From: Lysobacterales bacterium
GTDB taxonomy: Bacteria; Pseudomonadota; Gammaproteobacteria; Xanthomonadales; Xanthomonadaceae
Direction: 5' to 3'
Assembly (NCBI GenBank): GCA_965279425.1
Contig: OZ257239.1
Span: forward strand, 2,835,541-2,899,540
Length of the DNA stretch: 64,000 bases
Both the position numbers and the translations under genes were made by a program. The notes under the pieces were generated by a model. The model was not told the DNA's origin. It ran no database searches and saw only the letters and a program-made list of their open reading frames with translations. Shown here one piece after another: positions 1 through 64,000 of this stretch (the stretch's first letter is position 1; each line of letters opens with the position of its first letter).

Positions 1-2
1 GC

Positions 3-536
3 TGGGTGTCGATCATGCCCAAGCCCACTTACTACCGCCTGCCGCCTGCGGCCGGCGTCAATGCCAGCGCCAGCGACATGGCGCAGTGGCTGATCGCCCA
101 GACCGGGCATCGACCTGATGTTTTGCCGGCCCCACTGCTGGCAACGCTGCATGCACCCCTCATCAACACCCCGGGCGAGATGCGAGCCGGTTGGCGCCGC
201 GAGCGGATCTTTTCGGCCGGCTACGCACTGGGCTGGCGCGTGTTCGATTACGCGGGCCATCAGGTGGTCTTCCACGCTGGCGCCGTGCAGGGTTATCGCG
301 GTCTGGTCGCGCTGGTACCGGAACGCGATCTGGGCATCGCCATCATGTGGAACAGCGAGAGCAGCCTGCCCACCGGCCTGCTGCCCACTATCCTGGATCG
401 GGCCATGGGCCTGCCCACGCAGCAATGGCTCGATGAGAAGATCGGCAGCGACCTGCTGATGGCCGATTCGGTGGACACGCCGACGCAGGATGCGGCGGGC
501 AGTTCGGCCGCCAAGGCCGCAGCCTCTCCGAAGTAA
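3..536 (+). CDS. Serine hydrolase (beta-lactamase/AmpC family), 5'-truncated by window edge
   Basis: Frame open from window start; GVNASASDMAQWL, YALGWRV and HAGAVQGY motifs typical of the C-terminal half of class C-like serine hydrolases. Confidence 0.8.
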   Translation, partial: WVSIMPKPTYYRLPPAAGVNASASDMAQWLIAQTGHRPDVLPAPLLATLHAPLINTPGEMRAGWRRERIFSAGYALGWRVFDYAGHQVVFHAGAVQGYRGLVALVPERDLGIAIMWNSESSLPTGLLPTILDRAMGLPTQQWLDEKIGSDLLMADSVDTPTQDAAGSSAAKAAASPK

Positions 537-583
537 TCGGCAAGGCGCGGCTTCTCAGGCTGGCAACGACCGACCAGAGTGGA

Positions 584-1120
584 CTAGCGCGGTCCGGTTT
601 CCAGCACGGCTTTCAGCTTCGCCAGACCCTTTTCATAGTCTTTACCGACGAAGCGTTCCAGCAGGAAGGCACCGAATATCCGGTTGATCGGGTTGTAGCC
701 GTGTGCGCTGTCCAGGGTCCAGGTCAGATGGGTGCCATCACCTTCCGGCTTCAGCAGGAACATCGCCTGCGCCTGGCTGCCACCGAAGTCGAGCGCGTTG
801 ACGATCTTGCTGTCAGGCACGCTTTCAAGAATCTCCTGACTGCCGCTGCCCACTGAACTATTGCCGACCCAGGCCATCCGGGCACCCACACCAGTGGCGG
901 GACCGGAATAGGTGTACTTGGCGGAAGGATCCAGCTCGAACCAGGGCGACCATTCGTTGAAACGCTGGAACGAATCAAGCGTAGAGAAAACTTCGGCCGG
1001 CGGTCGCTGGATGCTGATGCTGCGCTCCAGGTGAGTCGTGCCCGGAAGTAGCAGACCGCCACCGACCACCAGGATCGCCAGCGCGGCCATCGTCCACAGC
1101 AGCCATTTCAAGATCTTCAT
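584..1120 (-). CDS. SRPBCC/polyketide cyclase family protein with N-terminal membrane anchor
   Basis: Hydrophobic N-terminus, then ERSISIQRPPAEVF..FNEWSPW..YEKGLAKLK; start moved to ATG 1120 with GGGGAG RBS. Confidence 0.8.
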   Translation of the reverse strand: MKILKWLLWTMAALAILVVGGGLLLPGTTHLERSISIQRPPAEVFSTLDSFQRFNEWSPWFELDPSAKYTYSGPATGVGARMAWVGNSSVGSGSQEILESVPDSKIVNALDFGGSQAQAMFLLKPEGDGTHLTWTLDSAHGYNPINRIFGAFLLERFVGKDYEKGLAKLKAVLETGPR

Positions 1121-1169
1121 GTCGTGCTCCCCGTGATCGAAACGAGGCAAAGGCTACACCTTCGCCCAT

Positions 1170-1209
1170 AAAAAAACTCCCTCTCCGCTGGGCACCGGGG
1201 AGGGAGTTT
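1170..1209 (-). terminator. Rho-independent terminator of the histone-like gene
   Basis: Stem AAACTCCCTCTCCG / CGGGGAGGGAGTTT; A-tract at 1170-1176 gives a U tail on the minus strand. Confidence 0.75.
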
Positions 1210-1255
1210 CCTGACATTACAGATAATCGGGATTACTAGTTCTTATAGACAGCTT

Positions 1256-1693
1256 TTAGATCAGCGGAGCCGGGGTTGGCGGCAGCGCTACCGGAGCCTT
1301 CTTCTTGGCTTTTTTGGCAGGCTTCTTGGCCGCTTTCTTGGCCGGCTTCTTCTTTGCAGCCTTCTTGGTAGCTTTCTTGGCCGCCTTCTTGGCCGGCTTC
1401 TTGGCTACTTTCTTGGCAGCCTTTTTAGCCGCTTTCTTGGCTGGCTTCTTCTTGGCTACTTTCTTGGCAGCTTTCTTGGTGGCCTTTTTAGCAGCCTTCT
1501 TTGCTGGCTTCTTCTTGGCGACCTTCTTGGCTACTTTCTTCGCGGCCTTCTTGACTGCCTTCTTAGCCTTGGTCACTTTCTTGGCTACTTTCTTGGCGGC
1601 CTTCTTCAGGGTCTTCTTCACGCCCTTCTTGGCTGCCGTTTTCTTGGCGGCCTTCTTGGCGGGTTTTTTCTTCGCAGCTTTCTTCGTTGCCAT
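1256..1693 (-). CDS. Histone H1-like Lys/Ala-rich DNA-binding protein
   Basis: 145 aa of KKAAKK/KKPAKK repeats with a Pro-rich tail; GAGGAG RBS before ATG. Confidence 0.85.
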   Translation of the reverse strand: MATKKAAKKKPAKKAAKKTAAKKGVKKTLKKAAKKVAKKVTKAKKAVKKAAKKVAKKVAKKKPAKKAAKKATKKAAKKVAKKKPAKKAAKKAAKKVAKKPAKKAAKKATKKAAKKKPAKKAAKKPAKKAKKKAPVALPPTPAPLI

Positions 1694-2048
1694 GTGATGG
1701 CTCCTCGTCAGTGAACTATGGATTTGTTAATCCGTTTAAAAAGCCCAGTTGCAATGGAACGCCGCGGGAGTCGGACCCGCAGGCAGCCGCCGTCGCGCCA
1801 GGCGCGTCGGACCGGATATGGCAGGTCTGGCCGGATCGGCGGAGACCTGTGCGCGCCGTCGGGCGCGGATGCTAAACACCCGCGTCGCTGAGGGCGCGGG
1901 TGTGGTGTCGGAAAGAGTTTGCATTATCTTGGAGGAAGCGAAGCCTGCGTCCATCGTGTCGAGGGCGCGGGTGGAGGGCCGTTTTGTTTTGCGTATTGTC
2001 GCGATGGCTCGGCTCACTTGCTTCCGCAGGAAATGTCTGCTGGGGCGA

Positions 2049-2077
2049 AACCTAATCACGCTTTTTCAATGTGTCAA
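2049..2077 (-). promoter_or_regulatory. Sigma70-type promoter pointing at the histone-like gene
   Basis: TTGACA (2077-2072), 17-nt spacer, TAGGTT (2054-2049). Confidence 0.6.
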
Positions 2078-2197
2078 CAGTTTTTCAGAATTATTTTTCG
2101 GCTCCGGTCCGCCTGCTTCCCGCGACAAGCGGCATGGATTTCCGGACAAGCCATCGCCACCAATGGCATAAGAGCAACGCCGTCGTATCACCAAGTT

Positions 2198-2227
2198 AAA
2201 AAACACCGCGTTTAATGCGGTTTTTTT
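2198..2227 (+). terminator. Putative, possibly bidirectional, intrinsic terminator
   Basis: AAAAAA-C-ACCGC-N7-GCGGT-TTTTTT; short stem and no assigned transcript. Confidence 0.4.
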
Positions 2228-2685
2228 ACAGCGCCGCTTTCGCACTGGATATCGCACAGCGTCATGCGGCGTTGCGTCGAGCTGGCATCGACACGCCGTC
2301 TGAGGAATAAACGGAAGCTTTTTCCGAACCGCAACGCTTCGCCAGTTTGGGCGCCGCACAAGTCCAAATGCGCAGATTTGCGCGAACTTTTTTTGCCGGC
2401 CAATCCCCTTCGAAGCGGTTTGAAACTCTCCACATGCACGCGCGCATCGGCCGATCGGCATCGGATTGGCATCAGGGCGCGAACGATTCGCAACCGCTCG
2501 GACCGGCCGCGAAGTTCGTTCGCCGAGTTGGCGGAGCGATCCGCCAACTCACTGCAGGCGCACCCGGCGAGGTCGGTGATGCGATGCGCAATAGAGGGAA
2601 CAGTCGGACGCTCGCATGCCGACTGGCTCCGGGTATCGCCTGGAAATGCTGCTTGCAGATCTTGGCATTTCCGGACCGGCGTCCC

Positions 2686-2717
2686 AAAAGAAAACCGGCC
2701 GCACAAGGCGGCCGGTT
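2686..2717 (-). terminator. Rho-independent terminator downstream of gcvH
   Basis: 10-bp stem AACCGGCCGC / GCGGCCGGTT followed by U-rich tail on the minus strand. Confidence 0.8.
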
Positions 2718-2742
2718 CAAAAAAACAGAGGCTGGCACTGGC

Positions 2743-3138
2743 TCAGTGGTCTTCGTCTTCCAGCAACTCGGCATAGTCGTCGGGTGCCAGCAGGTCGTTG
2801 AGCTGGTCCGGCTCCTCGATCTCCAGCACGAAGATCCAACCTTCGCCGTAGGCATCTTCGTTGATCGTCTCGGGCTTGTCGGCCAGGTCGGAGTTCACTT
2901 CGACCACGGTACCGGTGAGCGGGCTATAGACGTCCGAGGCGGCCTTGACCGACTCGACCACCGCGGCCGCATTGCCGGCTTCAACTCGGTCGCCAACGTT
3001 CGGCAACTCGACGTAGACCAGGTCGCCCAGCAGGCCTTGGGCGTGATCGGAGATGCCGACGGTGACGCGTCCACTGCCTTCTACACGCGCCCATTCGTGG
3101 GACTTGAGGAATTTGAGGTCGCCAGGGATCTCGCTCAT
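2743..3138 (-). CDS. gcvH: Glycine cleavage system H protein
   Basis: SHEWAR, GISDHAQ and lipoyl motif [13 protein letters not shown]. Confidence 0.97.
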
Positions 3139-3229
3139 GTTGCTGCTCCGGGGAATCGGGTTGGGGTGGGCGTGCGGCGCTAGTTTAGCGAAGGATTTCG
3201 TTCAATGGACGAGTAGGTTTTTCGTGCGT

Positions 3230-4336
3230 TCACTCAAGCACGCCGGGCTGCGCCTGGCCTTCGCGCACGAACGGGAACTTCACCACCCGTACCGGCACTT
3301 CGCGGCCGCGGATGTCCACGCGCACCTGGCCGGGTTCGCCCGATGGCACACGCGCGAATGCGATGGCCTTGCCGAGCGTGGGCGAGAACGTGCCGGACAG
3401 GATTTCGCCTTCGCCGCCAGCGGTCATTACTTTCTGCCCGTGGCGCAGCACGCCCTTTTCGTCCATCACCAATCCGATCAGCTGCCGTGGCGCGCCGTCG
3501 GCGGCCTGGGATTCCAGCACGCGGCGACCGATGAAATCGCGGCCTTCGTCCAGCGTCACGGTCCAGGCCATCGCCGCTTCGTACGGGCTGGTGGATTCGT
3601 CCATGTCCTGGCCATACAGGTTCATGCCTGCCTCCAGGCGCAGCGTATCGCGTGCGCCCAGGCCCGCAGGTTTCACACCGGCACCGAGCAATGCATTCCA
3701 GAACGCGACCGCCTGCTCCTGCGGCAACACGATCTCGTAACCGTCTTCGCCGGTGTAACCGGTGCGCGCGACGAACAGCGGTACGCCTTCGCTGGTCTGC
3801 GCCTCGACCGCAGCGAAGCGGGCCAGCTTCTCGGCTGCGGGGCGGTCGGATTCGCGCAACAGTCCCAGCACCCGCGCGCGCGCGGTGGGACCCTGCACGG
3901 CGATCATGGCGAACCCGGGACGCTCCTTCACCTGTACCTCGAAGGCCTGCGCCTGCCGCTGGATCCAGGCAAGGTCCTTGTCGCGCGTGGCGGCATTGAC
4001 CACCAGGCGGAAGAACGACTCCTCCATGAAGTAGACGATCAGGTCATCGATCACCCCACCCTGCTCATCCAGCATCGCGGTGTACAACGCCTTGCCGGGC
4101 TTCTTGAGCTTGTCGACCGAATTGGCGAGCAGATGGCGGAGGAAGTCGCGGGTGCGCGGGCCGTGCAGATCGACCACGGTCATGTGGCTGACGTCGAACA
4201 TGCCTGCATCGCGGCGCACCAGGTGATGCTCGTCGAGCTGCGAGCCGTAGTGGATCGGCATGTCCCAGCCGCCGAAGTCGACCATCTTGGCGCCGAGCGC
4301 GCGATGGGTGTCGTTGAGGATGGTCTTCTGGGTCAT
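3230..4336 (-). CDS. gcvT: Glycine cleavage system aminomethyltransferase T
   Basis: [42 protein letters not shown]; start at ATG 4336. Confidence 0.97.
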
Positions 4337-4388
4337 GGGTGCCACCTTGCGAAAGAGGACCATTATCCCAGATGACTCGCCCCGGACG

Positions 4389-4904
4389 TCAGGGGCCTTC
4401 GCCGTAACCTTCGTTGATGCAGTCGACACTCGCAGGGTCGACCTCCTCGAACTTGCCGCTAGACAGATCCAGTCGCCGCGCCCAGACGACATTGTTCAGA
4501 TATTCCTGTTTATCGCCGGGCCCCACGATGGCGACGACCTTGTCATCGATCACTTGGCCGACGCGGCAATTGCCGGCTTGCCAGGAGAAGCCCTTGGCGA
4601 CCTTGGGATACGCAAGTGCATCGGTGATTTTCCAGAGCGCCTTTTTGCCGTCACGTCCGCTCAGGCGCCCTGCGACGATATAGCGCACCACTGGCTCCAG
4701 CTCCGGATCGGCGCCCGCATCCCCGACAAAACCGATCGAGAAATCACAGACATGGCCCGGAACGCTGGCATCGGACAGACAGATACCGCCGACATCCTCC
4801 AGGCCTTCCGGATAAGGGGGCATGGTCCTGCCGATCAGGTCGACTGCGCCCGCCTTCCACGACAACATCATCAGCAACAGTAGCGAGACAGGACGCATCG
4901 ACAT
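4389..4904 (-). CDS. Exported hypothetical protein
   Basis: Signal-peptide-like N-terminus, four Cys, tight packing in the SPFH-NfeD-gcvT run. Confidence 0.65.
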
Positions 4905-4907
4905 CGT

Positions 4908-5339
4908 TCAAACCTGCTGGACCTTCAAGGTCATGCCATCGACCGCCACCACCCGCACCGGCGTTCCCGAGGGAAGCTCCGGGCCTTCCACCACCCAGAA
5001 CGCATCGGCGATCTGCACGCGGCCGCGGCCGTTGACGATGGGCTGCTCTAATGGCGCGACATGCCCGACCAGCGTGTTGGCACGCTGGTTGAGGTGCGGC
5101 CGGTCGCTCTGCGGTTCGTTGCTGCGGAACCAGCGGCGATAGATCTGGATAGAAACGAAACTCAGCGCCACGAACGCGACCACCTGCCACAAAACCGGCA
5201 CGCCTGGTATCAGCAGCACGGCCAGGAACACCGCCGTGGCCGCGAAACCCATCCACAGCATGAAGGCGCCCGGCGCCATCGCCTCCGCGGCGAACAGCAG
5301 CAGCGCGATGGCTGCCCACGAAACCACATCCCAACGCAT
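4908..5339 (-). CDS. NfeD family protein (YbbJ-like)
   Basis: N-terminal TM helices plus OB-fold tail LNQRANTLVG..GRVQIADAFW; directly downstream of an SPFH gene. Confidence 0.9.
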   Translation of the reverse strand: MRWDVVSWAAIALLLFAAEAMAPGAFMLWMGFAATAVFLAVLLIPGVPVLWQVVAFVALSFVSIQIYRRWFRSNEPQSDRPHLNQRANTLVGHVAPLEQPIVNGRGRVQIADAFWVVEGPELPSGTPVRVVAVDGMTLKVQQV

Positions 5340-5360
5340 GGCGTTCTCCCCCGATCCAGT

Positions 5361-6314
5361 TCAGCGCAAGGCCGGCGGCTTGCTCGCGATCTTGGTCTGC
5401 TGTTTCTCCAGCGACTCCTTGGCCAGTTCGGCGATGCCGGCGATGGAGCCGATGATGCCGCTGGTCTCCATCGGCATCATCACGAACTTGGCGTTGGGTG
5501 CCGTGGCCAGCTCGCGGAAAGCCTCGACATACTTCTGCGCGACGAAATAATTGATGGCCTGCACATCGCCGCTGGCGATCGCATCGCTGACCATCTGCGT
5601 GGCCTTGGCCTCGGCCTCGGCCAGACGCTCGCGGGCCTCGGCCTCGCGGTAGGCGGCTTCGCGCTTGCCCTCGGCCTGCAGGATTGCGCCCTGCTTTTCG
5701 CCTTCGGCGCGCAAGATCTCCGACTGGCGCACGCCTTCGGCTTCCAGGATCGCGGCGCGCTTGTTCTGCTCTGCCATCTTCTGCTGCTGCATGGACTGGA
5801 TCAGGTTCTGCGGCGGCTGGATGTCCTTGATCTCGATGCGGTTGACTTTCACGCCCCACGGACTGGTGGCATGGTCGACCACGCCCAGCAGCTTGGCGTT
5901 GATGGTCTCGCGCTGGCTCAGCGATTCGTCCAGGTCCATCGAACCGATCACGGTACGGATGTTGGTCTGCACCAGCGCGATCATCGCCTGATCCAGGTTG
6001 GAGACCTCGTAGGCGGCCTTGGCGGCATCGAGCACCTGGAAGAACACCACGCCGTCCACACGGACCACGGCGTTGTCCTTGGTGATGACATCCTGCGACG
6101 GCACTTCGAACACCTGCTCCATCATGTTGACCTTGCGGCCGACTCCGTACATCACCGGGATGAGGAAATGCAGTCCGGGCGACATGGTGCTGGTGTACTT
6201 GCCGAAACGCTCGACCGTCCACTCGAAACCCTGAGGCACCATGCGCACCGTCTTGAACAGGACGATGACGCCAGCGACCAGCAGTACGATGGCCAGGAAA
6301 CCTGTCTCGAACAT
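5361..6314 (-). CDS. SPFH/band 7 domain protein (QmcA-like)
   Basis: VERFGKY, QDVITKDNA, WGVKVNRIEIKDI, AILEAEG coiled coil. Confidence 0.93.
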   Translation of the reverse strand: MFETGFLAIVLLVAGVIVLFKTVRMVPQGFEWTVERFGKYTSTMSPGLHFLIPVMYGVGRKVNMMEQVFEVPSQDVITKDNAVVRVDGVVFFQVLDAAKAAYEVSNLDQAMIALVQTNIRTVIGSMDLDESLSQRETINAKLLGVVDHATSPWGVKVNRIEIKDIQPPQNLIQSMQQQKMAEQNKRAAILEAEGVRQSEILRAEGEKQGAILQAEGKREAAYREAEARERLAEAEAKATQMVSDAIASGDVQAINYFVAQKYVEAFRELATAPNAKFVMMPMETSGIIGSIAGIAELAKESLEKQQTKIASKPPALR

Positions 6315-6356
6315 GAGTTTCTCCCTCTCCCTAGATAGGGCGGGAGTATAGACGCA

Positions 6357-6423
6357 GTAGGTCGGGGCTACGCCCCCGACTCACAAACCTGCGGGAGGCG
6401 TCGGTCACGTCGGGCCGACCTAC
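6357..6423. repeat. Inverted pair of GTAG-type REP palindromes
   Basis: GTAGGTCGGGGCTACGCCCCCGAC ... GTCGGTCACGTCGGGCCGACCTAC. Confidence 0.75.
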
Positions 6424-6484
6424 GTCGATGGTGTTGCTAGCTAACTCAGGTCACCGGTCCAGGCGGCCAGAGCCAGGACGCAAC

Positions 6485-7090
6485 TCACGCGAGTTTTCTG
6501 GAGTCGAACCGGATCAAAGGTGCGGCGCGTTCGCCCGTGGCTTTGTATTTCTTCGCTGCCACCGAAGCGGCAAGGGCAGACTGCGCACAGCAGCAATCGT
6601 CCAGGCGGATGCGTTCTTCGGCGCCTTCGGACTGGGCGATGCGCTGCGCGGTCGCGATGCCTAGCGGCGACAGCGGCGCCAGGCTGGCGGCGAGCACGGA
6701 CTGGGTGACGAGGGTGGGCAGCACATGCAACTTCATTACGCACGCCTGCCATTGCTCACCCAGCAGGCGTCCGGCCAGACGTCGCCACAGGCGTTCGCCC
6801 ACGCCGGTAGCCGCTTCGGTTTCATTGTTAGCGGGCAAGGCATCGAGCAATCGATCCCAGGCCAGGAAGTCGCTGTCGGGGAGAAGATAAAGTCGCCAGC
6901 AACAACGGCCCTCGCTGTCGTAGAAGGCAAGGCTTTCGCGCAGACCGTCGCTATCGACGCCCGCCCTGGATTCGGCACGGACGGCCTGCGCCCAGCCGGA
7001 AAGTTCGCTGCCGTGCTGTGGGCGGTACAGGCACAACACCGTGCCCAACGCCGCCAGTTGTTGCGCGCGCGGGAGCACCAAGGTGTTCAT
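6485..7090 (-). CDS. Hemin transport/HemS-like cytoplasmic protein
   Basis: RESLAFYDSEGRCCWRLYLLPDSDFLAW resembles the Xanthomonadaceae 'hemin transport protein'; lies downstream of hemP. Confidence 0.65.
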   Translation of the reverse strand: MNTLVLPRAQQLAALGTVLCLYRPQHGSELSGWAQAVRAESRAGVDSDGLRESLAFYDSEGRCCWRLYLLPDSDFLAWDRLLDALPANNETEAATGVGERLWRRLAGRLLGEQWQACVMKLHVLPTLVTQSVLAASLAPLSPLGIATAQRIAQSEGAEERIRLDDCCCAQSALAASVAAKKYKATGERAAPLIRFDSRKLA

Positions 7091-7179
7091 CGCAACGGAG
7101 TGTCCGTATCGATCAGCGCAGGCGCGTTCGCGGCGAACACAAGCTGCAGTGTCGAAGTGAGCAGGGTGGGAAGGTTCAT
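7087..7179 (-). CDS. 30-aa small ORF translationally coupled to the hemin transport gene (not in the ORF track)
   Basis: ATG 7179, MNLPTLLTSTLQLVFAANAPALIDTDTPLR*, stop overlaps next start as ATGA. Confidence 0.4.
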   Translation of the reverse strand: MNLPTLLTSTLQLVFAANAPALIDTDTPLR

Positions 7180-7299
7180 CGTTTCAGCAGGTCCTGTGAG
7201 GGAGTGAGCCGTGAGCTGACGGATGGCAACACCGACGGCTGGCGCGCGAACGATTGCGGCACGACAGCCGACGCCACGGACGCGCGCGCACCGTGCGGA

Positions 7300-7497
7300 T
7301 TACTTGGTAAGGATCAGCTTGTCGTTGCTGGTATGGCGCAGGCGATAGACGCGGTCGCCATGGCTGATCAGGATTTCACGACGGCCATTCAGCAAACGCT
7401 CGCTGCTGAGGGCTTCTTCGGCAGGCAGCGGTTGCGGGAGGCTGCTGTCGCGCAGCAGGCTTTCGGGACGGGAGAGGAAGACCGGTAGTGCGCTCAT
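7300..7497 (-). CDS. hemP: Hemin uptake protein HemP
   Basis: SSERLLNGRREILISHGDRVYRLRHTSNDKLILTK is the HemP signature. Confidence 0.92.
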   Translation of the reverse strand: MSALPVFLSRPESLLRDSSLPQPLPAEEALSSERLLNGRREILISHGDRVYRLRHTSNDKLILTK

Positions 7498-7529
7498 CTG
7501 GGTAGCTCCGATGGGGAACGGATTCAGAT

Positions 7530-7548
7530 GATAATGATTCTCATTCGT
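7530..7548. promoter_or_regulatory. Fur box upstream of hemP
   Basis: GATAATGATTCTCATTCGT, close match to GATAATGATAATCATTATC (15/19 read on the minus strand), 33 nt upstream of hemP. Confidence 0.85.
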
Positions 7549-7565
7549 TAGTCAACACCTGTCTG

Positions 7566-8540
7566 TCATTCGGCTGTGGCGGCCCCTAAACGCTCCCAAA
7601 CGCTGTCTTCATATCGGTCCAGCAGATCTAGGGCGCCCAGGTTTTCCAGCAGTTGGGCGGTATGGCTGGCGCCCAGCATCACCGTGGAGACATGCGGATT
7701 GCGCAGGCACCAGGCGATGGCGAGCTGCGATGGTTTCTCGCCCAGTTCAGCGGCGATGGCAGTGAAGCGGCGTACGCGATCCATCCGCTGTTTCGCCTGG
7801 TCGCCGAGCACCATGCGCTGCAACCAGGCGTTGTCCTTCTGCCCCAGTCGCGAGTCAGGGGCCACGCCTTCGTTGTGTTTGCCGGTCAGCAGGCCCGAGG
7901 CCAACGGCGACCAGATGGTGGTGCCGAGTCCCAATTCGGAATACAGCGGCGCGTATTCCAGTTCGACGCGCGCGCGATGCAGCAGGTTGTACTGGGGCTG
8001 TTCCATCGTCGGCGCATGCAGGTGATGCGCACGCGCGATACGGGTCGCTTCCCTGATCTGCACTGCCGACCATTCGGAAGTCCCCCAGTAAAGCACCTTG
8101 CCCTGGCGAATCAGCGCATCCATCGCCCACACGGTTTCCTCGATGGGCGTGTCCGGGTCGGGGCGATGGCAGAAATAAAGGTCCAGATGATCCACGCGCA
8201 GACGGCGCAGCGCGGCATGGCAGGCTTCGGATACATGCTTGCGCGACAGTCCGCGCTGAGTGGGCGCAGGATCGTCGACTGCGCCGAAGAACACCTTGCT
8301 GGACACGCAGTAGCCGTCGCGCGGCAGCCGCAGATCGGCAATCACATCGCCCATCACCGTCTCGGCCTGCCCCTTGGCGTAGACCTCGGCGTTGTCGAAA
8401 AAATTCACGCCGTGGTCGTAGGCCGCGGCGATCAGGTTGCGCGCTTCGTCGCGACCGATCTGTCCGCCGAAGGTGACCCAGGCGCCGAAGGACAAGGCCG
8501 ACAACTGCAAGCCGGAATTGCCGAGTCTTCGATACTGCAT
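7566..8540 (-). CDS. Aldo/keto reductase (Kv-beta-like)
   Basis: MQYRRLGNSGL, FFDNAEVY, LDLYFCHRPD, WSPLASGLLTGK. Confidence 0.93.
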   Translation of the reverse strand: MQYRRLGNSGLQLSALSFGAWVTFGGQIGRDEARNLIAAAYDHGVNFFDNAEVYAKGQAETVMGDVIADLRLPRDGYCVSSKVFFGAVDDPAPTQRGLSRKHVSEACHAALRRLRVDHLDLYFCHRPDPDTPIEETVWAMDALIRQGKVLYWGTSEWSAVQIREATRIARAHHLHAPTMEQPQYNLLHRARVELEYAPLYSELGLGTTIWSPLASGLLTGKHNEGVAPDSRLGQKDNAWLQRMVLGDQAKQRMDRVRRFTAIAAELGEKPSQLAIAWCLRNPHVSTVMLGASHTAQLLENLGALDLLDRYEDSVWERLGAATAE

Positions 8541-8619
8541 ATAGATGTCTCCATTCCAGCGGGCGAATGAGAAGAGTTTACCCATGCCACGACCCCTCGC
8601 CTGTACAATGCGCGCACTT

Positions 8620-8775
8620 TCCTCCTCCGGGGAGTAGCCCACCCGCTCAGGCGGGGTCTGCGCATCAACATACTTGGCCGTGTTCCTGAGGGAATCCCCT
8701 CATCGAATCTTCGCCATGGTGCGCAGGGCCGAAGCAGCGTCTGCTTCGTCGTCGGGCAAGACCGTAGGCAGGCGT
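8620..8775 (+). ncRNA. yybP-ykoY (Mn2+) riboswitch
   Basis: GGGGAGTAGCC...CAACATACTT...GGCAAGACC landmarks upstream of a TMEM165-family gene; TACAAT at 8604-8609; boundaries approximate. Confidence 0.85.
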
Positions 8776-8848
8776 TGCGCATACCCGGGCCGGGCTGCGT
8801 GGCGTTTGCCTTCGCGTCCTTCGCGAATGCCCGGCTCCGGAGTTGCAC

Positions 8849-9418
8849 ATGCTTTCCCTGCAAGCCTTGATGGTTTCCACCGGGACCGTCGCGCTAGCCG
8901 AAATCGGCGACAAAACACAATTGCTGGCCTTGCTGCTGGCGGCGCGCTTCCGCAAACCCTGGCCCATCGCCTTCGGCATTCTGACGGCGACCCTGGTCAA
9001 TCATGCGATCTCCGCCTGGTTCGGCGCCGAGGTGTCGGAGTGGTTGTCCCCGGAGGTCCTGCGCTGGGTGGTGGCGGGCAGCTTCCTCGCCGTGGCGTTG
9101 TGGACGCTGAAGCCGGACAAGCTGGACGAAGGCGAGAAGCTGCCGGCGCATGGCGCGTTCATCGCCACGACGATTGCGTTCTTCCTGGCCGAGATCGGCG
9201 ACAAGACGCAGGTCGCCACGGTCCTGCTGGCCACCAAATACTCGCCGCTGTGGCAGGTCATCGCCGGCACCACCCTGGGGATGCTGGTCGCCAACCTGCC
9301 GGTGGTCTGGCTGGGCCATCGCTTCGCCGACCGCCTGCCGCTGAAACTGGCGCGAACCGTGGCAGCCGTGGTGTTCCTGGGCCTGGCCTTGTGGGTCGCG
9401 CTGTACGGCATCGGCTGA
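8849..9418 (+). CDS. TMEM165/GDT1 (UPF0016) family Mn/Ca exporter
   Basis: Two copies of (L/F)xAEIGDKTQ; GGAG RBS before ATG 8849. Confidence 0.93.
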   Translation: MLSLQALMVSTGTVALAEIGDKTQLLALLLAARFRKPWPIAFGILTATLVNHAISAWFGAEVSEWLSPEVLRWVVAGSFLAVALWTLKPDKLDEGEKLPAHGAFIATTIAFFLAEIGDKTQVATVLLATKYSPLWQVIAGTTLGMLVANLPVVWLGHRFADRLPLKLARTVAAVVFLGLALWVALYGIG

Positions 9419-9491
9419 TTTGCCTTGCCCGCACCCCTGCCCTGCTCTAGTCTGCCTCGATTCGGGAATCGGCAACACTTAGGGGCTGGGC

Positions 9492-10790
9492 ATGCTGGAA
9501 GGTTTGGGGCGAATCGGATTCGGGTTGTTCGGGCTGGCGGTGCTGATCGGCATCGTGTTCCTGTTTTCCAACAACAAGAAGGCCGTGGACTGGAAGCTGG
9601 TCGCCACCGGCGTGGTCCTGCAGATCGGTTTCGCCGCCCTGGTGCTGCTGGTGCCGGGCGGGCGCGAAGTGTTCGACTGGCTGGGACAGGTCTTCGTCAA
9701 AATCCTGAGCTTCGTCAATGCCGGCTCCAGCTTCATCTTCGGCAGCCTGATGAACGTCGAAACCTACGGCTTCATCTTCGCTTTCCAGGTGTTGCCGACG
9801 ATCATTTTCTTCGCCGCACTGATGGGCGTGCTGTACCACTTAAACGTGATGCAGACCGTCGTCCGCGCCATGACCTGGGGCATCACCAAGGTCATGCGCG
9901 TGTCCGGCGCTGAAACGACCAGCGTCTGCGCCAGCGTGTTCATCGGCCAGACCGAGGCGCCGCTGACCGTGCGCCCGTACATTCCGAAGATGACCGAATC
10001 GGAGCTGATCACCATGATGATCGGCGGCATGGCCCACATCGCCGGCGGCGTGCTCGCCGCGTACGTAGGCATGCTGGGCGGCGGCGACCCGGTGCAGCAG
10101 GCGTTCTACGCCAAGCACCTGCTCGCCGCCTCGATCATGGCCGCGCCGGCGACGCTGGTCGTGGCCAAGCTGCTGATTCCGGAAACCGGCACGCCGCTCA
10201 CTCGCGGCACGGTGAAGATGGAAGTGGAGAAAACCTCCAGCAACATCATCGATGCCGCCGCAGCCGGTGCGGGCGATGGCCTGCGCCTTGCGCTGAATAT
10301 CGGCGCGATGCTGCTGGCCTTCATCGCCCTGATCGCGCTGGTGAACTGGCCGCTGACCTGGATCGGTGAAGTCACTGGGCTCCAGGCGATGCTGGGCAAG
10401 CCTACCGACCTTGCGATGATCTTCGGCTATGTGCTGGCACCGATCGCCTGGGTGATCGGCGTGCCGTGGCAGGACGCCACCACGGTCGGCTCGCTGATCG
10501 GGCAGAAGATCGTGCTGAACGAATTCGTCGCCTATCTGCAGCTGGCCGATATCGTCAACGGCAAGGTGGCTGGCACCAGTCTGACCGCCGAAGGCAGACT
10601 CATCGCCACCTACGCGCTGTGTGGTTTCGCGAACTTCAGTTCCATCGCCATCCAGATTGGGGGCATCGGCGGCCTGGCTCCGGAACGTCGCGCCGATCTT
10701 GCACGCTTCGGTCTGCGTGCGGTGCTGGGCGGCACCATCGCCACGCTGATGACCGCCACCATCGCCGGCGTGTTGTCGCATTTTGGATAA
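9492..10790 (+). CDS. NupC/CNT family nucleoside transporter
   Basis: FAFQVLPTIIFF, FIGQTEAPL, NEFVAY, LCGFANFSSIAIQIGG. Confidence 0.95.
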   Translation: MLEGLGRIGFGLFGLAVLIGIVFLFSNNKKAVDWKLVATGVVLQIGFAALVLLVPGGREVFDWLGQVFVKILSFVNAGSSFIFGSLMNVETYGFIFAFQVLPTIIFFAALMGVLYHLNVMQTVVRAMTWGITKVMRVSGAETTSVCASVFIGQTEAPLTVRPYIPKMTESELITMMIGGMAHIAGGVLAAYVGMLGGGDPVQQAFYAKHLLAASIMAAPATLVVAKLLIPETGTPLTRGTVKMEVEKTSSNIIDAAAAGAGDGLRLALNIGAMLLAFIALIALVNWPLTWIGEVTGLQAMLGKPTDLAMIFGYVLAPIAWVIGVPWQDATTVGSLIGQKIVLNEFVAYLQLADIVNGKVAGTSLTAEGRLIATYALCGFANFSSIAIQIGGIGGLAPERRADLARFGLRAVLGGTIATLMTATIAGVLSHFG

Positions 10791-10794
10791 GCGC

Positions 10795-11772
10795 ATGGGA
10801 GCGGTCGTCGTCGCGGGCTCCTTCAATGTCGACCATGTCTGGCAGTGCGATGCGTTGCCGGCACCGGGCGCGACCATCGCCGGCAGCTACCGCAGCGGGC
10901 CGGGCGGCAAGGGCTTCAACCAGGCCGTCGCCGCAGCGCGCGCGGGCGCAGACGTCACTTTCCTGTGCGCATTGGGTGACGACCTGGGCGGCACGCTGGC
11001 GCGCTCGCTGGCTACGGCGGACAGCATCGACCTGCGTGACCTGCGTTCCGACCAGCCAACCGGCACGGCCGGCATCTATGTGGATAGCCGGGGACGCAAC
11101 AGCATCGTCATCGGCACGGGTGCCAACGCTTCGCTGACTGCGGATTTCGTCCAGCAGCAGGCCCAGACCATCGCAAAGGCGGCGGTGGTGGTGGCACAGC
11201 TCGAATCGCCCATCGACAGCGTGATCGGCGTGCTTCAGATCGCGCGCGAACAAGGCGGCATCACGCTGTTGAATCCCGCGCCGGCGAACGCCGCGACCAC
11301 GACGGAGTTGCTGTTCCTGGCGGATGTACTCACGCCAAACGAAACCGAGTTCTCGGCCTTGCTCGCACGCCATGTCGGCGAACGCATCGAACCCGACGAT
11401 GTCGCCGCCCTTGACGTCGGACGGCTGCACGCGCTCTGCCGTGAACTGCTGAGCCACGGCAGCGTAGTGGTCACGCTGGGCTCGGCCGGCGTATTCGTCT
11501 CGCATGCCGAGGAACGCCTGCGCGGCGATGCAAAACCCTGCTACCGGATGGGCGCCGAACCCGCCGAGGCCACCGACACCACCGGTGCCGGGGACGCCTT
11601 CAACGGCGCGCTGGCCGCATCGCTGGCGCGCGACCCCAGCCTGCCCTTCGCCGAGCATGTGCGCTTCGCCAACCGTTACGCGGCGCTGTCCACCGAACGG
11701 CCAGGCGCGGCGCTATCTATGCCGCATCTGGCGGAAGTCGCGGCACGATACGAGACTGATAGCACCGCCTGA
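10795..11772 (+). CDS. rbsK: Ribokinase (PfkB family)
   Basis: GSFNVD, PGGKGFNQAVAA, TPNETE, DTTGAGDAFNG; adjacent to a nucleoside transporter. Confidence 0.85.
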   Translation: MGAVVVAGSFNVDHVWQCDALPAPGATIAGSYRSGPGGKGFNQAVAAARAGADVTFLCALGDDLGGTLARSLATADSIDLRDLRSDQPTGTAGIYVDSRGRNSIVIGTGANASLTADFVQQQAQTIAKAAVVVAQLESPIDSVIGVLQIAREQGGITLLNPAPANAATTTELLFLADVLTPNETEFSALLARHVGERIEPDDVAALDVGRLHALCRELLSHGSVVVTLGSAGVFVSHAEERLRGDAKPCYRMGAEPAEATDTTGAGDAFNGALAASLARDPSLPFAEHVRFANRYAALSTERPGAALSMPHLAEVAARYETDSTA

Positions 11773-11793
11773 CCGCGCCGCTACAATGCCGGC

Positions 11794-12792
11794 ATGCAGA
11801 TCGGCCCGCATTCCATAGTTCCGGCCCTGATTCTGGCGCCCATGGCCGGGGTCACCGACAAGCCGTTCCGGCAGCTGTGTAAACAGCTCGGAGCGGGATT
11901 GGCGGTGTCTGAAATGACCATCAGCAATCCGAAACTCTGGCATACGCAGAAGTCGCTGCACCGCATGGACCATGTCGGCGAACCCGCCCCGATCAGCGTG
12001 CAGATCGCGGGCACCGAGCCTGTACAGCTCGCCGAGGCGGCGCGCTACAACGTGGACCACGGCGCGCAGATCATCGACATCAACATGGGCTGCCCGGCGA
12101 AGAAGGTCTGCAATGCATGGGCCGGCTCGGCACTGATGCGCGATGAAGCGCTGGTGGCGCGCATCCTGCAGGCGGTGGTCGCAGCGGTCGATGTGCCCGT
12201 GACGCTGAAGATCCGCACCGGCTGGGATGCGGACCATCGCAATGGCCTGCAGATCGCGCGCATCGCCGAAGACGCCGGCATCGCCGCGCTGGCCGTGCAC
12301 GGACGAACACGCGACCAGCAATACACCGGTGCGGCCGAGTACGACACCATCGCCGCGATCAAATCGGCGTTGCATATTCCGGTGATGGCCAATGGCGACA
12401 TCGATTCCCCGCAAAAAGCGCTGGCCGTGTTGCGCGCTACGGGGGCCGACGCGCTGCTGATAGGGCGCGCCGCGCAAGGACGGCCCTGGATCTTTCGCGA
12501 GATGGCGTATTACCTGGCGACAGGCGAACTGCTTCCGCCTCCGGGCCTGATCGAGATCCGCGACATTCTGCTCGGGCATCTGCAGGCCCTGCATGAGTTC
12601 TATGGCGAACACCAGGGCGTGCGCATCGCGCGCAAGCATCTGGGCTGGTATGCCAAGGACCGTCCAGAAAACGTGAACTTCCGCGCGGTGGTCAATCGGG
12701 CCGAGAGCGCCGCCGAACAGGTGCGGCTGACGCGTGACTATTTCGATGCGCTCGCGTCCGGGGTTCCGTCCGCATTGTCGGCGGCCGCCTAG
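11794..12792 (+). CDS. dusB: tRNA-dihydrouridine synthase B
   Basis: LAPMAGVTD, DINMGCPAKKV, HGRTR, ANGDI, GRAAQGRPW. Confidence 0.93.
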   Translation: MQIGPHSIVPALILAPMAGVTDKPFRQLCKQLGAGLAVSEMTISNPKLWHTQKSLHRMDHVGEPAPISVQIAGTEPVQLAEAARYNVDHGAQIIDINMGCPAKKVCNAWAGSALMRDEALVARILQAVVAAVDVPVTLKIRTGWDADHRNGLQIARIAEDAGIAALAVHGRTRDQQYTGAAEYDTIAAIKSALHIPVMANGDIDSPQKALAVLRATGADALLIGRAAQGRPWIFREMAYYLATGELLPPPGLIEIRDILLGHLQALHEFYGEHQGVRIARKHLGWYAKDRPENVNFRAVVNRAESAAEQVRLTRDYFDALASGVPSALSAAA

Positions 12793-12832
12793 CCATCGAT
12801 CATCACGAAAGATATTTCCAAGGATCATGCGC

Positions 12833-13666
12833 ATGAGCGACAACGACACCACCAACGATTTCCCTTATCTGCATGGTTTCTCGCCGGTCGAGCAGGCCCG
12901 CCTGGTCAAGCAGGCGCAGATTGCCGAATCGACGATCTTCCATGACATCGATTTCTCCGGCGCCAGGAAACTGCTGGAGGTCGGCAGTGGCGTCGGCGCG
13001 CAGACCGAGATTCTGCTGCGCAGGTTCCCGCAGCTGCACGCGACCTGCGTGGATCTGAGCGAGGCGCAACTCGGCGCCGCCGCGCAGCGACTGGGCGCGA
13101 TGCCCTGGCTGCAGAACCGTTATGCGTTGAAGCAGGCCGATGCCACCGATCTGCCCTTCGAGCCACGCAGCTTCGATGCCACCTTCCTGTGCTGGGTGTT
13201 GGAACACGTGCCGTCGCCGGCGCGCGTGCTCAGCGAGGTCCGGCGCGTGCTCGCGCCCGGATCGCCGGTCTACATCACCGAAGTGATGAATGCCTCGTTC
13301 CTGCTCGATCCGTATTCGCCCAACGTGTGGCGCTACTGGATGGCGTTCAACGACTTCCAGATCGACAGCGGCGGCGATCCCTTCATCGGCGCCAAGCTCG
13401 GCAACCTGCTGCTGGCCGGTGGCTATCGCGACGTCACCACGCAGATCAAGACCTTCCACTTCGACAACCGCGAGCCCGCGCGTCGCAAGACCATGATCGC
13501 CTTCTGGGAAGAGCTGCTGCTGTCGGCGGCCGACCAGCTGGTCGCTGAAGGCAAGGTCACGCCGGAAGTGGTGGCAGGCGTGCGCCGCGAAATGCATCAG
13601 GTGCAGAACGATCCGAATGCGGTTTTCTTCTATTCCTTCGTGCAGGCGCGGGCGATCGTGTACTGA
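12833..13666 (+). CDS. Class I SAM-dependent methyltransferase
   Basis: LLEVGSGVG motif I, DATDLPF, WVLEHV. Confidence 0.9.
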   Translation: MSDNDTTNDFPYLHGFSPVEQARLVKQAQIAESTIFHDIDFSGARKLLEVGSGVGAQTEILLRRFPQLHATCVDLSEAQLGAAAQRLGAMPWLQNRYALKQADATDLPFEPRSFDATFLCWVLEHVPSPARVLSEVRRVLAPGSPVYITEVMNASFLLDPYSPNVWRYWMAFNDFQIDSGGDPFIGAKLGNLLLAGGYRDVTTQIKTFHFDNREPARRKTMIAFWEELLLSAADQLVAEGKVTPEVVAGVRREMHQVQNDPNAVFFYSFVQARAIVY

Positions 13667-13707
13667 TTGGCGGAGGGTAATTCACGCCGCACGCAGGCGA
13701 GAGCAAG

Positions 13708-13731
13708 GTCGGGGCTGAAGCCCCTCCCACA
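13708..13731 (-). repeat. Single REP palindrome
   Basis: Minus strand TGTGGGAGGGGCTTCAGCCCCGAC between convergent genes. Confidence 0.7.
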
Positions 13732-13736
13732 ACCAC

Positions 13737-14786
13737 TCACTCGATATCTGGCTTCGGTTCTTCCGGCGCATGCCAGATGCGCGTCCAGACGCCAGCGAGC
13801 GCTTTGCTCAAACCATCCTCGGCGACAGGCGCGCGATAGGCGCTCTGAAGCTGTCGCGGTGGAATCGCACGCCATGCCCCGCCCTCGCGCTCGGCGACTA
13901 CGAAGCTGAAGTTGTAGTCCGGTTCCAGCCCCATGCGCAGATCGCTGAGGACGAGTTCGTTTCCAACGATCTGCGTGCGCATGAAGCCATGGTTGAACCA
14001 TGCGAGCTGTTCCACTGCTTCGATGCCGCGGGCCTGTCCCAATGCCTGCGTATCGGAGCGATAGCCCTTGAAATGCATCGGGCCGTGGTCGGCGACCAGC
14101 GATCTGTCGCCGATGACATAGCCCTGCGGGGTCATGGCGACCACGCGCCACAGCAAGGTGTTGAAAGGCATGGGTACGGAGAACCGTGGCGCGTCGCCCA
14201 ACCCGAGCGCAGCGAGATCGCGGCCGGCCTGTCGATCCACCATGCCCTTGGCGGCCAGTGACCAGCCCAGATAGGCGGTGCTCAATATCAGGCCCGCGAC
14301 CAACGCGCGCTGTGCCAGCGGGCGCGCCTGCGCAAACCACGCCACCACACAGGCCACCAGCAGCCAGAGGGTGTACAGCGGATCGATGATGAAGACACTG
14401 GACCACATCACCGGCGGCGTGCGCAGCGGCCACAGCAACTGGGTGCCGTAGACGGTGAATGCATCGAGCAGCGGATGCGTCACCAGGGCCAATTGGATGG
14501 CCCAGAACCAGCGCGTCGGCGATTCGGCCACGCGTTTGCCGCGACGTTTGAACAGCCACCAGATCAGCCAGGCTACCAGCGGCAACACGAACAACGAATG
14601 GCTGAGGCTGCGGTGCAACGTCATCAGCGACACCGGGTTATCGGTGAAGAGCATGATCGGCAGCGAGTCGAGGTCGGGCAAGGTGCCCAGTGCCGCGCCT
14701 GCCAGCAAGGCGGCGCGACGATGACGGGCGGGTGCGATGGCGGCGACTATCGCGCCGCCGAGAACGATCTGGGAAATGGAATCCAT
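13737..14786 (-). CDS. Metal-dependent hydrolase, YdjM-like membrane protein
   Basis: MDSISQ, LPDLD, HRSLSH, HPLLDAFTVYG motifs. Confidence 0.88.
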   Translation of the reverse strand: MDSISQIVLGGAIVAAIAPARHRRAALLAGAALGTLPDLDSLPIMLFTDNPVSLMTLHRSLSHSLFVLPLVAWLIWWLFKRRGKRVAESPTRWFWAIQLALVTHPLLDAFTVYGTQLLWPLRTPPVMWSSVFIIDPLYTLWLLVACVVAWFAQARPLAQRALVAGLILSTAYLGWSLAAKGMVDRQAGRDLAALGLGDAPRFSVPMPFNTLLWRVVAMTPQGYVIGDRSLVADHGPMHFKGYRSDTQALGQARGIEAVEQLAWFNHGFMRTQIVGNELVLSDLRMGLEPDYNFSFVVAEREGGAWRAIPPRQLQSAYRAPVAEDGLSKALAGVWTRIWHAPEEPKPDIE

Positions 14787-14821
14787 GCCGGAATGCTAAC
14801 AGCCCGCACTTGCAAGACACG

Positions 14822-14892
14822 TGTAGGAGCGACGCAAGTCGCGAAACCGTATCCTGCAGCGTGTGCGATTCGCGACTCGCGTCGCTCCTACA
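14822..14892. repeat. Inverted REP pair (GTAGGAGCGAC type)
   Basis: TGTAGGAGCGACGCAAGTCGCGA ... TCGCGACTCGCGTCGCTCCTACA. Confidence 0.85.
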
Positions 14893-14901
14893 GGTATTAT
14901 G

Positions 14902-15711
14902 CTAGGCCGCTTTGGGCAGTTCCTGCAACGTCAGACGCAAGCGCGCGGGCAGCGATTGCAGCACTTCTCCGGTATGGGAAAGCAGGCACAGGCTGCCGTC
15001 CGCTTCTTCGCTGAGCGCGGTCAGGCTTTCCACCCAGTCGCCATCGTTGGCGTAGACCAGCCCGTCGCGCTGGATCAGCGCTGCCCGATGGATATGCCCG
15101 CAGATGATGCCGTCCAGGCCGCGGCGTTTGGCATCGTCCAGGCCTGCTTGCACATAGCGCTCGATGTAACGTTCCGCCGCGCCGCTCTGTTGCTTCAGGT
15201 ATTCGGACAGCGACCAGTAACGCAGTCCCGCGCGCTGCCGCAATCCATTGAGCAGCTTGTTGCCGGTGAGAATGCGGTAGTACAGCCAGTCGCCGAAACG
15301 CTCCTGCAGCCCACCGAAATGGGTGACCGCATCGTAGTCGTCGCCATGGGTCACCAGCAGCCGGCGACCGTCGGCGGTCACGTGGATCGCACGACGACGC
15401 ACCTGCATCGCCGGTAGCATCAGACCGCAGAACCGGCGAATGGGCCGGTCGTGATTGCCGGGGATGTAGATCAATTCGGTACCGCGCCGGCGCAGCGCAT
15501 GCAACGCTTCGACCACACGGTTGTGCGCCCCGTTCCAGTGCGCACGCCGTTGCGCCATCCACCACAGGTCCACGATATCGCCGACTAGGTACAGGCGCGC
15601 GCAGTTGAGTCCTTCCAGGAACCCGGCGAACTCGGCCGCATGGCAATGCTTGGAACCCAGGTGCACATCGGACACGAACACCGCACACCGTCTTGCCATA
15701 CTCGGGCTCAT
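14902..15711 (-). CDS. Metallophosphoesterase of LpxH-like/PlcP-like type
   Basis: SDVHLG, LVGDIVD, PGNHD, THGD, CGHIH; ATGA overlap with the upstream gene. Confidence 0.85.
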   Translation of the reverse strand: MSPSMARRCAVFVSDVHLGSKHCHAAEFAGFLEGLNCARLYLVGDIVDLWWMAQRRAHWNGAHNRVVEALHALRRRGTELIYIPGNHDRPIRRFCGLMLPAMQVRRRAIHVTADGRRLLVTHGDDYDAVTHFGGLQERFGDWLYYRILTGNKLLNGLRQRAGLRYWSLSEYLKQQSGAAERYIERYVQAGLDDAKRRGLDGIICGHIHRAALIQRDGLVYANDGDWVESLTALSEEADGSLCLLSHTGEVLQSLPARLRLTLQELPKAA

Positions 15712-17429
15712 GCCGTGACCCCGCTTTCGACCGCGGCCACCTGCAAGTATCTGGAGCGCTTCCGTGGCCTGATCCGGTGCAGGTCCACTTCGATCAGTCC
15801 GTCGATGGAATCGCTGAAATCCGGGTCCACGCCGAAAGCCAGGAAGCGGGCGCCGCCGGGTTCGCACAGTTCGGTGTATTGCTTGTACAGCATCGGAATG
15901 GTTGCCCCCAGGCTGTCCAGATTCGTCTTGAGCACGCGCAAGGCGGTGTCGGCATCCATGCCGCCGAATGAAGGCGGCGCATCGCGATAGAGAAAGGGAT
16001 TGCGCGGCACCGCGCCATCGGCGCCATCGCTGTAGTAGCGCGCGTAATAGGCCACGATCTGCTCGCGTGCACCAAGGGGCAATGCCGCGCTCAGAGATAC
16101 CGCGCCATACAGATAGCGCACGTTGGGGTGCCGGCCCAGATAGGCGCCGATGCCCTGCCACAGATAGTCGATGCTGCGGCTACCCCAGTAGTCGGGCGCC
16201 ACGAAACTGCGGCCCAGTTCCATGCCTTCGGCCAGGCGCGGCACCATCGCGTCGGCGTAGCGGAACAGCGACGCGGTATACAGCCCTTTCAAGCCCTGTG
16301 CGGCCAGCATTGGCGCACCGCGCGCGATTCGATAGGCGCCTGCGATGCGGCCAGCGCTTTCGTCCCAGAGCACGATGTGCTCGTAATGCAGGTCGTAGGC
16401 GTCGATATCCAGCGCAAGGCCGGTACCCTCACCCACCGCACGGAAGGTCAGTTCGCGCAGGCGACCGATCTCGTGCAGCAACGGTGACCCGTGCGAAAGG
16501 CGACCGACGCAGATGCGCTTCCCATCGGTGGTGCTGCCCAGCACCTCCAGCGACCGCAAGGCCTGCCGCACGGCTTGCGGATCGGCCGCTTCCGCCAAGG
16601 GTACGGGCGCAGTACTTGGCGCTTGCATGGCCCTGCGCCGGCCCAGCGAATACAGCGCCTTGCGGATGCCGGCGATCATGACCTCGGGATCGGCGGCATG
16701 ATCGGGCGTCATCAGCGGCCCGACGCGCAGTGCGATGCGGCGGCCGCTGCGCTTGAACATCTCGCGTGCGAGCAATGCCGTGCCGATGGGCTTGGAGAGC
16801 GCGGAGGCGCCGTAGAACAGCGCCGAATTACGCGCTTCGATGCGCACCGGCAGCACAGGCGCACCGCTGTCGCGGGAGAAACGCAGGAACCCACGGCGCC
16901 AGCGCGTATCGGTAATGCCGCGCGAACCCAGCCGCGACACTTCGCCGGCCGGAAACACGATGACGCATTGTTCCTGCTGCAGCGCCCGGTCAATGGCCGC
17001 CAGGCTATCGGGGCTGGGTTTGCCGCCCAGGATGCGCACCGGCAACAACAGCTCCCGCAGTCCTTCCACCTGTTCCAGCAGATCGTTGGCCACGATGCGC
17101 ACGTCGCGGCGGACGCTGCCTACCAGGTCCAGCAGTGCCAGCGCGTCCAGCGCGCCGGAAGGATGGTTTGCCACTATCAGTAACTTGCCCTTGGCGGGAA
17201 TGCGCGCCCGGTCCTGTGCATCGACGGTGTAACGCAGCCCGAGGAACTGCATGGCCGCTTCGACCAGCGCGAACCCCCTGAGGTCGGCGTGACGCTCAAG
17301 AAAACCGTAGACATGTTCCAACCGGGACCAGTGCGCCAGTCCACGCAGCAGCGGCCGCGACACCAGGGCGCGTCTTCCGCGGAACCATTGCGGATAGCGG
17401 TCCGCCAACTGTCGTTCGAGAAGTTCCAT
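15708..17429 (-). CDS. Bifunctional acyltransferase-GNAT protein (OlsF-like ornithine lipid synthase)
   Basis: N-terminal PlsC motifs ANHPSGALD and FPAGEVS; C-terminal LRELTFRAVGEG..DAYD..ELGRSFV OlsB-like domain. Confidence 0.8.
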   Translation of the reverse strand: MELLERQLADRYPQWFRGRRALVSRPLLRGLAHWSRLEHVYGFLERHADLRGFALVEAAMQFLGLRYTVDAQDRARIPAKGKLLIVANHPSGALDALALLDLVGSVRRDVRIVANDLLEQVEGLRELLLPVRILGGKPSPDSLAAIDRALQQEQCVIVFPAGEVSRLGSRGITDTRWRRGFLRFSRDSGAPVLPVRIEARNSALFYGASALSKPIGTALLAREMFKRSGRRIALRVGPLMTPDHAADPEVMIAGIRKALYSLGRRRAMQAPSTAPVPLAEAADPQAVRQALRSLEVLGSTTDGKRICVGRLSHGSPLLHEIGRLRELTFRAVGEGTGLALDIDAYDLHYEHIVLWDESAGRIAGAYRIARGAPMLAAQGLKGLYTASLFRYADAMVPRLAEGMELGRSFVAPDYWGSRSIDYLWQGIGAYLGRHPNVRYLYGAVSLSAALPLGAREQIVAYYARYYSDGADGAVPRNPFLYRDAPPSFGGMDADTALRVLKTNLDSLGATIPMLYKQYTELCEPGGARFLAFGVDPDFSDSIDGLIEVDLHRIRPRKRSRYLQVAAVESGVTA

Positions 17430-17507
17430 GCCGGTCGCCCGCAGCCCGCCCCCGGCGGGTTTGGCCGGCAGCCTGCCGGTTGCAGGCGTCAGCCCGGTTG
17501 CGGTTTT

Positions 17508-17525
17508 GCGGCAGGACGGTGACAG
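17508..17525 (-). promoter_or_regulatory. Putative Pho box
   Basis: Minus strand CTGTCAC-CGTC-CTGCCGC, about 80 nt upstream of the OlsF-like start; second half-site degenerate. Confidence 0.4.
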
Positions 17526-17602
17526 CGGCGGTTGGTTGCCCGAAACGCGACGAGAGCTCCGCCGCAGCAAAGACCAGCAGTGCAACAAGTCGAACGAAGC
17601 AT

Positions 17603-17688
17603 CCCCCCTTTGAAAAAGGGGGGTTAGGGCAGATTTGCTCTCAGCGCAAAGAGCAAATCCCCCTCAATCCCCCTTTTCCAAAGGGGGG
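17603..17688. repeat. Three-hairpin intergenic palindromic element
   Basis: CCCCCCTTT-GAA-AAAGGGGGG; GATTTGCTCT..AGAGCAAATC; CCCCCTTTT-CC-AAAGGGGGG. Confidence 0.75.
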
Positions 17689-17850
17689 AAGACAAGCAGG
17701 CGCCTCCCTTTGCGATGAGGTACACACAATGCTGCTGTGCTCCATGACTTAACCTAAATGCCATCCTGAACGCGGCACAATGCAGCCCCCGCCCGGGCCG
17801 TGTATCATGCGCGCCCATCTTTTCATCCCGATCAAAGGATATAAGCCGCG

Positions 17851-19062
17851 ATGTCGAACTTCCTCTTCACCTCCGAATCGGTCTCCGAAGGCCATCCGGA
17901 CAAGGTCGCTGACCAGATCTCCGACGCCGTGCTCGACGCGATCCTGCGCCAGGACAAGCGCGCACGCGTTGCCTGCGAAACCATGGTCAAGACCGGTGTG
18001 GCGATTGTCGCTGGCGAAATCACCACCAGCGCCTGGATCGACCTGGAAGCGCTGACCCGCAAGGTCATCATCGACATCGGCTACGACAGCAGCGAAGTCG
18101 GCTTCGACGGCGAGACCTGCGGCGTGCTGAACCTGATCGGCAAGCAGTCGCCCGACATCAACCAGGGCGTGGACCGCAAGAAGCCCGAAGAACAGGGCGC
18201 CGGCGACCAGGGCCTGATGTTCGGCTACGCCACCAACGAAACCGAAAGCTACATGCCGGCGGCGATCCACCTGTCGCACCGCCTGGTCGAGCAGCAGGCC
18301 AAGATCCGCAAGAAGAAGAACTCGCCGCTGTCCTGGCTGCGCCCGGACGCCAAGTCGCAGGTCACCCTGCGCTACGAGAACGACAAGGCCGTGGCCATCG
18401 ACGCGGTCGTGCTGTCCACCCAGCACGACCCGGACATAAAGCAGAAGGATCTGGTCGAAGCCGTGCGCGAAGAGATCCTGATGCCGGTGCTGCCGTCCAA
18501 GTGGCTGCACAAGGGCACCAAGTTCCACATCAACCCGACCGGCAAGTTCGTGATCGGCGGACCCGTGGGCGACTGCGGCCTGACCGGCCGCAAGATCATC
18601 GTTGACACCTACGGCGGCTGGGCCCGTCATGGTGGAGGCGCGTTCTCGGGCAAGGACCCGTCCAAGGTCGACCGTTCGGCCGCCTACGCCGCTCGCTACG
18701 TGGCCAAGAACGTCGTGGCCGCCGGCCTGGCCGACCGCTGCGAAGTGCAGGTCTCCTACGCCATCGGCGTGGCCGAGCCGACCTCGATCTCGGTCACCAC
18801 CTTCGGCACCGGCAAGATCGCCGACGAGAAGATCGAAAAGCTGATCCGCAAGCATTTCGACTTGCGCCCGTACGGCATCATCCAGATGCTGGACCTGATC
18901 CATCCGATGTACCAGGAGACGGCGGCCTACGGCCACTTCGGCCGCAAGCCCAAGGAAATCACCTACACCGACGGCGACGGCAAGAAACACACCGCCACCT
19001 CATTCTCGTGGGAGAAGACCGACAAGGCCGACGAACTGCGCAAGGCGGCTGGGTTGAAGTAA
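17851..19062 (+). CDS. metK: S-adenosylmethionine synthetase
   Basis: [28 protein letters not shown]. Confidence 0.99.
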
Positions 19063-19078
19063 GCGAAGACTGCTGTTG

Positions 19079-19259
19079 CTCCCTTCTCCCACCGGGATCG
19101 AAGCCGCCTCAAGCGGCTGAGGGTGGCGCGCAGCGACGGATGAGGGCGTGAGAATTCTAGCCACTGAAGTCGCAGCAATCGGTAAGTCCACGCCCTCATC
19201 CGCCCCCGTATCAAGTGCGGGGCAGGCTCTTCGGGCACCTTCTCCCGAAGGAGAAGGGA
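19079..19259. repeat. CCCTTCTCCC/GGAGAAGGG-type palindromic repeat pair with internal insertions
   Basis: CCCTTCTCCCACCGGGA..GGATGAGGGCG ... CGCCCTCATCC..CACCTTCTCCCGAAGGAGAAGGG. Confidence 0.75.
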
Positions 19260-19266
19260 AGCATTA

Positions 19267-19293
19267 AAACGGGCCGCCTTGCGGCCTGTTTCT
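19267..19293 (+). terminator. Putative terminator after metK
   Basis: AAACGGGCCGC-CTT-GCGGCCTGTTT followed by CTATTT. Confidence 0.55.
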
Positions 19294-19330
19294 ATTTGTA
19301 ACGCATCGCTCCAGAAACGGACTCCATGTC

Positions 19331-20851
19331 TTGACCACACCAGAAACACTCCTTGAATTGCTCGAATCCATCGCCGCCGACCGCACCGTGCTCGACACGT
19401 GGCCGGAGGAAGAACGCGTGCGCCTGCACAAGGCCATCGCCTCGATCTATCACCCCGAACCCAAGCTTCGCCGGAAGAAGACCAAGGAACTGGAGCGCGA
19501 GCGCCACCAGGAGAAACTCCGCCGCGCTGACGCACTGCTGGACCAGACCGGCATACGCGCCCTGCGCCGTGCGCCGGTGTTCACCACGCCCAATTACTTC
19601 CCGCCTGCCGGCTTCATCGCCCAGGACAACATGGAAGAAGTGCGCGAGCCCCTGGAATCGCCCGAGCTACGCCACTGCTACGTCTGCAAGCAGAAGTTCA
19701 CCCAGCTGCACCACTTCTACGACCAGATGTGTCCGGAATGCGCGGAGTTCAATTTCTTCAAGCGCACCGAAACAACCGACCTGAGCGGTCGCGTCGCACT
19801 GTTGACCGGTGGCCGGGTGAAGATCGGCTATCAGGCCGGTTTGAAGTTGCTGCGCGCTGGCGCACACCTCATCGTGACCACGCGCTTCGCCCGCGATTCG
19901 GCGGCGCGGTATGCCAACGAACCCGACTTCGGCGACTGGGCGCACCGGCTGGAGATCTTCGGCTTGGACCTGCGCCACACGCCCAGCGTGGAAGCCTTCT
20001 GTAGCGAGATGTCCAGCAAGTATTCGCGCCTGGATTTCATCATCAACAACGCCTGCCAGACCGTGCGCCGTCCGCCCGAGTTCTACGCGCACATGATGGA
20101 AGCCGAGACCGCAGCGCTGCGCGACACACCCGAGCATGTGCGCAAATTGCTGGGCAGCTACGAAGGCCTGCGCAGCCACGACCTGCTACCGGAAGCCTCA
20201 AAGATGCAGGTTGCGATCAGGCACGGCCTGCCCGAAGTCGCCGGCCTGTCCCACGCCGCCGAGCTGTCGCAGGTACCGCTGCTGGCCGAGGAACTGCTGG
20301 GCCAGAAGCATCTGTTCCCCGAAGGGCGCCTGGACCAGGACCTGCAGCAGGTGGATCTGCGCGGGCGCAACTCATGGCGCCTGCAGATGGCCGAGGTGCC
20401 GTCGGTGGAATTGCTGGAAGTGCAGCTGGTCAACGCCATCGCGCCGTTCCTGATCAACGCGCGCCTGAAGCCGTTGATGCTGCGCACGGATGATCGTGAC
20501 AAGCACATCGTCAATGTGTCCGCAGTCGAGGGCCAGTTCTACCGCAACTTCAAGACCACCCGGCATCCGCACACCAACATGGCCAAGGCCGCGTTGAACA
20601 TGATGACGCGCACGGCGGCAGCCGATTACCACGGCGACGGCATCCATATGAACAGCGTGGACACCGGCTGGGTCACCGACGAGGACCCCGTGGAATTGGC
20701 GGCGCGCAAGACGGTGGAAGAGCGCTTCCATCCACCGCTGGATATCGTGGACGGAGCCGCGCGCATCGTCGACCCGATCATCCATGGCTTCAATACGGGT
20801 GAACACGTCTGGGGCCAGTTCCTCAAGGATTACCGGCCTACGGATTGGTGA
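19331..20851 (+). CDS. SDR family oxidoreductase with N-terminal CxxC..CxxC module
   Basis: ALLTGGRVKIG, FIINNACQT, NVSA, TNMAKAAL; CYVC-x14-CPEC; TTG start uncertain. Confidence 0.85.
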   Translation: MTTPETLLELLESIAADRTVLDTWPEEERVRLHKAIASIYHPEPKLRRKKTKELERERHQEKLRRADALLDQTGIRALRRAPVFTTPNYFPPAGFIAQDNMEEVREPLESPELRHCYVCKQKFTQLHHFYDQMCPECAEFNFFKRTETTDLSGRVALLTGGRVKIGYQAGLKLLRAGAHLIVTTRFARDSAARYANEPDFGDWAHRLEIFGLDLRHTPSVEAFCSEMSSKYSRLDFIINNACQTVRRPPEFYAHMMEAETAALRDTPEHVRKLLGSYEGLRSHDLLPEASKMQVAIRHGLPEVAGLSHAAELSQVPLLAEELLGQKHLFPEGRLDQDLQQVDLRGRNSWRLQMAEVPSVELLEVQLVNAIAPFLINARLKPLMLRTDDRDKHIVNVSAVEGQFYRNFKTTRHPHTNMAKAALNMMTRTAAADYHGDGIHMNSVDTGWVTDEDPVELAARKTVEERFHPPLDIVDGAARIVDPIIHGFNTGEHVWGQFLKDYRPTDW

Positions 20852-20875
20852 GGTGAGTTTTCAAAGCGGCGAGCA

Positions 20876-20991
20876 GTAGGTCGGCCCCGGTATCAAGTAC
20901 GGGGCAGGCTCTACGCGGCCGACGCGCGCAATCGTATCGGCACCATTCCACCCCGATGGCGGCTCTTGTCGGGGACGTAGCCCCGACCTAC
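20876..20991. repeat. Inverted GTAGGTCGG REP pair with nested insert
   Basis: GTAGGTCGGCC..GGCCGAC ... GTCGGGGACGTAGCCCCGACCTAC. Confidence 0.8.
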
Positions 20992-21170
20992 CCAGGGGGT
21001 GCCTTGAACCGCTTCGGCACTATCCTGCATGGCTCGATGCCAGCGTGCCTCTCCCGTAGATGGCCGATTTCCGGAACAGTCGCCGTCCAGTACGTGAACT
21101 GGGTAAAGAAATCGGCAACGCGATGCGCACCCCACTACCGGAATCGGCGCAATGGCTTACCATCGGCCGC

Positions 21171-21797
21171 ATGGGGAAAGAAGCAAACCGTAGACCTATC
21201 GCGGCGCGTGGCAGCGGCTGGGCGACTTCGCTCGCCGCGTCGCTGGCGCGTTCGTCGATCACGCCCAACCAGATTTCCATGCTCAGTGTTTTTTTTGCGG
21301 CGGTGGGCGCCGCCGTGCTGGCATGGACCCCTTCCCCACCTGCCCTGCTGCTGTGCGCCGTGGGCGTGCAGCTGCGCCTGGCCTGCAACCTGCTCGACGG
21401 CATGGTGGCGATGGAAGGCGGCAAGAAAACCGCGACCGGCGCGATCTACAACGAATTCCCGGACCGGATTGCCGATTCATTGCTGATCGTGGCCCTGGGC
21501 TACGGCGCAGGCATGCCATGGCTGGGTTGGCTCGGCGCATTGCTGGCGGCATTGACCGCATATGTGCGCGTGTTCGGCGGCAGCCTTGGGCAGGCGCAGG
21601 ATTTCCGTGGGCCAATGGCCAAGCAGCATCGGATGGCTGTATTGACCATCGCCTGCGTGGTTGGTGCGGCAGAAATGTATTGGAATCATTCGCGCTATGC
21701 CCTGGTGTTGGCGGCTATCCTGATCGCCGTCGGATCATTGCTCACCTGCATTACCCGCACCCGCGCCATCGCCTCGCAGCTGCACACGCAAGACTGA
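21171..21797 (+). CDS. CDP-alcohol phosphatidyltransferase family protein (YnbA-like)
   Basis: TPNQIS, NLLDGMVA..G..NEFPDRIAD signature, GPMAKQHR. Confidence 0.9.
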   Translation: MGKEANRRPIAARGSGWATSLAASLARSSITPNQISMLSVFFAAVGAAVLAWTPSPPALLLCAVGVQLRLACNLLDGMVAMEGGKKTATGAIYNEFPDRIADSLLIVALGYGAGMPWLGWLGALLAALTAYVRVFGGSLGQAQDFRGPMAKQHRMAVLTIACVVGAAEMYWNHSRYALVLAAILIAVGSLLTCITRTRAIASQLHTQD

Positions 21798-21798
21798 C

Positions 21799-22392
21799 GT
21801 GTTCTCGCGCCTGCTGGTGTTCTTCGTGCAGATTTTCCTTGGCGCCTATCCGCGCTGGGCGGGCTCGGAACCCACGCGCAGGCAACGCATCTATTTCGCC
21901 AACCATTCCAGTCACGTGGATACGGTGGCGCTGTGGTCGGCCCTGCCGCCGCGTCTGCGCAAACGCACACGTCCGGTGGCCGCGCGCGACTACTGGGGAA
22001 GCGGCATTCGTCATTTCGTCGCCCGACAGGGCTTCAACGCAGTGTTGATCGAACGCCACCGCGAGCAGTGCGAAGGCGACCCGCTGCAGCCGCTGTACGA
22101 CGCGCTGGCCGCCGGTGAATCGCTGATCCTGTTCCCGGAAGGCACCCGCAACAGCGACCCGCAACCGCTGCCGTTCAAGTCCGGGCTGTTTCATCTGAGC
22201 ACGCGATTTCCGGACGTGGAACTGATCCCGGTTTATCTGGACAACGCACGCCGCAGCATGCCCAAGGGCAGCCTGCTGCCCGTGCCGTTGATCTGCACGG
22301 TGCGCTTCGGGCCGGCACTGCCATCGCTGCCCGGCGAGACCAAGGAAGCCTTCCTGGAACGCGCACGCAACGCAGTGGTGGCCCTGGCATGA
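21799..22392 (+). CDS. Lysophospholipid acyltransferase (PlsC family)
   Basis: ANHSSHVD (HxxxxD) and FPEGTR. Confidence 0.9.
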   Translation: MFSRLLVFFVQIFLGAYPRWAGSEPTRRQRIYFANHSSHVDTVALWSALPPRLRKRTRPVAARDYWGSGIRHFVARQGFNAVLIERHREQCEGDPLQPLYDALAAGESLILFPEGTRNSDPQPLPFKSGLFHLSTRFPDVELIPVYLDNARRSMPKGSLLPVPLICTVRFGPALPSLPGETKEAFLERARNAVVALA

Positions 22393-23378
22393 GCGACGTC
22401 TTTTCTTCGGGCAGTCCGTCGCTGGACAACTTCCTGCGTACTGCGCTGGCCCAGGCGCCGCAGAAATTCTGGTGGGTGATTGCCGGCGTCATCGGCATCC
22501 TGACACTTGCGAGCCTGATCGGCTGGGTGCTGGCCAAGCGTAAGCCGGGCCCGGTAATCGACAACCTCAACGCGCGGGTGCGTGCGTGGTGGGTGATGGT
22601 GGGCGTGCTGGCGGCATGCTTCCTGCTGGGCAAGGTCGCCACATTGGTGCTGTACGCGCTGCTGTCGTTCTTCGCCTTGCGCGAATTCCTGACCCTCACC
22701 CCCACCCGACGCGGCGATCACCTGTCGCTGTGCCTGTGCTTCTACGTCGCCATTCCCTTGCAGTACTGGCTGATCGGGATCGACTGGTACGGCTTGTTCG
22801 TGATGTGCATTCCGGTGTTCGGCTTCCTGCTGCTGCCGGCGGTGTCGGCGCTTTCGGGCGACACCGAGAACTTCCTGGAACGCAACACCAAGGTCCAGTG
22901 GGGCCTGATGCTGACCGTGTACTGTCTGAGCCACGCGCCCGCGCTGATGCTGCTGCGCATTCCCGGCTACGAGGGCCAGAACCTGTTGCTGCTGTTCTAC
23001 CTGTTGCTGGTGGTGCAGTTGAGCGACGTGCTGCAGTACGTGTTCGGCAAACTGTTCGGCAAGCACCTGCTGGCGCCGCAGGTCAGCCCCTCCAAGACCG
23101 TGGAAGGCCTGGTCGGTGGCGGCCTGTCAGCGGCTGGCGTGGGCGCGGCGCTGTGGTGGATCACCCCGTTCACGCCGCTGCAGTCGGGCCTGCTGTCGCT
23201 GCTGATCGTCATCTGCGGTTTCCTCGGCGGGCTGGCCCTGTCGGCGGTCAAGCGCAGCCTGGGGGCCAAGGACTGGGGCGAGATGATCGAGGGCCACGGC
23301 GGCATCCTGGACCGGCTGGATTCGGTGGTCTACGCCGCGCCGGTGTTCTTCCACGTGGTGCGCTACCTCTACCAGTAG
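22389..23378 (+). CDS. Phosphatidate cytidylyltransferase family protein (YnbB-like)
   Basis: SDVLQYVFGKLFGKH, SPSKTVEG, SAVKRSLGAKDWG..GHGGILDRLDS. Confidence 0.92.
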   Translation: MSDVFSSGSPSLDNFLRTALAQAPQKFWWVIAGVIGILTLASLIGWVLAKRKPGPVIDNLNARVRAWWVMVGVLAACFLLGKVATLVLYALLSFFALREFLTLTPTRRGDHLSLCLCFYVAIPLQYWLIGIDWYGLFVMCIPVFGFLLLPAVSALSGDTENFLERNTKVQWGLMLTVYCLSHAPALMLLRIPGYEGQNLLLLFYLLLVVQLSDVLQYVFGKLFGKHLLAPQVSPSKTVEGLVGGGLSAAGVGAALWWITPFTPLQSGLLSLLIVICGFLGGLALSAVKRSLGAKDWGEMIEGHGGILDRLDSVVYAAPVFFHVVRYLYQ

Positions 23379-23406
23379 TCGGCATTGGGGATGTGCTGTC
23401 CTCTTT

Positions 23407-23473
23407 TGTAGGAGCGGGCCTTGCCCGACCGCTCTTCGGGCGAGAAGCATCGCGGGCAGGGCCCCCTCCTACA
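23407..23473. repeat. Inverted REP pair
   Basis: TGTAGGAGCGGGCCTTGCCCG ... CGGGCAGGGCCCCCTCCTACA. Confidence 0.75.
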
Positions 23474-23506
23474 GTCCGCGCATGAGCTGGGCTGTACAAT
23501 TGCCCC

Positions 23507-25381
<1,875 letters not shown>

Positions 25382-25392
25382 TCCCATCTGCC

Positions 25393-25464
25393 GTAGGAGC
25401 GACGCCAGTCGCGAAGCTCGCGGCAACGAAACGACGTCGGCTTCGCGACTGGCGTCGCTCCTAC
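25393..25464. repeat. Inverted REP pair (GTAGGAGCGAC type)
   Basis: GTAGGAGCGACGCCAGTCGCGAAG ... CTTCGCGACTGGCGTCGCTCCTAC. Confidence 0.85.
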
Positions 25465-25524
25465 AGATATCGGAACACGATGCGCGCCTGCAGCCAAAGG
25501 TGCGCATCTACTTATGTCTTTGCC

Positions 25525-25830
25525 TTTGATCTTGCCCAAAAACCCCCGTGAGTCGCGGCAAACAGGTCGGGCAAACCCCGCAGGGGCGGCGCACATGGAT
25601 GTGCGCCGTTTCCGTAGGCGCAGGAAGCGCCTTACGGAGATTCCCGACCTGCTTGCGAACCCAACGGTTTCATCGTTGGGCGCGACGTTAGGGCGGCTTT
25701 CTTTTGGTTACTTTGACCAGCCATTCGGCTGTTGAAAAGCGCTTCTTTGCCGTTCAAAGAGAAGTGACTCGCGCTTCAGCGCGAAACGCTCTGCTCCCAA
25801 GAAGGAAATACAAGCAAGATCAAGATCAAA
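25525..25830. mobile_element. MITE-like non-coding element with 10-bp terminal inverted repeats
   Basis: TTTGATCTTG (25525) / CAAGATCAAA (25821); internal hairpins GGCGCACAT/ATGTGCGCC and CCAAC..GTTGG; GGTTACTTT..AAGTGAC segment; no ORF. Confidence 0.55.
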
Positions 25831-25834
25831 ATGG

Positions 25835-25857
25835 ATCCCAGCGTTCGCTGGGATGAC
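25835..25857. repeat. GTCAT/ATGAC-type short palindromic repeat
   Basis: ATCCCAGCGTTCGCTGGGATGAC; same family as 30375 and 31324. Confidence 0.65.
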
Positions 25858-25918
25858 GACTAAGAGTATCCCGTGGCTGTTTCGCATCATCGAACGCCGA
25901 TAGAAACCGCAGCTGCCA

Positions 25919-28627
25919 CTAGCCCGTGTTCTGCACACCTTGCGACACGCCATTGACGCTGGCCACCAACGCGCGCAGCAACGTCTCGTCCTCGCGACCG
26001 CTGTCGCGCCAGCGTTTCAGCAGGTCCACCTGCAGCACGCTGATCGGATCGACATAGGGATTGCGCAGGCGGATCGACAATGCCAGGCGCTGATCGTTCT
26101 GCAACAACCACTGATTGTCGTTCAAGCTCAGCACGTGCTTCAGGGTCAGCGCGTGCTCGCGTTCGATCAGCGGGAAGAAGCGCTCGTGCAACGGTCCGGA
26201 CATGCGCGAGAACATCTCGGCGATGCTGAGGTCGCCCTTCGCCAGCACCATCGAAACATCATCGAGGAAAGTCTTGAAGAACGGCCAATCCCGCGCCATT
26301 TCACGCAAAGCTTCCTCGCCGCCGGTATCGATCACTGCCTGCAAGCCACTGCCCACGCCATACCAGCCGGGAATGACCGCACGCGACTGGCTCCAGGCGA
26401 ATACCCAGGGAATCGCACGCAGATTGGTCAACGCAGCGTCTTCGCCCAGGCGTCGCGAAGGACGCGAACCCAGGGTCATGCGTTCAATGACATCGATTGG
26501 CGTGGCGTTGCGGAAATAGTCCATGAAATTCGGTGCGCCGACGAAACCGCGGTAGGCCAGCGTGCTTTGGCTCGCCACCTGGTCCATGGTCTCGCGCCAT
26601 TTGGCTTCGCGCGGTTCCTGCGGACGCGGACGCAGGCTGGACATCAGCACCGCACCGGTCGCCTGTTCCAGCGAGCGCAATGCGAGCGCGCGGATGCCGT
26701 ACTTGCGGTGGATGACTTCGCCCTGTTCGGTCACGCGCAGGCGACCATCGACGCTACCGCGCGGCGAGGCATCTACCGCGCGCGTAGTCTTACCGCCACC
26801 GCGACTGATGGAGCCACCGCGTCCGTGGAAGAAAGTCAGCTTGATGCCCAGTTCCTTGGCCGCCTGCAGCAATTCCACCTGCCCGCGCTGCAATCCCCAG
26901 CGCGACGCGGCGATGCCGCCATCCTTGCCACTGTCCGAATAGCCCAGCATCACCATCTGCACGTTGTCCCGGGCTTCAAGATGAGTGCGATAGACCGGAT
27001 CGGCCAGCAGATCGCGCAGCGTATCGGGGCCGTGCTGCAGATCGTCCACGGTTTCGAACAACGGAGCGATATCGAGTGGGACGTTGCCGTCGTTATCGAC
27101 CAGCCCGCCGCGACGCGCCAGCGCCAGCACGGTCAGCACGTCGGCGCGATTGTGCGCCATGCTGATGATGTAGGCGCCCAGCGCATCGGTGCCGTGGAGA
27201 TCGCGCGCTTCGTTGAGCGCGGCGAAGACCGCATCCATGCGCAGGCCTATCTCGTCGTCGTTGTCCGGCAGGACGGTTTCGCCGCTGGCATACGGCCCGA
27301 GCAGGGCGCCACGATCGACGGCATCGCGCGATTCCCATTCCTCATCGTGCAGCGCCGCGGCCACGGCCCGCGCATGCACGCTGGATTCCTGGCGCACATC
27401 CAGTCGCGCCAGGTGGAATCCGAAGCTGCGCACGCGCCAGGCCAACCGGCGCACCGCGAACCAGCCGGCATGCAGGCCGCGGTTCTGCTCCAGGCTGTGC
27501 AGGATCAGGTCCACGTCATCGGCGAATTCCTGCGGCGTGGCGTAGCCTTCCGGCAGATCGTCCAGCGTGGCCTGCAGCCGCGCGCGCATCAGATCGTTGA
27601 GCAGGCGATACGGTTGGTCGCCATGGCGCGGCTTTGAACGCGCGGCTGCCTGAGGCAGCAGGGCGCGATAGCGTTCCACTTGGGCCTCAACCTGTGTCGA
27701 CACGCCCACTACATCCTTGGACTGGCTCAGCAATGTGGTCAGCTGACGCAATTCCTTCAGATACAGCTGCAGGATGGAACGCCGTTGCGCGCGCAAGGTC
27801 GCGGCGATGGTGCCGCCATCGACATTGGGATTGCCGTCCATGTCGCCGCCGACCCACGTGCCGAAGCGCAACAGACGCGGCACGTCGATGGCCTGGCCGA
27901 AGGTTTCGATGAGCGCGGTTTCCACCGTCTCGTACAGCACCGGCATCACCCGATAGAGCACGTTGGTCAGGTAGAAGCCGACGTGCTCGCGCTCGTCTTC
28001 CACGCCCGGGCGTACCGGCGAGGAATCGGCGGTCTGCCAGGAAGAGGTCAGCGCCATGCGGAAACGCGCGATGTCGGTGGCTCGTTCGCCGGGCGTGCGC
28101 TGGCCGTCAAGGTCGTTGACCAGACTGGCGACCATCAGCTGTTCCTTCTCCAATAGCGCGCGACGCACGGCCTCGGTCGGATGGGCGGTGAACACGGGCT
28201 CGATATCGATGCGCGGCAGCCATTCGGCCAGTTCCTGTAGGTCCACGCCCTGCGCCTTCAGTTTGAGCATGGCGTCGTGCAGGCCGTCGGGCTGCGGCGC
28301 GCTGCCGGCGCGCTGGTAGTCGCGGCGCCGCCGGATGCGGTGCACGCGCTCGGCGATATTGACCACCTGGAAATAGGCGCTGAAGGCCCGGATCAGGGAT
28401 TCGGCGTGGTGGGGTTCCAGGCCGGCCAGCAGGCCCGCCAGGGACGCAGGCGGTTCGGCACCCTGCCGTCGTGAGATGGCGGTGGTACGCACCTTTTCGA
28501 CTTCGGCCAGGAAGTCAGGCGAGACCTGTTCAGCCAGCATGTCGCCCACCAGGGCGCCCAAGCGGCGGACATCGTCACGAAGGGGCGCGTCCGGGGGCGC
28601 GAACTCTAGGCTGCGGGGGTCGTTCAT
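25919..28627 (-). CDS. ppc: Phosphoenolpyruvate carboxylase
   Basis: [49 protein letters not shown]. Confidence 0.98.
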
Positions 28628-28736
28628 GGCTTGAGGTCACCAGATATCGGGCGGTGGGGTCGCCCCGCCACAAGCCTAACCCAGGCTTACGGAACTTGAA
28701 CATCTTTCCATCCGGAAGAAGCGATATAATGGCCGC

Positions 28737-28862
28737 CCCTCCGCCGAGGGGCGCTGCGACCGAGACATGTGCGGATCCTTCCGCAAGAGCCCGCATATCC
28801 ATGTGCGGGGACTCCACATAGTCCGGCCAGGCTCGGTGGAATGATCCTGCAACGGCGCCCGG
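28737..28862 (+). ncRNA. SAH riboswitch
   Basis: CCGAGGGGCGCTGCGAC...CCAGGCTCGG...CAACGGCGCCC landmarks directly upstream of ahcY; TATAAT at 28725-28730. Confidence 0.88.
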
Positions 28863-28902
28863 ATAACCTGCGATCCAAGATCGCACAGACCGGAGCAATG
28901 CC

Positions 28903-30333
28903 ATGAACGCAGTACGCAAGTTTTCGACCGAAGGCGACTACAAGGTTGCCGACATCTCCCTGGCCGATTGGGGCCGCAAGGAACTGGACATCGCCGAGCA
29001 CGAGATGCCGGGCCTGATGTCGATCCGCAAGAAATATTCTTCTAGCAAACCACTGGCCGGCGTGCGCGTCACCGGCTCGCTGCACATGACCATCCAGACC
29101 GCCGTGCTGATCGAGACGCTGAAGGACATCGGCGCCGACGTGCGCTGGGCTTCCTGCAATATCTTCTCCACCCAGGACCACGCCGCTGCGGCGATCGCCG
29201 TCACCGGCACGCCGGTGTTCGCCTGGAAGGGCGAGTCGCTGGAGGAATACTGGGACTGCACGCTCGACGCACTGACCTTCCCGGGCGGCAAAGGCCCCGA
29301 GCTGGTGGTCGACGACGGCGGCGATGTCACCCTGCTGATCCACAAGGGCTACGAGCTGGAAAATGGCTCCAAGTGGGTGGACGAACCCGCCTCTTCGCAC
29401 GAGGAAGGCGTGATCAAGGCGCTGCTCAAGCGCGTGGCCAAGGAACGCCCCGGTTTCTGGCACGCCGTGGTCAAGGACTGGAAGGGCGTGTCCGAAGAAA
29501 CCACCACCGGCGTGCACCGCCTGTACCAGATGGTCGAGAACAAGTCGCTGCTGGTCCCCGCCATCAACGTCAACGATTCGGTCACCAAATCCAAGTTCGA
29601 CAACCTCTACGGCTGCCGCGAGTCGCTGGCCGATGGCCTGAAGCGCGCCATGGACGTGATGCTGGCCGGCAAAGTCGCCGTGGTCTGCGGTTACGGCGAT
29701 GTCGGCAAGGGTTCGGCGCATTCGCTGCGCGCGTACGGCGCCCGCGTTGTGGTCACCGAGATCGATCCCATCAATGCGCTGCAGGCATCGATGGAAGGTT
29801 TCGAAGTCAACACTGTGGAAAGCACCCTGGGCCGCGGCGACATCTACGTCACCACCACCGGCAACAAGGATGTGCTGACCATCGAACACCTCAGCCACAT
29901 GAAGGACCAGGCCATCGTCTGCAACATCGGCCACTTCGACAACGAGATCCAGGTCGATGCGCTGAACGAGTTCCCCGGCGTGGTCAAGCTGAACATCAAG
30001 CCGCAGGTGGACAAGTACACCTTCCCCGACGGCCGCGCGATCTTCCTGCTGGCCGAAGGCCGCCTGGTCAATCTGGGCTGCGCCACCGGCCACCCCAGCT
30101 TCGTGATGTCCAACTCGTTCTCCAACCAGACCCTGGCGCAGATCGACCTGTGGGCGAACAAAGACAAGTACGAACCGACCGTCTACATCCTGCCCAAGAA
30201 GCTGGACGAGGAAGTCGCGCGCCTGCACCTGGAAAAGATCGGCGTGAAGCTGACCACGCTGACCGCCGAACAAGCCGCGTACCTAGGCGTAAGCGTGGAT
30301 GGGCCGTACAAGCCTGAGCATTACCGCTACTGA
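28903..30333 (+). CDS. ahcY: Adenosylhomocysteinase
   Basis: [40 protein letters not shown]. Confidence 0.99.
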
Positions 30334-30374
30334 TCGAAAGGCGGCGTTCTTTAGTTCGCCACCCTCTTACAGAC

Positions 30375-30457
30375 GTCATTCCCGCGTAGGCGGGAACCCA
30401 GTGACTGGCTTTTAGCGAAATGCGAAGTCACTGGGTTCCCGCCTACGCGGGGATGAC
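30375..30457. repeat. Inverted pair of GTCATTCCCGC-type repeats
   Basis: GTCATTCCCGCGTAGGCGGGAACCCAGTGAC ... GTCACTGGGTTCCCGCCTACGCGGGGATGAC. Confidence 0.85.
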
Positions 30458-30486
30458 GATCCGTTTTTACAAACGCGGACACGTCA

Positions 30487-31314
30487 ATGCGTACACCCGT
30501 TTCTTTCGAATTCTATCCGCCCAAGACCGATGAGCAACGCACCCAGCTGGACCGCACTGCGGCGAAGCTGAAGTCGTATTCGCCCGAATACGTGTCGTGC
30601 ACGTTCGGCGCTGGCGGTTCGACGCTCAGCTATACCTCCGAGACTGTCCGCCACCTCAAGCAGACGCACGGGTTCGATGCGGCACCGCATCTTTCCTGCG
30701 TGGGCGGCAGTCGCGAGGAGATCCGCGAACTGCTGCGCCTGTACCGCGCACTGGGCTGCAAGCGCATAGTCGCGCTGCGCGGCGACCTGCCTTCGGGCAT
30801 GGGCCATCCTGGCGATCTTCGCTACGCGTCCGAATTGATCGAGTTCATTCGCGGCGAACACGGCAATGCCTTCCATATCGAAGTAGGCGCGTATCCCGAA
30901 ACCCATCCGCAATCCGACGATGCCCTGGTTGACCTGAAGCATTTCAAGACGAAAGTGGATGCTGGGGCGGACGGCGCCATCACCCAGTACTTCTATAACG
31001 CCGACGCGTATTTCCATTTCGTCGATGCGGTCCGCAAGCTCGGGGTCGAGATCCCGATCATCCCCGGCATCATGCCCATCTCCAATTACACCCAACTCAA
31101 GCGTTTCTCGGAAAGCTGCGGTGCGGAGATTCCGCGCTGGATCGGCAAGCGCATGCAGGCCCTGGGCGACGATGCCGAGAGCATCCGCGAATTCGGCGCG
31201 GACGTGGTCGCCGGTCTGTGCCGGCGGTTGATCGAGGGCGGCGCACCTGCGCTGCACTTTTACACACTCAACCTGGCCAAGCCCACGCAGTCGGTGTTGT
31301 CGCGGATCGCCTGA
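30487..31314 (+). CDS. metF: 5,10-methylenetetrahydrofolate reductase
   Basis: SFEFYPPK, TFGAGGST, HLSC, ALRGDLP, YPETHP, ITQYF, HFYTLN. Confidence 0.97.
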   Translation: MRTPVSFEFYPPKTDEQRTQLDRTAAKLKSYSPEYVSCTFGAGGSTLSYTSETVRHLKQTHGFDAAPHLSCVGGSREEIRELLRLYRALGCKRIVALRGDLPSGMGHPGDLRYASELIEFIRGEHGNAFHIEVGAYPETHPQSDDALVDLKHFKTKVDAGADGAITQYFYNADAYFHFVDAVRKLGVEIPIIPGIMPISNYTQLKRFSESCGAEIPRWIGKRMQALGDDAESIREFGADVVAGLCRRLIEGGAPALHFYTLNLAKPTQSVLSRIA

Positions 31315-31323
31315 TTTTTTTGA

Positions 31324-31351
31324 CGTCATCCCAGCGAAAGCTGGGATGACG
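31324..31351. repeat. GTCAT/ATGAC-type palindrome after metF
   Basis: CGTCATCCCAGC-GAAA-GCTGGGATGACG, preceded by a T run. Confidence 0.7.
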
Positions 31352-31406
31352 AGCAAAATCCGGCCAACTTTCCACTCTTGCCCTCATCACGTTAGGCTAC
31401 GGGCTT

Positions 31407-31994
31407 ATGCGCACCGCCATGCCCCTGCTGACACTAATTTTTGCCGGATGGGCGCTGGTCTTGTCTTCTGACGCAGCCGCGCAAAAAGTCCAGCGCTGCC
31501 AAACCATGTCGGGCGAGACCGTCTACACCGACAAACGCTGCGAAGATATCGGCGCCATGGATCGCCTGCCCAGCACCACCACGGCGGGCTCGGCGGGTTC
31601 GGCGCTTTACCGCAGTGGTTGCTCGCGCACACTCAGCGATCTGGTCTACCAGATCACGGCCGCGGTGGAAAACAAGGACGTCAACCGCCTGGCCAGCGTG
31701 TACCAGTGGAGCGGCGTCTCGAACGCCGCCGCCAACAACATCCTCAACCGGCTGGAAGCAATCGTGCAGCGCCCACTCATGGACATCGTGCCCGTACGCC
31801 CGGCACCAGCGCCTATCCTGGATGAGAATGGCGTGGTGGTGGACGCGAACGTGGACGGCTACTACCCGCAGACCGCAGCACCGCAGCGTCCGGTGGCACT
31901 CAGGCTGGAACAGACTCTCGCCAACGGCAGCACGCCCTCGCAGACGGTGTTCGGCCTGCGCCGCAGCTACAAGTGCTTCTGGATCACTCTGTAG
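31407..31994 (+). CDS. Exported protein with DUF4124-like N-terminus
   Basis: Signal peptide, then VQRCQTMSGETVYTDKRC. Confidence 0.7.
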   Translation: MRTAMPLLTLIFAGWALVLSSDAAAQKVQRCQTMSGETVYTDKRCEDIGAMDRLPSTTTAGSAGSALYRSGCSRTLSDLVYQITAAVENKDVNRLASVYQWSGVSNAAANNILNRLEAIVQRPLMDIVPVRPAPAPILDENGVVVDANVDGYYPQTAAPQRPVALRLEQTLANGSTPSQTVFGLRRSYKCFWITL

Positions 31995-32003
31995 CGGCGC
32001 CCC

Positions 32004-32095
32004 TGTAGGATCTGCGTAAGCTGCGACCCGCCTTCCCGCCATCCGTAAACGACCAATCTGGACAGTGTGTGGTCGCAGCTTGCGCAGCTCCTACA
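32004..32095. repeat. Inverted REP pair
   Basis: TGTAGGATCTGCGTAAGCTGCGA ... TCGCAGCTTGCGCAGCTCCTACA. Confidence 0.75.
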
Positions 32096-32150
32096 GGCCA
32101 CAAGCGTGCCGGGTTGCTGGCACAATGGCTTCGCAATCACGGAGTCCTCC

Positions 32151-33062
32151 ATGAAATTCCCCGAGAAAATCTGGCATAACGGCGTCATCAAGCCCTGGGC
32201 CGAAGCCACCACCCACGTCATGGCCCATGCCATCCACTACGGCTCGTCTGTGTTCGAAGGCATCCGCGCCTACGAGACGCCGAAGGGCACGGCGATCTTT
32301 CGCCTCAACGACCACAACAAGCGATTGTTCCAGTCGGCGAAGATCTACGACATCGAGATTCCCTTCACACTCGATGAAATCAACAACGCATGCCGCGATA
32401 TCGTTCGGGTCAACAACCTGAGAAAGGCCTACTTGCGCCCGATCGTGTTCCGCGGCTACGGCGGCGTAGGCATCGCGGCGGACACGCCGATCGATGTGGC
32501 GGTGGCGGCGATGGAGTTCGGCCGTTATCTGGGCGAAGACGGCATGGAGAACGGCATTGATGCCTGCGTTTCCAGTTGGCAACGGTTCGCGCCCAACACC
32601 CTGCCCGCGGGCGCCAAGGCCGGCGGCAACTACCTGTCCGGCCAACTGGTGACGCGCGAGGCGCGCCGGCATGGTTACGGCGAAGGTATTGCCTTGGCTT
32701 CGACCGGGCTGCTCAGCGAAGGCGCTGGCGAGAATCTGTTCCTGGTCTTCGAAGGCGCCCTGCATACCACGCCCGCCAGCGCCTCGTTGCTGGCCGGCAT
32801 CACCCGCAATTCCATCATCCGGCTGGCACGCGACAACGGCATCGAAGTGGTGGAACGCGATATTCCGCGCGAATACCTCTACCTGTGCGATGAACTGTTG
32901 ATGTGCGGCACGGCGGCAGAAATCACGCCTTTGCGTTCAGTAGATGGCAAGCCAGTCGGCGATGGCAAACCAGGGCCCGTCACCAAGAAAATCCAGGACC
33001 TCTTCTTCGGGCTCTTTGAAGGTCGCACCGAAGACAAGCACGGCTGGCTGGATTACCTGTAG
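32151..33062 (+). CDS. ilvE: Branched-chain amino acid aminotransferase
   Basis: HYGSSVFEGIRAY, AKAGGNY (PLP Lys), EGAGENLF, LAGITR, GTAAE. Confidence 0.96.
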   Translation: MKFPEKIWHNGVIKPWAEATTHVMAHAIHYGSSVFEGIRAYETPKGTAIFRLNDHNKRLFQSAKIYDIEIPFTLDEINNACRDIVRVNNLRKAYLRPIVFRGYGGVGIAADTPIDVAVAAMEFGRYLGEDGMENGIDACVSSWQRFAPNTLPAGAKAGGNYLSGQLVTREARRHGYGEGIALASTGLLSEGAGENLFLVFEGALHTTPASASLLAGITRNSIIRLARDNGIEVVERDIPREYLYLCDELLMCGTAAEITPLRSVDGKPVGDGKPGPVTKKIQDLFFGLFEGRTEDKHGWLDYL

Positions 33063-33085
33063 CCAGCCAGGTCAGCAATATGCCC

Positions 33086-33156
33086 TTGTAGAGCCGAGCT
33101 TGCTCGGCTGCTCTGAGTCTTTCGCCAATAGCAGCCGAGCAAGCTCGGCTCTACAA
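33086..33156. repeat. Inverted REP pair (GTAGAGCCG type)
   Basis: TTGTAGAGCCGAGCTTGCTCGGCTGC ... GCAGCCGAGCAAGCTCGGCTCTACAA. Confidence 0.85.
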
Positions 33157-33171
33157 CATATAGGCGCTGAG

Positions 33172-34503
33172 TCAGTCGGTGGTGAATTTCAACGTAGCGA
33201 CAACGCCACGTTCCGCACCCGGCCGCACGCCCACCTGCCAGCCATAAAGTTCGCAAAGCCGACTGACGATGGACAAGCCGATACCCCCGCCTTGCGAATG
33301 ACCGGCATGGGTACCGCGGTATCCGCGCTCGAACAGACGCGCCGCATCTTCCGGGCTCAAGCCAGGACCCGAGTCGATCACCTCAACGCTGTCCGGGAAC
33401 AGACGCACCACAACATCGCCCTCAAGCGTGTATTTGACGGCATTGCCGATCAGATTGCCGAGCGCAACCGACACCGCCGATTCCGGCGCATCCACAGTCA
33501 AGCCGCTCTCGCCTTCCATGCGCAGCGTCAATGGCTTGCTGCCCAGCTGCGCGCGATGCGCGTCAAGCAATTGCTCAGCGACCCGTGCCACCAGGGTATT
33601 GCCCTGCCCGCGCTCGTTGCGCGATAGCAACAGCAAAGAGCCGATCAGGTCGGTGCATTGCTGCTCCGCGCGCTGGATGCGCAGCAGCCTTTGCTGGACC
33701 TTCTCATCCAGGTTGGGTCTTGCCAGCAGCAACTCGGTAGCTCCACGGATCACGGCCAACGGCGTTCGCAACTCATGGCTGACATCGGCATTGAACTCAC
33801 GGTCGCGCTGCACGACTTCGGTCAAACGACCTGAGTAATCGTCCAGGGCCTTGGCGAGCTCACCGACTTCGTCTTCAGGGAAGTGGGTGGCGAGCGGCTT
33901 AGGATTACTGCTGCCTCGATATGCCCGCAACCTTGCTGCGAGTTCGGAGACCGGACTCATAACCCGGGAAGCAGCCCACCATCCGACCACCAAGGAAAGT
34001 CCGCTGAACAGCAGGACAGACAGATAGATCGCACGCATGAATTGCCGTTGTCCACCTGCAGTTTCCGAGATGTCGTAAGCAAGAAAAAACCACGCATCCG
34101 GTGTTTTGCGAACTGCGAGCTTGTAGATGAAAGGCTCACCGCTCTCATCAATATCGGAAATATTGTGATTTCCGTTTGGCAAATTAGCCCATTCGGGGCG
34201 TTCGATCCGCACGCGCTCGAACTTGTCCGGGGTGAATACGAAAGCCCGGATTTGTTGCAACGGGAGATCTGGATTTTTAGCTGGATTATCGTAGAAGCGC
34301 CGGGCGTATTCGTCGATGTTCCGATTCATGACGTCCTCGACCAGCTGATTTTCTACCCGCTGACGCGTGTAATCAGTCAGATATGCGAAGAGCGCAGTCA
34401 GCCCTGTTCCTAGAAAAAAGAACGAAAGAATGATGCGCGTACGAAGCCGCCGCCGGAAACGCAGTTGCCGACGGCTTGAATGGCGACTACCTGTTTCAGG
34501 CAT
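33172..34503 (-). CDS. Sensor histidine kinase (ColS-like)
   Basis: Two TM segments, HAMP region, H box SHELRTPL, NLIGNAVKY, DSGPG, GGIGLSIV. Confidence 0.92.
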   Translation of the reverse strand: MPETGSRHSSRRQLRFRRRLRTRIILSFFFLGTGLTALFAYLTDYTRQRVENQLVEDVMNRNIDEYARRFYDNPAKNPDLPLQQIRAFVFTPDKFERVRIERPEWANLPNGNHNISDIDESGEPFIYKLAVRKTPDAWFFLAYDISETAGGQRQFMRAIYLSVLLFSGLSLVVGWWAASRVMSPVSELAARLRAYRGSSNPKPLATHFPEDEVGELAKALDDYSGRLTEVVQRDREFNADVSHELRTPLAVIRGATELLLARPNLDEKVQQRLLRIQRAEQQCTDLIGSLLLLSRNERGQGNTLVARVAEQLLDAHRAQLGSKPLTLRMEGESGLTVDAPESAVSVALGNLIGNAVKYTLEGDVVVRLFPDSVEVIDSGPGLSPEDAARLFERGYRGTHAGHSQGGGIGLSIVSRLCELYGWQVGVRPGAERGVVATLKFTTD

Positions 34504-35173
34504 CCGGCGCAGCGATCCGATAGCCAATGCCATGGCGGGTCTGGATGAACGGCGTATCGAACGGCTTGTCGACTACCGCGCGCAGGCCATGGATATGCAC
34601 GCGCAGGGAATCCGAATCGGGCAGTTCTTCACCCCACACCCGCGTTTCCAGTTCCTGACGCGTGACTACTGCCGGTGAGGCTTCCATTAAGGCCTGCAGA
34701 ATCTTCAGTGCGGTCGGATTGAGCTGCAGCAGCTTGCCCTGGCGACGCACTTCGAGGGTGTCAAGGTTGTATTCCAGCTCACCCACCTCCAGCACCCGCG
34801 TCTGCACGCCCTTGCCACGACGCGACAGTGCATTCAGCCGCACTTCGACTTCCTGCAAGGCGAACGGCTTGATCAGATAGTCGTCCGCACCGGAATCGAA
34901 CCCGGCCAACTTGTTGTCCAACGTGTCCCGCGCCGTCAGCATCAGTACCGGCGTCTGCTTGCGCGCTTCGTTGCGCAGCTTGCGGCAGACTTCCAGGCCA
35001 TCCATGCCTGGAAGGTTCAGGTCCAGCACGATGGCATCGAAGTCATGCACCACCGCCAGATGCAGACCGGTCACGCCGTCGGCCGCGAAATCCACGGTAT
35101 GCCCGCGATCCTCAAGGTAATCCCCAAGGTTGGCCGCGATGTCGCTGTTGTCTTCGATAACCAGAATTCGCAT
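34496..35173 (-). CDS. OmpR-family response regulator (ColR-like)
   Basis: RILVIEDN, LDLNLPGMDG, LTARD, DDYLIKPF, winged HTH RHGIGY. Confidence 0.95.
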   Translation of the reverse strand: MRILVIEDNSDIAANLGDYLEDRGHTVDFAADGVTGLHLAVVHDFDAIVLDLNLPGMDGLEVCRKLRNEARKQTPVLMLTARDTLDNKLAGFDSGADDYLIKPFALQEVEVRLNALSRRGKGVQTRVLEVGELEYNLDTLEVRRQGKLLQLNPTALKILQALMEASPAVVTRQELETRVWGEELPDSDSLRVHIHGLRAVVDKPFDTPFIQTRHGIGYRIAAPDA

Positions 35174-35310
35174 CAATTACTCCAAGTAAAAAAACAACAG
35201 CAACAGCACCTGATAACCGGTGAAACCGACTGCTGTAAAGGTCAAACTTTGTTCATCCGCCTTAAGACCCGAGGATTTACCCAAGTAGATTATTGCCAGC
35301 GGATAGCAAA

Positions 35311-35781
35311 TCAAGGTTCAAGGGGCATAATGCTCCTTTGGTTTTTCCGTAGCTCATCCTGCGACTGCTCCGTTGCGCGCCTGCGCTCCGCGACCGTAGC
35401 GCACTGGGTCGTGACACGGTTCGAGCCGACTTTCTTTTCGCGCCTGCAGACCAGTCTGCTGTCTTCACCAGCCTTGGTCAGGATGTTGTTGATCTGCTCC
35501 TGATCGTTGAACATCTGGGTTCTGTCTTCCCAGGAGAGGCGTTCGACGCTACCGTAGGTTTGAAAAAGACTGGAGATCCGATCCAGCGCCCGATGCACGG
35601 TAATACGCTCTTCCGAACTGATTTCACTATACGTTTCACTGTCCGCAAAGTCGGCCTCAATGGCCTTCCTTTGCTCTGCGAAGCCACCCGCGGCCAGGTC
35701 CATCGCCGCCCCTTTAACTGTCGCGGATACTGGGTCGCTGACCATAGCCAGTAACAAGCATATGAATAGCAATCTGAACAT
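35311..35781 (-). CDS. Exported hypothetical protein
   Basis: Signal peptide and CRREKKVGSNRVTTQC Cys pair. Confidence 0.65.
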   Translation of the reverse strand: MFRLLFICLLLAMVSDPVSATVKGAAMDLAAGGFAEQRKAIEADFADSETYSEISSEERITVHRALDRISSLFQTYGSVERLSWEDRTQMFNDQEQINNILTKAGEDSRLVCRREKKVGSNRVTTQCATVAERRRATEQSQDELRKNQRSIMPLEP

Positions 35782-36119
35782 GAGTGCGCTCCAACAATGA
35801 TTAGATGAAATTCCTTAGCCATTCCGCCCATCAACAAGCGGAACGGCCTCCGCGTCCTTCGCGGAGGCCAGTTGATTCTGGCATAGGGAATGGCGCCTGT
35901 CCTCGTCGCAGCACCAGTAAAAAGGCCCGGTCGGACTGCATCCGGCGGGGCCAAAAGTTTACCCGATTACCGTAATTCCGCCTCAGGGCTGACGTCCCCG
36001 GAAAAGCGCAGAGCTGCGGTCGAGCAAAGCTACGCCGTGGCTGATTAAAGCCCTGTTAAAGCATAGCCCACCGTTTCCCACGCAGCTCATAAAATTTATA
36101 AGCTATTGATTAATATATT

Positions 36120-36998
36120 TTATTTCCATATGTTGGCGCTTACTTGGTCGATTATCAATCCCGCTACATGCTGCCCGCAGACCTGCTCAATCCCCTCCAG
36201 TCCCGGGGTCGAATTGACCTCCAGCACCAGCGGCCCACGCTGGGCCCGGATCAGGTCAACGCCTGCCAGACTGAGTCCCAGGCTATGGGCTGCACGGATG
36301 GCCACGTCCTTTTCTGCGGGGCTCGCTTCCACCCGCTCCGCGGTCCCGCCGCGGTGCAGGTTGGAGCGAAAGTCGCCCTCGGGGGCCTGACGGCGCATTG
36401 AAGCCACCACCTGGTCGCCGACCACGAAGCAACGCAGGTCAGCGCCTTGCGCCTCGCCGATGAACTCCTGGACCACGAAGTTGGCGTAGAGGCCCCGCAG
36501 CGCCTCGACCACGCTGCGTGACGCCGAAGGCTTTTCGGTCAGCATCACGCCAGCCCCCTGGGTGCCTTCGTTGAGCTTGATGACATGCGGCGGCGGGCCC
36601 AGCATCGACAGCAGGTCGACCGTGTCGTCGGGGTTGTCCCCGAATACCGTGATCGGCATGTCGATGCCCTGGGCCGCCAGCAACTGGTGGGCGCGCAGCT
36701 TGTCGCGCGCGCGCAGGATGGCATCGGACGGGTTGGGGGTGTAGCTGCCCATCAGCTCGAGCTGGCGCAGGACGGCGGTGCCATAGCGGGTAATGGACGC
36801 GCCGATGCGCGGGATGACCGCGTCGTAGCCGGCGATGGGCTTGCCCTTGTAGTGCATGCTGAAGCCATCGCTGGCGATGCGCATATAGCACCGCAGCGGA
36901 TCCAGCACCCGCACGGTATGGCCGCGCTTCCGTGCCGCTTCCACCAGGCGCCGGGTGGAATACAGCTTGCTGTTGCGCGAGAGGATGGCGAGTTTCAT
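36120..36998 (-). CDS. rimK: RimK-family ATP-grasp alpha-L-glutamate ligase
   Basis: [48 protein letters not shown]. Confidence 0.93.
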
Positions 36999-37434
36999 TA
37001 CTGGCTTGGATAGCAGTGGGGGCGACAGCATGCCATGGGTGCTTTGAACGGGCATGACGGTCCAGGCGGCTTTAGGGAGTCGGGCGTCGCCCCTCTCTAT
37101 TGGCCGCCTACGGACAATCGTAGAGCGGACATTGCCCGCCGAACGGGCTTATGACGGTTCGCGGCAGGCCACGCCGGGCCCTGCCGTTTACGGAGTCATA
37201 CCCGGCCAGACCTGTCTGTGGCTCCGAATGGATTCTGTTGCGATCAAGTCCAGCGGAAATCGGTTTTCTGGGCGCTTGGGATGACATCCAGCTTGTTTAG
37301 AGCCCCAACAAGCCCCTAGACGGCTGCACCGTAAATTTTTCACATACTGGACCGGCCATTTATGGAGCGCTGAATCGCCTCACGCTGAGCTATGCTCACA
37401 AAGCTGACATCGGGCACATTAACGGCTGAGAAAA

Positions 37435-38073
37435 ATGCAGGACACGAGCGCCAACCTCCTCTCCAAAGAGCTGCTCGCACAGCTGATGCTTCGGGGCGGC
37501 ATGAAAGGCTACGCCAAGAACGAGATCCTGATTACCGAGGGCGATACGTCCGATGCCCTCTTCATTCTAGTTTCGGGCCAAGTGAAAGTATTCACCCGGG
37601 ACTCGAGAGGACGCGAGGTCGTCTACAACATCCTTCAGCCAGGCGAACTCTTCGGGGAGATGTTCCTGGATGGCGGCACGCGATCCGCATCGGTGAAAGC
37701 GACCGCAGAATCGCAATGCATCCTCATCGATGACACCCAGATCCAGGAGCTGATCAAGGCCTACCCCGAACTTGCGGAATGCCTGATCCAGAGCCTTATC
37801 GCGCGCTTGCGGCATGCCACCCAGATGATTAAGAGCCTGGTACTCAACGATGTCTACGAGCGGACCACCGCGCTGCTCAACCAGGTCGCCCTGACCGAAG
37901 GCGATACCCGCATTGTCCCGCCCTCGATGACCCAGCAGGAAATCGCCGACCGCGTCGGCGCCACCCGCGAAATGATCAATCATGTGCTGGGGGAACTCAT
38001 GAAAGGCGGCTTCGTTTCCCGGGATGAAAAGCGGCAACTCGTATTCACCAAGAGTCTGCCGACGCGTTGGTAA
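37435..38073 (+). CDS. Crp/Fnr family transcriptional regulator
   Basis: cNMP pocket GELFGEM..RSASV and HTH MTQQEIADRVGATRE. Confidence 0.9.
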   Translation: MQDTSANLLSKELLAQLMLRGGMKGYAKNEILITEGDTSDALFILVSGQVKVFTRDSRGREVVYNILQPGELFGEMFLDGGTRSASVKATAESQCILIDDTQIQELIKAYPELAECLIQSLIARLRHATQMIKSLVLNDVYERTTALLNQVALTEGDTRIVPPSMTQQEIADRVGATREMINHVLGELMKGGFVSRDEKRQLVFTKSLPTRW

Positions 38074-38120
38074 CCGCCCACTCGGAAACCGGAACGACCT
38101 GACTTAGCCGACACCAAAAA

Positions 38121-39734
38121 TCAGGGTGCAACCGCTTTCTGATCGTTTGAAGGCGTGAACAACAAGTCCTGATAGTCGTAACTGAAATCGGCGAGCGGCG
38201 AAACCGGCTTCATGGTGATGCGCGCGACCTTGCCTTCCGCGTCCAGCGCGAAGGTGACGTAGGCCGGCTCTATCGAACTGTCGTCCCATTCCGTACGGAA
38301 CGTGTCGTATTGCCAATGAGTGAGTGTTCCGGCCATATTCGGCGTCTGCAGGAAGTCGATGCGCAGTTTCCCCGAACGCTCGCTGATCTCGACAGGTCCA
38401 TACCAGGCATCGACATAGCGGCCTGCGTAGCCCGGAGCAACCAGCGAAGGACGCGACGTCTTGCGAACTCCCTTCCCCGTAGCCTGCAATGCCGCCAGAC
38501 CGCCGTCAAGACGCTGCCGGTTCCAGGTATCGAATGCCGCAACCCAGTCGCGCGGCGCGAAGCCCAGATAGTGATCGAGCAATTCGTAACCCAGTCCGCG
38601 CATCACGCCGACGTCTTCCGAATTGATCTGCAGCGAAATGCCCAGGTTCCGCTCCGGCACCATCACGATAAAGGTCAGCACGCCGAAGACGGCGCCGCCA
38701 TGCTGGATGACCTTGATGCCGCGATAGTCCTGCACGTTCCAGCCCAGCGCGTAGCTTGAGAACTGCGGAGTGATGTCGGTGATCGGCGCTGGATAGGCAT
38801 TGATCGGGACCGGCACCTGCGGGGTCCACATCGCCTGTGCGGAAGCGTCGCTATACAGGCGCTTGCCATCGCTGCCAGGCAGGGCGCCATGCGCCAGCTG
38901 TATCTGCATCCAGCGGGCCAGATCATTCGCGCTTGAAGACAGACCGCCAGCCGCTGCACCGACTTGACCCAGGCCCTCGCGCTCCGGCAATACCTGCTGC
39001 GGCCCCAGTCCACGCAGGCGCGGATCGAGCCGCGCATGCGGCTGCGCGCGGTTCGGGTTGGCGAAGCGATCCTTCTCATCGCTGACCGAGCTGGTCATGC
39101 CCGCGGGCTCGAACATGCGTTCGCGCATGAAACTTTCCCAGTCCTGCCCGCCGGCTGCGGCAATCACCTCGCCCGCAACGATGTACAGGATGTTGTCGTA
39201 GGCGTAGTTGCTGCGGAAGCTGGTCGCCGGTTTAAGATTGCGCAGCGCGCGTACGATGTCGGCGCGGCTGCGCGAACTACGCGGAATAAAAAGCAGGTCG
39301 CCTGCCCCGAGTCCCAGGCCGCTGCGATGGACCAGCAGATCGCGCACCGTCATCTCCCGCGTGACCCAGGCGTCATACATGCGGAAATCCGGCAGGTGGT
39401 CGATGACCTTGTCGTCCCAGTCCAGCTTGCCTTCATCCACCAGGATCGCCAGCGCAGCGGCGGTAAAGGCCTTGCCGGTGGAGCCGGTGGGGAAGATGGT
39501 GTCGGCATCGACCGCGTCGGGCTCACCCAGCTTGCGTACCCCATAACCCTTGGCATGCACGATCTTTCCCTGTTCGACGATGGCGATGGCCATGCCGGGC
39601 ACGCCGTGCTCGCGGATCGCCTGGTCCACACGCGCGTCGAAATCGGGCGGCGGCGCGGCCAGTGCGACAGTGACCCATGCAAGGGCAGTGACGACGATCA
39701 GCAGCCGCAGCCATTTAGAAATCGAAACCATCAT
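38121..39734 (-). CDS. Exported serine hydrolase (beta-lactamase/PBP fold with DUF3471-like C-terminus)
   Basis: Signal peptide; GSTGK (SxxK), YDN, HGG; C-terminal YAGRYVDAWYG..LTHWQYDTF. Confidence 0.9.
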   Translation of the reverse strand: MMVSISKWLRLLIVVTALAWVTVALAAPPPDFDARVDQAIREHGVPGMAIAIVEQGKIVHAKGYGVRKLGEPDAVDADTIFPTGSTGKAFTAAALAILVDEGKLDWDDKVIDHLPDFRMYDAWVTREMTVRDLLVHRSGLGLGAGDLLFIPRSSRSRADIVRALRNLKPATSFRSNYAYDNILYIVAGEVIAAAGGQDWESFMRERMFEPAGMTSSVSDEKDRFANPNRAQPHARLDPRLRGLGPQQVLPEREGLGQVGAAAGGLSSSANDLARWMQIQLAHGALPGSDGKRLYSDASAQAMWTPQVPVPINAYPAPITDITPQFSSYALGWNVQDYRGIKVIQHGGAVFGVLTFIVMVPERNLGISLQINSEDVGVMRGLGYELLDHYLGFAPRDWVAAFDTWNRQRLDGGLAALQATGKGVRKTSRPSLVAPGYAGRYVDAWYGPVEISERSGKLRIDFLQTPNMAGTLTHWQYDTFRTEWDDSSIEPAYVTFALDAEGKVARITMKPVSPLADFSYDYQDLLFTPSNDQKAVAP

Positions 39735-39754
39735 GAACTCTCCAACACGGTTCG

Positions 39755-40870
39755 CTAACTGAAATCGGAATCGATGCGCTTCGGACGGCGCCACAACAGC
39801 CAGACGCCCCAGGTCATCAACGGGAGCACATACACCAGCAGGAACAGCCAGGTCAGCGTGCCGTAACCCTTGGCGATCAGATCGACCAGACCGACCGCGC
39901 TGGCGGCATATACGGCGAGCAGCATCACAATGACCGCCAGCGCCGGACGCAGCGACTGCGGCATGGGTTTTTGCCGCTCCTCGAAGGCCTTGGCCACGCG
40001 CTCGTTGATCGCATGCAACAGCGCCACGCCGGTGTCCACCAGGGTCAGCAGCACGGCGATCTGGAAAACCCATTCGAACCAAGGCGCCTGCAGCTTGGCC
40101 AGCAGGAACGCCGAAGGCAGCGCTTCGGCGCCGATCTCGTTGTAGTAGCCCATCATCGCGATGTAGAACACCACGCCCGGCAGCATGCCTAGCGGACCGG
40201 CGAGCGCGCCGGCAGCGAGCGTCTCGCGACGGCTGCGCAGATGGCGGATGCAGAACAGCACCGCCGGAATGGTGGCGACGTTGTACCCGGCGTAGGTGAT
40301 GCCCGCGGTGAACCAGCCGTCGGAAACAGGCACCGCCGCGAAGTTGGTTTCGATGCGGTCGCCGAACGCGATCACGCTCCACACCAGGAAGACGAAATAC
40401 ACCAGGTAGAGATAGCCCACCGACACGGTGAGGAACTTCTCGATCGCCGCGCTACTGCAGACCAGCATCAACCCGGTGGCGGCGATCATGCCCAGCGAAC
40501 CGGCCAGCTTCGGCAGGCCGAACAGGCTGTGCGCGATCTCGCCCGCAGCCGCGCCCATCACCGCCAGGATGATGATGATCAGCGCGAAGTAGCCGATCTC
40601 GAACAGGAACCAGCCACGGCCGAGCAGCACCTGGAAAAACGAACGATAGTCGTAGGCGCGCGCGACGCGGGCCAGTTCGAAACTGACCATCAGCACCAGG
40701 CTCCAGACCAGCATGCTGACCACCATGCCCAACAGACCACCCCAAGGCCCCGCCGGCAGGAAGAATTCCACCAGTTCGCGCCCGGTGGCGTAGCCGCCCG
40801 CGATCACCGCCGCCTGGAACACGAATCCCGGCAGCAGGTAGCGCTGGAACCAGGTGGCTTTCGCAGTCAT
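39755..40870 (-). CDS. YkvI-like polytopic membrane protein (putative amino-acid transporter)
   Basis: AVIAGGYATGRELVEFF motif and about 10 hydrophobic segments. Confidence 0.75.
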   Translation of the reverse strand: MTAKATWFQRYLLPGFVFQAAVIAGGYATGRELVEFFLPAGPWGGLLGMVVSMLVWSLVLMVSFELARVARAYDYRSFFQVLLGRGWFLFEIGYFALIIIILAVMGAAAGEIAHSLFGLPKLAGSLGMIAATGLMLVCSSAAIEKFLTVSVGYLYLVYFVFLVWSVIAFGDRIETNFAAVPVSDGWFTAGITYAGYNVATIPAVLFCIRHLRSRRETLAAGALAGPLGMLPGVVFYIAMMGYYNEIGAEALPSAFLLAKLQAPWFEWVFQIAVLLTLVDTGVALLHAINERVAKAFEERQKPMPQSLRPALAVIVMLLAVYAASAVGLVDLIAKGYGTLTWLFLLVYVLPLMTWGVWLLWRRPKRIDSDFS

Positions 40871-40925
40871 TGCGCACACAAGTGCATGGCGACCCTATCC
40901 ATGGCGGAATAGTGGCCAAGGTTCT

Positions 40926-41987
40926 TCATGCCAGACAGTCTTCCACCAAACGCTCGAACGCCGCTCCACCACGCATCGGGTCGGCCACCGCATAGCCCAG
41001 GCGGTCGCTTTCGGACGCCAGCAGATGCAGGGCGGCGGCTTCGTCGAGGTGCGCAGTGTTGAGGCTGACGCCGCCGCAACGGATGTCAGCTCGTGTGCGG
41101 CTCCCCAGCCGCAGCGTCAGCTCGATGGTCTCCTCGATACTGGGAAGCACATAGGCTGGATGACCCAGCATGCGTTCGCGTCCCGGTTGATGGCAGACCA
41201 CCACGACATTCGGCTGACTGCCGTGCAGCAGTGCCAGCGACACGCCAGCATAGGCCGGATGGAACACGGACCCCTGCCCTTCGATCACATCCCAGTGATC
41301 GTCGGCAGCATCGGGCGAAAGCATCTCGGCCGCCCCCGCGGCGAAATCGGCAATCACCGCATCCATCGGCATGCCGCTACCGGCAATCATGATGCCGGTC
41401 TGACCGGTGGCCCGGAAATCCGCATCCACTCCGCGCTGACGGAAAGCGCGGGCCAGCGCGAGTGCCGTGTACTTCTTCCCCAAAGCGCAATCGGTTCCCA
41501 CGGTAAGCAGGCGTTTCCCGCTGCGGGGAAGGCCGGTGGCGACCTTGATACCTGTCGGTGGCTGACGCACATCGATCAATCTGCGGCCCAGTATTGCCGC
41601 CGCATTGCGCAGCTGCGCAATGTCCCCCAAGCGCACATGCATGCCGCTGATAAGGTCCAGGCCGGCTTCCATAGCCTGCAACAGCGAACCCAACCACGCC
41701 TCCGGTATGACACCACCGGCGTTGGCTACGCCGATCACCATGGCCCGCGCGCCCTTCGCGGAAGCCTCGACGGGCGTCAGGAAACGCAAGCCCGTGGTGA
41801 CGGTTGCCCCTTCGCAATGGAACTCCCCAAGACAGCGCTCGGGTGCCCAGTCGCGAAGCCCATACGCGGTCTTGGCGTAACCGGATTCAGTGGTATTGCC
41901 AAGGAACAGGAGATAGGGGCCCGGCAGCGCCTCCAATGCTTGTGGACCTAACGGACCTAACGGACCTAACGGGCGTGCTTGCAGCAT
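40926..41987 (-). CDS. DUF1611 family protein (DgcN-like D-amino-acid N-acetyltransferase)
   Basis: PYLLFLG, GTDCALGKKYT, ATGQTG, IEGQGSVFHP; same operon as an enolase-family epimerase. Confidence 0.85.
   Translation of the reverse strand: MLQARPLGPLGPLGPQALEALPGPYLLFLGNTTESGYAKTAYGLRDWAPERCLGEFHCEGATVTTGLRFLTPVEASAKGARAMVIGVANAGGVIPEAWLGSLLQAMEAGLDLISGMHVRLGDIAQLRNAAAILGRRLIDVRQPPTGIKVATGLPRSGKRLLTVGTDCALGKKYTALALARAFRQRGVDADFRATGQTGIMIAGSGMPMDAVIADFAAGAAEMLSPDAADDHWDVIEGQGSVFHPAYAGVSLALLHGSQPNVVVVCHQPGRERMLGHPAYVLPSIEETIELTLRLGSRTRADIRCGGVSLNTAHLDEAAALHLLASESDRLGYAVADPMRGGAAFERLVEDCLA
41944..41970. repeat. 9-bp tandem repeat x3 within the DUF1611 N-terminus
   Basis: GGACCTAAC x3, encoding PLG-PLG-PLG on the minus strand. 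Confidence 0.9.
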
Positions 41988-42081
41988 GGGGCGTTCTTCA
42001 CCAGACAGAGTCGAGAGGCGCCCCGTTCCACCGGCGCAGAACGCCAGCGGCGAAGGCAATGGCGGCGCTTGATGGCGTCGC

Positions 42082-44439
42082 CTAGAACCGGTAGTCGAAC
42101 TCGATGCCGAAGGTGCGCGGCCTGATGGGCACGCCGGCGACCTGCACCTTGGCGCCGCTCACTTCGCTGTCTATCGCTGACAGCGAGGACCAGGCGTCTT
42201 CGTTGGTGACGTTGTTGGCATAGACGCGCATTTCCCAACGGCCCTTGCCGATGCCCGCGTACACATCCAGCGCGCGGTAGCTGTCGAGTTCAAGCGGCGC
42301 GGTTATTTGTTCGTCCAGCACCGTCGACGGATCACCCAATGGCGTGATGCGTTGGCGTTCGGTCGTCGCGTTGAACCGCTTGCCCACGCCGCGCAATGCG
42401 GCGCCCACCTGGCCCGTGAACCCACCCTGGGTTGCGAACGCGTATTCGGTGGTGAAGGCCCACGACAACTTGGGCACATAGGGCACGCGATCACCGGCCA
42501 GTCCCGTATTGAGGATGACGTCCAGGCCGTCGTCGACCAGCGAGATGACCGTCGGATCGAAGTCGTTCTTCACCGTGGCCTTGGTGTAGGCGGCATTGAA
42601 GCCGACGGTCCACTGGTCGGTGGCGCGGAACGAGGTCGACAGTTCGGCGCCTTCGCTGGTCGCTTCGCCGCCATTGACCAGGCCGCCGATGCCGTTGAAG
42701 GAAGCGGCCACCTGGATGTCGTCCCAATCGATGCGGAATAAGGACACATCCAGCTGCACGCGCTGGTCGGCGAACTGGGACTTTAGCCCCAGCTCATAAC
42801 TGTCGAGTTTCGAGGCATCCACCTTGGGCGGCATGCCGGGAACCGCGACATTCGGTCCGCCGGGTTGATAGCCGGTGGCGACGCGGGCATAGACCATGCT
42901 GTCCTGGCCCAGCTTGAATTGCGGGCTCAGGCTCCAGGTAAAGACATCCTCACTGGATTGGCCAGGCGTATTGCCCAGTTCCACCAGGATGCCCTCGGTC
43001 ACGTTCTGGCTGAAGTCCTGCTCGTTGCGCGCCTGGCGCACGCCTGCATCGATCTTGAAGCGTTCGCCGATGCGCCAGGAAGCGTTGGCGAACACCGCGT
43101 ACTCCTTGTAGGTGCTGGGCAGACCAAGGAAGGCTAGCGTCGAAAACATTTCGTCGTAGGGCGCCGGCAGCGGCGAACCATCGAGCTGCCCCAGCCATAC
43201 GAACTGGGTCTGCAAGGCATCTTCCCGGGTATAGAAGGCGCCCAGCATCCACTCGAACGGCCCACCGCTCTTGGAACTCAGGCGGAACTCCTGGGTAACT
43301 TTTTCCAGGTCGAACTGGTAACGCGCGAAGGAGCTGCCGGGGTCCGGAAGCCCAAGCAGCTGGTCGGCTACTTCTCCGAACTGGATGGTCGCATCGATCT
43401 GGGACAGCGTGTCGGTCTGCGACCAACCCGTGGCCGACACGAAGTCCGCCCAGCCCAGATCCCAGTCCAGGCTCAGCGAACCCAGGGTGAGTTCCTTGGA
43501 AAAAGGTTGCGACTGCCAGGTGCGGTCCACCAGATCGCCGAACAGCGGTTGCAGCGTGTCGGGATCCAGCGCAGTGCCGCCGCGCTCGTCGGCGCTGATG
43601 CGCTGGTGCAGCATCGAAAGGTTGAGATCGAAAGCATCGCCGTCCCAGAACAGCGCAGCGCGCGCACCCACCTGCTCGCTGTCGTTGATGTCCTGGTGGC
43701 CGTCGACGACGTTGTCGGTGTAACCCGGCAGTCCGTTGCGCGCGAAGCTCACCCGCAGGCCCAGCCGGTCTTCTACAAGCGGCACGCTCGCACCGAAGCG
43801 CGCGTTCCAGGCCTCGCCCCCGCCCTGCACGGTGCGCAGGCCGAAGCCGAGCCGCAATTCGTCTCCGCTTGTCTCGGGCGCGCGCGTGACGTATTTGAGC
43901 AAACCGCCGATGGCCCCCGCGCCGTACAACGTTCCCTGCGGCCCGCGCAGCACTTCCACCCGGCTGATGTCGTAGGGCAGCACGTCCAGCATCAAAGTGT
44001 TGGCGCCCTGATAGATGCCGCTGGAACCCACCGGCACTTCATCGATGTAGGTCGCGACGGTGGCGCTGGAAGACATCGCCGAGATGCCGCGCAGCGATAT
44101 CGAGGTCTGTCCCGGGCTGCCGTTGTCTTCCACCTGCAGTCCCGGGATCAGCGCCGCGTAATCGGCCAGCGAGCTGGCACCGATGTTCTCAAGCTGGCGC
44201 TCGCCGATCACACTGATCGACGCGGCCACATCGCGAATGTTTTCCACGCGTTTGTTGGCGGTGACAACTACGGTGTCCAGCGTGGCCGCTTGTTCGGCCG
44301 ATGTCGATTGCGCTTGCGCTTGCGGCGTGGAAGTTTGCTGCGCCAAGACGGGATTGGCAGCGGCAAACGCCAGACTGCTGGCAATGGCGAGCGACAAGGG
44401 CGAGCGATACCACGGGCGGGTTGACTGGAACGCGTTCAT
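42082..44439 (-). CDS. TonB-dependent receptor
   Basis: Signal peptide, TonB box DTVVVTA, plug RVEVLRGPQGTLYG, C-terminal aromatic ending EFDYRF. Confidence 0.95.
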   Translation of the reverse strand: MNAFQSTRPWYRSPLSLAIASSLAFAAANPVLAQQTSTPQAQAQSTSAEQAATLDTVVVTANKRVENIRDVAASISVIGERQLENIGASSLADYAALIPGLQVEDNGSPGQTSISLRGISAMSSSATVATYIDEVPVGSSGIYQGANTLMLDVLPYDISRVEVLRGPQGTLYGAGAIGGLLKYVTRAPETSGDELRLGFGLRTVQGGGEAWNARFGASVPLVEDRLGLRVSFARNGLPGYTDNVVDGHQDINDSEQVGARAALFWDGDAFDLNLSMLHQRISADERGGTALDPDTLQPLFGDLVDRTWQSQPFSKELTLGSLSLDWDLGWADFVSATGWSQTDTLSQIDATIQFGEVADQLLGLPDPGSSFARYQFDLEKVTQEFRLSSKSGGPFEWMLGAFYTREDALQTQFVWLGQLDGSPLPAPYDEMFSTLAFLGLPSTYKEYAVFANASWRIGERFKIDAGVRQARNEQDFSQNVTEGILVELGNTPGQSSEDVFTWSLSPQFKLGQDSMVYARVATGYQPGGPNVAVPGMPPKVDASKLDSYELGLKSQFADQRVQLDVSLFRIDWDDIQVAASFNGIGGLVNGGEATSEGAELSTSFRATDQWTVGFNAAYTKATVKNDFDPTVISLVDDGLDVILNTGLAGDRVPYVPKLSWAFTTEYAFATQGGFTGQVGAALRGVGKRFNATTERQRITPLGDPSTVLDEQITAPLELDSYRALDVYAGIGKGRWEMRVYANNVTNEDAWSSLSAIDSEVSGAKVQVAGVPIRPRTFGIEFDYRF

Positions 44440-44515
44440 CTTTGGCTCTCCCGGCGGGACGTTGGGCTGAATGAATGATCGGTCCCGGCAATGCCCTGGC
44501 TGCAGCACGCATGGG

Positions 44516-44557
44516 TATCCTGATTAGGGATAATGATCCTAATCGGAAAATTGTCAA
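44516..44557 (-). promoter_or_regulatory. Sigma70 promoter with overlapping inverted-repeat operator (copy 1)
   Basis: TTGACA-N16-CATTAT overlapped by GATTAGG-N9-CCTAATC; 77 nt upstream of the TBDR start. Confidence 0.7.
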
Positions 44558-44616
44558 TATGTTTAGAAAATGTTGGCCACTATGGCCGGCTCGTGGCGGA
44601 CTGCCATCAAAACCGA

Positions 44617-46326
44617 CTAATTCTGTGTCGGTCCACGCCAGCCGGGGCCGCGCACTACTCGCCCTGGTTTAGCGCCGGTGTGCTCCCCATCGCGCAGCAC
44701 TTGCACGCCATTGACGAATACATCGCCTACCCCGGTCGCGTATTGCTGGGGCTTGTCGTAAGTGGCGTGGTCGGTGATCGCGGACGGGTCGAATATGACC
44801 ACGTCGGCAAAGCACCCTACCTTGAGGCAACCGCGATCCTTGAGTTTCCAGTTCGCTGCGGGCAATCCGGTGAGGCGATGGATGCCTTCTTCGAGCGTCA
44901 TGAGCTTGCGATCACGCACGTAATGGCCCAGAAAACGTGCGAAGTTGCCGTAGGCGCGGGGGTGCGTGCTGGACTTCAGAAACACGCCTTCGGGCGCGGA
45001 CGATTCGGCATCTGACCCCAGACTCGTCCACGGCTGCTTCAAACCCAGCTCGACATTGTTTTCGCTCATCAGGAAGTATGCGGCGCCCAGTTCCGAGTCA
45101 TCTTCAAGGATCAGATCGATCACCGTGTCCTCAGTGGACCTGCCCTGGCTCTTGGCTATCGCGGCCAGGCTCTTCCCCAACAACGGCTTCAGCTTTTCGG
45201 TCTTGCACTCGATCAGCAGAACGCGTTCGTCGGAACCGGTAAGCAAGCGGAGGTTTTCCCAGGACGCATTGGGATCGCGCATTTCGGCTATCACGCGCGT
45301 CCTGATCGCAGGATCTTTCAGCCGCACGATCAGCGCCTCGAAACCGCCCGCCTGCACCCATGGCGGCAACGCGGCGGTGAGACTGGTGCCACCGGCGGTG
45401 TAGGCATACATATCCGCACTTACTTTCTGGCCTTGATCGCGTGCGGTCTGGATTCTGGCGATGGCCTGGGCCATCTTGGGCCAGTTCTTCTCCCCTGCCG
45501 CTTTCAGGTGATACGCCTCGGCACGCTGCCCGGTGGCGCGCGCGATGGAGATCGTCTCGTCCAACGCTTCCAGGAAGCGGTCGGCTTCGCTGCGCATATG
45601 CGCGATGTAACCGCCGCCGGATTCGGCCGCGGCCTGCGCCAGTGCAGTCAATTCACTGGTGTCGGCGAATGCAGCGGGCGGATAGATCAGCGAGCCGCCC
45701 ACGCCCAGCGCGCCCTCTTTCATCGCCTGTCGTACCAGATCCTGCATGCGCGCCAGCTGCGCCGCGTCTGGCTTGACATCTTCTTCGCCCAGTTCGTGGA
45801 TGCGCACCGTCGTCGCGCCGACGAACGAAGCGACGTTCGGCGTGACCCCACGCTTCTGCAGATAGTCCAGGTATTCGCCCAGCGTGGTCCATTCGATCGG
45901 GTAACGGATGTCGCCCTGCTGCTTCAGCGCATCGGCCTTCATCTTCTCGTTGTAAGGCCCCATCGACCAGCCTTCGCCGAAGATCTCCAGCGTCACGCCC
46001 TGCCTGGTGTCGCTCATGCCACGGCCATCGGCGATCAACGACTCGTTGGCCCAACTCAATACGTTGATGAAACCCGGTGCGACCGCCTGGCCCCGTGCAT
46101 CCACCGTGCGGGCGGCTACCACCTTGCTTCCGGCTGGCAGCAATGCGGCGATGCGGTCACCACGCACGGCCACATCGACCTGTTGCGCCGGAGAACCGCT
46201 GCCGTCGTAGACCAATCCGTTCCGTATCAGCAGGTCGTACGACTCTCTGGCTGGGATAGTAACCGGTGTAGAAGAAGCGCAACCGGCAAGTGCCAGCACC
46301 AGCAGGAAAATGCGTAGTCGGTACAT
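44617..46326 (-). CDS. N-acyl-D-amino-acid deacylase family amidohydrolase, lipoprotein
   Basis: Lipobox LAGC; DLLIRNGLVYDGSG, HMRSE, YHLK, GSDA, HPRAYGNF. Confidence 0.88.
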   Translation of the reverse strand: MYRLRIFLLVLALAGCASSTPVTIPARESYDLLIRNGLVYDGSGSPAQQVDVAVRGDRIAALLPAGSKVVAARTVDARGQAVAPGFINVLSWANESLIADGRGMSDTRQGVTLEIFGEGWSMGPYNEKMKADALKQQGDIRYPIEWTTLGEYLDYLQKRGVTPNVASFVGATTVRIHELGEEDVKPDAAQLARMQDLVRQAMKEGALGVGGSLIYPPAAFADTSELTALAQAAAESGGGYIAHMRSEADRFLEALDETISIARATGQRAEAYHLKAAGEKNWPKMAQAIARIQTARDQGQKVSADMYAYTAGGTSLTAALPPWVQAGGFEALIVRLKDPAIRTRVIAEMRDPNASWENLRLLTGSDERVLLIECKTEKLKPLLGKSLAAIAKSQGRSTEDTVIDLILEDDSELGAAYFLMSENNVELGLKQPWTSLGSDAESSAPEGVFLKSSTHPRAYGNFARFLGHYVRDRKLMTLEEGIHRLTGLPAANWKLKDRGCLKVGCFADVVIFDPSAITDHATYDKPQQYATGVGDVFVNGVQVLRDGEHTGAKPGRVVRGPGWRGPTQN

Positions 46327-46384
46327 CGGCGTGCTCCTCATGGATCGCAATGGCGCAGGCGCCGCGATGAGCGCGGCGGATATT

Positions 46385-47725
46385 TCAATGGCGAGCTTCT
46401 TCTTGCGCTGCATCCGCATTGGCGGACGCATTGGGTTGCTGAAGCATCGAACGCCGTGCCGACTCCACGTCACGGATCGGACGGTCTAGCATCCACAGCA
46501 CGCAGGCGGCCAGCACTGCCAAGCCCGACAGCAGCACGAAGAATCCGGCGTGGCTGGTCCGCGACCACAAGGCACCGACCACGCCAGCCAACAGACTGCC
46601 GCTGAAGACCGCAAGGAACCACGCGGCGACGGTGGTCGCACCCAGGCGCGGCGGCGCCAGCCGCGCGAACAGACCCAGACCAGTGGGCAGGATATAAAGC
46701 TCGCCCAGCGTCAGGATCACGAAGAACGCCAGCAGCCATGGCCAGCCGACGCGTTCGCCGCCAGCGAAATTGTCCAGCGCCGCCAGCAGCAGATAGGCCA
46801 GCGCCACGATCACGGCACCGATAGCCATCTTGCGGGCTGGCGAAGTCTCACGACCCGCATCGGCGCGATGACGCCAGTGCAGCAGCAACAGCGGCGTCAT
46901 GCTGATCACCAGCAATGGATTCAAGGCCTGGAACCAGGTCATCGGAATCACCACGCTGCCCCAGGTGCGATCCACGCCCATGTCGGTCCACAACGGCAAT
47001 GTGTTGCCGATCTGTTCGTAGGCGCCGCGGAAGATCGTCGCCGCAATGCCCACGCCCAACAGCAGCATCCACACTTGCTTCTGGTCGCTGCTGCGTTCGC
47101 CTGCGCCAGCGGACGTGCGCAATGCACGCATCCGGTTCTCGGGCGGCAGATAGTCGCGACCAAGCACATAGATGATCAGGCCGAGGAACATGCCGATCCC
47201 CGCGGCGCCGAACCCGTAATGCCAGCCATAGACTTCGCCCAGCGTGCCGCAGATCAACGGTGCCATGAAGCCGCCGATATTCAAGCCCACGTAATACACG
47301 TTGTAGGCCCGCCCGCGACGCGGATCGTCGGCCCTGTAAAGATCGTTGATCTGGCTGGGAAGGCTGGGCAGGAACAGGCCGTTACCCAGCGCAATGGTGG
47401 CCAGCGCTAGGTAGAACATCGGCTCGAACGCCATCATGAAGTGGCCCAGCGCCATCACGCTGCCGCCGATGATCACCGCGTTGCGCTTGCCCAACCAGCG
47501 GTCGGCGATGGCGCCGCCCAGGATCGGCGTGAAGTAGGCCAGCGCCGTATACGTGCCGTAGATGAGAGAGGATTTTTCCTGCGCGAACAACAGCTCCTTG
47601 GTCATGTAATAGACCAGCAGCGTGCGCATGCCGTAGTAGGAGAACAGCTCCCACATGTTGGTGAGGAACAGGATCGTGAGCCCACGCGGCTGGCCGAACC
47701 ACGTCTTTTCCGTCACCGTGCTCAC
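46385..47725 (-). CDS. POT/PTR family peptide:H+ symporter
   Basis: WFGQPRGL, WELFSYYGMR, YVGLNIGG, ELYILPTGL. Confidence 0.92.
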   Translation of the reverse strand: MSTVTEKTWFGQPRGLTILFLTNMWELFSYYGMRTLLVYYMTKELLFAQEKSSLIYGTYTALAYFTPILGGAIADRWLGKRNAVIIGGSVMALGHFMMAFEPMFYLALATIALGNGLFLPSLPSQINDLYRADDPRRGRAYNVYYVGLNIGGFMAPLICGTLGEVYGWHYGFGAAGIGMFLGLIIYVLGRDYLPPENRMRALRTSAGAGERSSDQKQVWMLLLGVGIAATIFRGAYEQIGNTLPLWTDMGVDRTWGSVVIPMTWFQALNPLLVISMTPLLLLHWRHRADAGRETSPARKMAIGAVIVALAYLLLAALDNFAGGERVGWPWLLAFFVILTLGELYILPTGLGLFARLAPPRLGATTVAAWFLAVFSGSLLAGVVGALWSRTSHAGFFVLLSGLAVLAACVLWMLDRPIRDVESARRSMLQQPNASANADAAQEEARH

Positions 47726-48735
47726 GCGATGGCCTTTGGGCCCCAGACTTCATCGCCGCAGGAAATGTAGCCGTCCTCGTAATGGACCGAGGGCGTGCGG
47801 TCCTGCTTCAGAAAGATCGGCCCGTCCAGATCGACAACGTCGCAGAACTGCCCCAGCACGAAGGCCGGGGCCGCAGCGAGACTGGTGCCGCACATGTTGC
47901 CAACCATCACCTGCTTGCTGAGTTCGCGTGCGCGCCTGGCCATCAGCAGGCCCTCGGTCAGTCCGCCGCACTTGTCCAGCTTGATGTTGATGACATCGAA
48001 GCGGTGATGGCGCGCTTCCAGTTCGGCAAGGTCGAGAATGCTTTCGTCAGCCGCGAACGGCAGCGGGCGGTCGATGCCGTCCAGGTCGCTTTCGCGCCCG
48101 CGCACGCACGGCTGTTCGAGCAACGAGATCTCCGCTTCGACCAATGCCGGCAGCAGCAGCGACAAGGTCGCTGCATCGTAGCCCTGATTGGCATCCACAC
48201 CGATCCATGCCTGCGGGCAACGCGTGCGCACTGCGCGCACCCGTGCACTGTCGAGTTCCGCATCGCCGGTCAGCTTGAGTTTCAGCGCTCGCGCCTGCGA
48301 ATAGGCTGCAGCTCTGTCCGCCATCACCGAAGGTTCGTCGGCACCGACGGTGAAGGTCGTCAACAGCCTGTTTACCTTCTCCAGCCCTGCCAGCTTCCAG
48401 ACCGGCATGCCGCGACGCTGGGATTCGAGTTCCCACAAGGCGCAATCGAGCGCATTGCGCGCGCCGCCCGCAGGCAGCAACGTGCGCAGTGTGTCCCGAT
48501 CCAGTCCCGCTTCTATGCGTGGCCGCAGCGCCTCGAGCGTGACGATCATCGTCTCGGGATGATCGTTGTTGTAGTAGACGCCTGCCGCTTCTCCGCGCCC
48601 CACATATTCGCCATCGCGCAGCGTTACGACGGTCGCGGGCATCGCTTCGAACACATGGCCGGCGATGCGGAACGGGGCCGACATCGGCAATGGTTCGTTA
48701 TGCAATTCGAGTACGACGGACGCGGTAGCAGTCAC
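47722..48735 (-). CDS. Dipeptide epimerase, enolase superfamily (DgcA/AEE-like)
   Basis: PFRIA, ARNALDCALWELE, KLKL, VDANQG, EQP, ADES, NIKLDKCGG; GTG start after GAGG. Confidence 0.88.
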   Translation of the reverse strand: MTATASVVLELHNEPLPMSAPFRIAGHVFEAMPATVVTLRDGEYVGRGEAAGVYYNNDHPETMIVTLEALRPRIEAGLDRDTLRTLLPAGGARNALDCALWELESQRRGMPVWKLAGLEKVNRLLTTFTVGADEPSVMADRAAAYSQARALKLKLTGDAELDSARVRAVRTRCPQAWIGVDANQGYDAATLSLLLPALVEAEISLLEQPCVRGRESDLDGIDRPLPFAADESILDLAELEARHHRFDVINIKLDKCGGLTEGLLMARRARELSKQVMVGNMCGTSLAAAPAFVLGQFCDVVDLDGPIFLKQDRTPSVHYEDGYISCGDEVWGPKAIA

Positions 48736-48797
48736 GCACACCTCACCAGGAAGTCGGAGGGAAACAGCCGGCGGAATGCAGCACCGGACGTTCTGGG

Positions 48798-50819
48798 TCA
48801 GTAGTAGGCGCCGTAACCGAGCAGGTGGTGGGCCAACCCAAGCCACAGCAGGAACAGGCACGACAGCGCCACGAGCACGGCCCATAGCTTGGCCAACCAG
48901 CGGCGACGACTGCTGCGCAGCACCTGCCATGCATTCCACACCGACAGCGCCGCCCCGACCGGCAGCACCACCAGTGCCAGCAGGCGCAAGAGATTGATCC
49001 ACAGGTCGGAACTGGCCCCTGTCATCTCCAGGTCGCTGAGCATCGCGACCACGAAGCCAAGCGCTCCGCCGACCGACAGCAGCACGGCCAGTGCGGTCAG
49101 CCGCACGATGCGGTGAGCACGCGCATCGGTGCCCGACAGACCGTAAGGCACGCCATAGCGGCGGCGCACCAGCGCCGACACCGGCCAGGCGATGACGGTC
49201 AGCAACAACACCGTCAAGCTGGCCACCAGCAGTGGCAGCGAAAGAGAACGCCAGGTGGAGAGCCGCTCGAACACCATGATCGGCGCGTAAGGTTCCATGG
49301 TGAAGCGGGTGACCTTGCCATCGACTACATCGGCGGCCATGCGGTCGCTGCCATTCACGTCCTGCCAGACATAGGGCGATATTTCGCGCCACTTCTTGGG
49401 CACGCCATTGGCGCCCATGGCCATCGGCACGCTGAGGGTACCGTCCTCATTCGCGACCACCTTGACCTGGCCCAGCAGATTCACCAGCGACAGAAGATTG
49501 CTCTGCGGACGTCGGCTGCTGTCGTAATGGCCCACCATCTGTTCGGCATGCAGCTTGGCCTGGGCCGCATCGAACGAGGGCGCGCGCGTCTTTGGACCCG
49601 GCAGATAGCGGTCGGCGAAACCGCGAACCAGGTTTCCGCGGATCACCCCGGTTGCCCCATCGCGCCCGCTGCTGTTCATGGAAACGAAGATGCCGATGCC
49701 ATCGTCCAGGAACAGCTCCAGATCGCTATGGAAATACATCGTGTCGCCGCCATGGGCAATCGCGCGATGACCATTGATGGTGGTTTCGTAGAAGCCGAGC
49801 ATCATCCGGTTGAGCGGACCAATGGACTTCTGTCCGGTCGAATGCATCTTCTGCGCGGTTTCCGCATTGAGGATGCGCGCGTCTCCGTAACTGCCGTCGC
49901 CCAGGTGCGCCAGCATGAAGCGGCCCATGTCCGCGCCGGTGGACGCCAGGCTGCCGGCCGGCGCCAGACTGATGAACTCGTACTCCTTGGCCTTGCCGTC
50001 GGAAGCTTTCGTGTAGCCCTTGGACATCTTGGCCAGCAACGCGGGTTGCAGCGGCTGGCTGAAGCTGGAGTGCGCCATGCCCAAAGGCTGGAAGATGTGG
50101 CTCGCGATATAGGCGTCGAACGGTTCGCCGGACACGCGCTGCACGATGTAGCCAGCCAACGCCGTGGCGTAGTTGGAATAGGCAGGCGTGGCGCCCGGCA
50201 CATGAATGCGTTCGGGCACCCAGCGCTTCAGCGCCTCTCCCAGCGGCACGATTTCTTCGGGGCGCGAGGTGATCAGGCCGCGGATCTGTTCTTCCAGTCC
50301 GGTGGTGTGGGTCATGATCTGGCGCAGCGTCATCGGCTTGCCGTCGCGCTCGGGAATCTTGAAGTCGATGTATTTGTTGACGTCCGCGTCCAGGTCCAGC
50401 TTGCCCTGCTCGACCAGCTGCATCACAGCGGTCCAGGTAAAGAGCTTGGAGACCGATCCGGGCCGGAACAGCGTGCCTGCCGGATCGACCGGAGTACGCT
50501 TCTCGATATCCGAATAGCCGTAACCCTTCTGCAGCAGTACCTGGCCGTCCTTGACCACCACGACCACCGCACCGGCGATGTCGCCATTGTCCAGCGCGTA
50601 AGGCAGATAGCCATCCAGCCAGGCCTCGACGTCCGCACGGGTCAGCAGGGGCGCCTCTGCAGGCGATGGAGTTTTGGGCTTTTGGGCAGCAGTGGAGTCG
50701 GCCTGCATGGCAGCGGGTGGAACAGCCGCTGGCGCCAGCGATGCCTCCTGCGCGGTCAGCGTTGCGGTCAAGCCCATGGCCAACAGCCCCCCGCACAACA
50801 GGAACGGAATTACGCGCAT
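48798..50819 (-). CDS. Serine hydrolase (beta-lactamase/PBP fold) with four C-terminal TM helices
   Basis: Signal peptide; GSVSK (SxxK), YSN, HGGD; four hydrophobic helices at the C-terminus. Confidence 0.88.
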   Translation of the reverse strand: MRVIPFLLCGGLLAMGLTATLTAQEASLAPAAVPPAAMQADSTAAQKPKTPSPAEAPLLTRADVEAWLDGYLPYALDNGDIAGAVVVVVKDGQVLLQKGYGYSDIEKRTPVDPAGTLFRPGSVSKLFTWTAVMQLVEQGKLDLDADVNKYIDFKIPERDGKPMTLRQIMTHTTGLEEQIRGLITSRPEEIVPLGEALKRWVPERIHVPGATPAYSNYATALAGYIVQRVSGEPFDAYIASHIFQPLGMAHSSFSQPLQPALLAKMSKGYTKASDGKAKEYEFISLAPAGSLASTGADMGRFMLAHLGDGSYGDARILNAETAQKMHSTGQKSIGPLNRMMLGFYETTINGHRAIAHGGDTMYFHSDLELFLDDGIGIFVSMNSSGRDGATGVIRGNLVRGFADRYLPGPKTRAPSFDAAQAKLHAEQMVGHYDSSRRPQSNLLSLVNLLGQVKVVANEDGTLSVPMAMGANGVPKKWREISPYVWQDVNGSDRMAADVVDGKVTRFTMEPYAPIMVFERLSTWRSLSLPLLVASLTVLLLTVIAWPVSALVRRRYGVPYGLSGTDARAHRIVRLTALAVLLSVGGALGFVVAMLSDLEMTGASSDLWINLLRLLALVVLPVGAALSVWNAWQVLRSSRRRWLAKLWAVLVALSCLFLLWLGLAHHLLGYGAYY

Positions 50820-50880
50820 TGCTGGTCTCCGGAATGGATGAACAGACCCGCGGGTGCATGCGGGGCGGCAGGTGCCTATT

Positions 50881-50923
50881 TATCCTAATTCGGCAATAAT
50901 GATCCTAATCAGAGAATTGTCAA
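50881..50923 (-). promoter_or_regulatory. Sigma70 promoter/operator (copy 2)
   Basis: TTGACA-N16-CATTAT sharing GATTAGGATCATTAT with copy 1. Confidence 0.7.
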
Positions 50924-51059
50924 CCTGCCGAAAGTCAGGTCCATAGCTGCCCTTGTTTCGCGATTGCACAGCGCCATTTCCCTAGAGCGCCTGCTGAGGC
51001 GATGATGATCCTGCCCAGGACATCCGCAGTCGGGCTATCCACTCGGGAGATAATTAGGG

Positions 51060-51791
51060 ATGACATCGCACCACCCCACCATCGGCGGACTGCTGCGCTC
51101 GCTACGCGCGCGCAAGGGCTGGACCCTCAAGCAGATGAGTCAGCATTCCGGGATTCCGCTTTCCACCCTTTCCAAGGTGGAACACGACCGGTTGACACTG
51201 ACCTACGACAAGCTGCTCCAGCTCAGTCAGCGCCTGCAGTTGCGCATGTCCGAACTGTTCGCCGAACAGGACGACGCGCCCGACCCGCCCGTGACGGCCC
51301 GGCGCAGCATCGGCCGCATGGAAGATGCGATCCGCGTGAACACGCCCAACTACGACTATTACTACCTGTGCCCCGAGCTGCGCCGCAAACGCATGATCCC
51401 GGTACTGACGCGCGTGCGTGCCAAGACCATCGAGGAATTCGGCGAGCTGGTCCACCACTCTGGCGAGGAATACATCCACGTGCTCGAAGGGCGCGCGGAA
51501 GTGCATACCGAGTTCTACGACCCGATCATCCTGGAGGCCGGGCAGTCGGTCTACATAGATTCGAATATGGGCCATGCCTATATCGCCGCAGAAGGCTGCG
51601 AAGAAGTCCTGCTGCTGGGCGTGTGCTCCAGCGCGGACGAGCAATTGATGGAATCGCTGATGACCCTGCACGGCGATGAGATGAATGCCGTGCCGGCAGG
51701 AAAACGTCAGCCGGCTGAACCGGCGAATGTTTCGACTCCCAAAGCGCGGGCGCCTCGCAAAACTGCATCTGTGGCAAGGAAAACCTCTTGA
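51060..51791 (+). CDS. XRE-family HTH regulator with cupin sensor domain
   Basis: LRSLRARKGWTLKQMSQHSGIPLSTLSKVEH; HSGEEYIHVLEG..DSNMGH. Confidence 0.92.
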   Translation: MTSHHPTIGGLLRSLRARKGWTLKQMSQHSGIPLSTLSKVEHDRLTLTYDKLLQLSQRLQLRMSELFAEQDDAPDPPVTARRSIGRMEDAIRVNTPNYDYYYLCPELRRKRMIPVLTRVRAKTIEEFGELVHHSGEEYIHVLEGRAEVHTEFYDPIILEAGQSVYIDSNMGHAYIAAEGCEEVLLLGVCSSADEQLMESLMTLHGDEMNAVPAGKRQPAEPANVSTPKARAPRKTASVARKTS

Positions 51792-51836
51792 TCCTGCGGC
51801 GAGCCTCGCTACGCTGCAGTTTCACCACACCCATGT

Positions 51837-52679
51837 TCAACAGTCCTGCCATTCCATCCGGAACCATCTACTCAATACACTGCCTGGGGATAGCACGCGC
51901 GGCTCGATATTGAATGCATCGGGTGGGCCGCTTTGAGGTTCGACACAGGTCGCATAGTCCGCCTGATCGTAGACCACCCAATGCGTGCAGTCCGAGCTCA
52001 AGCGCATCCGCTGCCCGGGCCGCTCCAGCGTGACAGCGGCGGTGTTGGTGAAGCAGTCGTCCCACGGGCCAGGCGGCGGCGATACAACGGGCAACGTCGC
52101 TATCCCCGCCGCGTCGCGGGGATAGATGCCATTCGGCGAAAACTGCATTCGTTCCGGCTTGAGAAACCACGGATGCCAACCGATCACGATGGGCATTGCC
52201 TCTGGTCCTGCCTGCACTGAAAGACTGAGATCCAGCCGGTCTTCAGTCAGTTCCATCCGCTGATAGGCGGTTCCACCGAAGGGCCAACGCGCATCCTGCG
52301 GCAAGACCAACGAAAGCTCCAGGAGATCCGCCTGTTGGCAGTCGACCTGCCATGGCATCGCGAAACCGATCCCGTGGATAGCGTGCACGCCCAGGTTCGG
52401 CGGCAATCGGAAATCCTGCGCGCCGAACTGGAACCGTCCGTCACGGATGCGGCCCGCCCAAGGCAAGGTCGGGTAACAACCCCAGCCGATCATCGTCGTA
52501 TGCGGCCCACCATAGCCGACCAGCTGCTCGATTCCATCGCGGAATATCTGCGCGATGCGTCCGCCAGCCTGCGGCGCGACCTCCATCTTCAGCCTGCCGC
52601 TGCAGAGCTCTATCAGCGGACCCCGCTTGATCGAAGCCAGCGCGTCGGCTTCGACGCCATGGACGGGCTCAACCGCCAT
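51837..52679 (-). CDS. Aldose 1-epimerase (mutarotase) family protein
   Basis: PWAGRIRDG, HAIHG, GWHPWF, CVEPQ. Confidence 0.82.
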   Translation of the reverse strand: MAVEPVHGVEADALASIKRGPLIELCSGRLKMEVAPQAGGRIAQIFRDGIEQLVGYGGPHTTMIGWGCYPTLPWAGRIRDGRFQFGAQDFRLPPNLGVHAIHGIGFAMPWQVDCQQADLLELSLVLPQDARWPFGGTAYQRMELTEDRLDLSLSVQAGPEAMPIVIGWHPWFLKPERMQFSPNGIYPRDAAGIATLPVVSPPPGPWDDCFTNTAAVTLERPGQRMRLSSDCTHWVVYDQADYATCVEPQSGPPDAFNIEPRVLSPGSVLSRWFRMEWQDC

Positions 52680-53685
52680 AGGGATGGATCGTCGGTATCC
52701 TTCCCTGCGCGTCGTAGTGAAACTCGGTCATCTTGACCGAACGCAGATGAGTGACTCCGCCAGAGAGAAGCGCATCGTGGTAGAACAGATACCAGCGATC
52801 CTGGAATTGGCAAATGGAGTGGTGCGTCGTCCAGCCAACCACTGGGCTTAGCAGGACGCCCTGATAGACGAAAGGACCATAAGGACTCTCGCCAATCGCA
52901 TAACAAAGCAGGTGCGTGTCGCCGGTCGAGTAGGAAAGGTAATACTTGCCCTGATATTTGTGCATCCAGGGACCTTCGAAATATCGTCTGGCATGGTCTT
53001 CAGCGCGTAGCGGTTGCCCGTTGTCGTCGACGATAAGCACCTCGCGCGGCGCCTCGTCGAACTGTTTCATGCCTGGATCTAGGCGTGCTACCCGCGGCCC
53101 CAGTGCGGGTTGGCCGGTCTCGGGTTCGCCATGCGAGGCGTCATAGACGTTGTCGCGATAGCTCTGCAGCTGACCGCCCCATATCCCACCGAAATACAGA
53201 TAGCAGGTGCCATCGTCATCGACGAAGGCCGCCGGATCGATGGAATAACTCCCCTTGATGGGTTCGGGTTCGGCCAAAAAGGGGCCCGCAGGTTCGTCGC
53301 TGACCGCCACCCCGATCTGGAAAATTCCGTCGGGGCGCTTCGCAGGAAAATAGAGGTAGTAGCGACCGTCGCAACGGGCGACATCGGGCGCCCACATCTG
53401 CCGCTGCGCCCAGGGCACATCATCGATATGCAAGGCGACGCCGCAGTCGACCGCTTCGCCATCGGGCGAATCCAGGCGCAGCACGTGGTAATCCTGCATG
53501 CCGAAATGATCGCCAAGATCGTTGAAAGGGATGCCCGCCTCTATGTCGTGGGAGGGATAGATATAGAGGCGCCCATCGAAAACATGCGCGGAAGGGTCCG
53601 CCGTATAGAGATGGGTCACCAGCGGCTGGGAAATGGCCTTGGCGGCCAGCGCGTCCAGGGCTGCGGGAGTCAAGTCTTCGGACAT
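52669..53685 (-). CDS. GH43 beta-xylosidase/arabinofuranosidase (cytoplasmic)
   Basis: YTADPSAHVF, WAPDV, SIDPAAF, FEGPWMHK. Confidence 0.92.
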   Translation of the reverse strand: MSEDLTPAALDALAAKAISQPLVTHLYTADPSAHVFDGRLYIYPSHDIEAGIPFNDLGDHFGMQDYHVLRLDSPDGEAVDCGVALHIDDVPWAQRQMWAPDVARCDGRYYLYFPAKRPDGIFQIGVAVSDEPAGPFLAEPEPIKGSYSIDPAAFVDDDGTCYLYFGGIWGGQLQSYRDNVYDASHGEPETGQPALGPRVARLDPGMKQFDEAPREVLIVDDNGQPLRAEDHARRYFEGPWMHKYQGKYYLSYSTGDTHLLCYAIGESPYGPFVYQGVLLSPVVGWTTHHSICQFQDRWYLFYHDALLSGGVTHLRSVKMTEFHYDAQGRIPTIHPYGG

Positions 53686-53708
53686 CGTTGCACCTTGTCG
53701 GGTCGGGG

Positions 53709-55199
53709 TCAGCGCATCGAGGCGGCGAGCCTGCGCTCGGCCAGATCCCGTTCAATACGCGATTCCATCGACTTGTCGATCTTGTAGAGGAACAGCATGG
53801 CCACGGTGATCAGGAAAGGAATCGAGCAATAGATGCTGACGGCCAGGCGTATCCCATTGACCGTTTGCGGCAGTTGAGTCGCGGCGTCGGCGTCATAGCC
53901 GTAAAAAGCGAGAATGCCCGCCACCAGGGCACCACCGATACTCAAGCCGATCTTCAATCCGCACAACATGGCCGAGAAGATGATCGCCGTGGCACGACGA
54001 TGGTTTTTCCATTCGGAGTAATCGGCGACATCGGCAATCATTGCCCACAGCAAGGGGATGGTGATGCCGTAGCTGAAGCCATGCAGGATATAGCTGAGGA
54101 ATACCAGCCCGATCGAACTCGGGGAATAGAAGAAGAACGCCAACAGGAAGATCGTGGAAATCAGCAAGGCCCCGCCGAAGACGTTGCGCTTGCCGAAGCG
54201 GTCGGCCAGGCGTTGGGAAACGCCGATACCCAGAATCATGCAGATGATCCCGCCGGCATTGAACAGACTGAATGCGGAAGTCGGCGCATCCTTGGGCCAG
54301 GTGAATTGTGTCAAACCCGCCGAAGTCAGCCCTGCATTGAGCTGGGCGATGAAGCCGTTGAAACCGATGGATTGCAGAAAACCAGCCAGTTGCGTTTCGC
54401 TGAGGTAATACTGGAAGTAGTAGATGTACATGCCGCCCTTCAGCGCCAGGTTCACGAAGACCAGGATCGTCAAGGCCAGCATCACCAGCCAGGGGCCATT
54501 GCGGGTCAGGTCGCTCAGGTCCTGGAACACGCCCGATTTCTGCTCGGGCGCGGGCACGATGCGCTCGCGGGTGGTGAAGAACGTGATCAGGAAAAACACC
54601 GTGCCGATGATCGCGAATATCGTCATCGTGTTTTTGAATCCAAGCACTTTGTCTCCGTGGCCCAGAATCAACACCAGGGGCAGCAACAGCACCTGCACGA
54701 TGAACTGGGCGATCATCACCGCGACGAAACGGTAAGCAGACAGGCTGTTGCGCTGGGCCATATTGCCGGTCAGCACCCCGCTGAGCGCGGAGTAAGGCAG
54801 GTTGTTGGATGCATAGACCAGCATCAACAAGGTGTAGGTCACCAGTGCATAGATGACCTTGCCATGTTCGCCCAGGTCCGGCGTGCTGAAGGCAAGCAGA
54901 GAGAGCACACCGAATGGAATGGAAGTCCACAGGATCCAGGGGCGGAATTTGCCCCAACGCGTACGCGTGCGGTCGGCGATGATGCCCACCAGCGGCGTGA
55001 AGACGAAAGCGCCCAGCAAACCCACCATGAAAATGATCGTGGCCGCGGTAGCCGCCGGTATGCGGAAGACGTCGGTATAGAAGAAAGCCAGATAGGTGAT
55101 GAGCGTCTGGAAAATAAGATTGGCCGCCAGATCGCCGAGGCTGTAACCGATCTTCTCCCTGACCGAGAGCGTCTCCGCACCTGAATTGATGGCCGCCAT
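53709..55199 (-). CDS. GPH/MFS xyloside transporter (XylP-like)
   Basis: EKIGYSLGD, DRTRTRWGKFRPW, NNLPYSAL, WAMIADVADY. Confidence 0.9.
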   Translation of the reverse strand: MAAINSGAETLSVREKIGYSLGDLAANLIFQTLITYLAFFYTDVFRIPAATAATIIFMVGLLGAFVFTPLVGIIADRTRTRWGKFRPWILWTSIPFGVLSLLAFSTPDLGEHGKVIYALVTYTLLMLVYASNNLPYSALSGVLTGNMAQRNSLSAYRFVAVMIAQFIVQVLLLPLVLILGHGDKVLGFKNTMTIFAIIGTVFFLITFFTTRERIVPAPEQKSGVFQDLSDLTRNGPWLVMLALTILVFVNLALKGGMYIYYFQYYLSETQLAGFLQSIGFNGFIAQLNAGLTSAGLTQFTWPKDAPTSAFSLFNAGGIICMILGIGVSQRLADRFGKRNVFGGALLISTIFLLAFFFYSPSSIGLVFLSYILHGFSYGITIPLLWAMIADVADYSEWKNHRRATAIIFSAMLCGLKIGLSIGGALVAGILAFYGYDADAATQLPQTVNGIRLAVSIYCSIPFLITVAMLFLYKIDKSMESRIERDLAERRLAASMR

Positions 55200-55449
55200 T
55201 CACTGCCCCTGCATTGAGTTCAAATACGGCCGTTTACCCAGTGGCTGGTGCCGCTACAACGGCCAAACCGGGAGCACCGGAATGGATCTCGCAACGCCTG
55301 ATACCGCCACCATTTCTTGCGCCCACCATTCGGGTCAGCCGCACACGCCAGCACGCGCAACAAAGCGCACTCCCCCAATCGCTTCTTACGCAATCACACT
55401 GCGATTTTTTACAGATCGAGGTCGCATGACCCCTCTCGATGTGCAAGGA

Positions 55450-55463
55450 TGGTAGCGCTACCA
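55450..55463. promoter_or_regulatory. LacI-family (XylR-type) operator
   Basis: Perfect palindrome TGGTAGCGCTACCA between the divergent transporter and GH10 genes. Confidence 0.8.
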
Positions 55464-55593
55464 TTATTGCTCTGCACGCTGCGCAGCAACATGATTTTCG
55501 ACGTTCCCAAAAGAGCCGGCAGCAGATGTCTGCTTACTGCAAGGCAGAGCCCTCTCCGCGTCTGATCGATACCGCTCAAAACGGAAAACAAAC

Positions 55594-56616
55594 ATGAAAC
55601 TACCTGCCTCGATTGCGTTGAATACGTTGGCCGCTCTGTTGTTCGCAAGTGGTGCGCATGCGGCCCCTATTGCCGATAACCAGCCCAAATTTCTGGGCTC
55701 CGCCTATGGCTCCAATCAGGCCAAGGACTTCGAGGCCTACTGGAACAAGGTCACCCCGGAGAACGCCGGCAAGTGGGGAAGCGTTGAGGCCATACGGGAC
55801 CAGATGGACTGGCGCGCGCTGGACGACAGCTACCAGTTCGCCCAACGCCACGGGTTTCCGTTCCATATGCATGTGATGGTCTGGGGCAACCAGCAGCCCG
55901 AATGGATGGAGACTTTGCCGCCGGAAGAGCAGCGTGCCGAGATCGAGGAATGGTTCGCCGCCGTGGCTGATCGATACCCGAAACTGGATTACGTGGAAGT
56001 GGTCAACGAGCCGTTGCACGACCCGCCCGCCAAGGACGACGAAGGTGGTGGCAACTATCTGCAAGCGCTGGGCGGAAACGGGGGCAGCGGCTGGGACTGG
56101 ATTGTCGAGTCCTTCCGCCTGGCGCGCAAATATTTTCCGCATTCGGACCTCATGATCAACGACTACAGCATCACCGATAACGACGCCGATACCTTGCGAT
56201 ACCTGGCGATCATCGAACTGCTGCAGAAGGAAAAGCTGGTGGACGCGGTAGGCGTCCAGGGCCATGCGTTCGCGACCACTACCAAAACGCCCATGTCGGT
56301 GCACCGCGCCAACCTGGATCGTCTGGCGGGCACGGGCCTGCCGCTCTACGTGACCGAACTGGATATCGACGGCCCCAGCGATGATGCGCAGCTCAAGGAC
56401 TACCAGCGGATCTTCCCGGTCTTCTGGGAACACCCCGCCGTGAAAGGCATTACCTTATGGGGCTTCCGGCCGGGCCTCTGGCGCACGAAGGAAGGCGCTA
56501 ACCTGATCCGTGAAGACGGCAGTGAGCGCCCGGCCCTGCAGTGGCTGCGAACCTATGTAGGCAACACAAGCACTGTGCCGTTGCCCGACCCCAAGCTGCT
56601 GCCAGGCACCGACTGA
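55594..56616 (+). CDS. GH10 endo-1,4-beta-xylanase, exported
   Basis: Signal peptide; VTPENAGKW, VVNEP (acid/base), VTELD (nucleophile). Confidence 0.93.
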   Translation: MKLPASIALNTLAALLFASGAHAAPIADNQPKFLGSAYGSNQAKDFEAYWNKVTPENAGKWGSVEAIRDQMDWRALDDSYQFAQRHGFPFHMHVMVWGNQQPEWMETLPPEEQRAEIEEWFAAVADRYPKLDYVEVVNEPLHDPPAKDDEGGGNYLQALGGNGGSGWDWIVESFRLARKYFPHSDLMINDYSITDNDADTLRYLAIIELLQKEKLVDAVGVQGHAFATTTKTPMSVHRANLDRLAGTGLPLYVTELDIDGPSDDAQLKDYQRIFPVFWEHPAVKGITLWGFRPGLWRTKEGANLIREDGSERPALQWLRTYVGNTSTVPLPDPKLLPGTD

Positions 56617-56702
56617 ATCCACCACCGGAGGCGACAGGCCGTCGGATGACGACAGGCCCTCGATCATGCAGCATCATGACCAAAACCAATCCAAGGAACG
56701 CC

Positions 56703-57746
56703 ATGTCACCCCTGCTCGCGCGCGTATTGATCTGTGTCGTCGCCTCATGTTCGTTCGGCTGCATCGCCGCTGAGCGGATAAAGGAACCTGTTCCCATAGT
56801 GGGAAAACTGACCGTCATGGATCCATCGTTCAACGACATCGTCCCGGCCGATGCCCGCATCGAAGCGATTGCCGAAGGTTTCACCTGGTCCGAAGGTCCG
56901 GAATGGGTGAAGGACGAAGGCTATCTGCTGTTCAACGATGTGCCCGAGAACACCATGTATCGCTGGAGCGAAGCGGAGGGGCTTTCGGTTTTTCTCAAAC
57001 CTTCCGGTCTGGCCAATCCTGACCCGCGCACCATGGGCGAAGCCGGGGCGAACGGCCTGTTCGCTGAAGCCGGCGGCACGCTGCTGCTGGCCGATTCGGG
57101 GTCGCGCGCCATTGCGCGCCTGGACCTGAAGACCAAGCGCAAAACCTTTCTGGCGGAGCGCTTCGAAGGAAAGCGGTTCAACAGCCCCAACGACGTAATG
57201 TCCAACAGCAAGGGTGTGGTGTTCTTCACCGACCCGCCCTATGGCCTGAAAGGAATGAATGATTCTTCCATCAAGGAACTCAAGTTCAACGGGGTCTATG
57301 CCATGGATCCGGACGGCCGCGTCCGATTGTTGGACGACAGCCTCAGTTTGCCGAACGGCATCGCGCTTTCGCCGGACGAGCGCACACTGTACGTGGCCAA
57401 CTCCGATCCCGCACGGCCTATCTGGATGGCCTATTCGCTGGACGGCGATGGCAAAGTCACGGACAAGCGCGTGTTCGCCGATGCGTCGGATCTGATGGGT
57501 GAGGGCGTGCACGGTCTGCCGGATGGAATCGCCATTTCCGACGACGGAAAGATATTCGCCACGGGTCCGGGCGGCGTGCTGGTCATGGACGCGACCGGAA
57601 AGCGGCTGGGCCGTATCGAAACCGGCGGCGCCATCTCCAATTGCGCATTCGGCGATGACGGCAACACCCTTTACATGACTTCGCACAAGCGGTTGGCGCG
57701 GGTAAGGGTCAATGCCACGGGGCTGGGCTTCGAAAAGCGCAAGTGA
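56703..57746 (+). CDS. SMP-30/gluconolactonase family protein, exported
   Basis: SEGPEW, FNSPND, FFTDPPYG, PNGIALSPD, PDGIA; hydrophobic N-terminus; AGGA RBS. Confidence 0.88.
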   Translation: MSPLLARVLICVVASCSFGCIAAERIKEPVPIVGKLTVMDPSFNDIVPADARIEAIAEGFTWSEGPEWVKDEGYLLFNDVPENTMYRWSEAEGLSVFLKPSGLANPDPRTMGEAGANGLFAEAGGTLLLADSGSRAIARLDLKTKRKTFLAERFEGKRFNSPNDVMSNSKGVVFFTDPPYGLKGMNDSSIKELKFNGVYAMDPDGRVRLLDDSLSLPNGIALSPDERTLYVANSDPARPIWMAYSLDGDGKVTDKRVFADASDLMGEGVHGLPDGIAISDDGKIFATGPGGVLVMDATGKRLGRIETGGAISNCAFGDDGNTLYMTSHKRLARVRVNATGLGFEKRK

Positions 57747-57836
57747 ATCGAACTGCGTTTTGTCGCCGCGCAGTAGAGAGGTTTGTAGCGCAGCAGCAAT
57801 CGCCTGGCGTCCCTGCCAGGCGATTGGTTCGTAGCG

Positions 57837-60575
57837 TCAACGTGCCTTCAAACTGAATTCCTTGGACAGGCGGATATCCGCGCTGGACGCACCAATCTCC
57901 ACTTCGTACAGCCCGGGATCGACCGAGTAGGCATTGGTTTTTTCGTCGTAGATCCGCAGGTCCGCCGCTGGCGTGAACGAGAACGACACGCTGCGTTCTT
58001 CGCCGGGCTGCAGCGCAATGCGCTGGAATCCACGCAGGTCCTTGCGGGCGCGATCGCGATCGGCGTTCTTAGGCTTCAAATACATCTGGACCACTTCTTC
58101 GCCCGCGCGATCGCCGGCATTCCGGACCTTCACGGTGACGTGCATCGTCTGCGCCGGCGTGGCCTGCGGGCTATCGAGCATCAGGTCCGAGTACGCGAAA
58201 CGCGTGTACGACAATCCATGCCCGAACGGATACAAGGGCTTGCCGTCGAAGTAGCGGTAGGTCCGCCCTTGCATCGCATAGTCGTCGAACGCCGGCAGCT
58301 TTTCGTCCGCCTTGTAGAAGGTAACGGGCAGACGACCCGCCGGGTTGGTATCGCCGAACAACGCATCGGCGACGGCCGTTCCACCACGCTGCCCCGGATA
58401 CCAGGCCACCATAATCGCGGGCAGGTGCTGTTGCGCCCAGTCCACTGCCAGAGCGGACCCGGTGGTCAGCACCATAACCACTGGCTTGCCCGTAGCCTGT
58501 AGCGCTTCAAGCAGTTTCTGCTGACTCGCGGGTAGACGCAGGTCGGTGCGGTCGCCACCGGCGAAGCCAGGATAGTCGACTTTCATTTCCTCGCCTTCCA
58601 CATCGCCGGTCAGGCCACCGACAAACACCACGACCTCGGCTTGGCGCGCGATCCCCACTGCTTCTTCCAGCGGCGGAACCGCGCCAGGCCGCACCCACGC
58701 CAGCCGCACGCCGGCATCGCGCTCGGCGTCGAAATATTCCAGCTTCAGGTCGTAGGCGCGTCCGGCCTGCAGGTCCAGGCTGACACTGCTGGCGCTGAGA
58801 CGATCTTCGTTGCGCCAGTGGTCGAGTACCAGCTTGCCATCCAGGTAGAGCCGGAAGCCATCGTTCGCTGCGGCTTGAAGCTGATACTTCCCCGAGACAG
58901 GCGGCAGCAACTGGCCACTCCAGCGAATGCTGAAATTGTCGCTGGGCACCGCTTCTTCGGAGCTCGCTTCGCCACGCGCCTGCAGATTGTCGGTGGGCGA
59001 ACCGCGATCCCAGTTGAAGACGATCTGCGGATCTACGCGCACCAGCGCCGGCTTGCCGGAGAGATCGCGATTGCGGAAATATTCTCCGCGCAATCCGCGT
59101 TCGCTCGACTCGGCCGAAGGACGCAGATACTGCGGTTCGATCAGCGGCATGGCGGTGGGATCGTCGCGACCCTCCACCAGGTCCGCGCCGCGTGCGTATA
59201 GCACTTCGGCCTTTGGCGCGGCTTGTCGAATACCTTGCAGGACGGTCACTGGCGCCGCCGGTGTTCCATAGTAATTGCCGAGCAAGGCCATGGTGTCGTC
59301 GGCAGTCGGACCGACCACGGCTATGCGTTTCACTTCTTTGGAAAGCGGCAATACGCCATTGTTCTTCAGCAATACGATGGATTGCTGGGCCGCACGACGT
59401 GCCAGCGCGTCATGTTCGGGCGACTGGTTCACCGAATAAGGAATGCGCGCCCAGCGCACCCGCTCCGGCGGGTCGAACATGCCCAGCCGGAAGCGCGCCG
59501 CCATGAGCCGCGTCAATGCGTCGTCGATTTCTGCTTCGGTGATCAAACCCTTGCGCACGGCCACAGGCAACGCCGCCCCATAACTTTGCCCGCACTCCAG
59601 TTCGGTGCCGTTGCGCACGGCCAATGCGGAGGCCTCCTCCACCGTGGCGACGATCTTGTGGTGCTTCCAGATGTCGTCGACCGCCCAGCAATCCGACATG
59701 ACATACCCTTTGAAGCCCCAATCCTTGCGCAGGATGTCGCGCAGAAGAAACTGGCTGGCGCTGGCCGATTCGCCGTAGACCCGGTTGTAGGCGCCCATCA
59801 CCGCATCGACATCGGCTTCCTGCACCAGCGTCTGGAAAGCAGGCAGGTAGGTTTCGTAAAGGTCGCGCCTGGTCGGGCGCGCATCGAAGTGATGGCGGTC
59901 GGCTTCGGGCCCGCTATGCACGGCGAAGTGCTTGGCGGTCGCATCGAGCTTCCGATACACCGGGTCGTCGCCCTGCAGCCCACGCACGAAGGAAACGCCC
60001 ATGCGCGCGGTCAGATAAGGATCCTCGCCGTAGGTCTCCTGTCCGCGGCCCCAACGCGGATCGCGGAAGATGTTGATGTTCGGCGACCAGAACGTCAGTC
60101 CCTGGTAGCGTCCGCGTTCGCCACGTGCCGCGAAGTGATGATGCTTGGCGCGCGCCTCATCGCTGATGGCTGTGGACACCGCATCCATCAGTGGGATATC
60201 GAAAGTCGCGGCCATGCCGATGGCCTGCGGAAAAACCGTCGCCCCGCCAGCGCGGGCAACGCCATGCAGCGCTTCGTTCCACCAGTCGTAGGCCGGCACG
60301 CCCAGTCGCTCGATTGCCGGTGCGGCGTTCTGCATCTGTGCGGTTTTTTCTTCCAGAGTCATCCGCGATACGAGGTCCGCTGCGCGGGCCTCGAAACTAC
60401 GGCTGGTATCCAGCCACGGCGCGTCGGCGCTTGACTGTACAACTGCTTCAGCGGCCACGGAATTGCACAGCGGCAGGCATAGTGCCAGCATGCCTGCGAT
60501 GAATGTGGTCGCGGCGAAGGGCCGTCCGACGTGTCTTTTCATGCTGGATCGATCCACGCTGTCATTGGGCTGCAT
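57837..60575 (-). CDS. GH3 beta-xylosidase/glucosidase with PA14 insert and Fn3-like tail
   Basis: [42 protein letters not shown]14 segment, PFGHGLSYT; start could be 60542. Confidence 0.93.
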
Positions 60576-62253
60576 CGTTTTCACCTTTGGTGGTCTTCGT
60601 TGTTCGCGCATGCGGCCCCAGTACCGCGCCGACGAACCCGCCGGCGACCTCGGTGCTGAGTACCGTTCCATCCTCTTTCTGCTTCAGCCAGCGCCACCCG
60701 CTACCGGTGTCGTAGCCGAAGCTGTAGTCGCTGCTCTGGCCGGTAATCTTCAACTGCAGCAATGGCGACTGGGGCAAGACCGCGGTGGCGACGATCTGCC
60801 TGCCCAGGTCGCTGCTGCGTTCCAGGAACAGTTCCTGCTCCCCTTGCTGCGTGCGCCGCACGCCGAGGAAATACCAGTGCGATTCGTTCTGGAAAGCGGC
60901 GATGCCTGCCTCCGTCCCCACTTCCACCGGCAAGCGCAGTGCGGTGCTGGCCTCGAAAGACGTGTGCTGTTGCCGACGCGCCAGAAAAGCGGGATTGCGT
61001 AACGTTTCCAGGCCCTCCGGCAGCGGTTTGATTGCAAGCTGACCGGGATGACTGCCCAGATCCGCCCACGCCTGTTTGGGTACCCGCACGAACATCCACG
61101 CGTTGTTCAATTCAGTCTGGTCGAACTCGTCGCGCCAGGTGAAGTTGCCCGTGGAAGGCGATTGGATTCCAGCGGTATCCATGAAGGTCGGGCCGGGCGC
61201 GACATAGGGAATCTCCAGCCCAGGCTCAAGAATGATCGGCCAGCCGTCTTTCCATTCCACCGGTAGCAGAAAGGTTTCGCGGCCAGTGTTGTAGTGCGAC
61301 TTGTTGTAGTTGCGGCTCGCCAGGAAGGTCGCCCACCAACGGCCATCGGGTCCCTCGACCAGGTCGGCATGCCCGGCATTGGTGACCGGATGCGCGCGGT
61401 CGGCAGGCAGATCGCGTTGGGTCAGGATGGGATTGCGGGCATAAGGTGTGTACGGCCCCCACACTTTTCTGCTGCGCAGGATGACCTGCGAGTGCTGCGG
61501 ACCGGTGCCACCTTCGGCGCAATTGAGGTAATACCAGCCGTCGCGCTTGAAAATATGCGGACCTTCGATCCAGATCGGATTGGTCGAAGGATCGACGCCG
61601 CCATCGATCAGCACTTCGCGCGGCCCCACTGGCGTCATCTTCGCCAGATCGAGTTCCTGCATCCAGATGGCGCGGTGCCCGTCGTAACGCGCCTTTTCTT
61701 TCGGCCCATCGTTGTTGAGCAGGTATACGCGTCCATCGTCGTCGAAGAACAGGGACGGGTCGATGCCGCCGATGCCCGGCAGCCAGTGCGGATCGGACCA
61801 GGGACCGGCCGGATTCGTGGCCGTCGCAATGAAATTTCCGCCGCTGTCCACGGCGGTATTGGCGACGTAGAAAGTGCCCTCGTGATATTCGATGGCGGGT
61901 GCGAAGACGCCCCGCGACATGCCCAGCCCATCGAAGTCCAGTTGCGAAGGACGATGGATGACATTGCCGATCTGCTTCCAGTGCACCAGGTCGGCGCTCT
62001 CGAACACCGGGATGCCCGGGAAGAATGCGAAACTGGAAGTCACCAGATAGAAACGGTCGCCCGCGCGGGTGATGCTGGGATCGGGATGGAAACCGGCCAG
62101 GATCGGGTTGCGATAGCTGCCCGGCGGCACCGGTGCATCAAATACTGCATCGTTGCCGCGATATTCGAACCAGTCGAACAGGACCGGCGCTTGCGCCACA
62201 GCCCGGGGTGCGGCCACCGCACATAGCAACAGCATGAGCCCCACGCGGATCAT
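60562..62253 (-). CDS. GH43 protein with C-terminal beta-sandwich, exported
   Basis: NPILAGFHPDPSI, GIDPSLF, WIEGPHI, GHADLV, GRETFL. Confidence 0.92.
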   Translation of the reverse strand: MIRVGLMLLLCAVAAPRAVAQAPVLFDWFEYRGNDAVFDAPVPPGSYRNPILAGFHPDPSITRAGDRFYLVTSSFAFFPGIPVFESADLVHWKQIGNVIHRPSQLDFDGLGMSRGVFAPAIEYHEGTFYVANTAVDSGGNFIATATNPAGPWSDPHWLPGIGGIDPSLFFDDDGRVYLLNNDGPKEKARYDGHRAIWMQELDLAKMTPVGPREVLIDGGVDPSTNPIWIEGPHIFKRDGWYYLNCAEGGTGPQHSQVILRSRKVWGPYTPYARNPILTQRDLPADRAHPVTNAGHADLVEGPDGRWWATFLASRNYNKSHYNTGRETFLLPVEWKDGWPIILEPGLEIPYVAPGPTFMDTAGIQSPSTGNFTWRDEFDQTELNNAWMFVRVPKQAWADLGSHPGQLAIKPLPEGLETLRNPAFLARRQQHTSFEASTALRLPVEVGTEAGIAAFQNESHWYFLGVRRTQQGEQELFLERSSDLGRQIVATAVLPQSPLLQLKITGQSSDYSFGYDTGSGWRWLKQKEDGTVLSTEVAGGFVGAVLGPHARTTKTTKGENDAAQ

Positions 62254-62312
62254 GATGTTTCCTCGTCGAAGAATTCAGCGCGGCGCTGTATTAGACATGT
62301 CATCGTGATGCC

Positions 62313-64000
62313 TCAAGGAACAGGTACTGCGAATGGGCCCGCTGGCAGGCCCTCACTATCGAACAGATTGATCACCGGGTTATCCGCCCAGCCGTAGCGC
62401 ACCCGCGTGGCGGTTCCCGACAACTGGGAACGCAGCACAATGTCGTGCCCCTGGATTTCGCCGGCGACATAACGACAGCTATCTGGCACGGCGCCACAGA
62501 GTTCGAAACCCAGCGCTGATTGAGCGCCATAAGCCACCAGCGACTTACTGACGTCACCGAAACGCACGCGCACCGAATCGCTAGAACGTGCCACCGATAC
62601 CGGCACCGGGCCCGAGGCCGATATCCGGTCGCCATACACCAAGTGCCGCGCCGCCCGCGCCAGACGACGACCCAGTTCCTGCTTGTTGGGCGGATGGATG
62701 TCGTAGCGGTCGCCGATATCCACGGCCACGACTAGCGCGGCGCGCGGATCTTCATCCGCGTATTGCCGTTGTGCCTCACGCAGGCCTGCCCATCCGCTTT
62801 CGCCCGGTGCGGTCGGCGGCATGCCATACCCTGCCAGTTGCACGACCAGCATCGGCACCGCGCTTCCGAAACGCGTGCGCCAGCCGCTGCTCAGTCTGCG
62901 CAACAGGTCGCGGTACTCCGTGGTTTCACCGGTATTGGATTCGCCCTGATACCAGAGCATCCCGCGCAGGCCGTAACGGCCCAATGGCGCGATCATTCCG
63001 TTGTAGAGCGTTGACAGCCCGCCCGCCGATTGCCATGGCGCGCCGGGCGGCGATTCGCCCGCGGCTGTCTGTCGATATTCCCAGCCTTTCAAAGGCACGC
63101 TGGAACCGTCCCCAAAGCGCAGGCGATACGCGGAAGCAGGGGCACTCATTCCACCTTCGCGATAGGTGTCCAGCACATTGACGACAATCTTGTTGTCGCC
63201 TGCCCGCAGTAACCCGTTCGGCAACGGATAACGGCGGGCAGAACCAGGATCGTAGTTGCTGCCCACGGCGCGCCCGTTGACCCAGGTGATATCTGTCTCA
63301 TCTACTGCACCGAGTTCCAGCACCGCATCCTGGCTGGCCTGTTCCGTCGTGAGCTCGACCGTGGTGCGGAACCAGACCATGCCGTTGTAATCGGCCAGTG
63401 CCGGCTCGTTCCAGCGTTCCCAAGGTCCAAGCTCGCCGGGTGCTTTTCGCCAATCGTGCGCCGCCGAGGTGTCCGCGATACTCCAGGGTTGATCGCCGGG
63501 CGCAGTACCGGCGCGCTGGTTCCACCACTCGCCCCATACCTGGCCCCAGCGCTCGGCTGCGGCTAGCGGATCCTTCGCGTGCTGCGCCAGCACTTCCAGC
63601 GATTGCCGGTAACGCGGGTCGGTTCTCAAGGCATCGGCGCCGATCCAGGCCTGGATGCGCGAACCGCCCCAGGACGCATCTATCAACCCCATAGGCACGT
63701 CGACGTTTTTCTGAAGTTCGCGCGCGAAATAGAAACAGGCGGCGGAAAAATCGCGCAAGGACCCGGCATTGACCGTTTCCCATCGCGCTGCGCTGGAGAA
63801 CGTTTCCAGAGGTATCGCACTGGCGGATTGAGGAACGCTCAAAAGGCGAATGGTGGGCGCGGTGGGGTTGGACAATTCCGAAAGAGCATCCAGCGATCTC
63901 CATACTGGAAGTTCCATGTTCGATTGGCCCGAACACAACCACACATCGCCCACCAGCAGATCTGTGACCACCTGCGTTCTTTCGCCATCGCTCGCCGTCA
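62313..64000 (-). CDS. Sialate O-acetylesterase-like (SASA) carbohydrate esterase, 5'-truncated by window edge
   Basis: GDVWLCSGQSNME, WYQGESN, DIHPPNK. Confidence 0.9.
   Translation of the reverse strand, partial: TASDGERTQVVTDLLVGDVWLCSGQSNMELPVWRSLDALSELSNPTAPTIRLLSVPQSASAIPLETFSSAARWETVNAGSLRDFSAACFYFARELQKNVDVPMGLIDASWGGSRIQAWIGADALRTDPRYRQSLEVLAQHAKDPLAAAERWGQVWGEWWNQRAGTAPGDQPWSIADTSAAHDWRKAPGELGPWERWNEPALADYNGMVWFRTTVELTTEQASQDAVLELGAVDETDITWVNGRAVGSNYDPGSARRYPLPNGLLRAGDNKIVVNVLDTYREGGMSAPASAYRLRFGDGSSVPLKGWEYRQTAAGESPPGAPWQSAGGLSTLYNGMIAPLGRYGLRGMLWYQGESNTGETTEYRDLLRRLSSGWRTRFGSAVPMLVVQLAGYGMPPTAPGESGWAGLREAQRQYADEDPRAALVVAVDIGDRYDIHPPNKQELGRRLARAARHLVYGDRISASGPVPVSVARSSDSVRVRFGDVSKSLVAYGAQSALGFELCGAVPDSCRYVAGEIQGHDIVLRSQLSGTATRVRYGWADNPVINLFDSEGLPAGPFAVPVP

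What the first reader, a model, noticed from the sequence alone, without database searches (positions are those of the whole stretch)
14902..17525. PlcP-like phosphoesterase coupled to an OlsF-like synthase with a possible Pho box
Seen: an acyltransferase-GNAT fusion overlaps (ATGA) a metallophosphoesterase, and a CTGTCAC-N4-CTGCCGC site lies upstream. Known: OlsF is a bifunctional ornithine-lipid synthase with this domain order. PlcP is an LpxH-like phospholipase C used in phosphate-starvation lipid remodelling and is easily annotated as UDP-2,3-diacylglucosamine diphosphatase. Inference: a two-gene cassette that removes phospholipids and makes phosphorus-free aminolipids. PlcP is more usually described next to glycolipid or betaine-lipid genes.
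Basis: partly seen in the sequence, partly recalled or inferred. Interest (0 to 1): 0.6.

Follow-up and report, generated by a model that had tools for sequence, protein, structure and literature searches.

The report
Phosphate-starvation olsF–plcP lipid-swap operon
A Pseudoxanthomonas operon behind a phosphate-starvation promoter pairs an ornithine-lipid synthase with a phospholipase that databases mislabel as the lipid A enzyme LpxH; both parts are known, but this pairing, conserved across Lysobacter, Stenotrophomonas and relatives, is not in the papers I could search.

Summary
All three observations hold. On the minus strand, olsF (15708-17429; NCBIfam OlsF equivalog, 695 bits against a cut-off of 620) overlaps by ATGA a 269-aa LpxH-like metallophosphoesterase (14902-15711). 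The CTGTCAC-N4-CTGCCGC site (17508-17525) is half of a four-repeat tandem Pho box (17486-17525).

The phosphoesterase is not LpxH: it scores 48 bits against a cut-off of 134, and the true lpxH lies elsewhere in the genome. It nests in a family whose genes sit beside agt, btaA, dgkA and phoR, which is the published PlcP context.

A matrix built only from pstS promoters of 29 relatives ranks the olsF site 4th of 7.9 million genome positions. In 29 of 30 related loci the best site lies 79-99 bp before olsF.

olsF directly followed by plcP occurs in 41 of 67 OlsF-bearing family genomes and 69 of 80 named loci. In other Gammaproteobacteria the two genes are linked in other arrangements.

Best reading: a PhoB-activated bicistronic unit that makes ornithine lipid while degrading phospholipids. 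This is a new arrangement of known parts. Enzyme activities and PhoB binding are untested, and I could not align to a validated PlcP. The scan has noted related lipid-remodelling modules in other genomes.

The parts
17486..17525 (-). Tandem Pho boxes: four 7-mer direct repeats at an 11-bp period (CTGTCAC cgtc CTGCCGC aaaa CCGCAAC cggg CTGACGC).
   Evidence: Sequence read. Same architecture as the pstS promoters of the family. Rank 4 of 7.9 million with the pstS-derived matrix. Conserved at -79..-99 in 29 of 30 family loci and in named genera.
17470..17475 (-). Candidate -10 element CAGGCT, 10 bp after the last repeat and about 40 nt before the olsF ATG.
   Evidence: Conserved at 60-80% or more per position as gcgCAgGCT in the alignment of 30 olsF upstream regions. 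It keeps A2 and T6 of the -10 hexamer. No sigma-70 consensus promoter was found by the simple scan, as expected for an activator-dependent promoter. Its function is inferred.
15708..17429 (-). olsF, a bifunctional ornithine-lipid synthase (573 aa): N-terminal O-acyltransferase domain and C-terminal GNAT N-acyltransferase domain.
   Evidence: NF052615 equivalog, 695 bits against cut-off 620. Pfam PF19576/PF01553 plus PF13444.
15708..15711 (-). ATGA overlap of the olsF stop and the plcP start, implying translational coupling.
   Evidence: Small overlaps or short gaps recur in 69 named relatives; the estimated gap is -24 to +123 bp and is -3 in many loci.
14902..15711 (-). PlcP-family metallophosphoesterase (269 aa), LpxH-like fold with a helical lid, no signal peptide.
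   Evidence: Pfam Metallophos. Far below the LpxH cut-offs, with the true lpxH elsewhere. Metal ligands D15, H17, D45, N86, H122, H206 and H208 are intact. AlphaFold model pLDDT 92; the top 24 PDB matches listed are all LpxH. Nested in the agt/btaA/dgkA/phoR-linked family.
14809..14905 (.). Imperfect 37-nt inverted repeat of the GTAGGAGCGACGC REP family, lying against the plcP stop. Likely 3' end or stabiliser of the transcript.
   Evidence: The core word occurs 88 times in the genome. Its role is inferred.

Best explanation
This is a two-gene operon of the phosphate-starvation (Pho) regulon. When phosphate is scarce, phosphorylated PhoB binds the four 7-mer repeats at 17486-17525, which stand where a -35 element would be. 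It then recruits RNA polymerase to the weak -10 (CAGGCT). One mRNA carries olsF and the phosphoesterase gene, and the ATGA overlap couples their translation. OlsF acylates ornithine twice to make the phosphorus-free ornithine lipid. The second protein is a cytoplasmic, Mn-type, LpxH-fold enzyme of the PlcP family. It cuts the phosphorylated head group off PE or PG, which frees phosphorus and leaves diacylglycerol. The diacylglycerol is not used by OlsF. It is probably passed to the GT4 glycosyltransferase (agt-PAP2 pair beside phoBR-ppk-ppx) or recycled by DgkA, both encoded elsewhere in the genome. Shown here: gene identities at family level, the overlap, conservation of the gene pair, and the Pho-box match with its conservation. 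Inferred: PhoB binding, co-transcription, both enzyme activities and the fate of the diacylglycerol.
For: OlsF passes its curated equivalog model.

Phosphoesterase is not LpxH:
- It scores 48 bits against the LpxH cut-off of 134.
- The real lpxH scores 318 bits at G000:2526856-2527596.
- It is 27% identical to the genome's own LpxH, against a median of 42% to 48 agt- or btaA-linked family members; 47 of those 48 fall below E 1e-40.
- About two dozen residues that are at least 90% conserved across the family differ from the own LpxH and are present here.

Phosphoesterase belongs to the PlcP family:
- Neighbours of 107 family loci in Gammaproteobacteria are GT4 agt (47; 35 directly downstream), dgkA (16), OlsF-like (13), PAP2 (7), BtaA/DUF3419 (5) and PhoR (5).
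- In the tree the window's protein lies inside this family, with LpxH far outside.
- The predicted fold is LpxH-like with a helical lid.

Pho regulation:
- The pstS-derived matrix ranks the site 4th in the genome.
- In 29 of 30 family loci the best site in 4.7 kb, on either strand, lies at -79..-99 of olsF.
- Where olsF has been lost, the boxes remain in front of the phosphoesterase gene.

Gene pair:
- olsF directly followed by the gene occurs in 41 of 67 OlsF-bearing family genomes and in 69 of 80 named loci.
- Elsewhere in the class the two genes are linked in tandem, divergent and plcP-agt-olsF forms in about 12 families. The tree forces at least 7 separate gains or losses of the link.

Precedent: olsF has a Pho box in Serratia proteamaculans and depends on PhoBR in Vibrio cholerae (PMC12971839, PMC12186959). 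plcP is Pho-regulated in several bacteria (PMC4796936, PMC8528852, PMC13691135).
Against: - No experimentally validated PlcP sequence could be obtained through the tools, so membership rests on context-labelled relatives, signature residues and identity levels.
- The olsF-linked proteins of this family form a clade on a long stem (1.7 substitutions per site). That leaves room for a shift in substrate.
- Ornithine-lipid synthesis does not consume diacylglycerol, so the pairing is regulatory or stoichiometric, not a substrate-product chain.
- The -10 element is weak and no transcript data could be obtained.
- In a few relatives (Xanthomonas sp. NCPPB 1128, X. bonasiae, and genomes G010 and G074) the boxes score below zero.
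- The 40-bp matrix misses the genome's own three-repeat phoB promoter, so it is not a complete detector of PhoB sites.
Confidence: 0.8

Rival explanations
1. The phosphoesterase is a Pho-regulated lipid phosphodiesterase or pyrophosphatase with a substrate other than bulk PE/PG. Candidates are CDP-diacylglycerol (which would shut off phospholipid synthesis), lysophospholipids or phosphatidic acid. It would be a PlcP relative by descent with a shifted role in the olsF operon.
For: The olsF-linked clade sits on a long stem branch. It carries a few clade-specific changes at positions conserved in other family members, notably E187 to V. LpxH, the nearest solved fold, cleaves a pyrophosphate bond in a nucleotide-linked lipid. 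OlsF does not need diacylglycerol.
Against: Only 5 conserved positions differ from the rest of the family, and all metal ligands and family signature residues are kept. Each genome of the family has one copy only, either this clade or the ordinary type. The window's genome has an agt-PAP2 pair and dgkA that need a source of diacylglycerol.
Confidence: 0.12
2. The phosphoesterase is a second UDP-2,3-diacylglucosamine hydrolase of lipid A synthesis, as public records annotate it.
For: Public names are uniformly 'UDP-2,3-diacylglucosamine diphosphatase/LpxH'. The nearest solved structures are LpxH.
Against: It scores 48 and 38 bits against curated LpxH cut-offs of 134 and 190. A full-scoring lpxH exists elsewhere in the genome. 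It is 27% identical to that LpxH. Its relatives sit beside agt, btaA, dgkA and phoR and behind Pho boxes.
Confidence: 0.03
3. The fusion enzyme makes an aminolipid other than ornithine lipid (lysine, glutamine or glycine lipid); the rest of the model stands.
For: It is only 40-46% identical to the best-scoring OlsF genes of other Gammaproteobacteria. It also matches the glycine-lipid GlsA and GlsB models weakly. Head-group choice cannot be read from the sequence with these tools.
Against: It passes the equivalog cut-off for OlsF (695 against 620), whereas the GlsA and GlsB scores (129 and 122 bits) are far below their cut-offs of 260 and 300.
Confidence: 0.08
4. The two genes are neighbours through inherited synteny only. 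The Pho boxes control olsF, and the phosphoesterase is expressed separately and has an unrelated role.
For: The whole block metK / olsF / phosphoesterase / ydjM-like gene is syntenic across the order, so adjacency within the family could be simple inheritance.
Against: The genes overlap by ATGA with no room for a promoter. Linkage recurs in other orientations in unrelated families. Where olsF is lost, the boxes are kept in front of the phosphoesterase gene.
Confidence: 0.04

Closest known systems
PlcP, the phosphate-starvation phospholipase C (S. meliloti SMc00171; Phaeobacter MED193_17359; P. aeruginosa PA3219; B. cenocepacia BCAL2364)
   Same: Both are LpxH-like metallophosphoesterases about 270 aa long and without a signal peptide, distinct from the cell's true LpxH and placed behind a Pho box. 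Identity to agt-linked family members (median 42%) is close to the 46-51% reported between validated PlcPs (PMC8528852, PMC9239053).
   Different: Sebastian et al. 2016 describe six plcP contexts: upstream of btaAB, of agt or of other glycosyltransferases, or standing alone (PMC4796936). In Burkholderia the operon is plcP-agt-dagK (PMC13691135). Here the gene is the second gene of an olsF operon, agt is 1.5 Mb away, and the clade has a long stem branch. Activity is untested.
OlsF of Serratia proteamaculans and Vibrio cholerae VC0489
   Same: Same two-domain bifunctional synthase, passing the same curated model. A Pho box precedes the gene (S. proteamaculans), and its product depends on PhoBR (V. 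cholerae) (PMC12971839, PMC12186959).
   Different: The ten highest-scoring OlsF loci sampled in the class have no PlcP-family gene within 1.5 kb. The 2026 ornithine-lipid review never uses the word PlcP. The window's promoter has two tandem boxes instead of one.
LpxH (UDP-2,3-diacylglucosamine hydrolase; PDB 5K8K, 5B49, 6PH9)
   Same: Same fold, same dimetal site, and a helical lid that holds acyl chains in LpxH.
   Different: About 20% identity to solved LpxH chains and 27% to the genome's own LpxH. It fails both curated LpxH models. It is not the genome's lipid A enzyme.
E. coli-type pstS promoter with tandem Pho boxes
   Same: Four 7-mers related to CTGTCAT at an 11-bp period upstream of a -10 element. 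The family's pstS promoters have the same architecture.
   Different: Repeats 2 to 4 are GC-shifted (CTGnCGC, CCGCCAY, CTGTCGC). The -10 is CAGGCT rather than the TATGnAAT seen at pstS.

Membership tests
OlsF (bifunctional ornithine lipid synthase) | Score above the curated equivalog cut-off of NCBIfam NF052615 | tested here: met
   695 bits against a cut-off of 620, covering model positions 4-570 of 570.
OlsF (bifunctional ornithine lipid synthase) | N-terminal PlsC-type O-acyltransferase domain fused to a C-terminal OlsB-like GNAT N-acyltransferase domain | tested here: met
   PF19576/PF01553 at residues 38-238 and PF13444 at 324-425.
OlsF (bifunctional ornithine lipid synthase) | Forms ornithine lipid when expressed; the lipid is absent from a mutant | not testable with these tools
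   Needs lipidomics.
PlcP (Pho-regulated phospholipase C of the LpxH-like clade) | Calcineurin-type metallophosphoesterase with all dimetal ligands | tested here: met
   D15, H17, D45, N86, H122, H206 and H208 are invariant in an alignment of 84 sequences and align to the LpxH motifs.
PlcP (Pho-regulated phospholipase C of the LpxH-like clade) | Separate from LpxH: fails the LpxH models, and a true LpxH (or LpxI) is present elsewhere | tested here: met
   48 bits against 134 and 38 against 190. lpxH at G000:2526856-2527596 scores 318 bits.
PlcP (Pho-regulated phospholipase C of the LpxH-like clade) | BLASTP E < 1e-40 to a validated PlcP (criterion of Sebastian et al. 2016, PMC4796936) | not testable with these tools
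   No tool returned a validated PlcP sequence. As a proxy, 47 of 48 agt- or btaA-linked family members match below 1e-40, with a median of 42% identity (small database).
PlcP (Pho-regulated phospholipase C of the LpxH-like clade) | Phylogenetic placement with PlcP and apart from LpxH | tested here: met
   Nested among 105 proteins from agt, btaA, dgkA and phoR contexts, with the own LpxH as a distant outgroup. About two dozen family-specific conserved residues differ from LpxH. Validated anchor sequences are missing from the tree.
PlcP (Pho-regulated phospholipase C of the LpxH-like clade) | Pho box upstream of the gene or its operon | tested here: met
   The boxes are retained directly upstream where olsF is absent.
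PlcP (Pho-regulated phospholipase C of the LpxH-like clade) | Adjacent gene for a diacylglycerol-using lipid synthase (agt, btaAB). This is typical but not obligatory: the published types 4 and 6 lack it. | tested here: not met
   The flanking genes are olsF and a ydjM-like gene. An agt-like GT4 plus PAP2 lies at G000:1322568-1324251 and dgkA at 957166-957489.
PlcP (Pho-regulated phospholipase C of the LpxH-like clade) | Mn-dependent release of diacylglycerol from PE, PG or PC | not testable with these tools
   Needs an enzyme assay.
LpxH | Score above the curated cut-offs of NF003743 and TIGR01854 | tested here: not met
   48.4 against 134 and 37.7 against 190 bits.
PhoB binding site (Pho box) | Direct 7-mer repeats related to CTGTCAT spaced 4 bp apart, matching the organism's own pstS site | tested here: met
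   (rank 4 of 7.9 million).
PhoB binding site (Pho box) | Conserved in position and sequence in orthologous promoters | tested here: met
   29 of 30 family loci; alignment footprint; named genera.
PhoB binding site (Pho box) | Bound by PhoB, with phoB-dependent induction | not testable with these tools
Needs EMSA or a reporter.

The most novel reading that the evidence does not exclude
The repeated, independent joining of plcP to olsF reflects a mechanistic coupling beyond shared regulation. The link needs at least 7 gains or losses on the tree and occurs in three gene orders. In Lysobacterales there is also a long-branch PlcP clade that is the second gene of the olsF operon in most genomes that carry it. 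Possible couplings are one-for-one replacement of PE by ornithine lipid through a physical or kinetic link between the two enzymes, recycling of acyl chains from degraded phospholipid into ornithine lipid, or a shifted substrate for the operon-borne enzyme.
Probability: 0.15. Interest if true: 0.6.

Novelty: new variant of a known kind. Interest (0 to 1): 0.42.

Why it matters
Replacing phospholipids with phosphorus-free lipids is a widespread answer to phosphate scarcity, and it changes how bacteria respond to cationic peptides and last-resort antibiotics. Published PlcP systems link the phospholipase to glycolipid or betaine-lipid synthases. This locus shows a lineage-wide link to an aminolipid synthase under one tandem-Pho-box promoter. 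The lineage includes Stenotrophomonas maltophilia, Lysobacter, Luteimonas and Pseudoxanthomonas.

It gives three practical results:
- A correction for hundreds of records that call this gene lpxH.
- A compact two-gene target for testing how phospholipid breakdown and aminolipid synthesis are balanced.
- A family-specific Pho-box matrix.

It does not reveal a new kind of mechanism.

Tried and rejected
- **Validated PlcP anchors.** The listing of cluster members, the protein atlas and the homologue search returned only 'LpxH'-type names and no characterised organism. The papers that define PlcP biochemically (PMC2806695, PMC6052262) are not held. I therefore labelled the family by gene context instead.
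- **Consensus searches.** The simple promoter/terminator scan found nothing useful. The exact E. coli consensus CTGTCAY-N4-CTGTCAY has no hit in the genome, which is why a family-specific matrix was built.
- **Limit of the matrix.** The 40-bp matrix does not detect the genome's own phoB promoter, which has three repeats.
- **Gene calling.** My first greedy ORF caller lost the phosphoesterase gene in 34 loci because longer spurious frames displaced it. I fixed this by seeding with BLAST-identified ORFs.
- **Rejected reading: second LpxH.** See the rivals.
- **Rejected reading: the ydjM-like gene is a functional third member.** It follows the pair in 47 of 80 named loci. It is not a recurrent neighbour of the family outside this order, and a REP hairpin separates it here.
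Full report
**Anatomy.** The finding's coordinates are exact. On the minus strand an ORF runs from the ATG at 17429 to the TGA at 15710-15708. A second ORF runs from the ATG at 15711-15709 to the stop at 14904-14902. The two therefore share the four bases ATGA.

The first protein (573 aa) has a PlsC-type acyltransferase domain and then an Acetyltransf_5 GNAT domain. It scores 695 bits on the NCBIfam equivalog model for the bifunctional ornithine lipid synthase OlsF, whose cut-off is 620.

The second protein (269 aa) is a calcineurin-type metallophosphoesterase. Its best named matches are the two LpxH models, but at 48 and 38 bits against cut-offs of 134 and 190.

Upstream lies metK on the other strand. 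Downstream, after a 115-bp gap holding a REP-type hairpin, lies a ydjM-like membrane protein gene.

Close homologues and named loci place the genome in Pseudoxanthomonas, nearest to P. sacheonensis.

**The phosphoesterase is not LpxH.** The same genome has a gene that scores 318 bits on the LpxH model at G000:2526856-2527596. The window's gene is the only other hit. The two proteins are 27% identical.

Public records nevertheless name the window's protein and its relatives UDP-2,3-diacylglucosamine diphosphatase. All dimetal ligands are intact: D15, H17, D45, N86, H122, H206 and H208.

An AlphaFold model (pLDDT 92) gives the LpxH fold with a helical insertion at residues 134-196, which corresponds to the acyl-chain-holding lid of LpxH. 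The top 24 PDB matches listed are all LpxH structures, at TM about 0.5. There is no signal peptide; the catalytic DxH motif begins at residue 15.

**Which family it belongs to.** An all-against-one HMMER search found 536 clusters (at the 50% identity level) matching at E < 1e-30.

In 401 sampled genomes of the class, 111 carry one copy of this subfamily at E < 1e-20. These tallies include four unpublished genomes (G158, G260, G414, G426), which I did not fetch and on which no claim depends.

I fetched 106 of these loci, called genes, clustered the neighbours and named the clusters with Pfam. The recurrent neighbours are:
- a GT4 glycosyltransferase, in 47 of 107 loci and directly downstream on the same strand in 35;
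- DgkA, in 16;
- an OlsF-like protein, in 13;
- a PAP2 phosphatase, in 7;
- BtaA (DUF3419), in 5;
- PhoR, in 5.

plcP-agt, plcP-btaAB and plcP-agt-dagK are the published contexts of PlcP, the phosphate-starvation phospholipase C (PMC4796936; PMC13691135; PMC8528852).

In a maximum-likelihood tree the window's protein lies inside this family, and its own LpxH is a very distant outgroup. It shares about two dozen residues that are at least 90% conserved in the family and differ in LpxH. Its median identity to 48 agt- or btaA-linked members is 42%, close to the 46-51% reported between validated PlcPs.

I could not obtain a validated PlcP sequence through any tool. The direct comparison is therefore missing, and membership rests on these proxies.

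**The Pho box.** The genome's own pstS promoter reads CTGTCAT-ATTT-CTGCCGC-ATTC-GAGACAT-ATCG-CTGTCAC, with the same four-repeat architecture and an identical second repeat.

For an independent test I took the pstS promoters of 29 other genomes of the family. They align without gaps over the 40 bp, and I built a matrix from them.
- In the window's genome the matrix puts pstS first and the olsF site fourth of 7.9 million positions, at 15.4 bits.
- In 29 of 30 related olsF loci the best site in the whole 4.7 kb, on either strand, lies 79-99 bp before the olsF start on the sense strand, at scores mostly between 10 and 28 bits.
- The alignment of these upstream regions shows the footprint cTGTCAy-N4-CtGncgC-N4-cCGCcAy-N4-cTGTCGC, then 9-10 bp, then CAGGCT. 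Elsewhere the regions are not conserved.
- Named species show the same, including Stenotrophomonas maltophilia, Lysobacter antibioticus, Luteimonas, Thermomonas and Arenimonas.
- In species that have lost olsF (P. daejeonensis, P. dokdonensis, Luteimonas cucumeris and some Stenotrophomonas) the same boxes remain between metK and the phosphoesterase gene.

**How general the pairing is.** In 121 sampled genomes of the family, 67 have OlsF and 60 have the phosphoesterase.
- In 41 genomes olsF is directly followed by the phosphoesterase gene.
- In 3 more the two are adjacent in another arrangement.
- In 11 both are present but apart.
- 12 have OlsF only.
- 5 have the phosphoesterase only.

Of 80 named loci found with the phosphoesterase, 69 have olsF immediately upstream.

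Within the family there are two kinds of the protein. The olsF-linked clade is 67-100% identical to the window's protein. An ordinary type is 41-45% identical. The two were never found in the same genome.

Outside the family, 31 of 53 OlsF-bearing genomes of the class also carry the phosphoesterase, against 80 of 348 without OlsF. In 14 genomes, counting the window's own and one family member, the genes lie within 4 kb. The arrangements are olsF-plcP, divergent plcP/olsF, plcP-agt-olsF and olsF-plcP-x-agt. On the tree the OlsF-linked proteins are scattered, and strongly supported branches force at least 7 changes.

The ten highest-scoring OlsF loci sampled in the class, which score well above the window's own OlsF on the curated model, have no such neighbour.

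**The rest of the system.** The genome also has an agt-like GT4 gene followed by a PAP2 gene, directly downstream of phoB-phoR and two genes whose sizes fit ppk and ppx (not checked). A weaker Pho-like site stands before agt (rank 109). There is a dgkA but no btaA. Diacylglycerol released by the phosphoesterase thus has plausible sinks. OlsF itself does not use it.

**Mechanism and status.** Under phosphate limitation PhoB activates a bicistronic olsF-plcP transcript. OlsF builds ornithine lipid while PlcP removes phosphorylated head groups from phospholipids. Agt and DgkA handle the diacylglycerol.

This is supported at the level of family assignment, gene order and regulatory-site conservation. 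It is inferred for binding, transcription and catalysis.

The rivals are given with their probabilities: a shifted substrate for the long-branch clade, a second LpxH, a different aminolipid, and mere synteny.

**Novelty.** Each part is known. olsF has a Pho box in Serratia and is PhoBR-dependent in Vibrio. PlcP is a Pho-regulon enzyme.

The searchable literature lists six plcP contexts, none with olsF. Four papers contain both words and none describes the pairing; I read the relevant passages of two and judged the other two from title and abstract. The 2026 ornithine-lipid review never mentions PlcP. Searches combining these genes with Stenotrophomonas, Xanthomonas or Lysobacter returned nothing relevant among the papers listed.

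The scan itself has noted related phosphate-starvation lipid modules in other genomes, one of them a GT4 plus OlsF-like gene facing a PlcP-like gene.

I therefore class this as a new variant (gene arrangement) of a known kind of system. It has a well-supported regulatory site and yields a useful correction of annotation.

Noticed in passing
window 14809-14905; also G000:1324300-1324380: A REP-type palindrome with the core GTAGGAGCGACGC closes the olsF-plcP unit. The same element precedes the agt-like gene near phoBR. The core word occurs 88 times in the genome.
   Followed up: partly
window 17602-17689: A 40-nt-arm inverted repeat (CCCCCCTTTGAAAAAGGGGGG...) lies between metK and the Pho boxes. 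The CCCCCTTT..AAA.GGGGG core occurs 18 times in the genome.
   Followed up: no
window 13737-14786 (-): A YdjM-family inner-membrane protein gene (PF04307) follows the operon. It does so, on the same strand, in 47 of 80 named relatives. It is not a recurrent neighbour of PlcP outside this order, so this is probably local synteny.
   Followed up: partly
G000:C1:1322568-1330270 (L170): A run of genes on one strand: phoB, phoR, two genes whose sizes fit ppk and ppx (not checked), a REP element, an agt-like GT4 and a PAP2. The GT4 is 51% identical to a PlcP-linked Agt elsewhere. A four-repeat Pho-like site before it ranks 109th of 7.9 million.
   Followed up: partly
G000:C1:2586355-2586394, 2118686-2118736, 2654990-2655029: Other top hits of the pstS-derived matrix. 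Rank 2 stands before an inorganic pyrophosphatase gene. Ranks 3 and 5 form a five-repeat site beside ORFs without a Pfam match. Rank 8 stands at the start of a TonB-dependent receptor gene with a CarboxypepD_reg domain. These are candidate Pho regulon members.
   Followed up: partly
L232, L236, L241, L249, L259: In Pseudoxanthomonas daejeonensis, P. dokdonensis, Luteimonas cucumeris and some Stenotrophomonas, olsF is missing. The phosphoesterase gene then follows the metK-side Pho boxes directly.
   Followed up: partly
L224, L234, L025, L026: In Xanthomonas sp. NCPPB 1128, X. bonasiae and two 5-Mb genomes of one genus the olsF-plcP pair is kept, but the Pho boxes have decayed to -5 to -8 bits. 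This may mean phosphate control was lost there.
   Followed up: no
G099:C80:6064-6894: The phosphoesterase gene matches in two pieces (query residues 8-132 and 136-256). It is probably a frameshifted pseudogene, in a genome without a detected OlsF.
   Followed up: no
G102:C1 and G076:C1: Two family genomes hold both olsF and the phosphoesterase gene far apart on one contig. G102 carries the olsF-linked type, so the operon has been broken up at least once.
   Followed up: no

What the first reader, a model, noticed from the sequence alone, without database searches (positions are those of the whole stretch)
44516..50923. Two near-identical promoter/operator sites define a mini-regulon for the XRE regulator
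Seen: the 5' regions of both sub-operons (44516-44557 and 50881-50923) read TTGACA-ATT-N4-GATTAGGAT-CATTAT on the minus strand. A second AAT(T/C)AGGAT follows 10-11 nt after the first GATTAGGAT. Copy 1 contains a perfect inverted repeat GATTAGG-N9-CCTAATC across the -10 box. A related AATTAGGGAT overlaps the XRE start codon (51052-51061). Inference: this is the operator of the adjacent XRE-cupin repressor, with possible autoregulation. It independently supports the locus being one system.
Basis: partly seen in the sequence, partly recalled or inferred. Interest (0 to 1): 0.7.

Follow-up and report, generated by a model that had tools for sequence, protein, structure and literature searches.

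The report
Conserved operator pair for XRE–cupin repressor
Two promoters of a gene cluster for scavenging D-amino-acid peptides carry the same conserved DNA motif, found nowhere else in the genome and only in genomes that also carry the neighbouring XRE–cupin regulator; it is very likely that regulator's binding site, an ordinary kind of local switch that is unusually well supported here.

Summary
Minus-strand 44557-44516 and 50923-50881 each read TTGACA-ATTYTCY-GATTAGGAT-CATTAT, followed by a second AATYAGGAT 10-11 nt later. They are the only sigma70-like promoters in this 7 kb and the only sites of this motif in the 3.95 Mb Pseudoxanthomonas genome: PWM scores are 35.7 and 32.5 bits, and the next best is 17.3.

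The same 40-nt island is conserved in the orthologous loci of Lysobacteraceae. It is at P1 in 75 of 76 loci. It is at P2 in 54 of 68; where it is absent, the receptor gene follows its upstream gene closely. The flanks are not alignable.

Across 301 family genomes, all 40 with the motif carry the regulator, and none of the 251 genomes without the regulator has it. The motif persists where the regulator is unlinked (G233) and marks a second, unlinked paralogous locus (G262).

This fits the documented behaviour of XRE–cupin factors such as PsdR: local repressors that bind core promoters of neighbouring metabolic genes. Binding itself is inferred, not shown.

The claimed third site at the regulator's start codon is not conserved, so autoregulation is unsupported.

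Verdict: a new member of a known kind, of moderate interest.

The parts
50918..50923 (-). P1 -35 hexamer TTGACA (promoter of the BlaTM / DgcA-like / POT / amidohydrolase sub-operon)
   Evidence: Consensus scan. Five positions are invariant and one is 74/75 across 75 orthologous loci.
50900..50917 (-). P1 operator unit O1, ATTCTCTGATTAGGATCA. It fills the -35/-10 spacer and overlaps the -10 hexamer.
   Evidence: PWM 35.7 bits, the top hit in the genome. Spacer positions T10, C11, A14, T15, G18, G19 and A20 are invariant in 75/75 loci.
50896..50901 (-). P1 -10 hexamer CATTAT
50882..50890 (-). P1 operator unit O2 core, AATTAGGAT. It starts 20 nt after the O1 box and covers the predicted transcription start.
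   Evidence: An O2 with 1 or fewer mismatches is present in 40/75 P1 sites, at spacing 20 in 33 of them, against 0.27% expected by chance.
44552..44557 (-). P2 -35 hexamer TTGACA (promoter of the TonB-dependent receptor / DgcN-like / membrane protein / DUF3471 hydrolase sub-operon)
44534..44551 (-). P2 operator unit O1, ATTTTCCGATTAGGATCA
   Evidence: PWM 32.5 bits, second best in the genome.
44530..44535 (-). P2 -10 hexamer CATTAT
44517..44530 (-). P2 operator unit O2, TCCCTAATCAGGAT, a 14-nt direct repeat of O1's TTCCGATTAGGAT. Its box starts 19 nt after the O1 box.
   Evidence: O2 is present in 34/49 P2 sites, at spacing 19 in 32 of them.
44522..44544 (.). Perfect inverted repeat GATTAGG-N9-CCTAATC across the P2 -10 box
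   Evidence: Related GGAT-N4/6-ATCC dyads occur at P2 in other lineages.
44575..44587 (-). Terminator-like hairpin GGCCATAGTGGCC plus a T-run, between the amidohydrolase stop codon and P2
   Evidence: The TTTTC run upstream of P2 is moderately conserved.
51060..51791 (+). XRE–cupin regulator gene (243 aa), divergent from P1
   Evidence: Pfam HTH_3/HTH_31 plus Cupin_2. AF2 model with a helical HTH domain, a flexible linker and a cupin barrel. Foldseek matches to HppE and 1Y9Q.
50977..51006 (+). Putative promoter of the regulator itself (TTTCCC-N18-GATGAT). Inferred only.
   Evidence: A second conserved island in the alignment of 75 P1 intergenic regions. It was not picked up by the consensus scan.
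51052..51061 (+). AATTAGGGAT overlapping the regulator's start codon. A chance resemblance, not part of the system.
   Evidence: Not conserved in orthologues.
44617..50819 (-). Sub-operon 1: membrane-anchored beta-lactamase-fold hydrolase (50819-48798), DgcA-like racemase/epimerase (~48822-47722), POT peptide transporter (47725-46385) and Amidohydro_3 D-aminoacylase-like protein (~46326-44617)
   Evidence: Pfam, NCBIfam and synteny in 70+ loci.
38121..44439 (-). Sub-operon 2: TonB-dependent receptor (44439-42082), DgcN-like DUF1611 protein (42059-40926), membrane protein (40879-39755) and beta-lactamase-fold/DUF3471 hydrolase (~39692-38121)

Best explanation
The two sites are sigma70 promoters (TTGACA, 16 nt, CATTAT), each overlaid by the operator of the divergently encoded XRE–cupin protein. 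That protein acts as a local repressor of a two-transcript regulon for uptake and breakdown of D-amino-acid-containing peptides and D-glutamate.

Each promoter holds two related units of about 14 nt (consensus TCYCYRATYAGGAT). O1 fills the -35/-10 spacer. O2 runs from the -10 box over the transcription start, 19 nt (P2) or 20 nt (P1) further on. Occupancy, probably by one dimer per unit, would block RNA polymerase. A pathway metabolite bound by the cupin domain would release the protein.

Shown: the sequence anatomy, its conservation, its uniqueness in the genome, its co-occurrence with the regulator, and the regulator's domain architecture.

Inferred: the actual binding, the sign of regulation, the stoichiometry and the ligand.
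For: 1. Both sites are exact at the stated coordinates and are the only sigma70-like promoters in 7 kb.
2. Genome-wide uniqueness: PWM 35.7 and 32.5 bits against 17.3 for the next hit, and no other 15-mer copy with 2 or fewer mismatches.
3. Phylogenetic footprint: a 40-nt island at about 2 bits per position, flanks mostly 0.1-0.5 bits. It is present at P1 in 75/76 loci and at P2 in 54/68 loci across Pseudoxanthomonas, Luteimonas, Lysobacter, Stenotrophomonas, Arenimonas and Thermomonas. Spacer bases, which sigma70 does not read, are invariant.
4. O2 is present far above chance and at a fixed spacing for each promoter.
5. Co-occurrence: the motif is in exactly the 5 of 61 relatives that have the regulator. 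Family-wide the counts are 40 regulator+/motif+, 10 regulator+/motif-, 0 regulator-/motif+ and 251 with neither. The reversed control pattern gives 0 hits.
6. The 10 exceptions are 9 genomes of genus g40, whose regulators are diverged subfamilies, and one genome whose regulator gene lies near a contig end. In g40 the same BlaTM operon lies next to a 42-48% identical XRE–cupin with a changed recognition helix, and the candidate operator is different (TTTCCG-ATC-CGGAAA).
7. The motif acts in trans. It is kept at both promoters in G233, where the regulator is on another contig. In G262 it marks two promoters of an unlinked paralogous locus (amidohydrolase-like, DgcA-like, TBDR-like).
8. No other regulator gene is syntenic.
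9. Family precedent: XRE–cupin factors are local, specific repressors that bind core promoters of one or two neighbouring metabolic targets. PsdR has two sites at peptide uptake and dipeptidase genes (PMC7901475; PMC10965056).
10. No Rfam match and no unusual leader folding.
Against: - No binding, expression or transcription-start data exist here.
- Co-occurrence of motif and regulator is also co-occurrence with the whole locus, so by itself it does not single out the regulator.
- Characterised XRE–cupin operators are palindromes bound by dimers. Here the clearest feature is a same-orientation repeat, and the dyad symmetry within a unit is only partial and its register is ambiguous (ATTCT-N6-AGGAT, core CYRATYRG, ATCC-N7-GGAT).
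- The one paralogue in G013 has an identical recognition helix but a different box (TGGAGGAC). Specificity is therefore not explained by that helix alone.
- O2 is degenerate in the Lysobacter-type loci.
Confidence: 0.8

Rival explanations
1. The conserved island is the operator of a different trans-acting regulator encoded elsewhere. One possibility is a response regulator that reads direct repeats. The XRE–cupin protein would then have another role.
For: The boxes are same-orientation repeats, which is more typical of OmpR/PhoB-type regulators than of XRE dimers. In G233 an OmpR-type response-regulator gene sits where the XRE gene normally is. Co-occurrence cannot separate the XRE gene from the rest of the locus.
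Against: A regulator encoded elsewhere would be expected to have sites elsewhere, but the motif occurs only at these promoters in every genome checked. No other regulator gene is syntenic in more than 70 loci. The 19-20 nt repeat spacing is not the 10-11 nt spacing of OmpR-type sites. The motif changes where the XRE subfamily changes.
Confidence: 0.08
2. The island is only a strong, duplicated sigma70 promoter cassette with a conserved spacer, and no dedicated repressor binds it.
For: TTGACA and CATTAT are near-consensus and are the most invariant parts. The AT-rich spacer could affect promoter strength.
Against: Spacer bases that sigma70 does not contact are invariant in 75/75 loci. The same unit recurs downstream of the -10 box, where it has no promoter role. 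No other promoter in a 3.95 Mb genome shares the spacer. Diverged subfamilies keep an ATTTTCCGAT..GGA element without the TTGACA.
Confidence: 0.05
3. The XRE–cupin protein binds the sites but acts as an activator or a dual regulator rather than a simple repressor.
For: No expression data are available. O1 abuts the -35 hexamer, where class II activators also bind.
Against: The promoters already have near-consensus hexamers and need no activator. O1 and O2 cover the -10 box and the start site, which is repressor geometry. All six XRE–cupin factors whose regulons were defined in P. aeruginosa are inhibitors (PMC7901475).
Confidence: 0.07

Closest known systems
PsdR (PA4499) of Pseudomonas aeruginosa, an XRE–cupin repressor of dipeptide uptake and utilisation
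   Same: It has the same two-domain architecture. It is a local repressor. It has two operator sites at two neighbouring transcription units for peptide uptake and hydrolysis. Induction is presumed to be by peptides (PMC7901475, PMC10965056).
   Different: PsdR's operator is the palindrome TTAAG-N5-CTTAA. Here the unit is TCYCYRATYAGGAT, present twice per promoter in the same orientation. The targets also differ: a TonB-dependent receptor, a POT transporter, PBP-fold hydrolases and DgcA/DgcN-like enzymes, rather than DppA3 and MdpA. Sequence orthology was not tested.
PuuR (E. coli) and PauR (P. aeruginosa), XRE–cupin repressors of polyamine catabolism
   Same: HTH plus cupin architecture. They repress catabolic genes and are released by the pathway substrate.
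   Different: The NCBIfam PuuR equivalog scores 40.8 bits against a cut-off of 211, so this protein is not an orthologue. The pathway is different, and PauR has a much larger regulon.
1Y9Q (Vibrio cholerae HTH_3-family regulator) and HppE-type HTH-like plus cupin proteins
   Same: These are the closest solved folds to the AF2 model (Foldseek E 3e-13 to 9e-12).
   Different: Sequence identity is only 19-21%. HppE is an enzyme, not a regulator. The model is of moderate quality (mean pLDDT 70).
DgcN-DgcA D-glutamate catabolic pathway
   Same: Two regulon genes hit these NCBIfam models strongly: DgcN at 437.8 bits and DgcA at 339.5 bits. The pathway is described as an N-acetylation and racemisation route for D-Glu (PMC12363236, PMC10845958).
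   Different: Both scores fall below the equivalog cut-offs (480 and 400). Here the genes are embedded with a TonB-dependent receptor, a POT transporter and PBP-fold hydrolases under an XRE–cupin regulator.

Membership tests
XRE–cupin transcription factors | N-terminal XRE/Cro-C1-type helix-turn-helix domain | tested here: met
   Pfam HTH_31, HTH_19 and HTH_3 at residues 8-67. The AF2 model has helices at 8-66.
XRE–cupin transcription factors | C-terminal cupin beta-barrel sensor domain | tested here: met
   Pfam Cupin_2 at residues 131-184. Strands at 91-190 in the model. Foldseek matches to cupins.
XRE–cupin transcription factors | Encoded next to the metabolic or transport genes it controls | tested here: met
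   The gene is divergent from the BlaTM operon in 70+ loci. Adjacency was tested; control itself was not.
XRE–cupin transcription factors | Operator lies in the core promoter of the target genes | tested here: met
   The conserved boxes lie between -35 and -10 and over the predicted start site. The promoter assignment rests on consensus only.
XRE–cupin transcription factors | Palindromic operator bound by a dimer | tested here: inconclusive
   There is partial dyad symmetry (core CYRATYRG; ATTCT-N6-AGGAT; CCTGATCAGG at many P2 O2 units), but the dominant feature is a same-orientation repeat.
XRE–cupin transcription factors | Represses transcription and is released by a small-molecule ligand | not testable with these tools
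   This needs EMSA, a mutant and expression data.
PsdR orthologue | Operator TTAAG-N5-CTTAA | tested here: not met
   The motif here is TCYCYRATYAGGAT. The PsdR motif is taken from PMC10965056.
PuuR orthologue | Score at or above the NCBIfam equivalog cut-off (NF007408, 211 bits) | tested here: not met
   40.8 bits.
DgcN/DgcA pathway genes (content of the regulon) | Scores at or above the NCBIfam equivalog cut-offs (480 and 400 bits) | tested here: not met
   437.8 and 339.5 bits. They are close relatives but below the cut-offs.
sigma70 promoter | -35 and -10 hexamers with a 16-18 nt spacer and an experimentally mapped start site | tested here: inconclusive
   The hexamers match 10 of 12 positions with a 16-nt spacer. 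No transcription-start data are available.

The most novel reading that the evidence does not exclude
The regulator binds as two cooperating dimers to tandem same-orientation 14-nt units spaced 19-20 bp apart. That would be an arrangement not described for XRE–cupin factors. Its cupin domain would sense a peptidoglycan-derived D-amino-acid compound, such as D-Glu, N-acetyl-D-Glu or an L-Ala-D-Glu-type stem peptide. If so, this would be a dedicated sensor for cell-wall debris that controls a TonB-dependent scavenging system across Lysobacteraceae.
Probability: 0.25. Interest if true: 0.5.

Novelty: new member of a known kind. Interest (0 to 1): 0.35.

Why it matters
- It gives a precise, testable cis-element and regulon (two promoters, about eight genes) for an uncharacterised XRE–cupin regulator found in many Lysobacteraceae.
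- It ties the TonB-receptor/DgcN half and the hydrolase/DgcA/POT half into one functional unit. This supports the reading of the locus as a scavenging system for D-amino-acid peptides.
- The tight, single-locus operator and repressor pair, with near-consensus promoters, could serve as an orthogonal inducible switch once the ligand is known. Finding that ligand would show which cell-wall-derived compound these bacteria sense.
- It does not change how this regulator family is understood.

Tried and rejected
1. Autoregulation through AATTAGGGAT at the start codon. Rejected: not conserved.
2. HTH/operator covariation using the G013:C3 paralogue. It has the same architecture with a TGGAGGAC box, but its recognition helix is identical and no close orthologues turned up among 301 genomes. 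Only the g40 subfamilies give weak support of this kind.
3. I first misread L002-L004 as having the motif downstream of the regulator. Genome-search loci are not re-oriented; all loci are divergent.
4. A single dyad register for the operator. Several registers, offset by one base, fit different sites, so none was adopted.
5. A cis-regulatory RNA in the leaders. No Rfam hit at E of 1 or below, and the leader folds are no better than shuffles.
7. PDB sequence search. It found only the cupin domain of HppE at E = 1e-4.
8. Literature search for this locus or regulator in Xanthomonas, Stenotrophomonas or Lysobacter. Nothing relevant was found in the open library.
9. The Crp/Fnr-family gene at 37435-38073 as an alternative regulator. 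It is not syntenic in the three close relatives checked.
Full report
**Observation.** On the minus strand, 44557..44516 reads TTGACAATTTTCCGATTAGGATCATTATCCCTAATCAGGAT, and 50923..50881 reads TTGACAATTCTCTGATTAGGATCATTATTGCCGAATTAGGAT. The first 28 nt are 26/28 identical. This is the best long direct repeat in 38000-52000 and the only one there that lies outside the coding genes.

A consensus scan of 44300-51300 finds only two sigma70-like promoters, and they are these two sites (TTGACA, 16 nt, CATTAT). It also finds a terminator-like hairpin at 44587..44575, just upstream of the second promoter.

**Genes.** The window lies in a 3.95 Mb, 63% G+C, single-contig genome of the genus Pseudoxanthomonas.

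P1 precedes four genes:
- a membrane-anchored beta-lactamase-fold hydrolase;
- an enolase-superfamily racemase closest to DgcA;
- a POT peptide transporter;
- an Amidohydro_3 protein.

P2 precedes four more:
- a TonB-dependent receptor;
- a DUF1611 protein closest to DgcN;
- a membrane protein with no Pfam match;
- a beta-lactamase-fold/DUF3471 hydrolase.

The DgcA and DgcN matches are strong but fall below the equivalog cut-offs. The divergent gene at 51060-51791 encodes an HTH_3/HTH_31 plus Cupin_2 protein. Its AF2 model has a helical HTH domain, a disordered linker (residues 69-84) and a cupin barrel. The nearest solved folds are HppE and the Vibrio regulator 1Y9Q.

**Uniqueness in the genome.** The 15-mer has no other copy with 2 or fewer mismatches, and the 22-nt pattern has two hits. 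An 18-nt PWM built from 124 orthologous sites scores 35.7 and 32.5 bits at the two sites. The next best hit anywhere scores 17.3 bits. In this genome the regulon is therefore these two promoters.

**Phylogenetic footprint.** Eighty orthologous loci were fetched, with regulators 71-94% identical over the best aligned segment, from Pseudoxanthomonas, Luteimonas, Lysobacter, Stenotrophomonas, Arenimonas, Thermomonas and others. Synteny is conserved: XRE, then divergently BlaTM, Epim, POT, (Amido), TBDR, DUF1611, (Memb), Bla3471.

- The motif is at P1 in 75 of 76 loci with 2 or fewer mismatches. The 76th has one extra base in the spacer.
- It is at P2 in 54 of 68 loci.
- In the 14 loci without P2, the receptor gene follows the preceding gene closely and is presumably co-transcribed.

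Information content is close to 2 bits per position from -2 to about +27 relative to the T of TTGACA, and intermediate up to +40. In the flanks it is mostly 0.1-0.5 bits. Spacer positions that were not part of my anchoring pattern (T10, C11) are invariant in 75/75 loci.

The second box (RATYRGGAT with 1 or fewer mismatches) is present in 40/75 P1 sites, at spacing 20 in 33 of them. It is present in 34/49 P2 sites, at spacing 19 in 32 of them. Chance expectation is 0.27%. At P2 the second unit (TCCCTGATCAGGAT) repeats 14 nt of O1 (TCTCTGATTAGGAT). In Lysobacter-type loci O2 is degenerate.

**Co-occurrence.** Among 61 relatives, the regulator and the motif occur in the same 5 genomes, and the motif occurs only at P1 and P2. 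In a family-wide sample of 301 genomes:
- 40 genomes have both the regulator and the motif;
- 10 have a regulator homologue but no motif;
- 0 have the motif without the regulator;
- 251 have neither.

The reversed control pattern never matched. The 10 exceptions are nine genomes of genus g40, whose homologues are diverged subfamilies, and one genome whose regulator gene lies near a contig end.

In g40 the BlaTM-type operon lies next to a 42-48% identical XRE–cupin with a changed recognition helix (ISTLSKIENGK in place of LSTLSKVEHDR). The intergenic region there holds a different, palindromic candidate operator, TTTCCG-ATC-CGGAAA. A 60-66% identical subfamily has ATTTTCCGATTTGGA without a preceding TTGACA. 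This indicates that the ATTYTC stretch belongs to the operator rather than to the promoter.

**Natural experiments.**
- In G233 the operon keeps both motif sites, but the neighbouring gene is an OmpR-type response regulator. The only XRE–cupin homologue found (74% identical) is on another contig and has no motif within 1.5 kb.
- In G262 a second locus, 360 kb from the regulator, carries two diverged motif copies in front of its two units. One unit holds a membrane protein, an amidohydrolase-like gene and a DgcA-like gene. The other holds a TBDR-like gene.

Both cases fit a trans-acting, locus-specific factor whose sites belong to the catabolic promoters.

**Autoregulation.** The sequence at the regulator's start codon is not conserved in G026, G030, G013 or G029, nor in the 75-locus alignment. 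Only the CAT and the ribosome-binding site are conserved there. A second conserved island, which reads TTTCCA-N18-GATGAT on the regulator's strand (50977-51006 in the window), is probably the regulator's own promoter. It shares only GGATCAT with the box and lies about 55-60 bp from O1. Together with G233, this leaves autoregulation unsupported but not excluded.

**Comparison with known systems.** Trouillon et al. showed by DAP-seq, RNA-seq and EMSA that P. aeruginosa XRE–cupin factors are local, highly specific inhibitors. They bind core promoters of one or two neighbouring metabolic targets, with palindromic motifs, as dimers. PsdR has two sites flanking its gene, at dppA3 and mdpA (PMC7901475). 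The PsdR motif is TTAAG-N5-CTTAA (PMC10965056).

The present case has the same logic with a different sequence, different targets and an operator layout dominated by same-orientation units. It is not PuuR: 40.8 bits against a cut-off of 211. No description of this locus or regulator in Lysobacteraceae was found.

**Rivals.**
- A different regulator encoded elsewhere is unlikely, because the motif never occurs outside these promoters.
- A bare promoter cassette does not explain the invariant spacer bases or the repeat downstream of the -10 box.
- An RNA element is not supported.

**Limits.** Binding, repression, stoichiometry, transcription starts and the ligand are all inferred.

**Verdict.** The autoregulation clause is not supported. 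This is a new member of a known kind, of moderate interest.

Noticed in passing
L142 (G262:C1:159700-167700), motif at 302 and 5848: A second locus, 360 kb from the regulator, has two diverged motif copies. They sit in front of a membrane protein / amidohydrolase-like / DgcA-like unit and in front of a TBDR-like gene. In some species the regulon therefore extends to an unlinked paralogous locus. These copies show clean AGGAC-N6-GTCCT dyads across the -10 box.
   Followed up: partly
L144 (G233:C30:72000-80500) and L098 (G233:C15): The operon keeps both motif sites, but an OmpR-type response-regulator gene sits where the XRE gene normally is. The XRE–cupin homologue (74% identical) is on another contig and has no motif nearby.
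   Followed up: partly
L013 (G013:C3:1789500-1809400), about 17000-17290: A paralogous locus (XRE–cupin 52% identical; order TBDR, BlaTM, Epim, POT) has one promoter with the same layout but different boxes: TTGACAAATTTTCTG-TGGAGGAC-GACATT-CTCCC-TGGAGAG. Its recognition helix is identical to the main group's.
   Followed up: partly
L133-L141 (genus g40, Lysobacter-like genomes): A 42-48% identical XRE–cupin subfamily lies next to BlaTM homologues. Its intergenic region holds a candidate palindromic operator, TTTCCG-ATC-CGGAAA, after an AT-rich -10-like stretch.
   Followed up: partly
window 37435-38073 (+): A Crp/Fnr-family regulator gene abuts the end of the locus. It has no tblastn match in the loci of the three close relatives checked, so it is probably unrelated to this system.
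   Followed up: partly
L051, L079, L083, L087 (upstream of the TBDR): In lineages that lack the amidohydrolase gene, another gene ending in ...GGNFRRLLG... directly precedes the receptor gene and P2 is missing. It may be a membrane-dipeptidase-type enzyme. This suggests lineage-specific swapping of the hydrolase step.
   Followed up: no
L086 and L096 (Pseudoxanthomonas sp. NC8 chromosome): All locus genes appear as many short tblastn fragments. This is either pseudogenisation or indel-rich assembly. The motif is still intact at both promoters.
   Followed up: no
window 47722-48822 and 40926-42059: The DgcA-like and DgcN-like genes score just below the NCBIfam equivalog cut-offs (339.5 against 400, and 437.8 against 480). 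Their substrate may therefore differ from free D-Glu.
   Followed up: no
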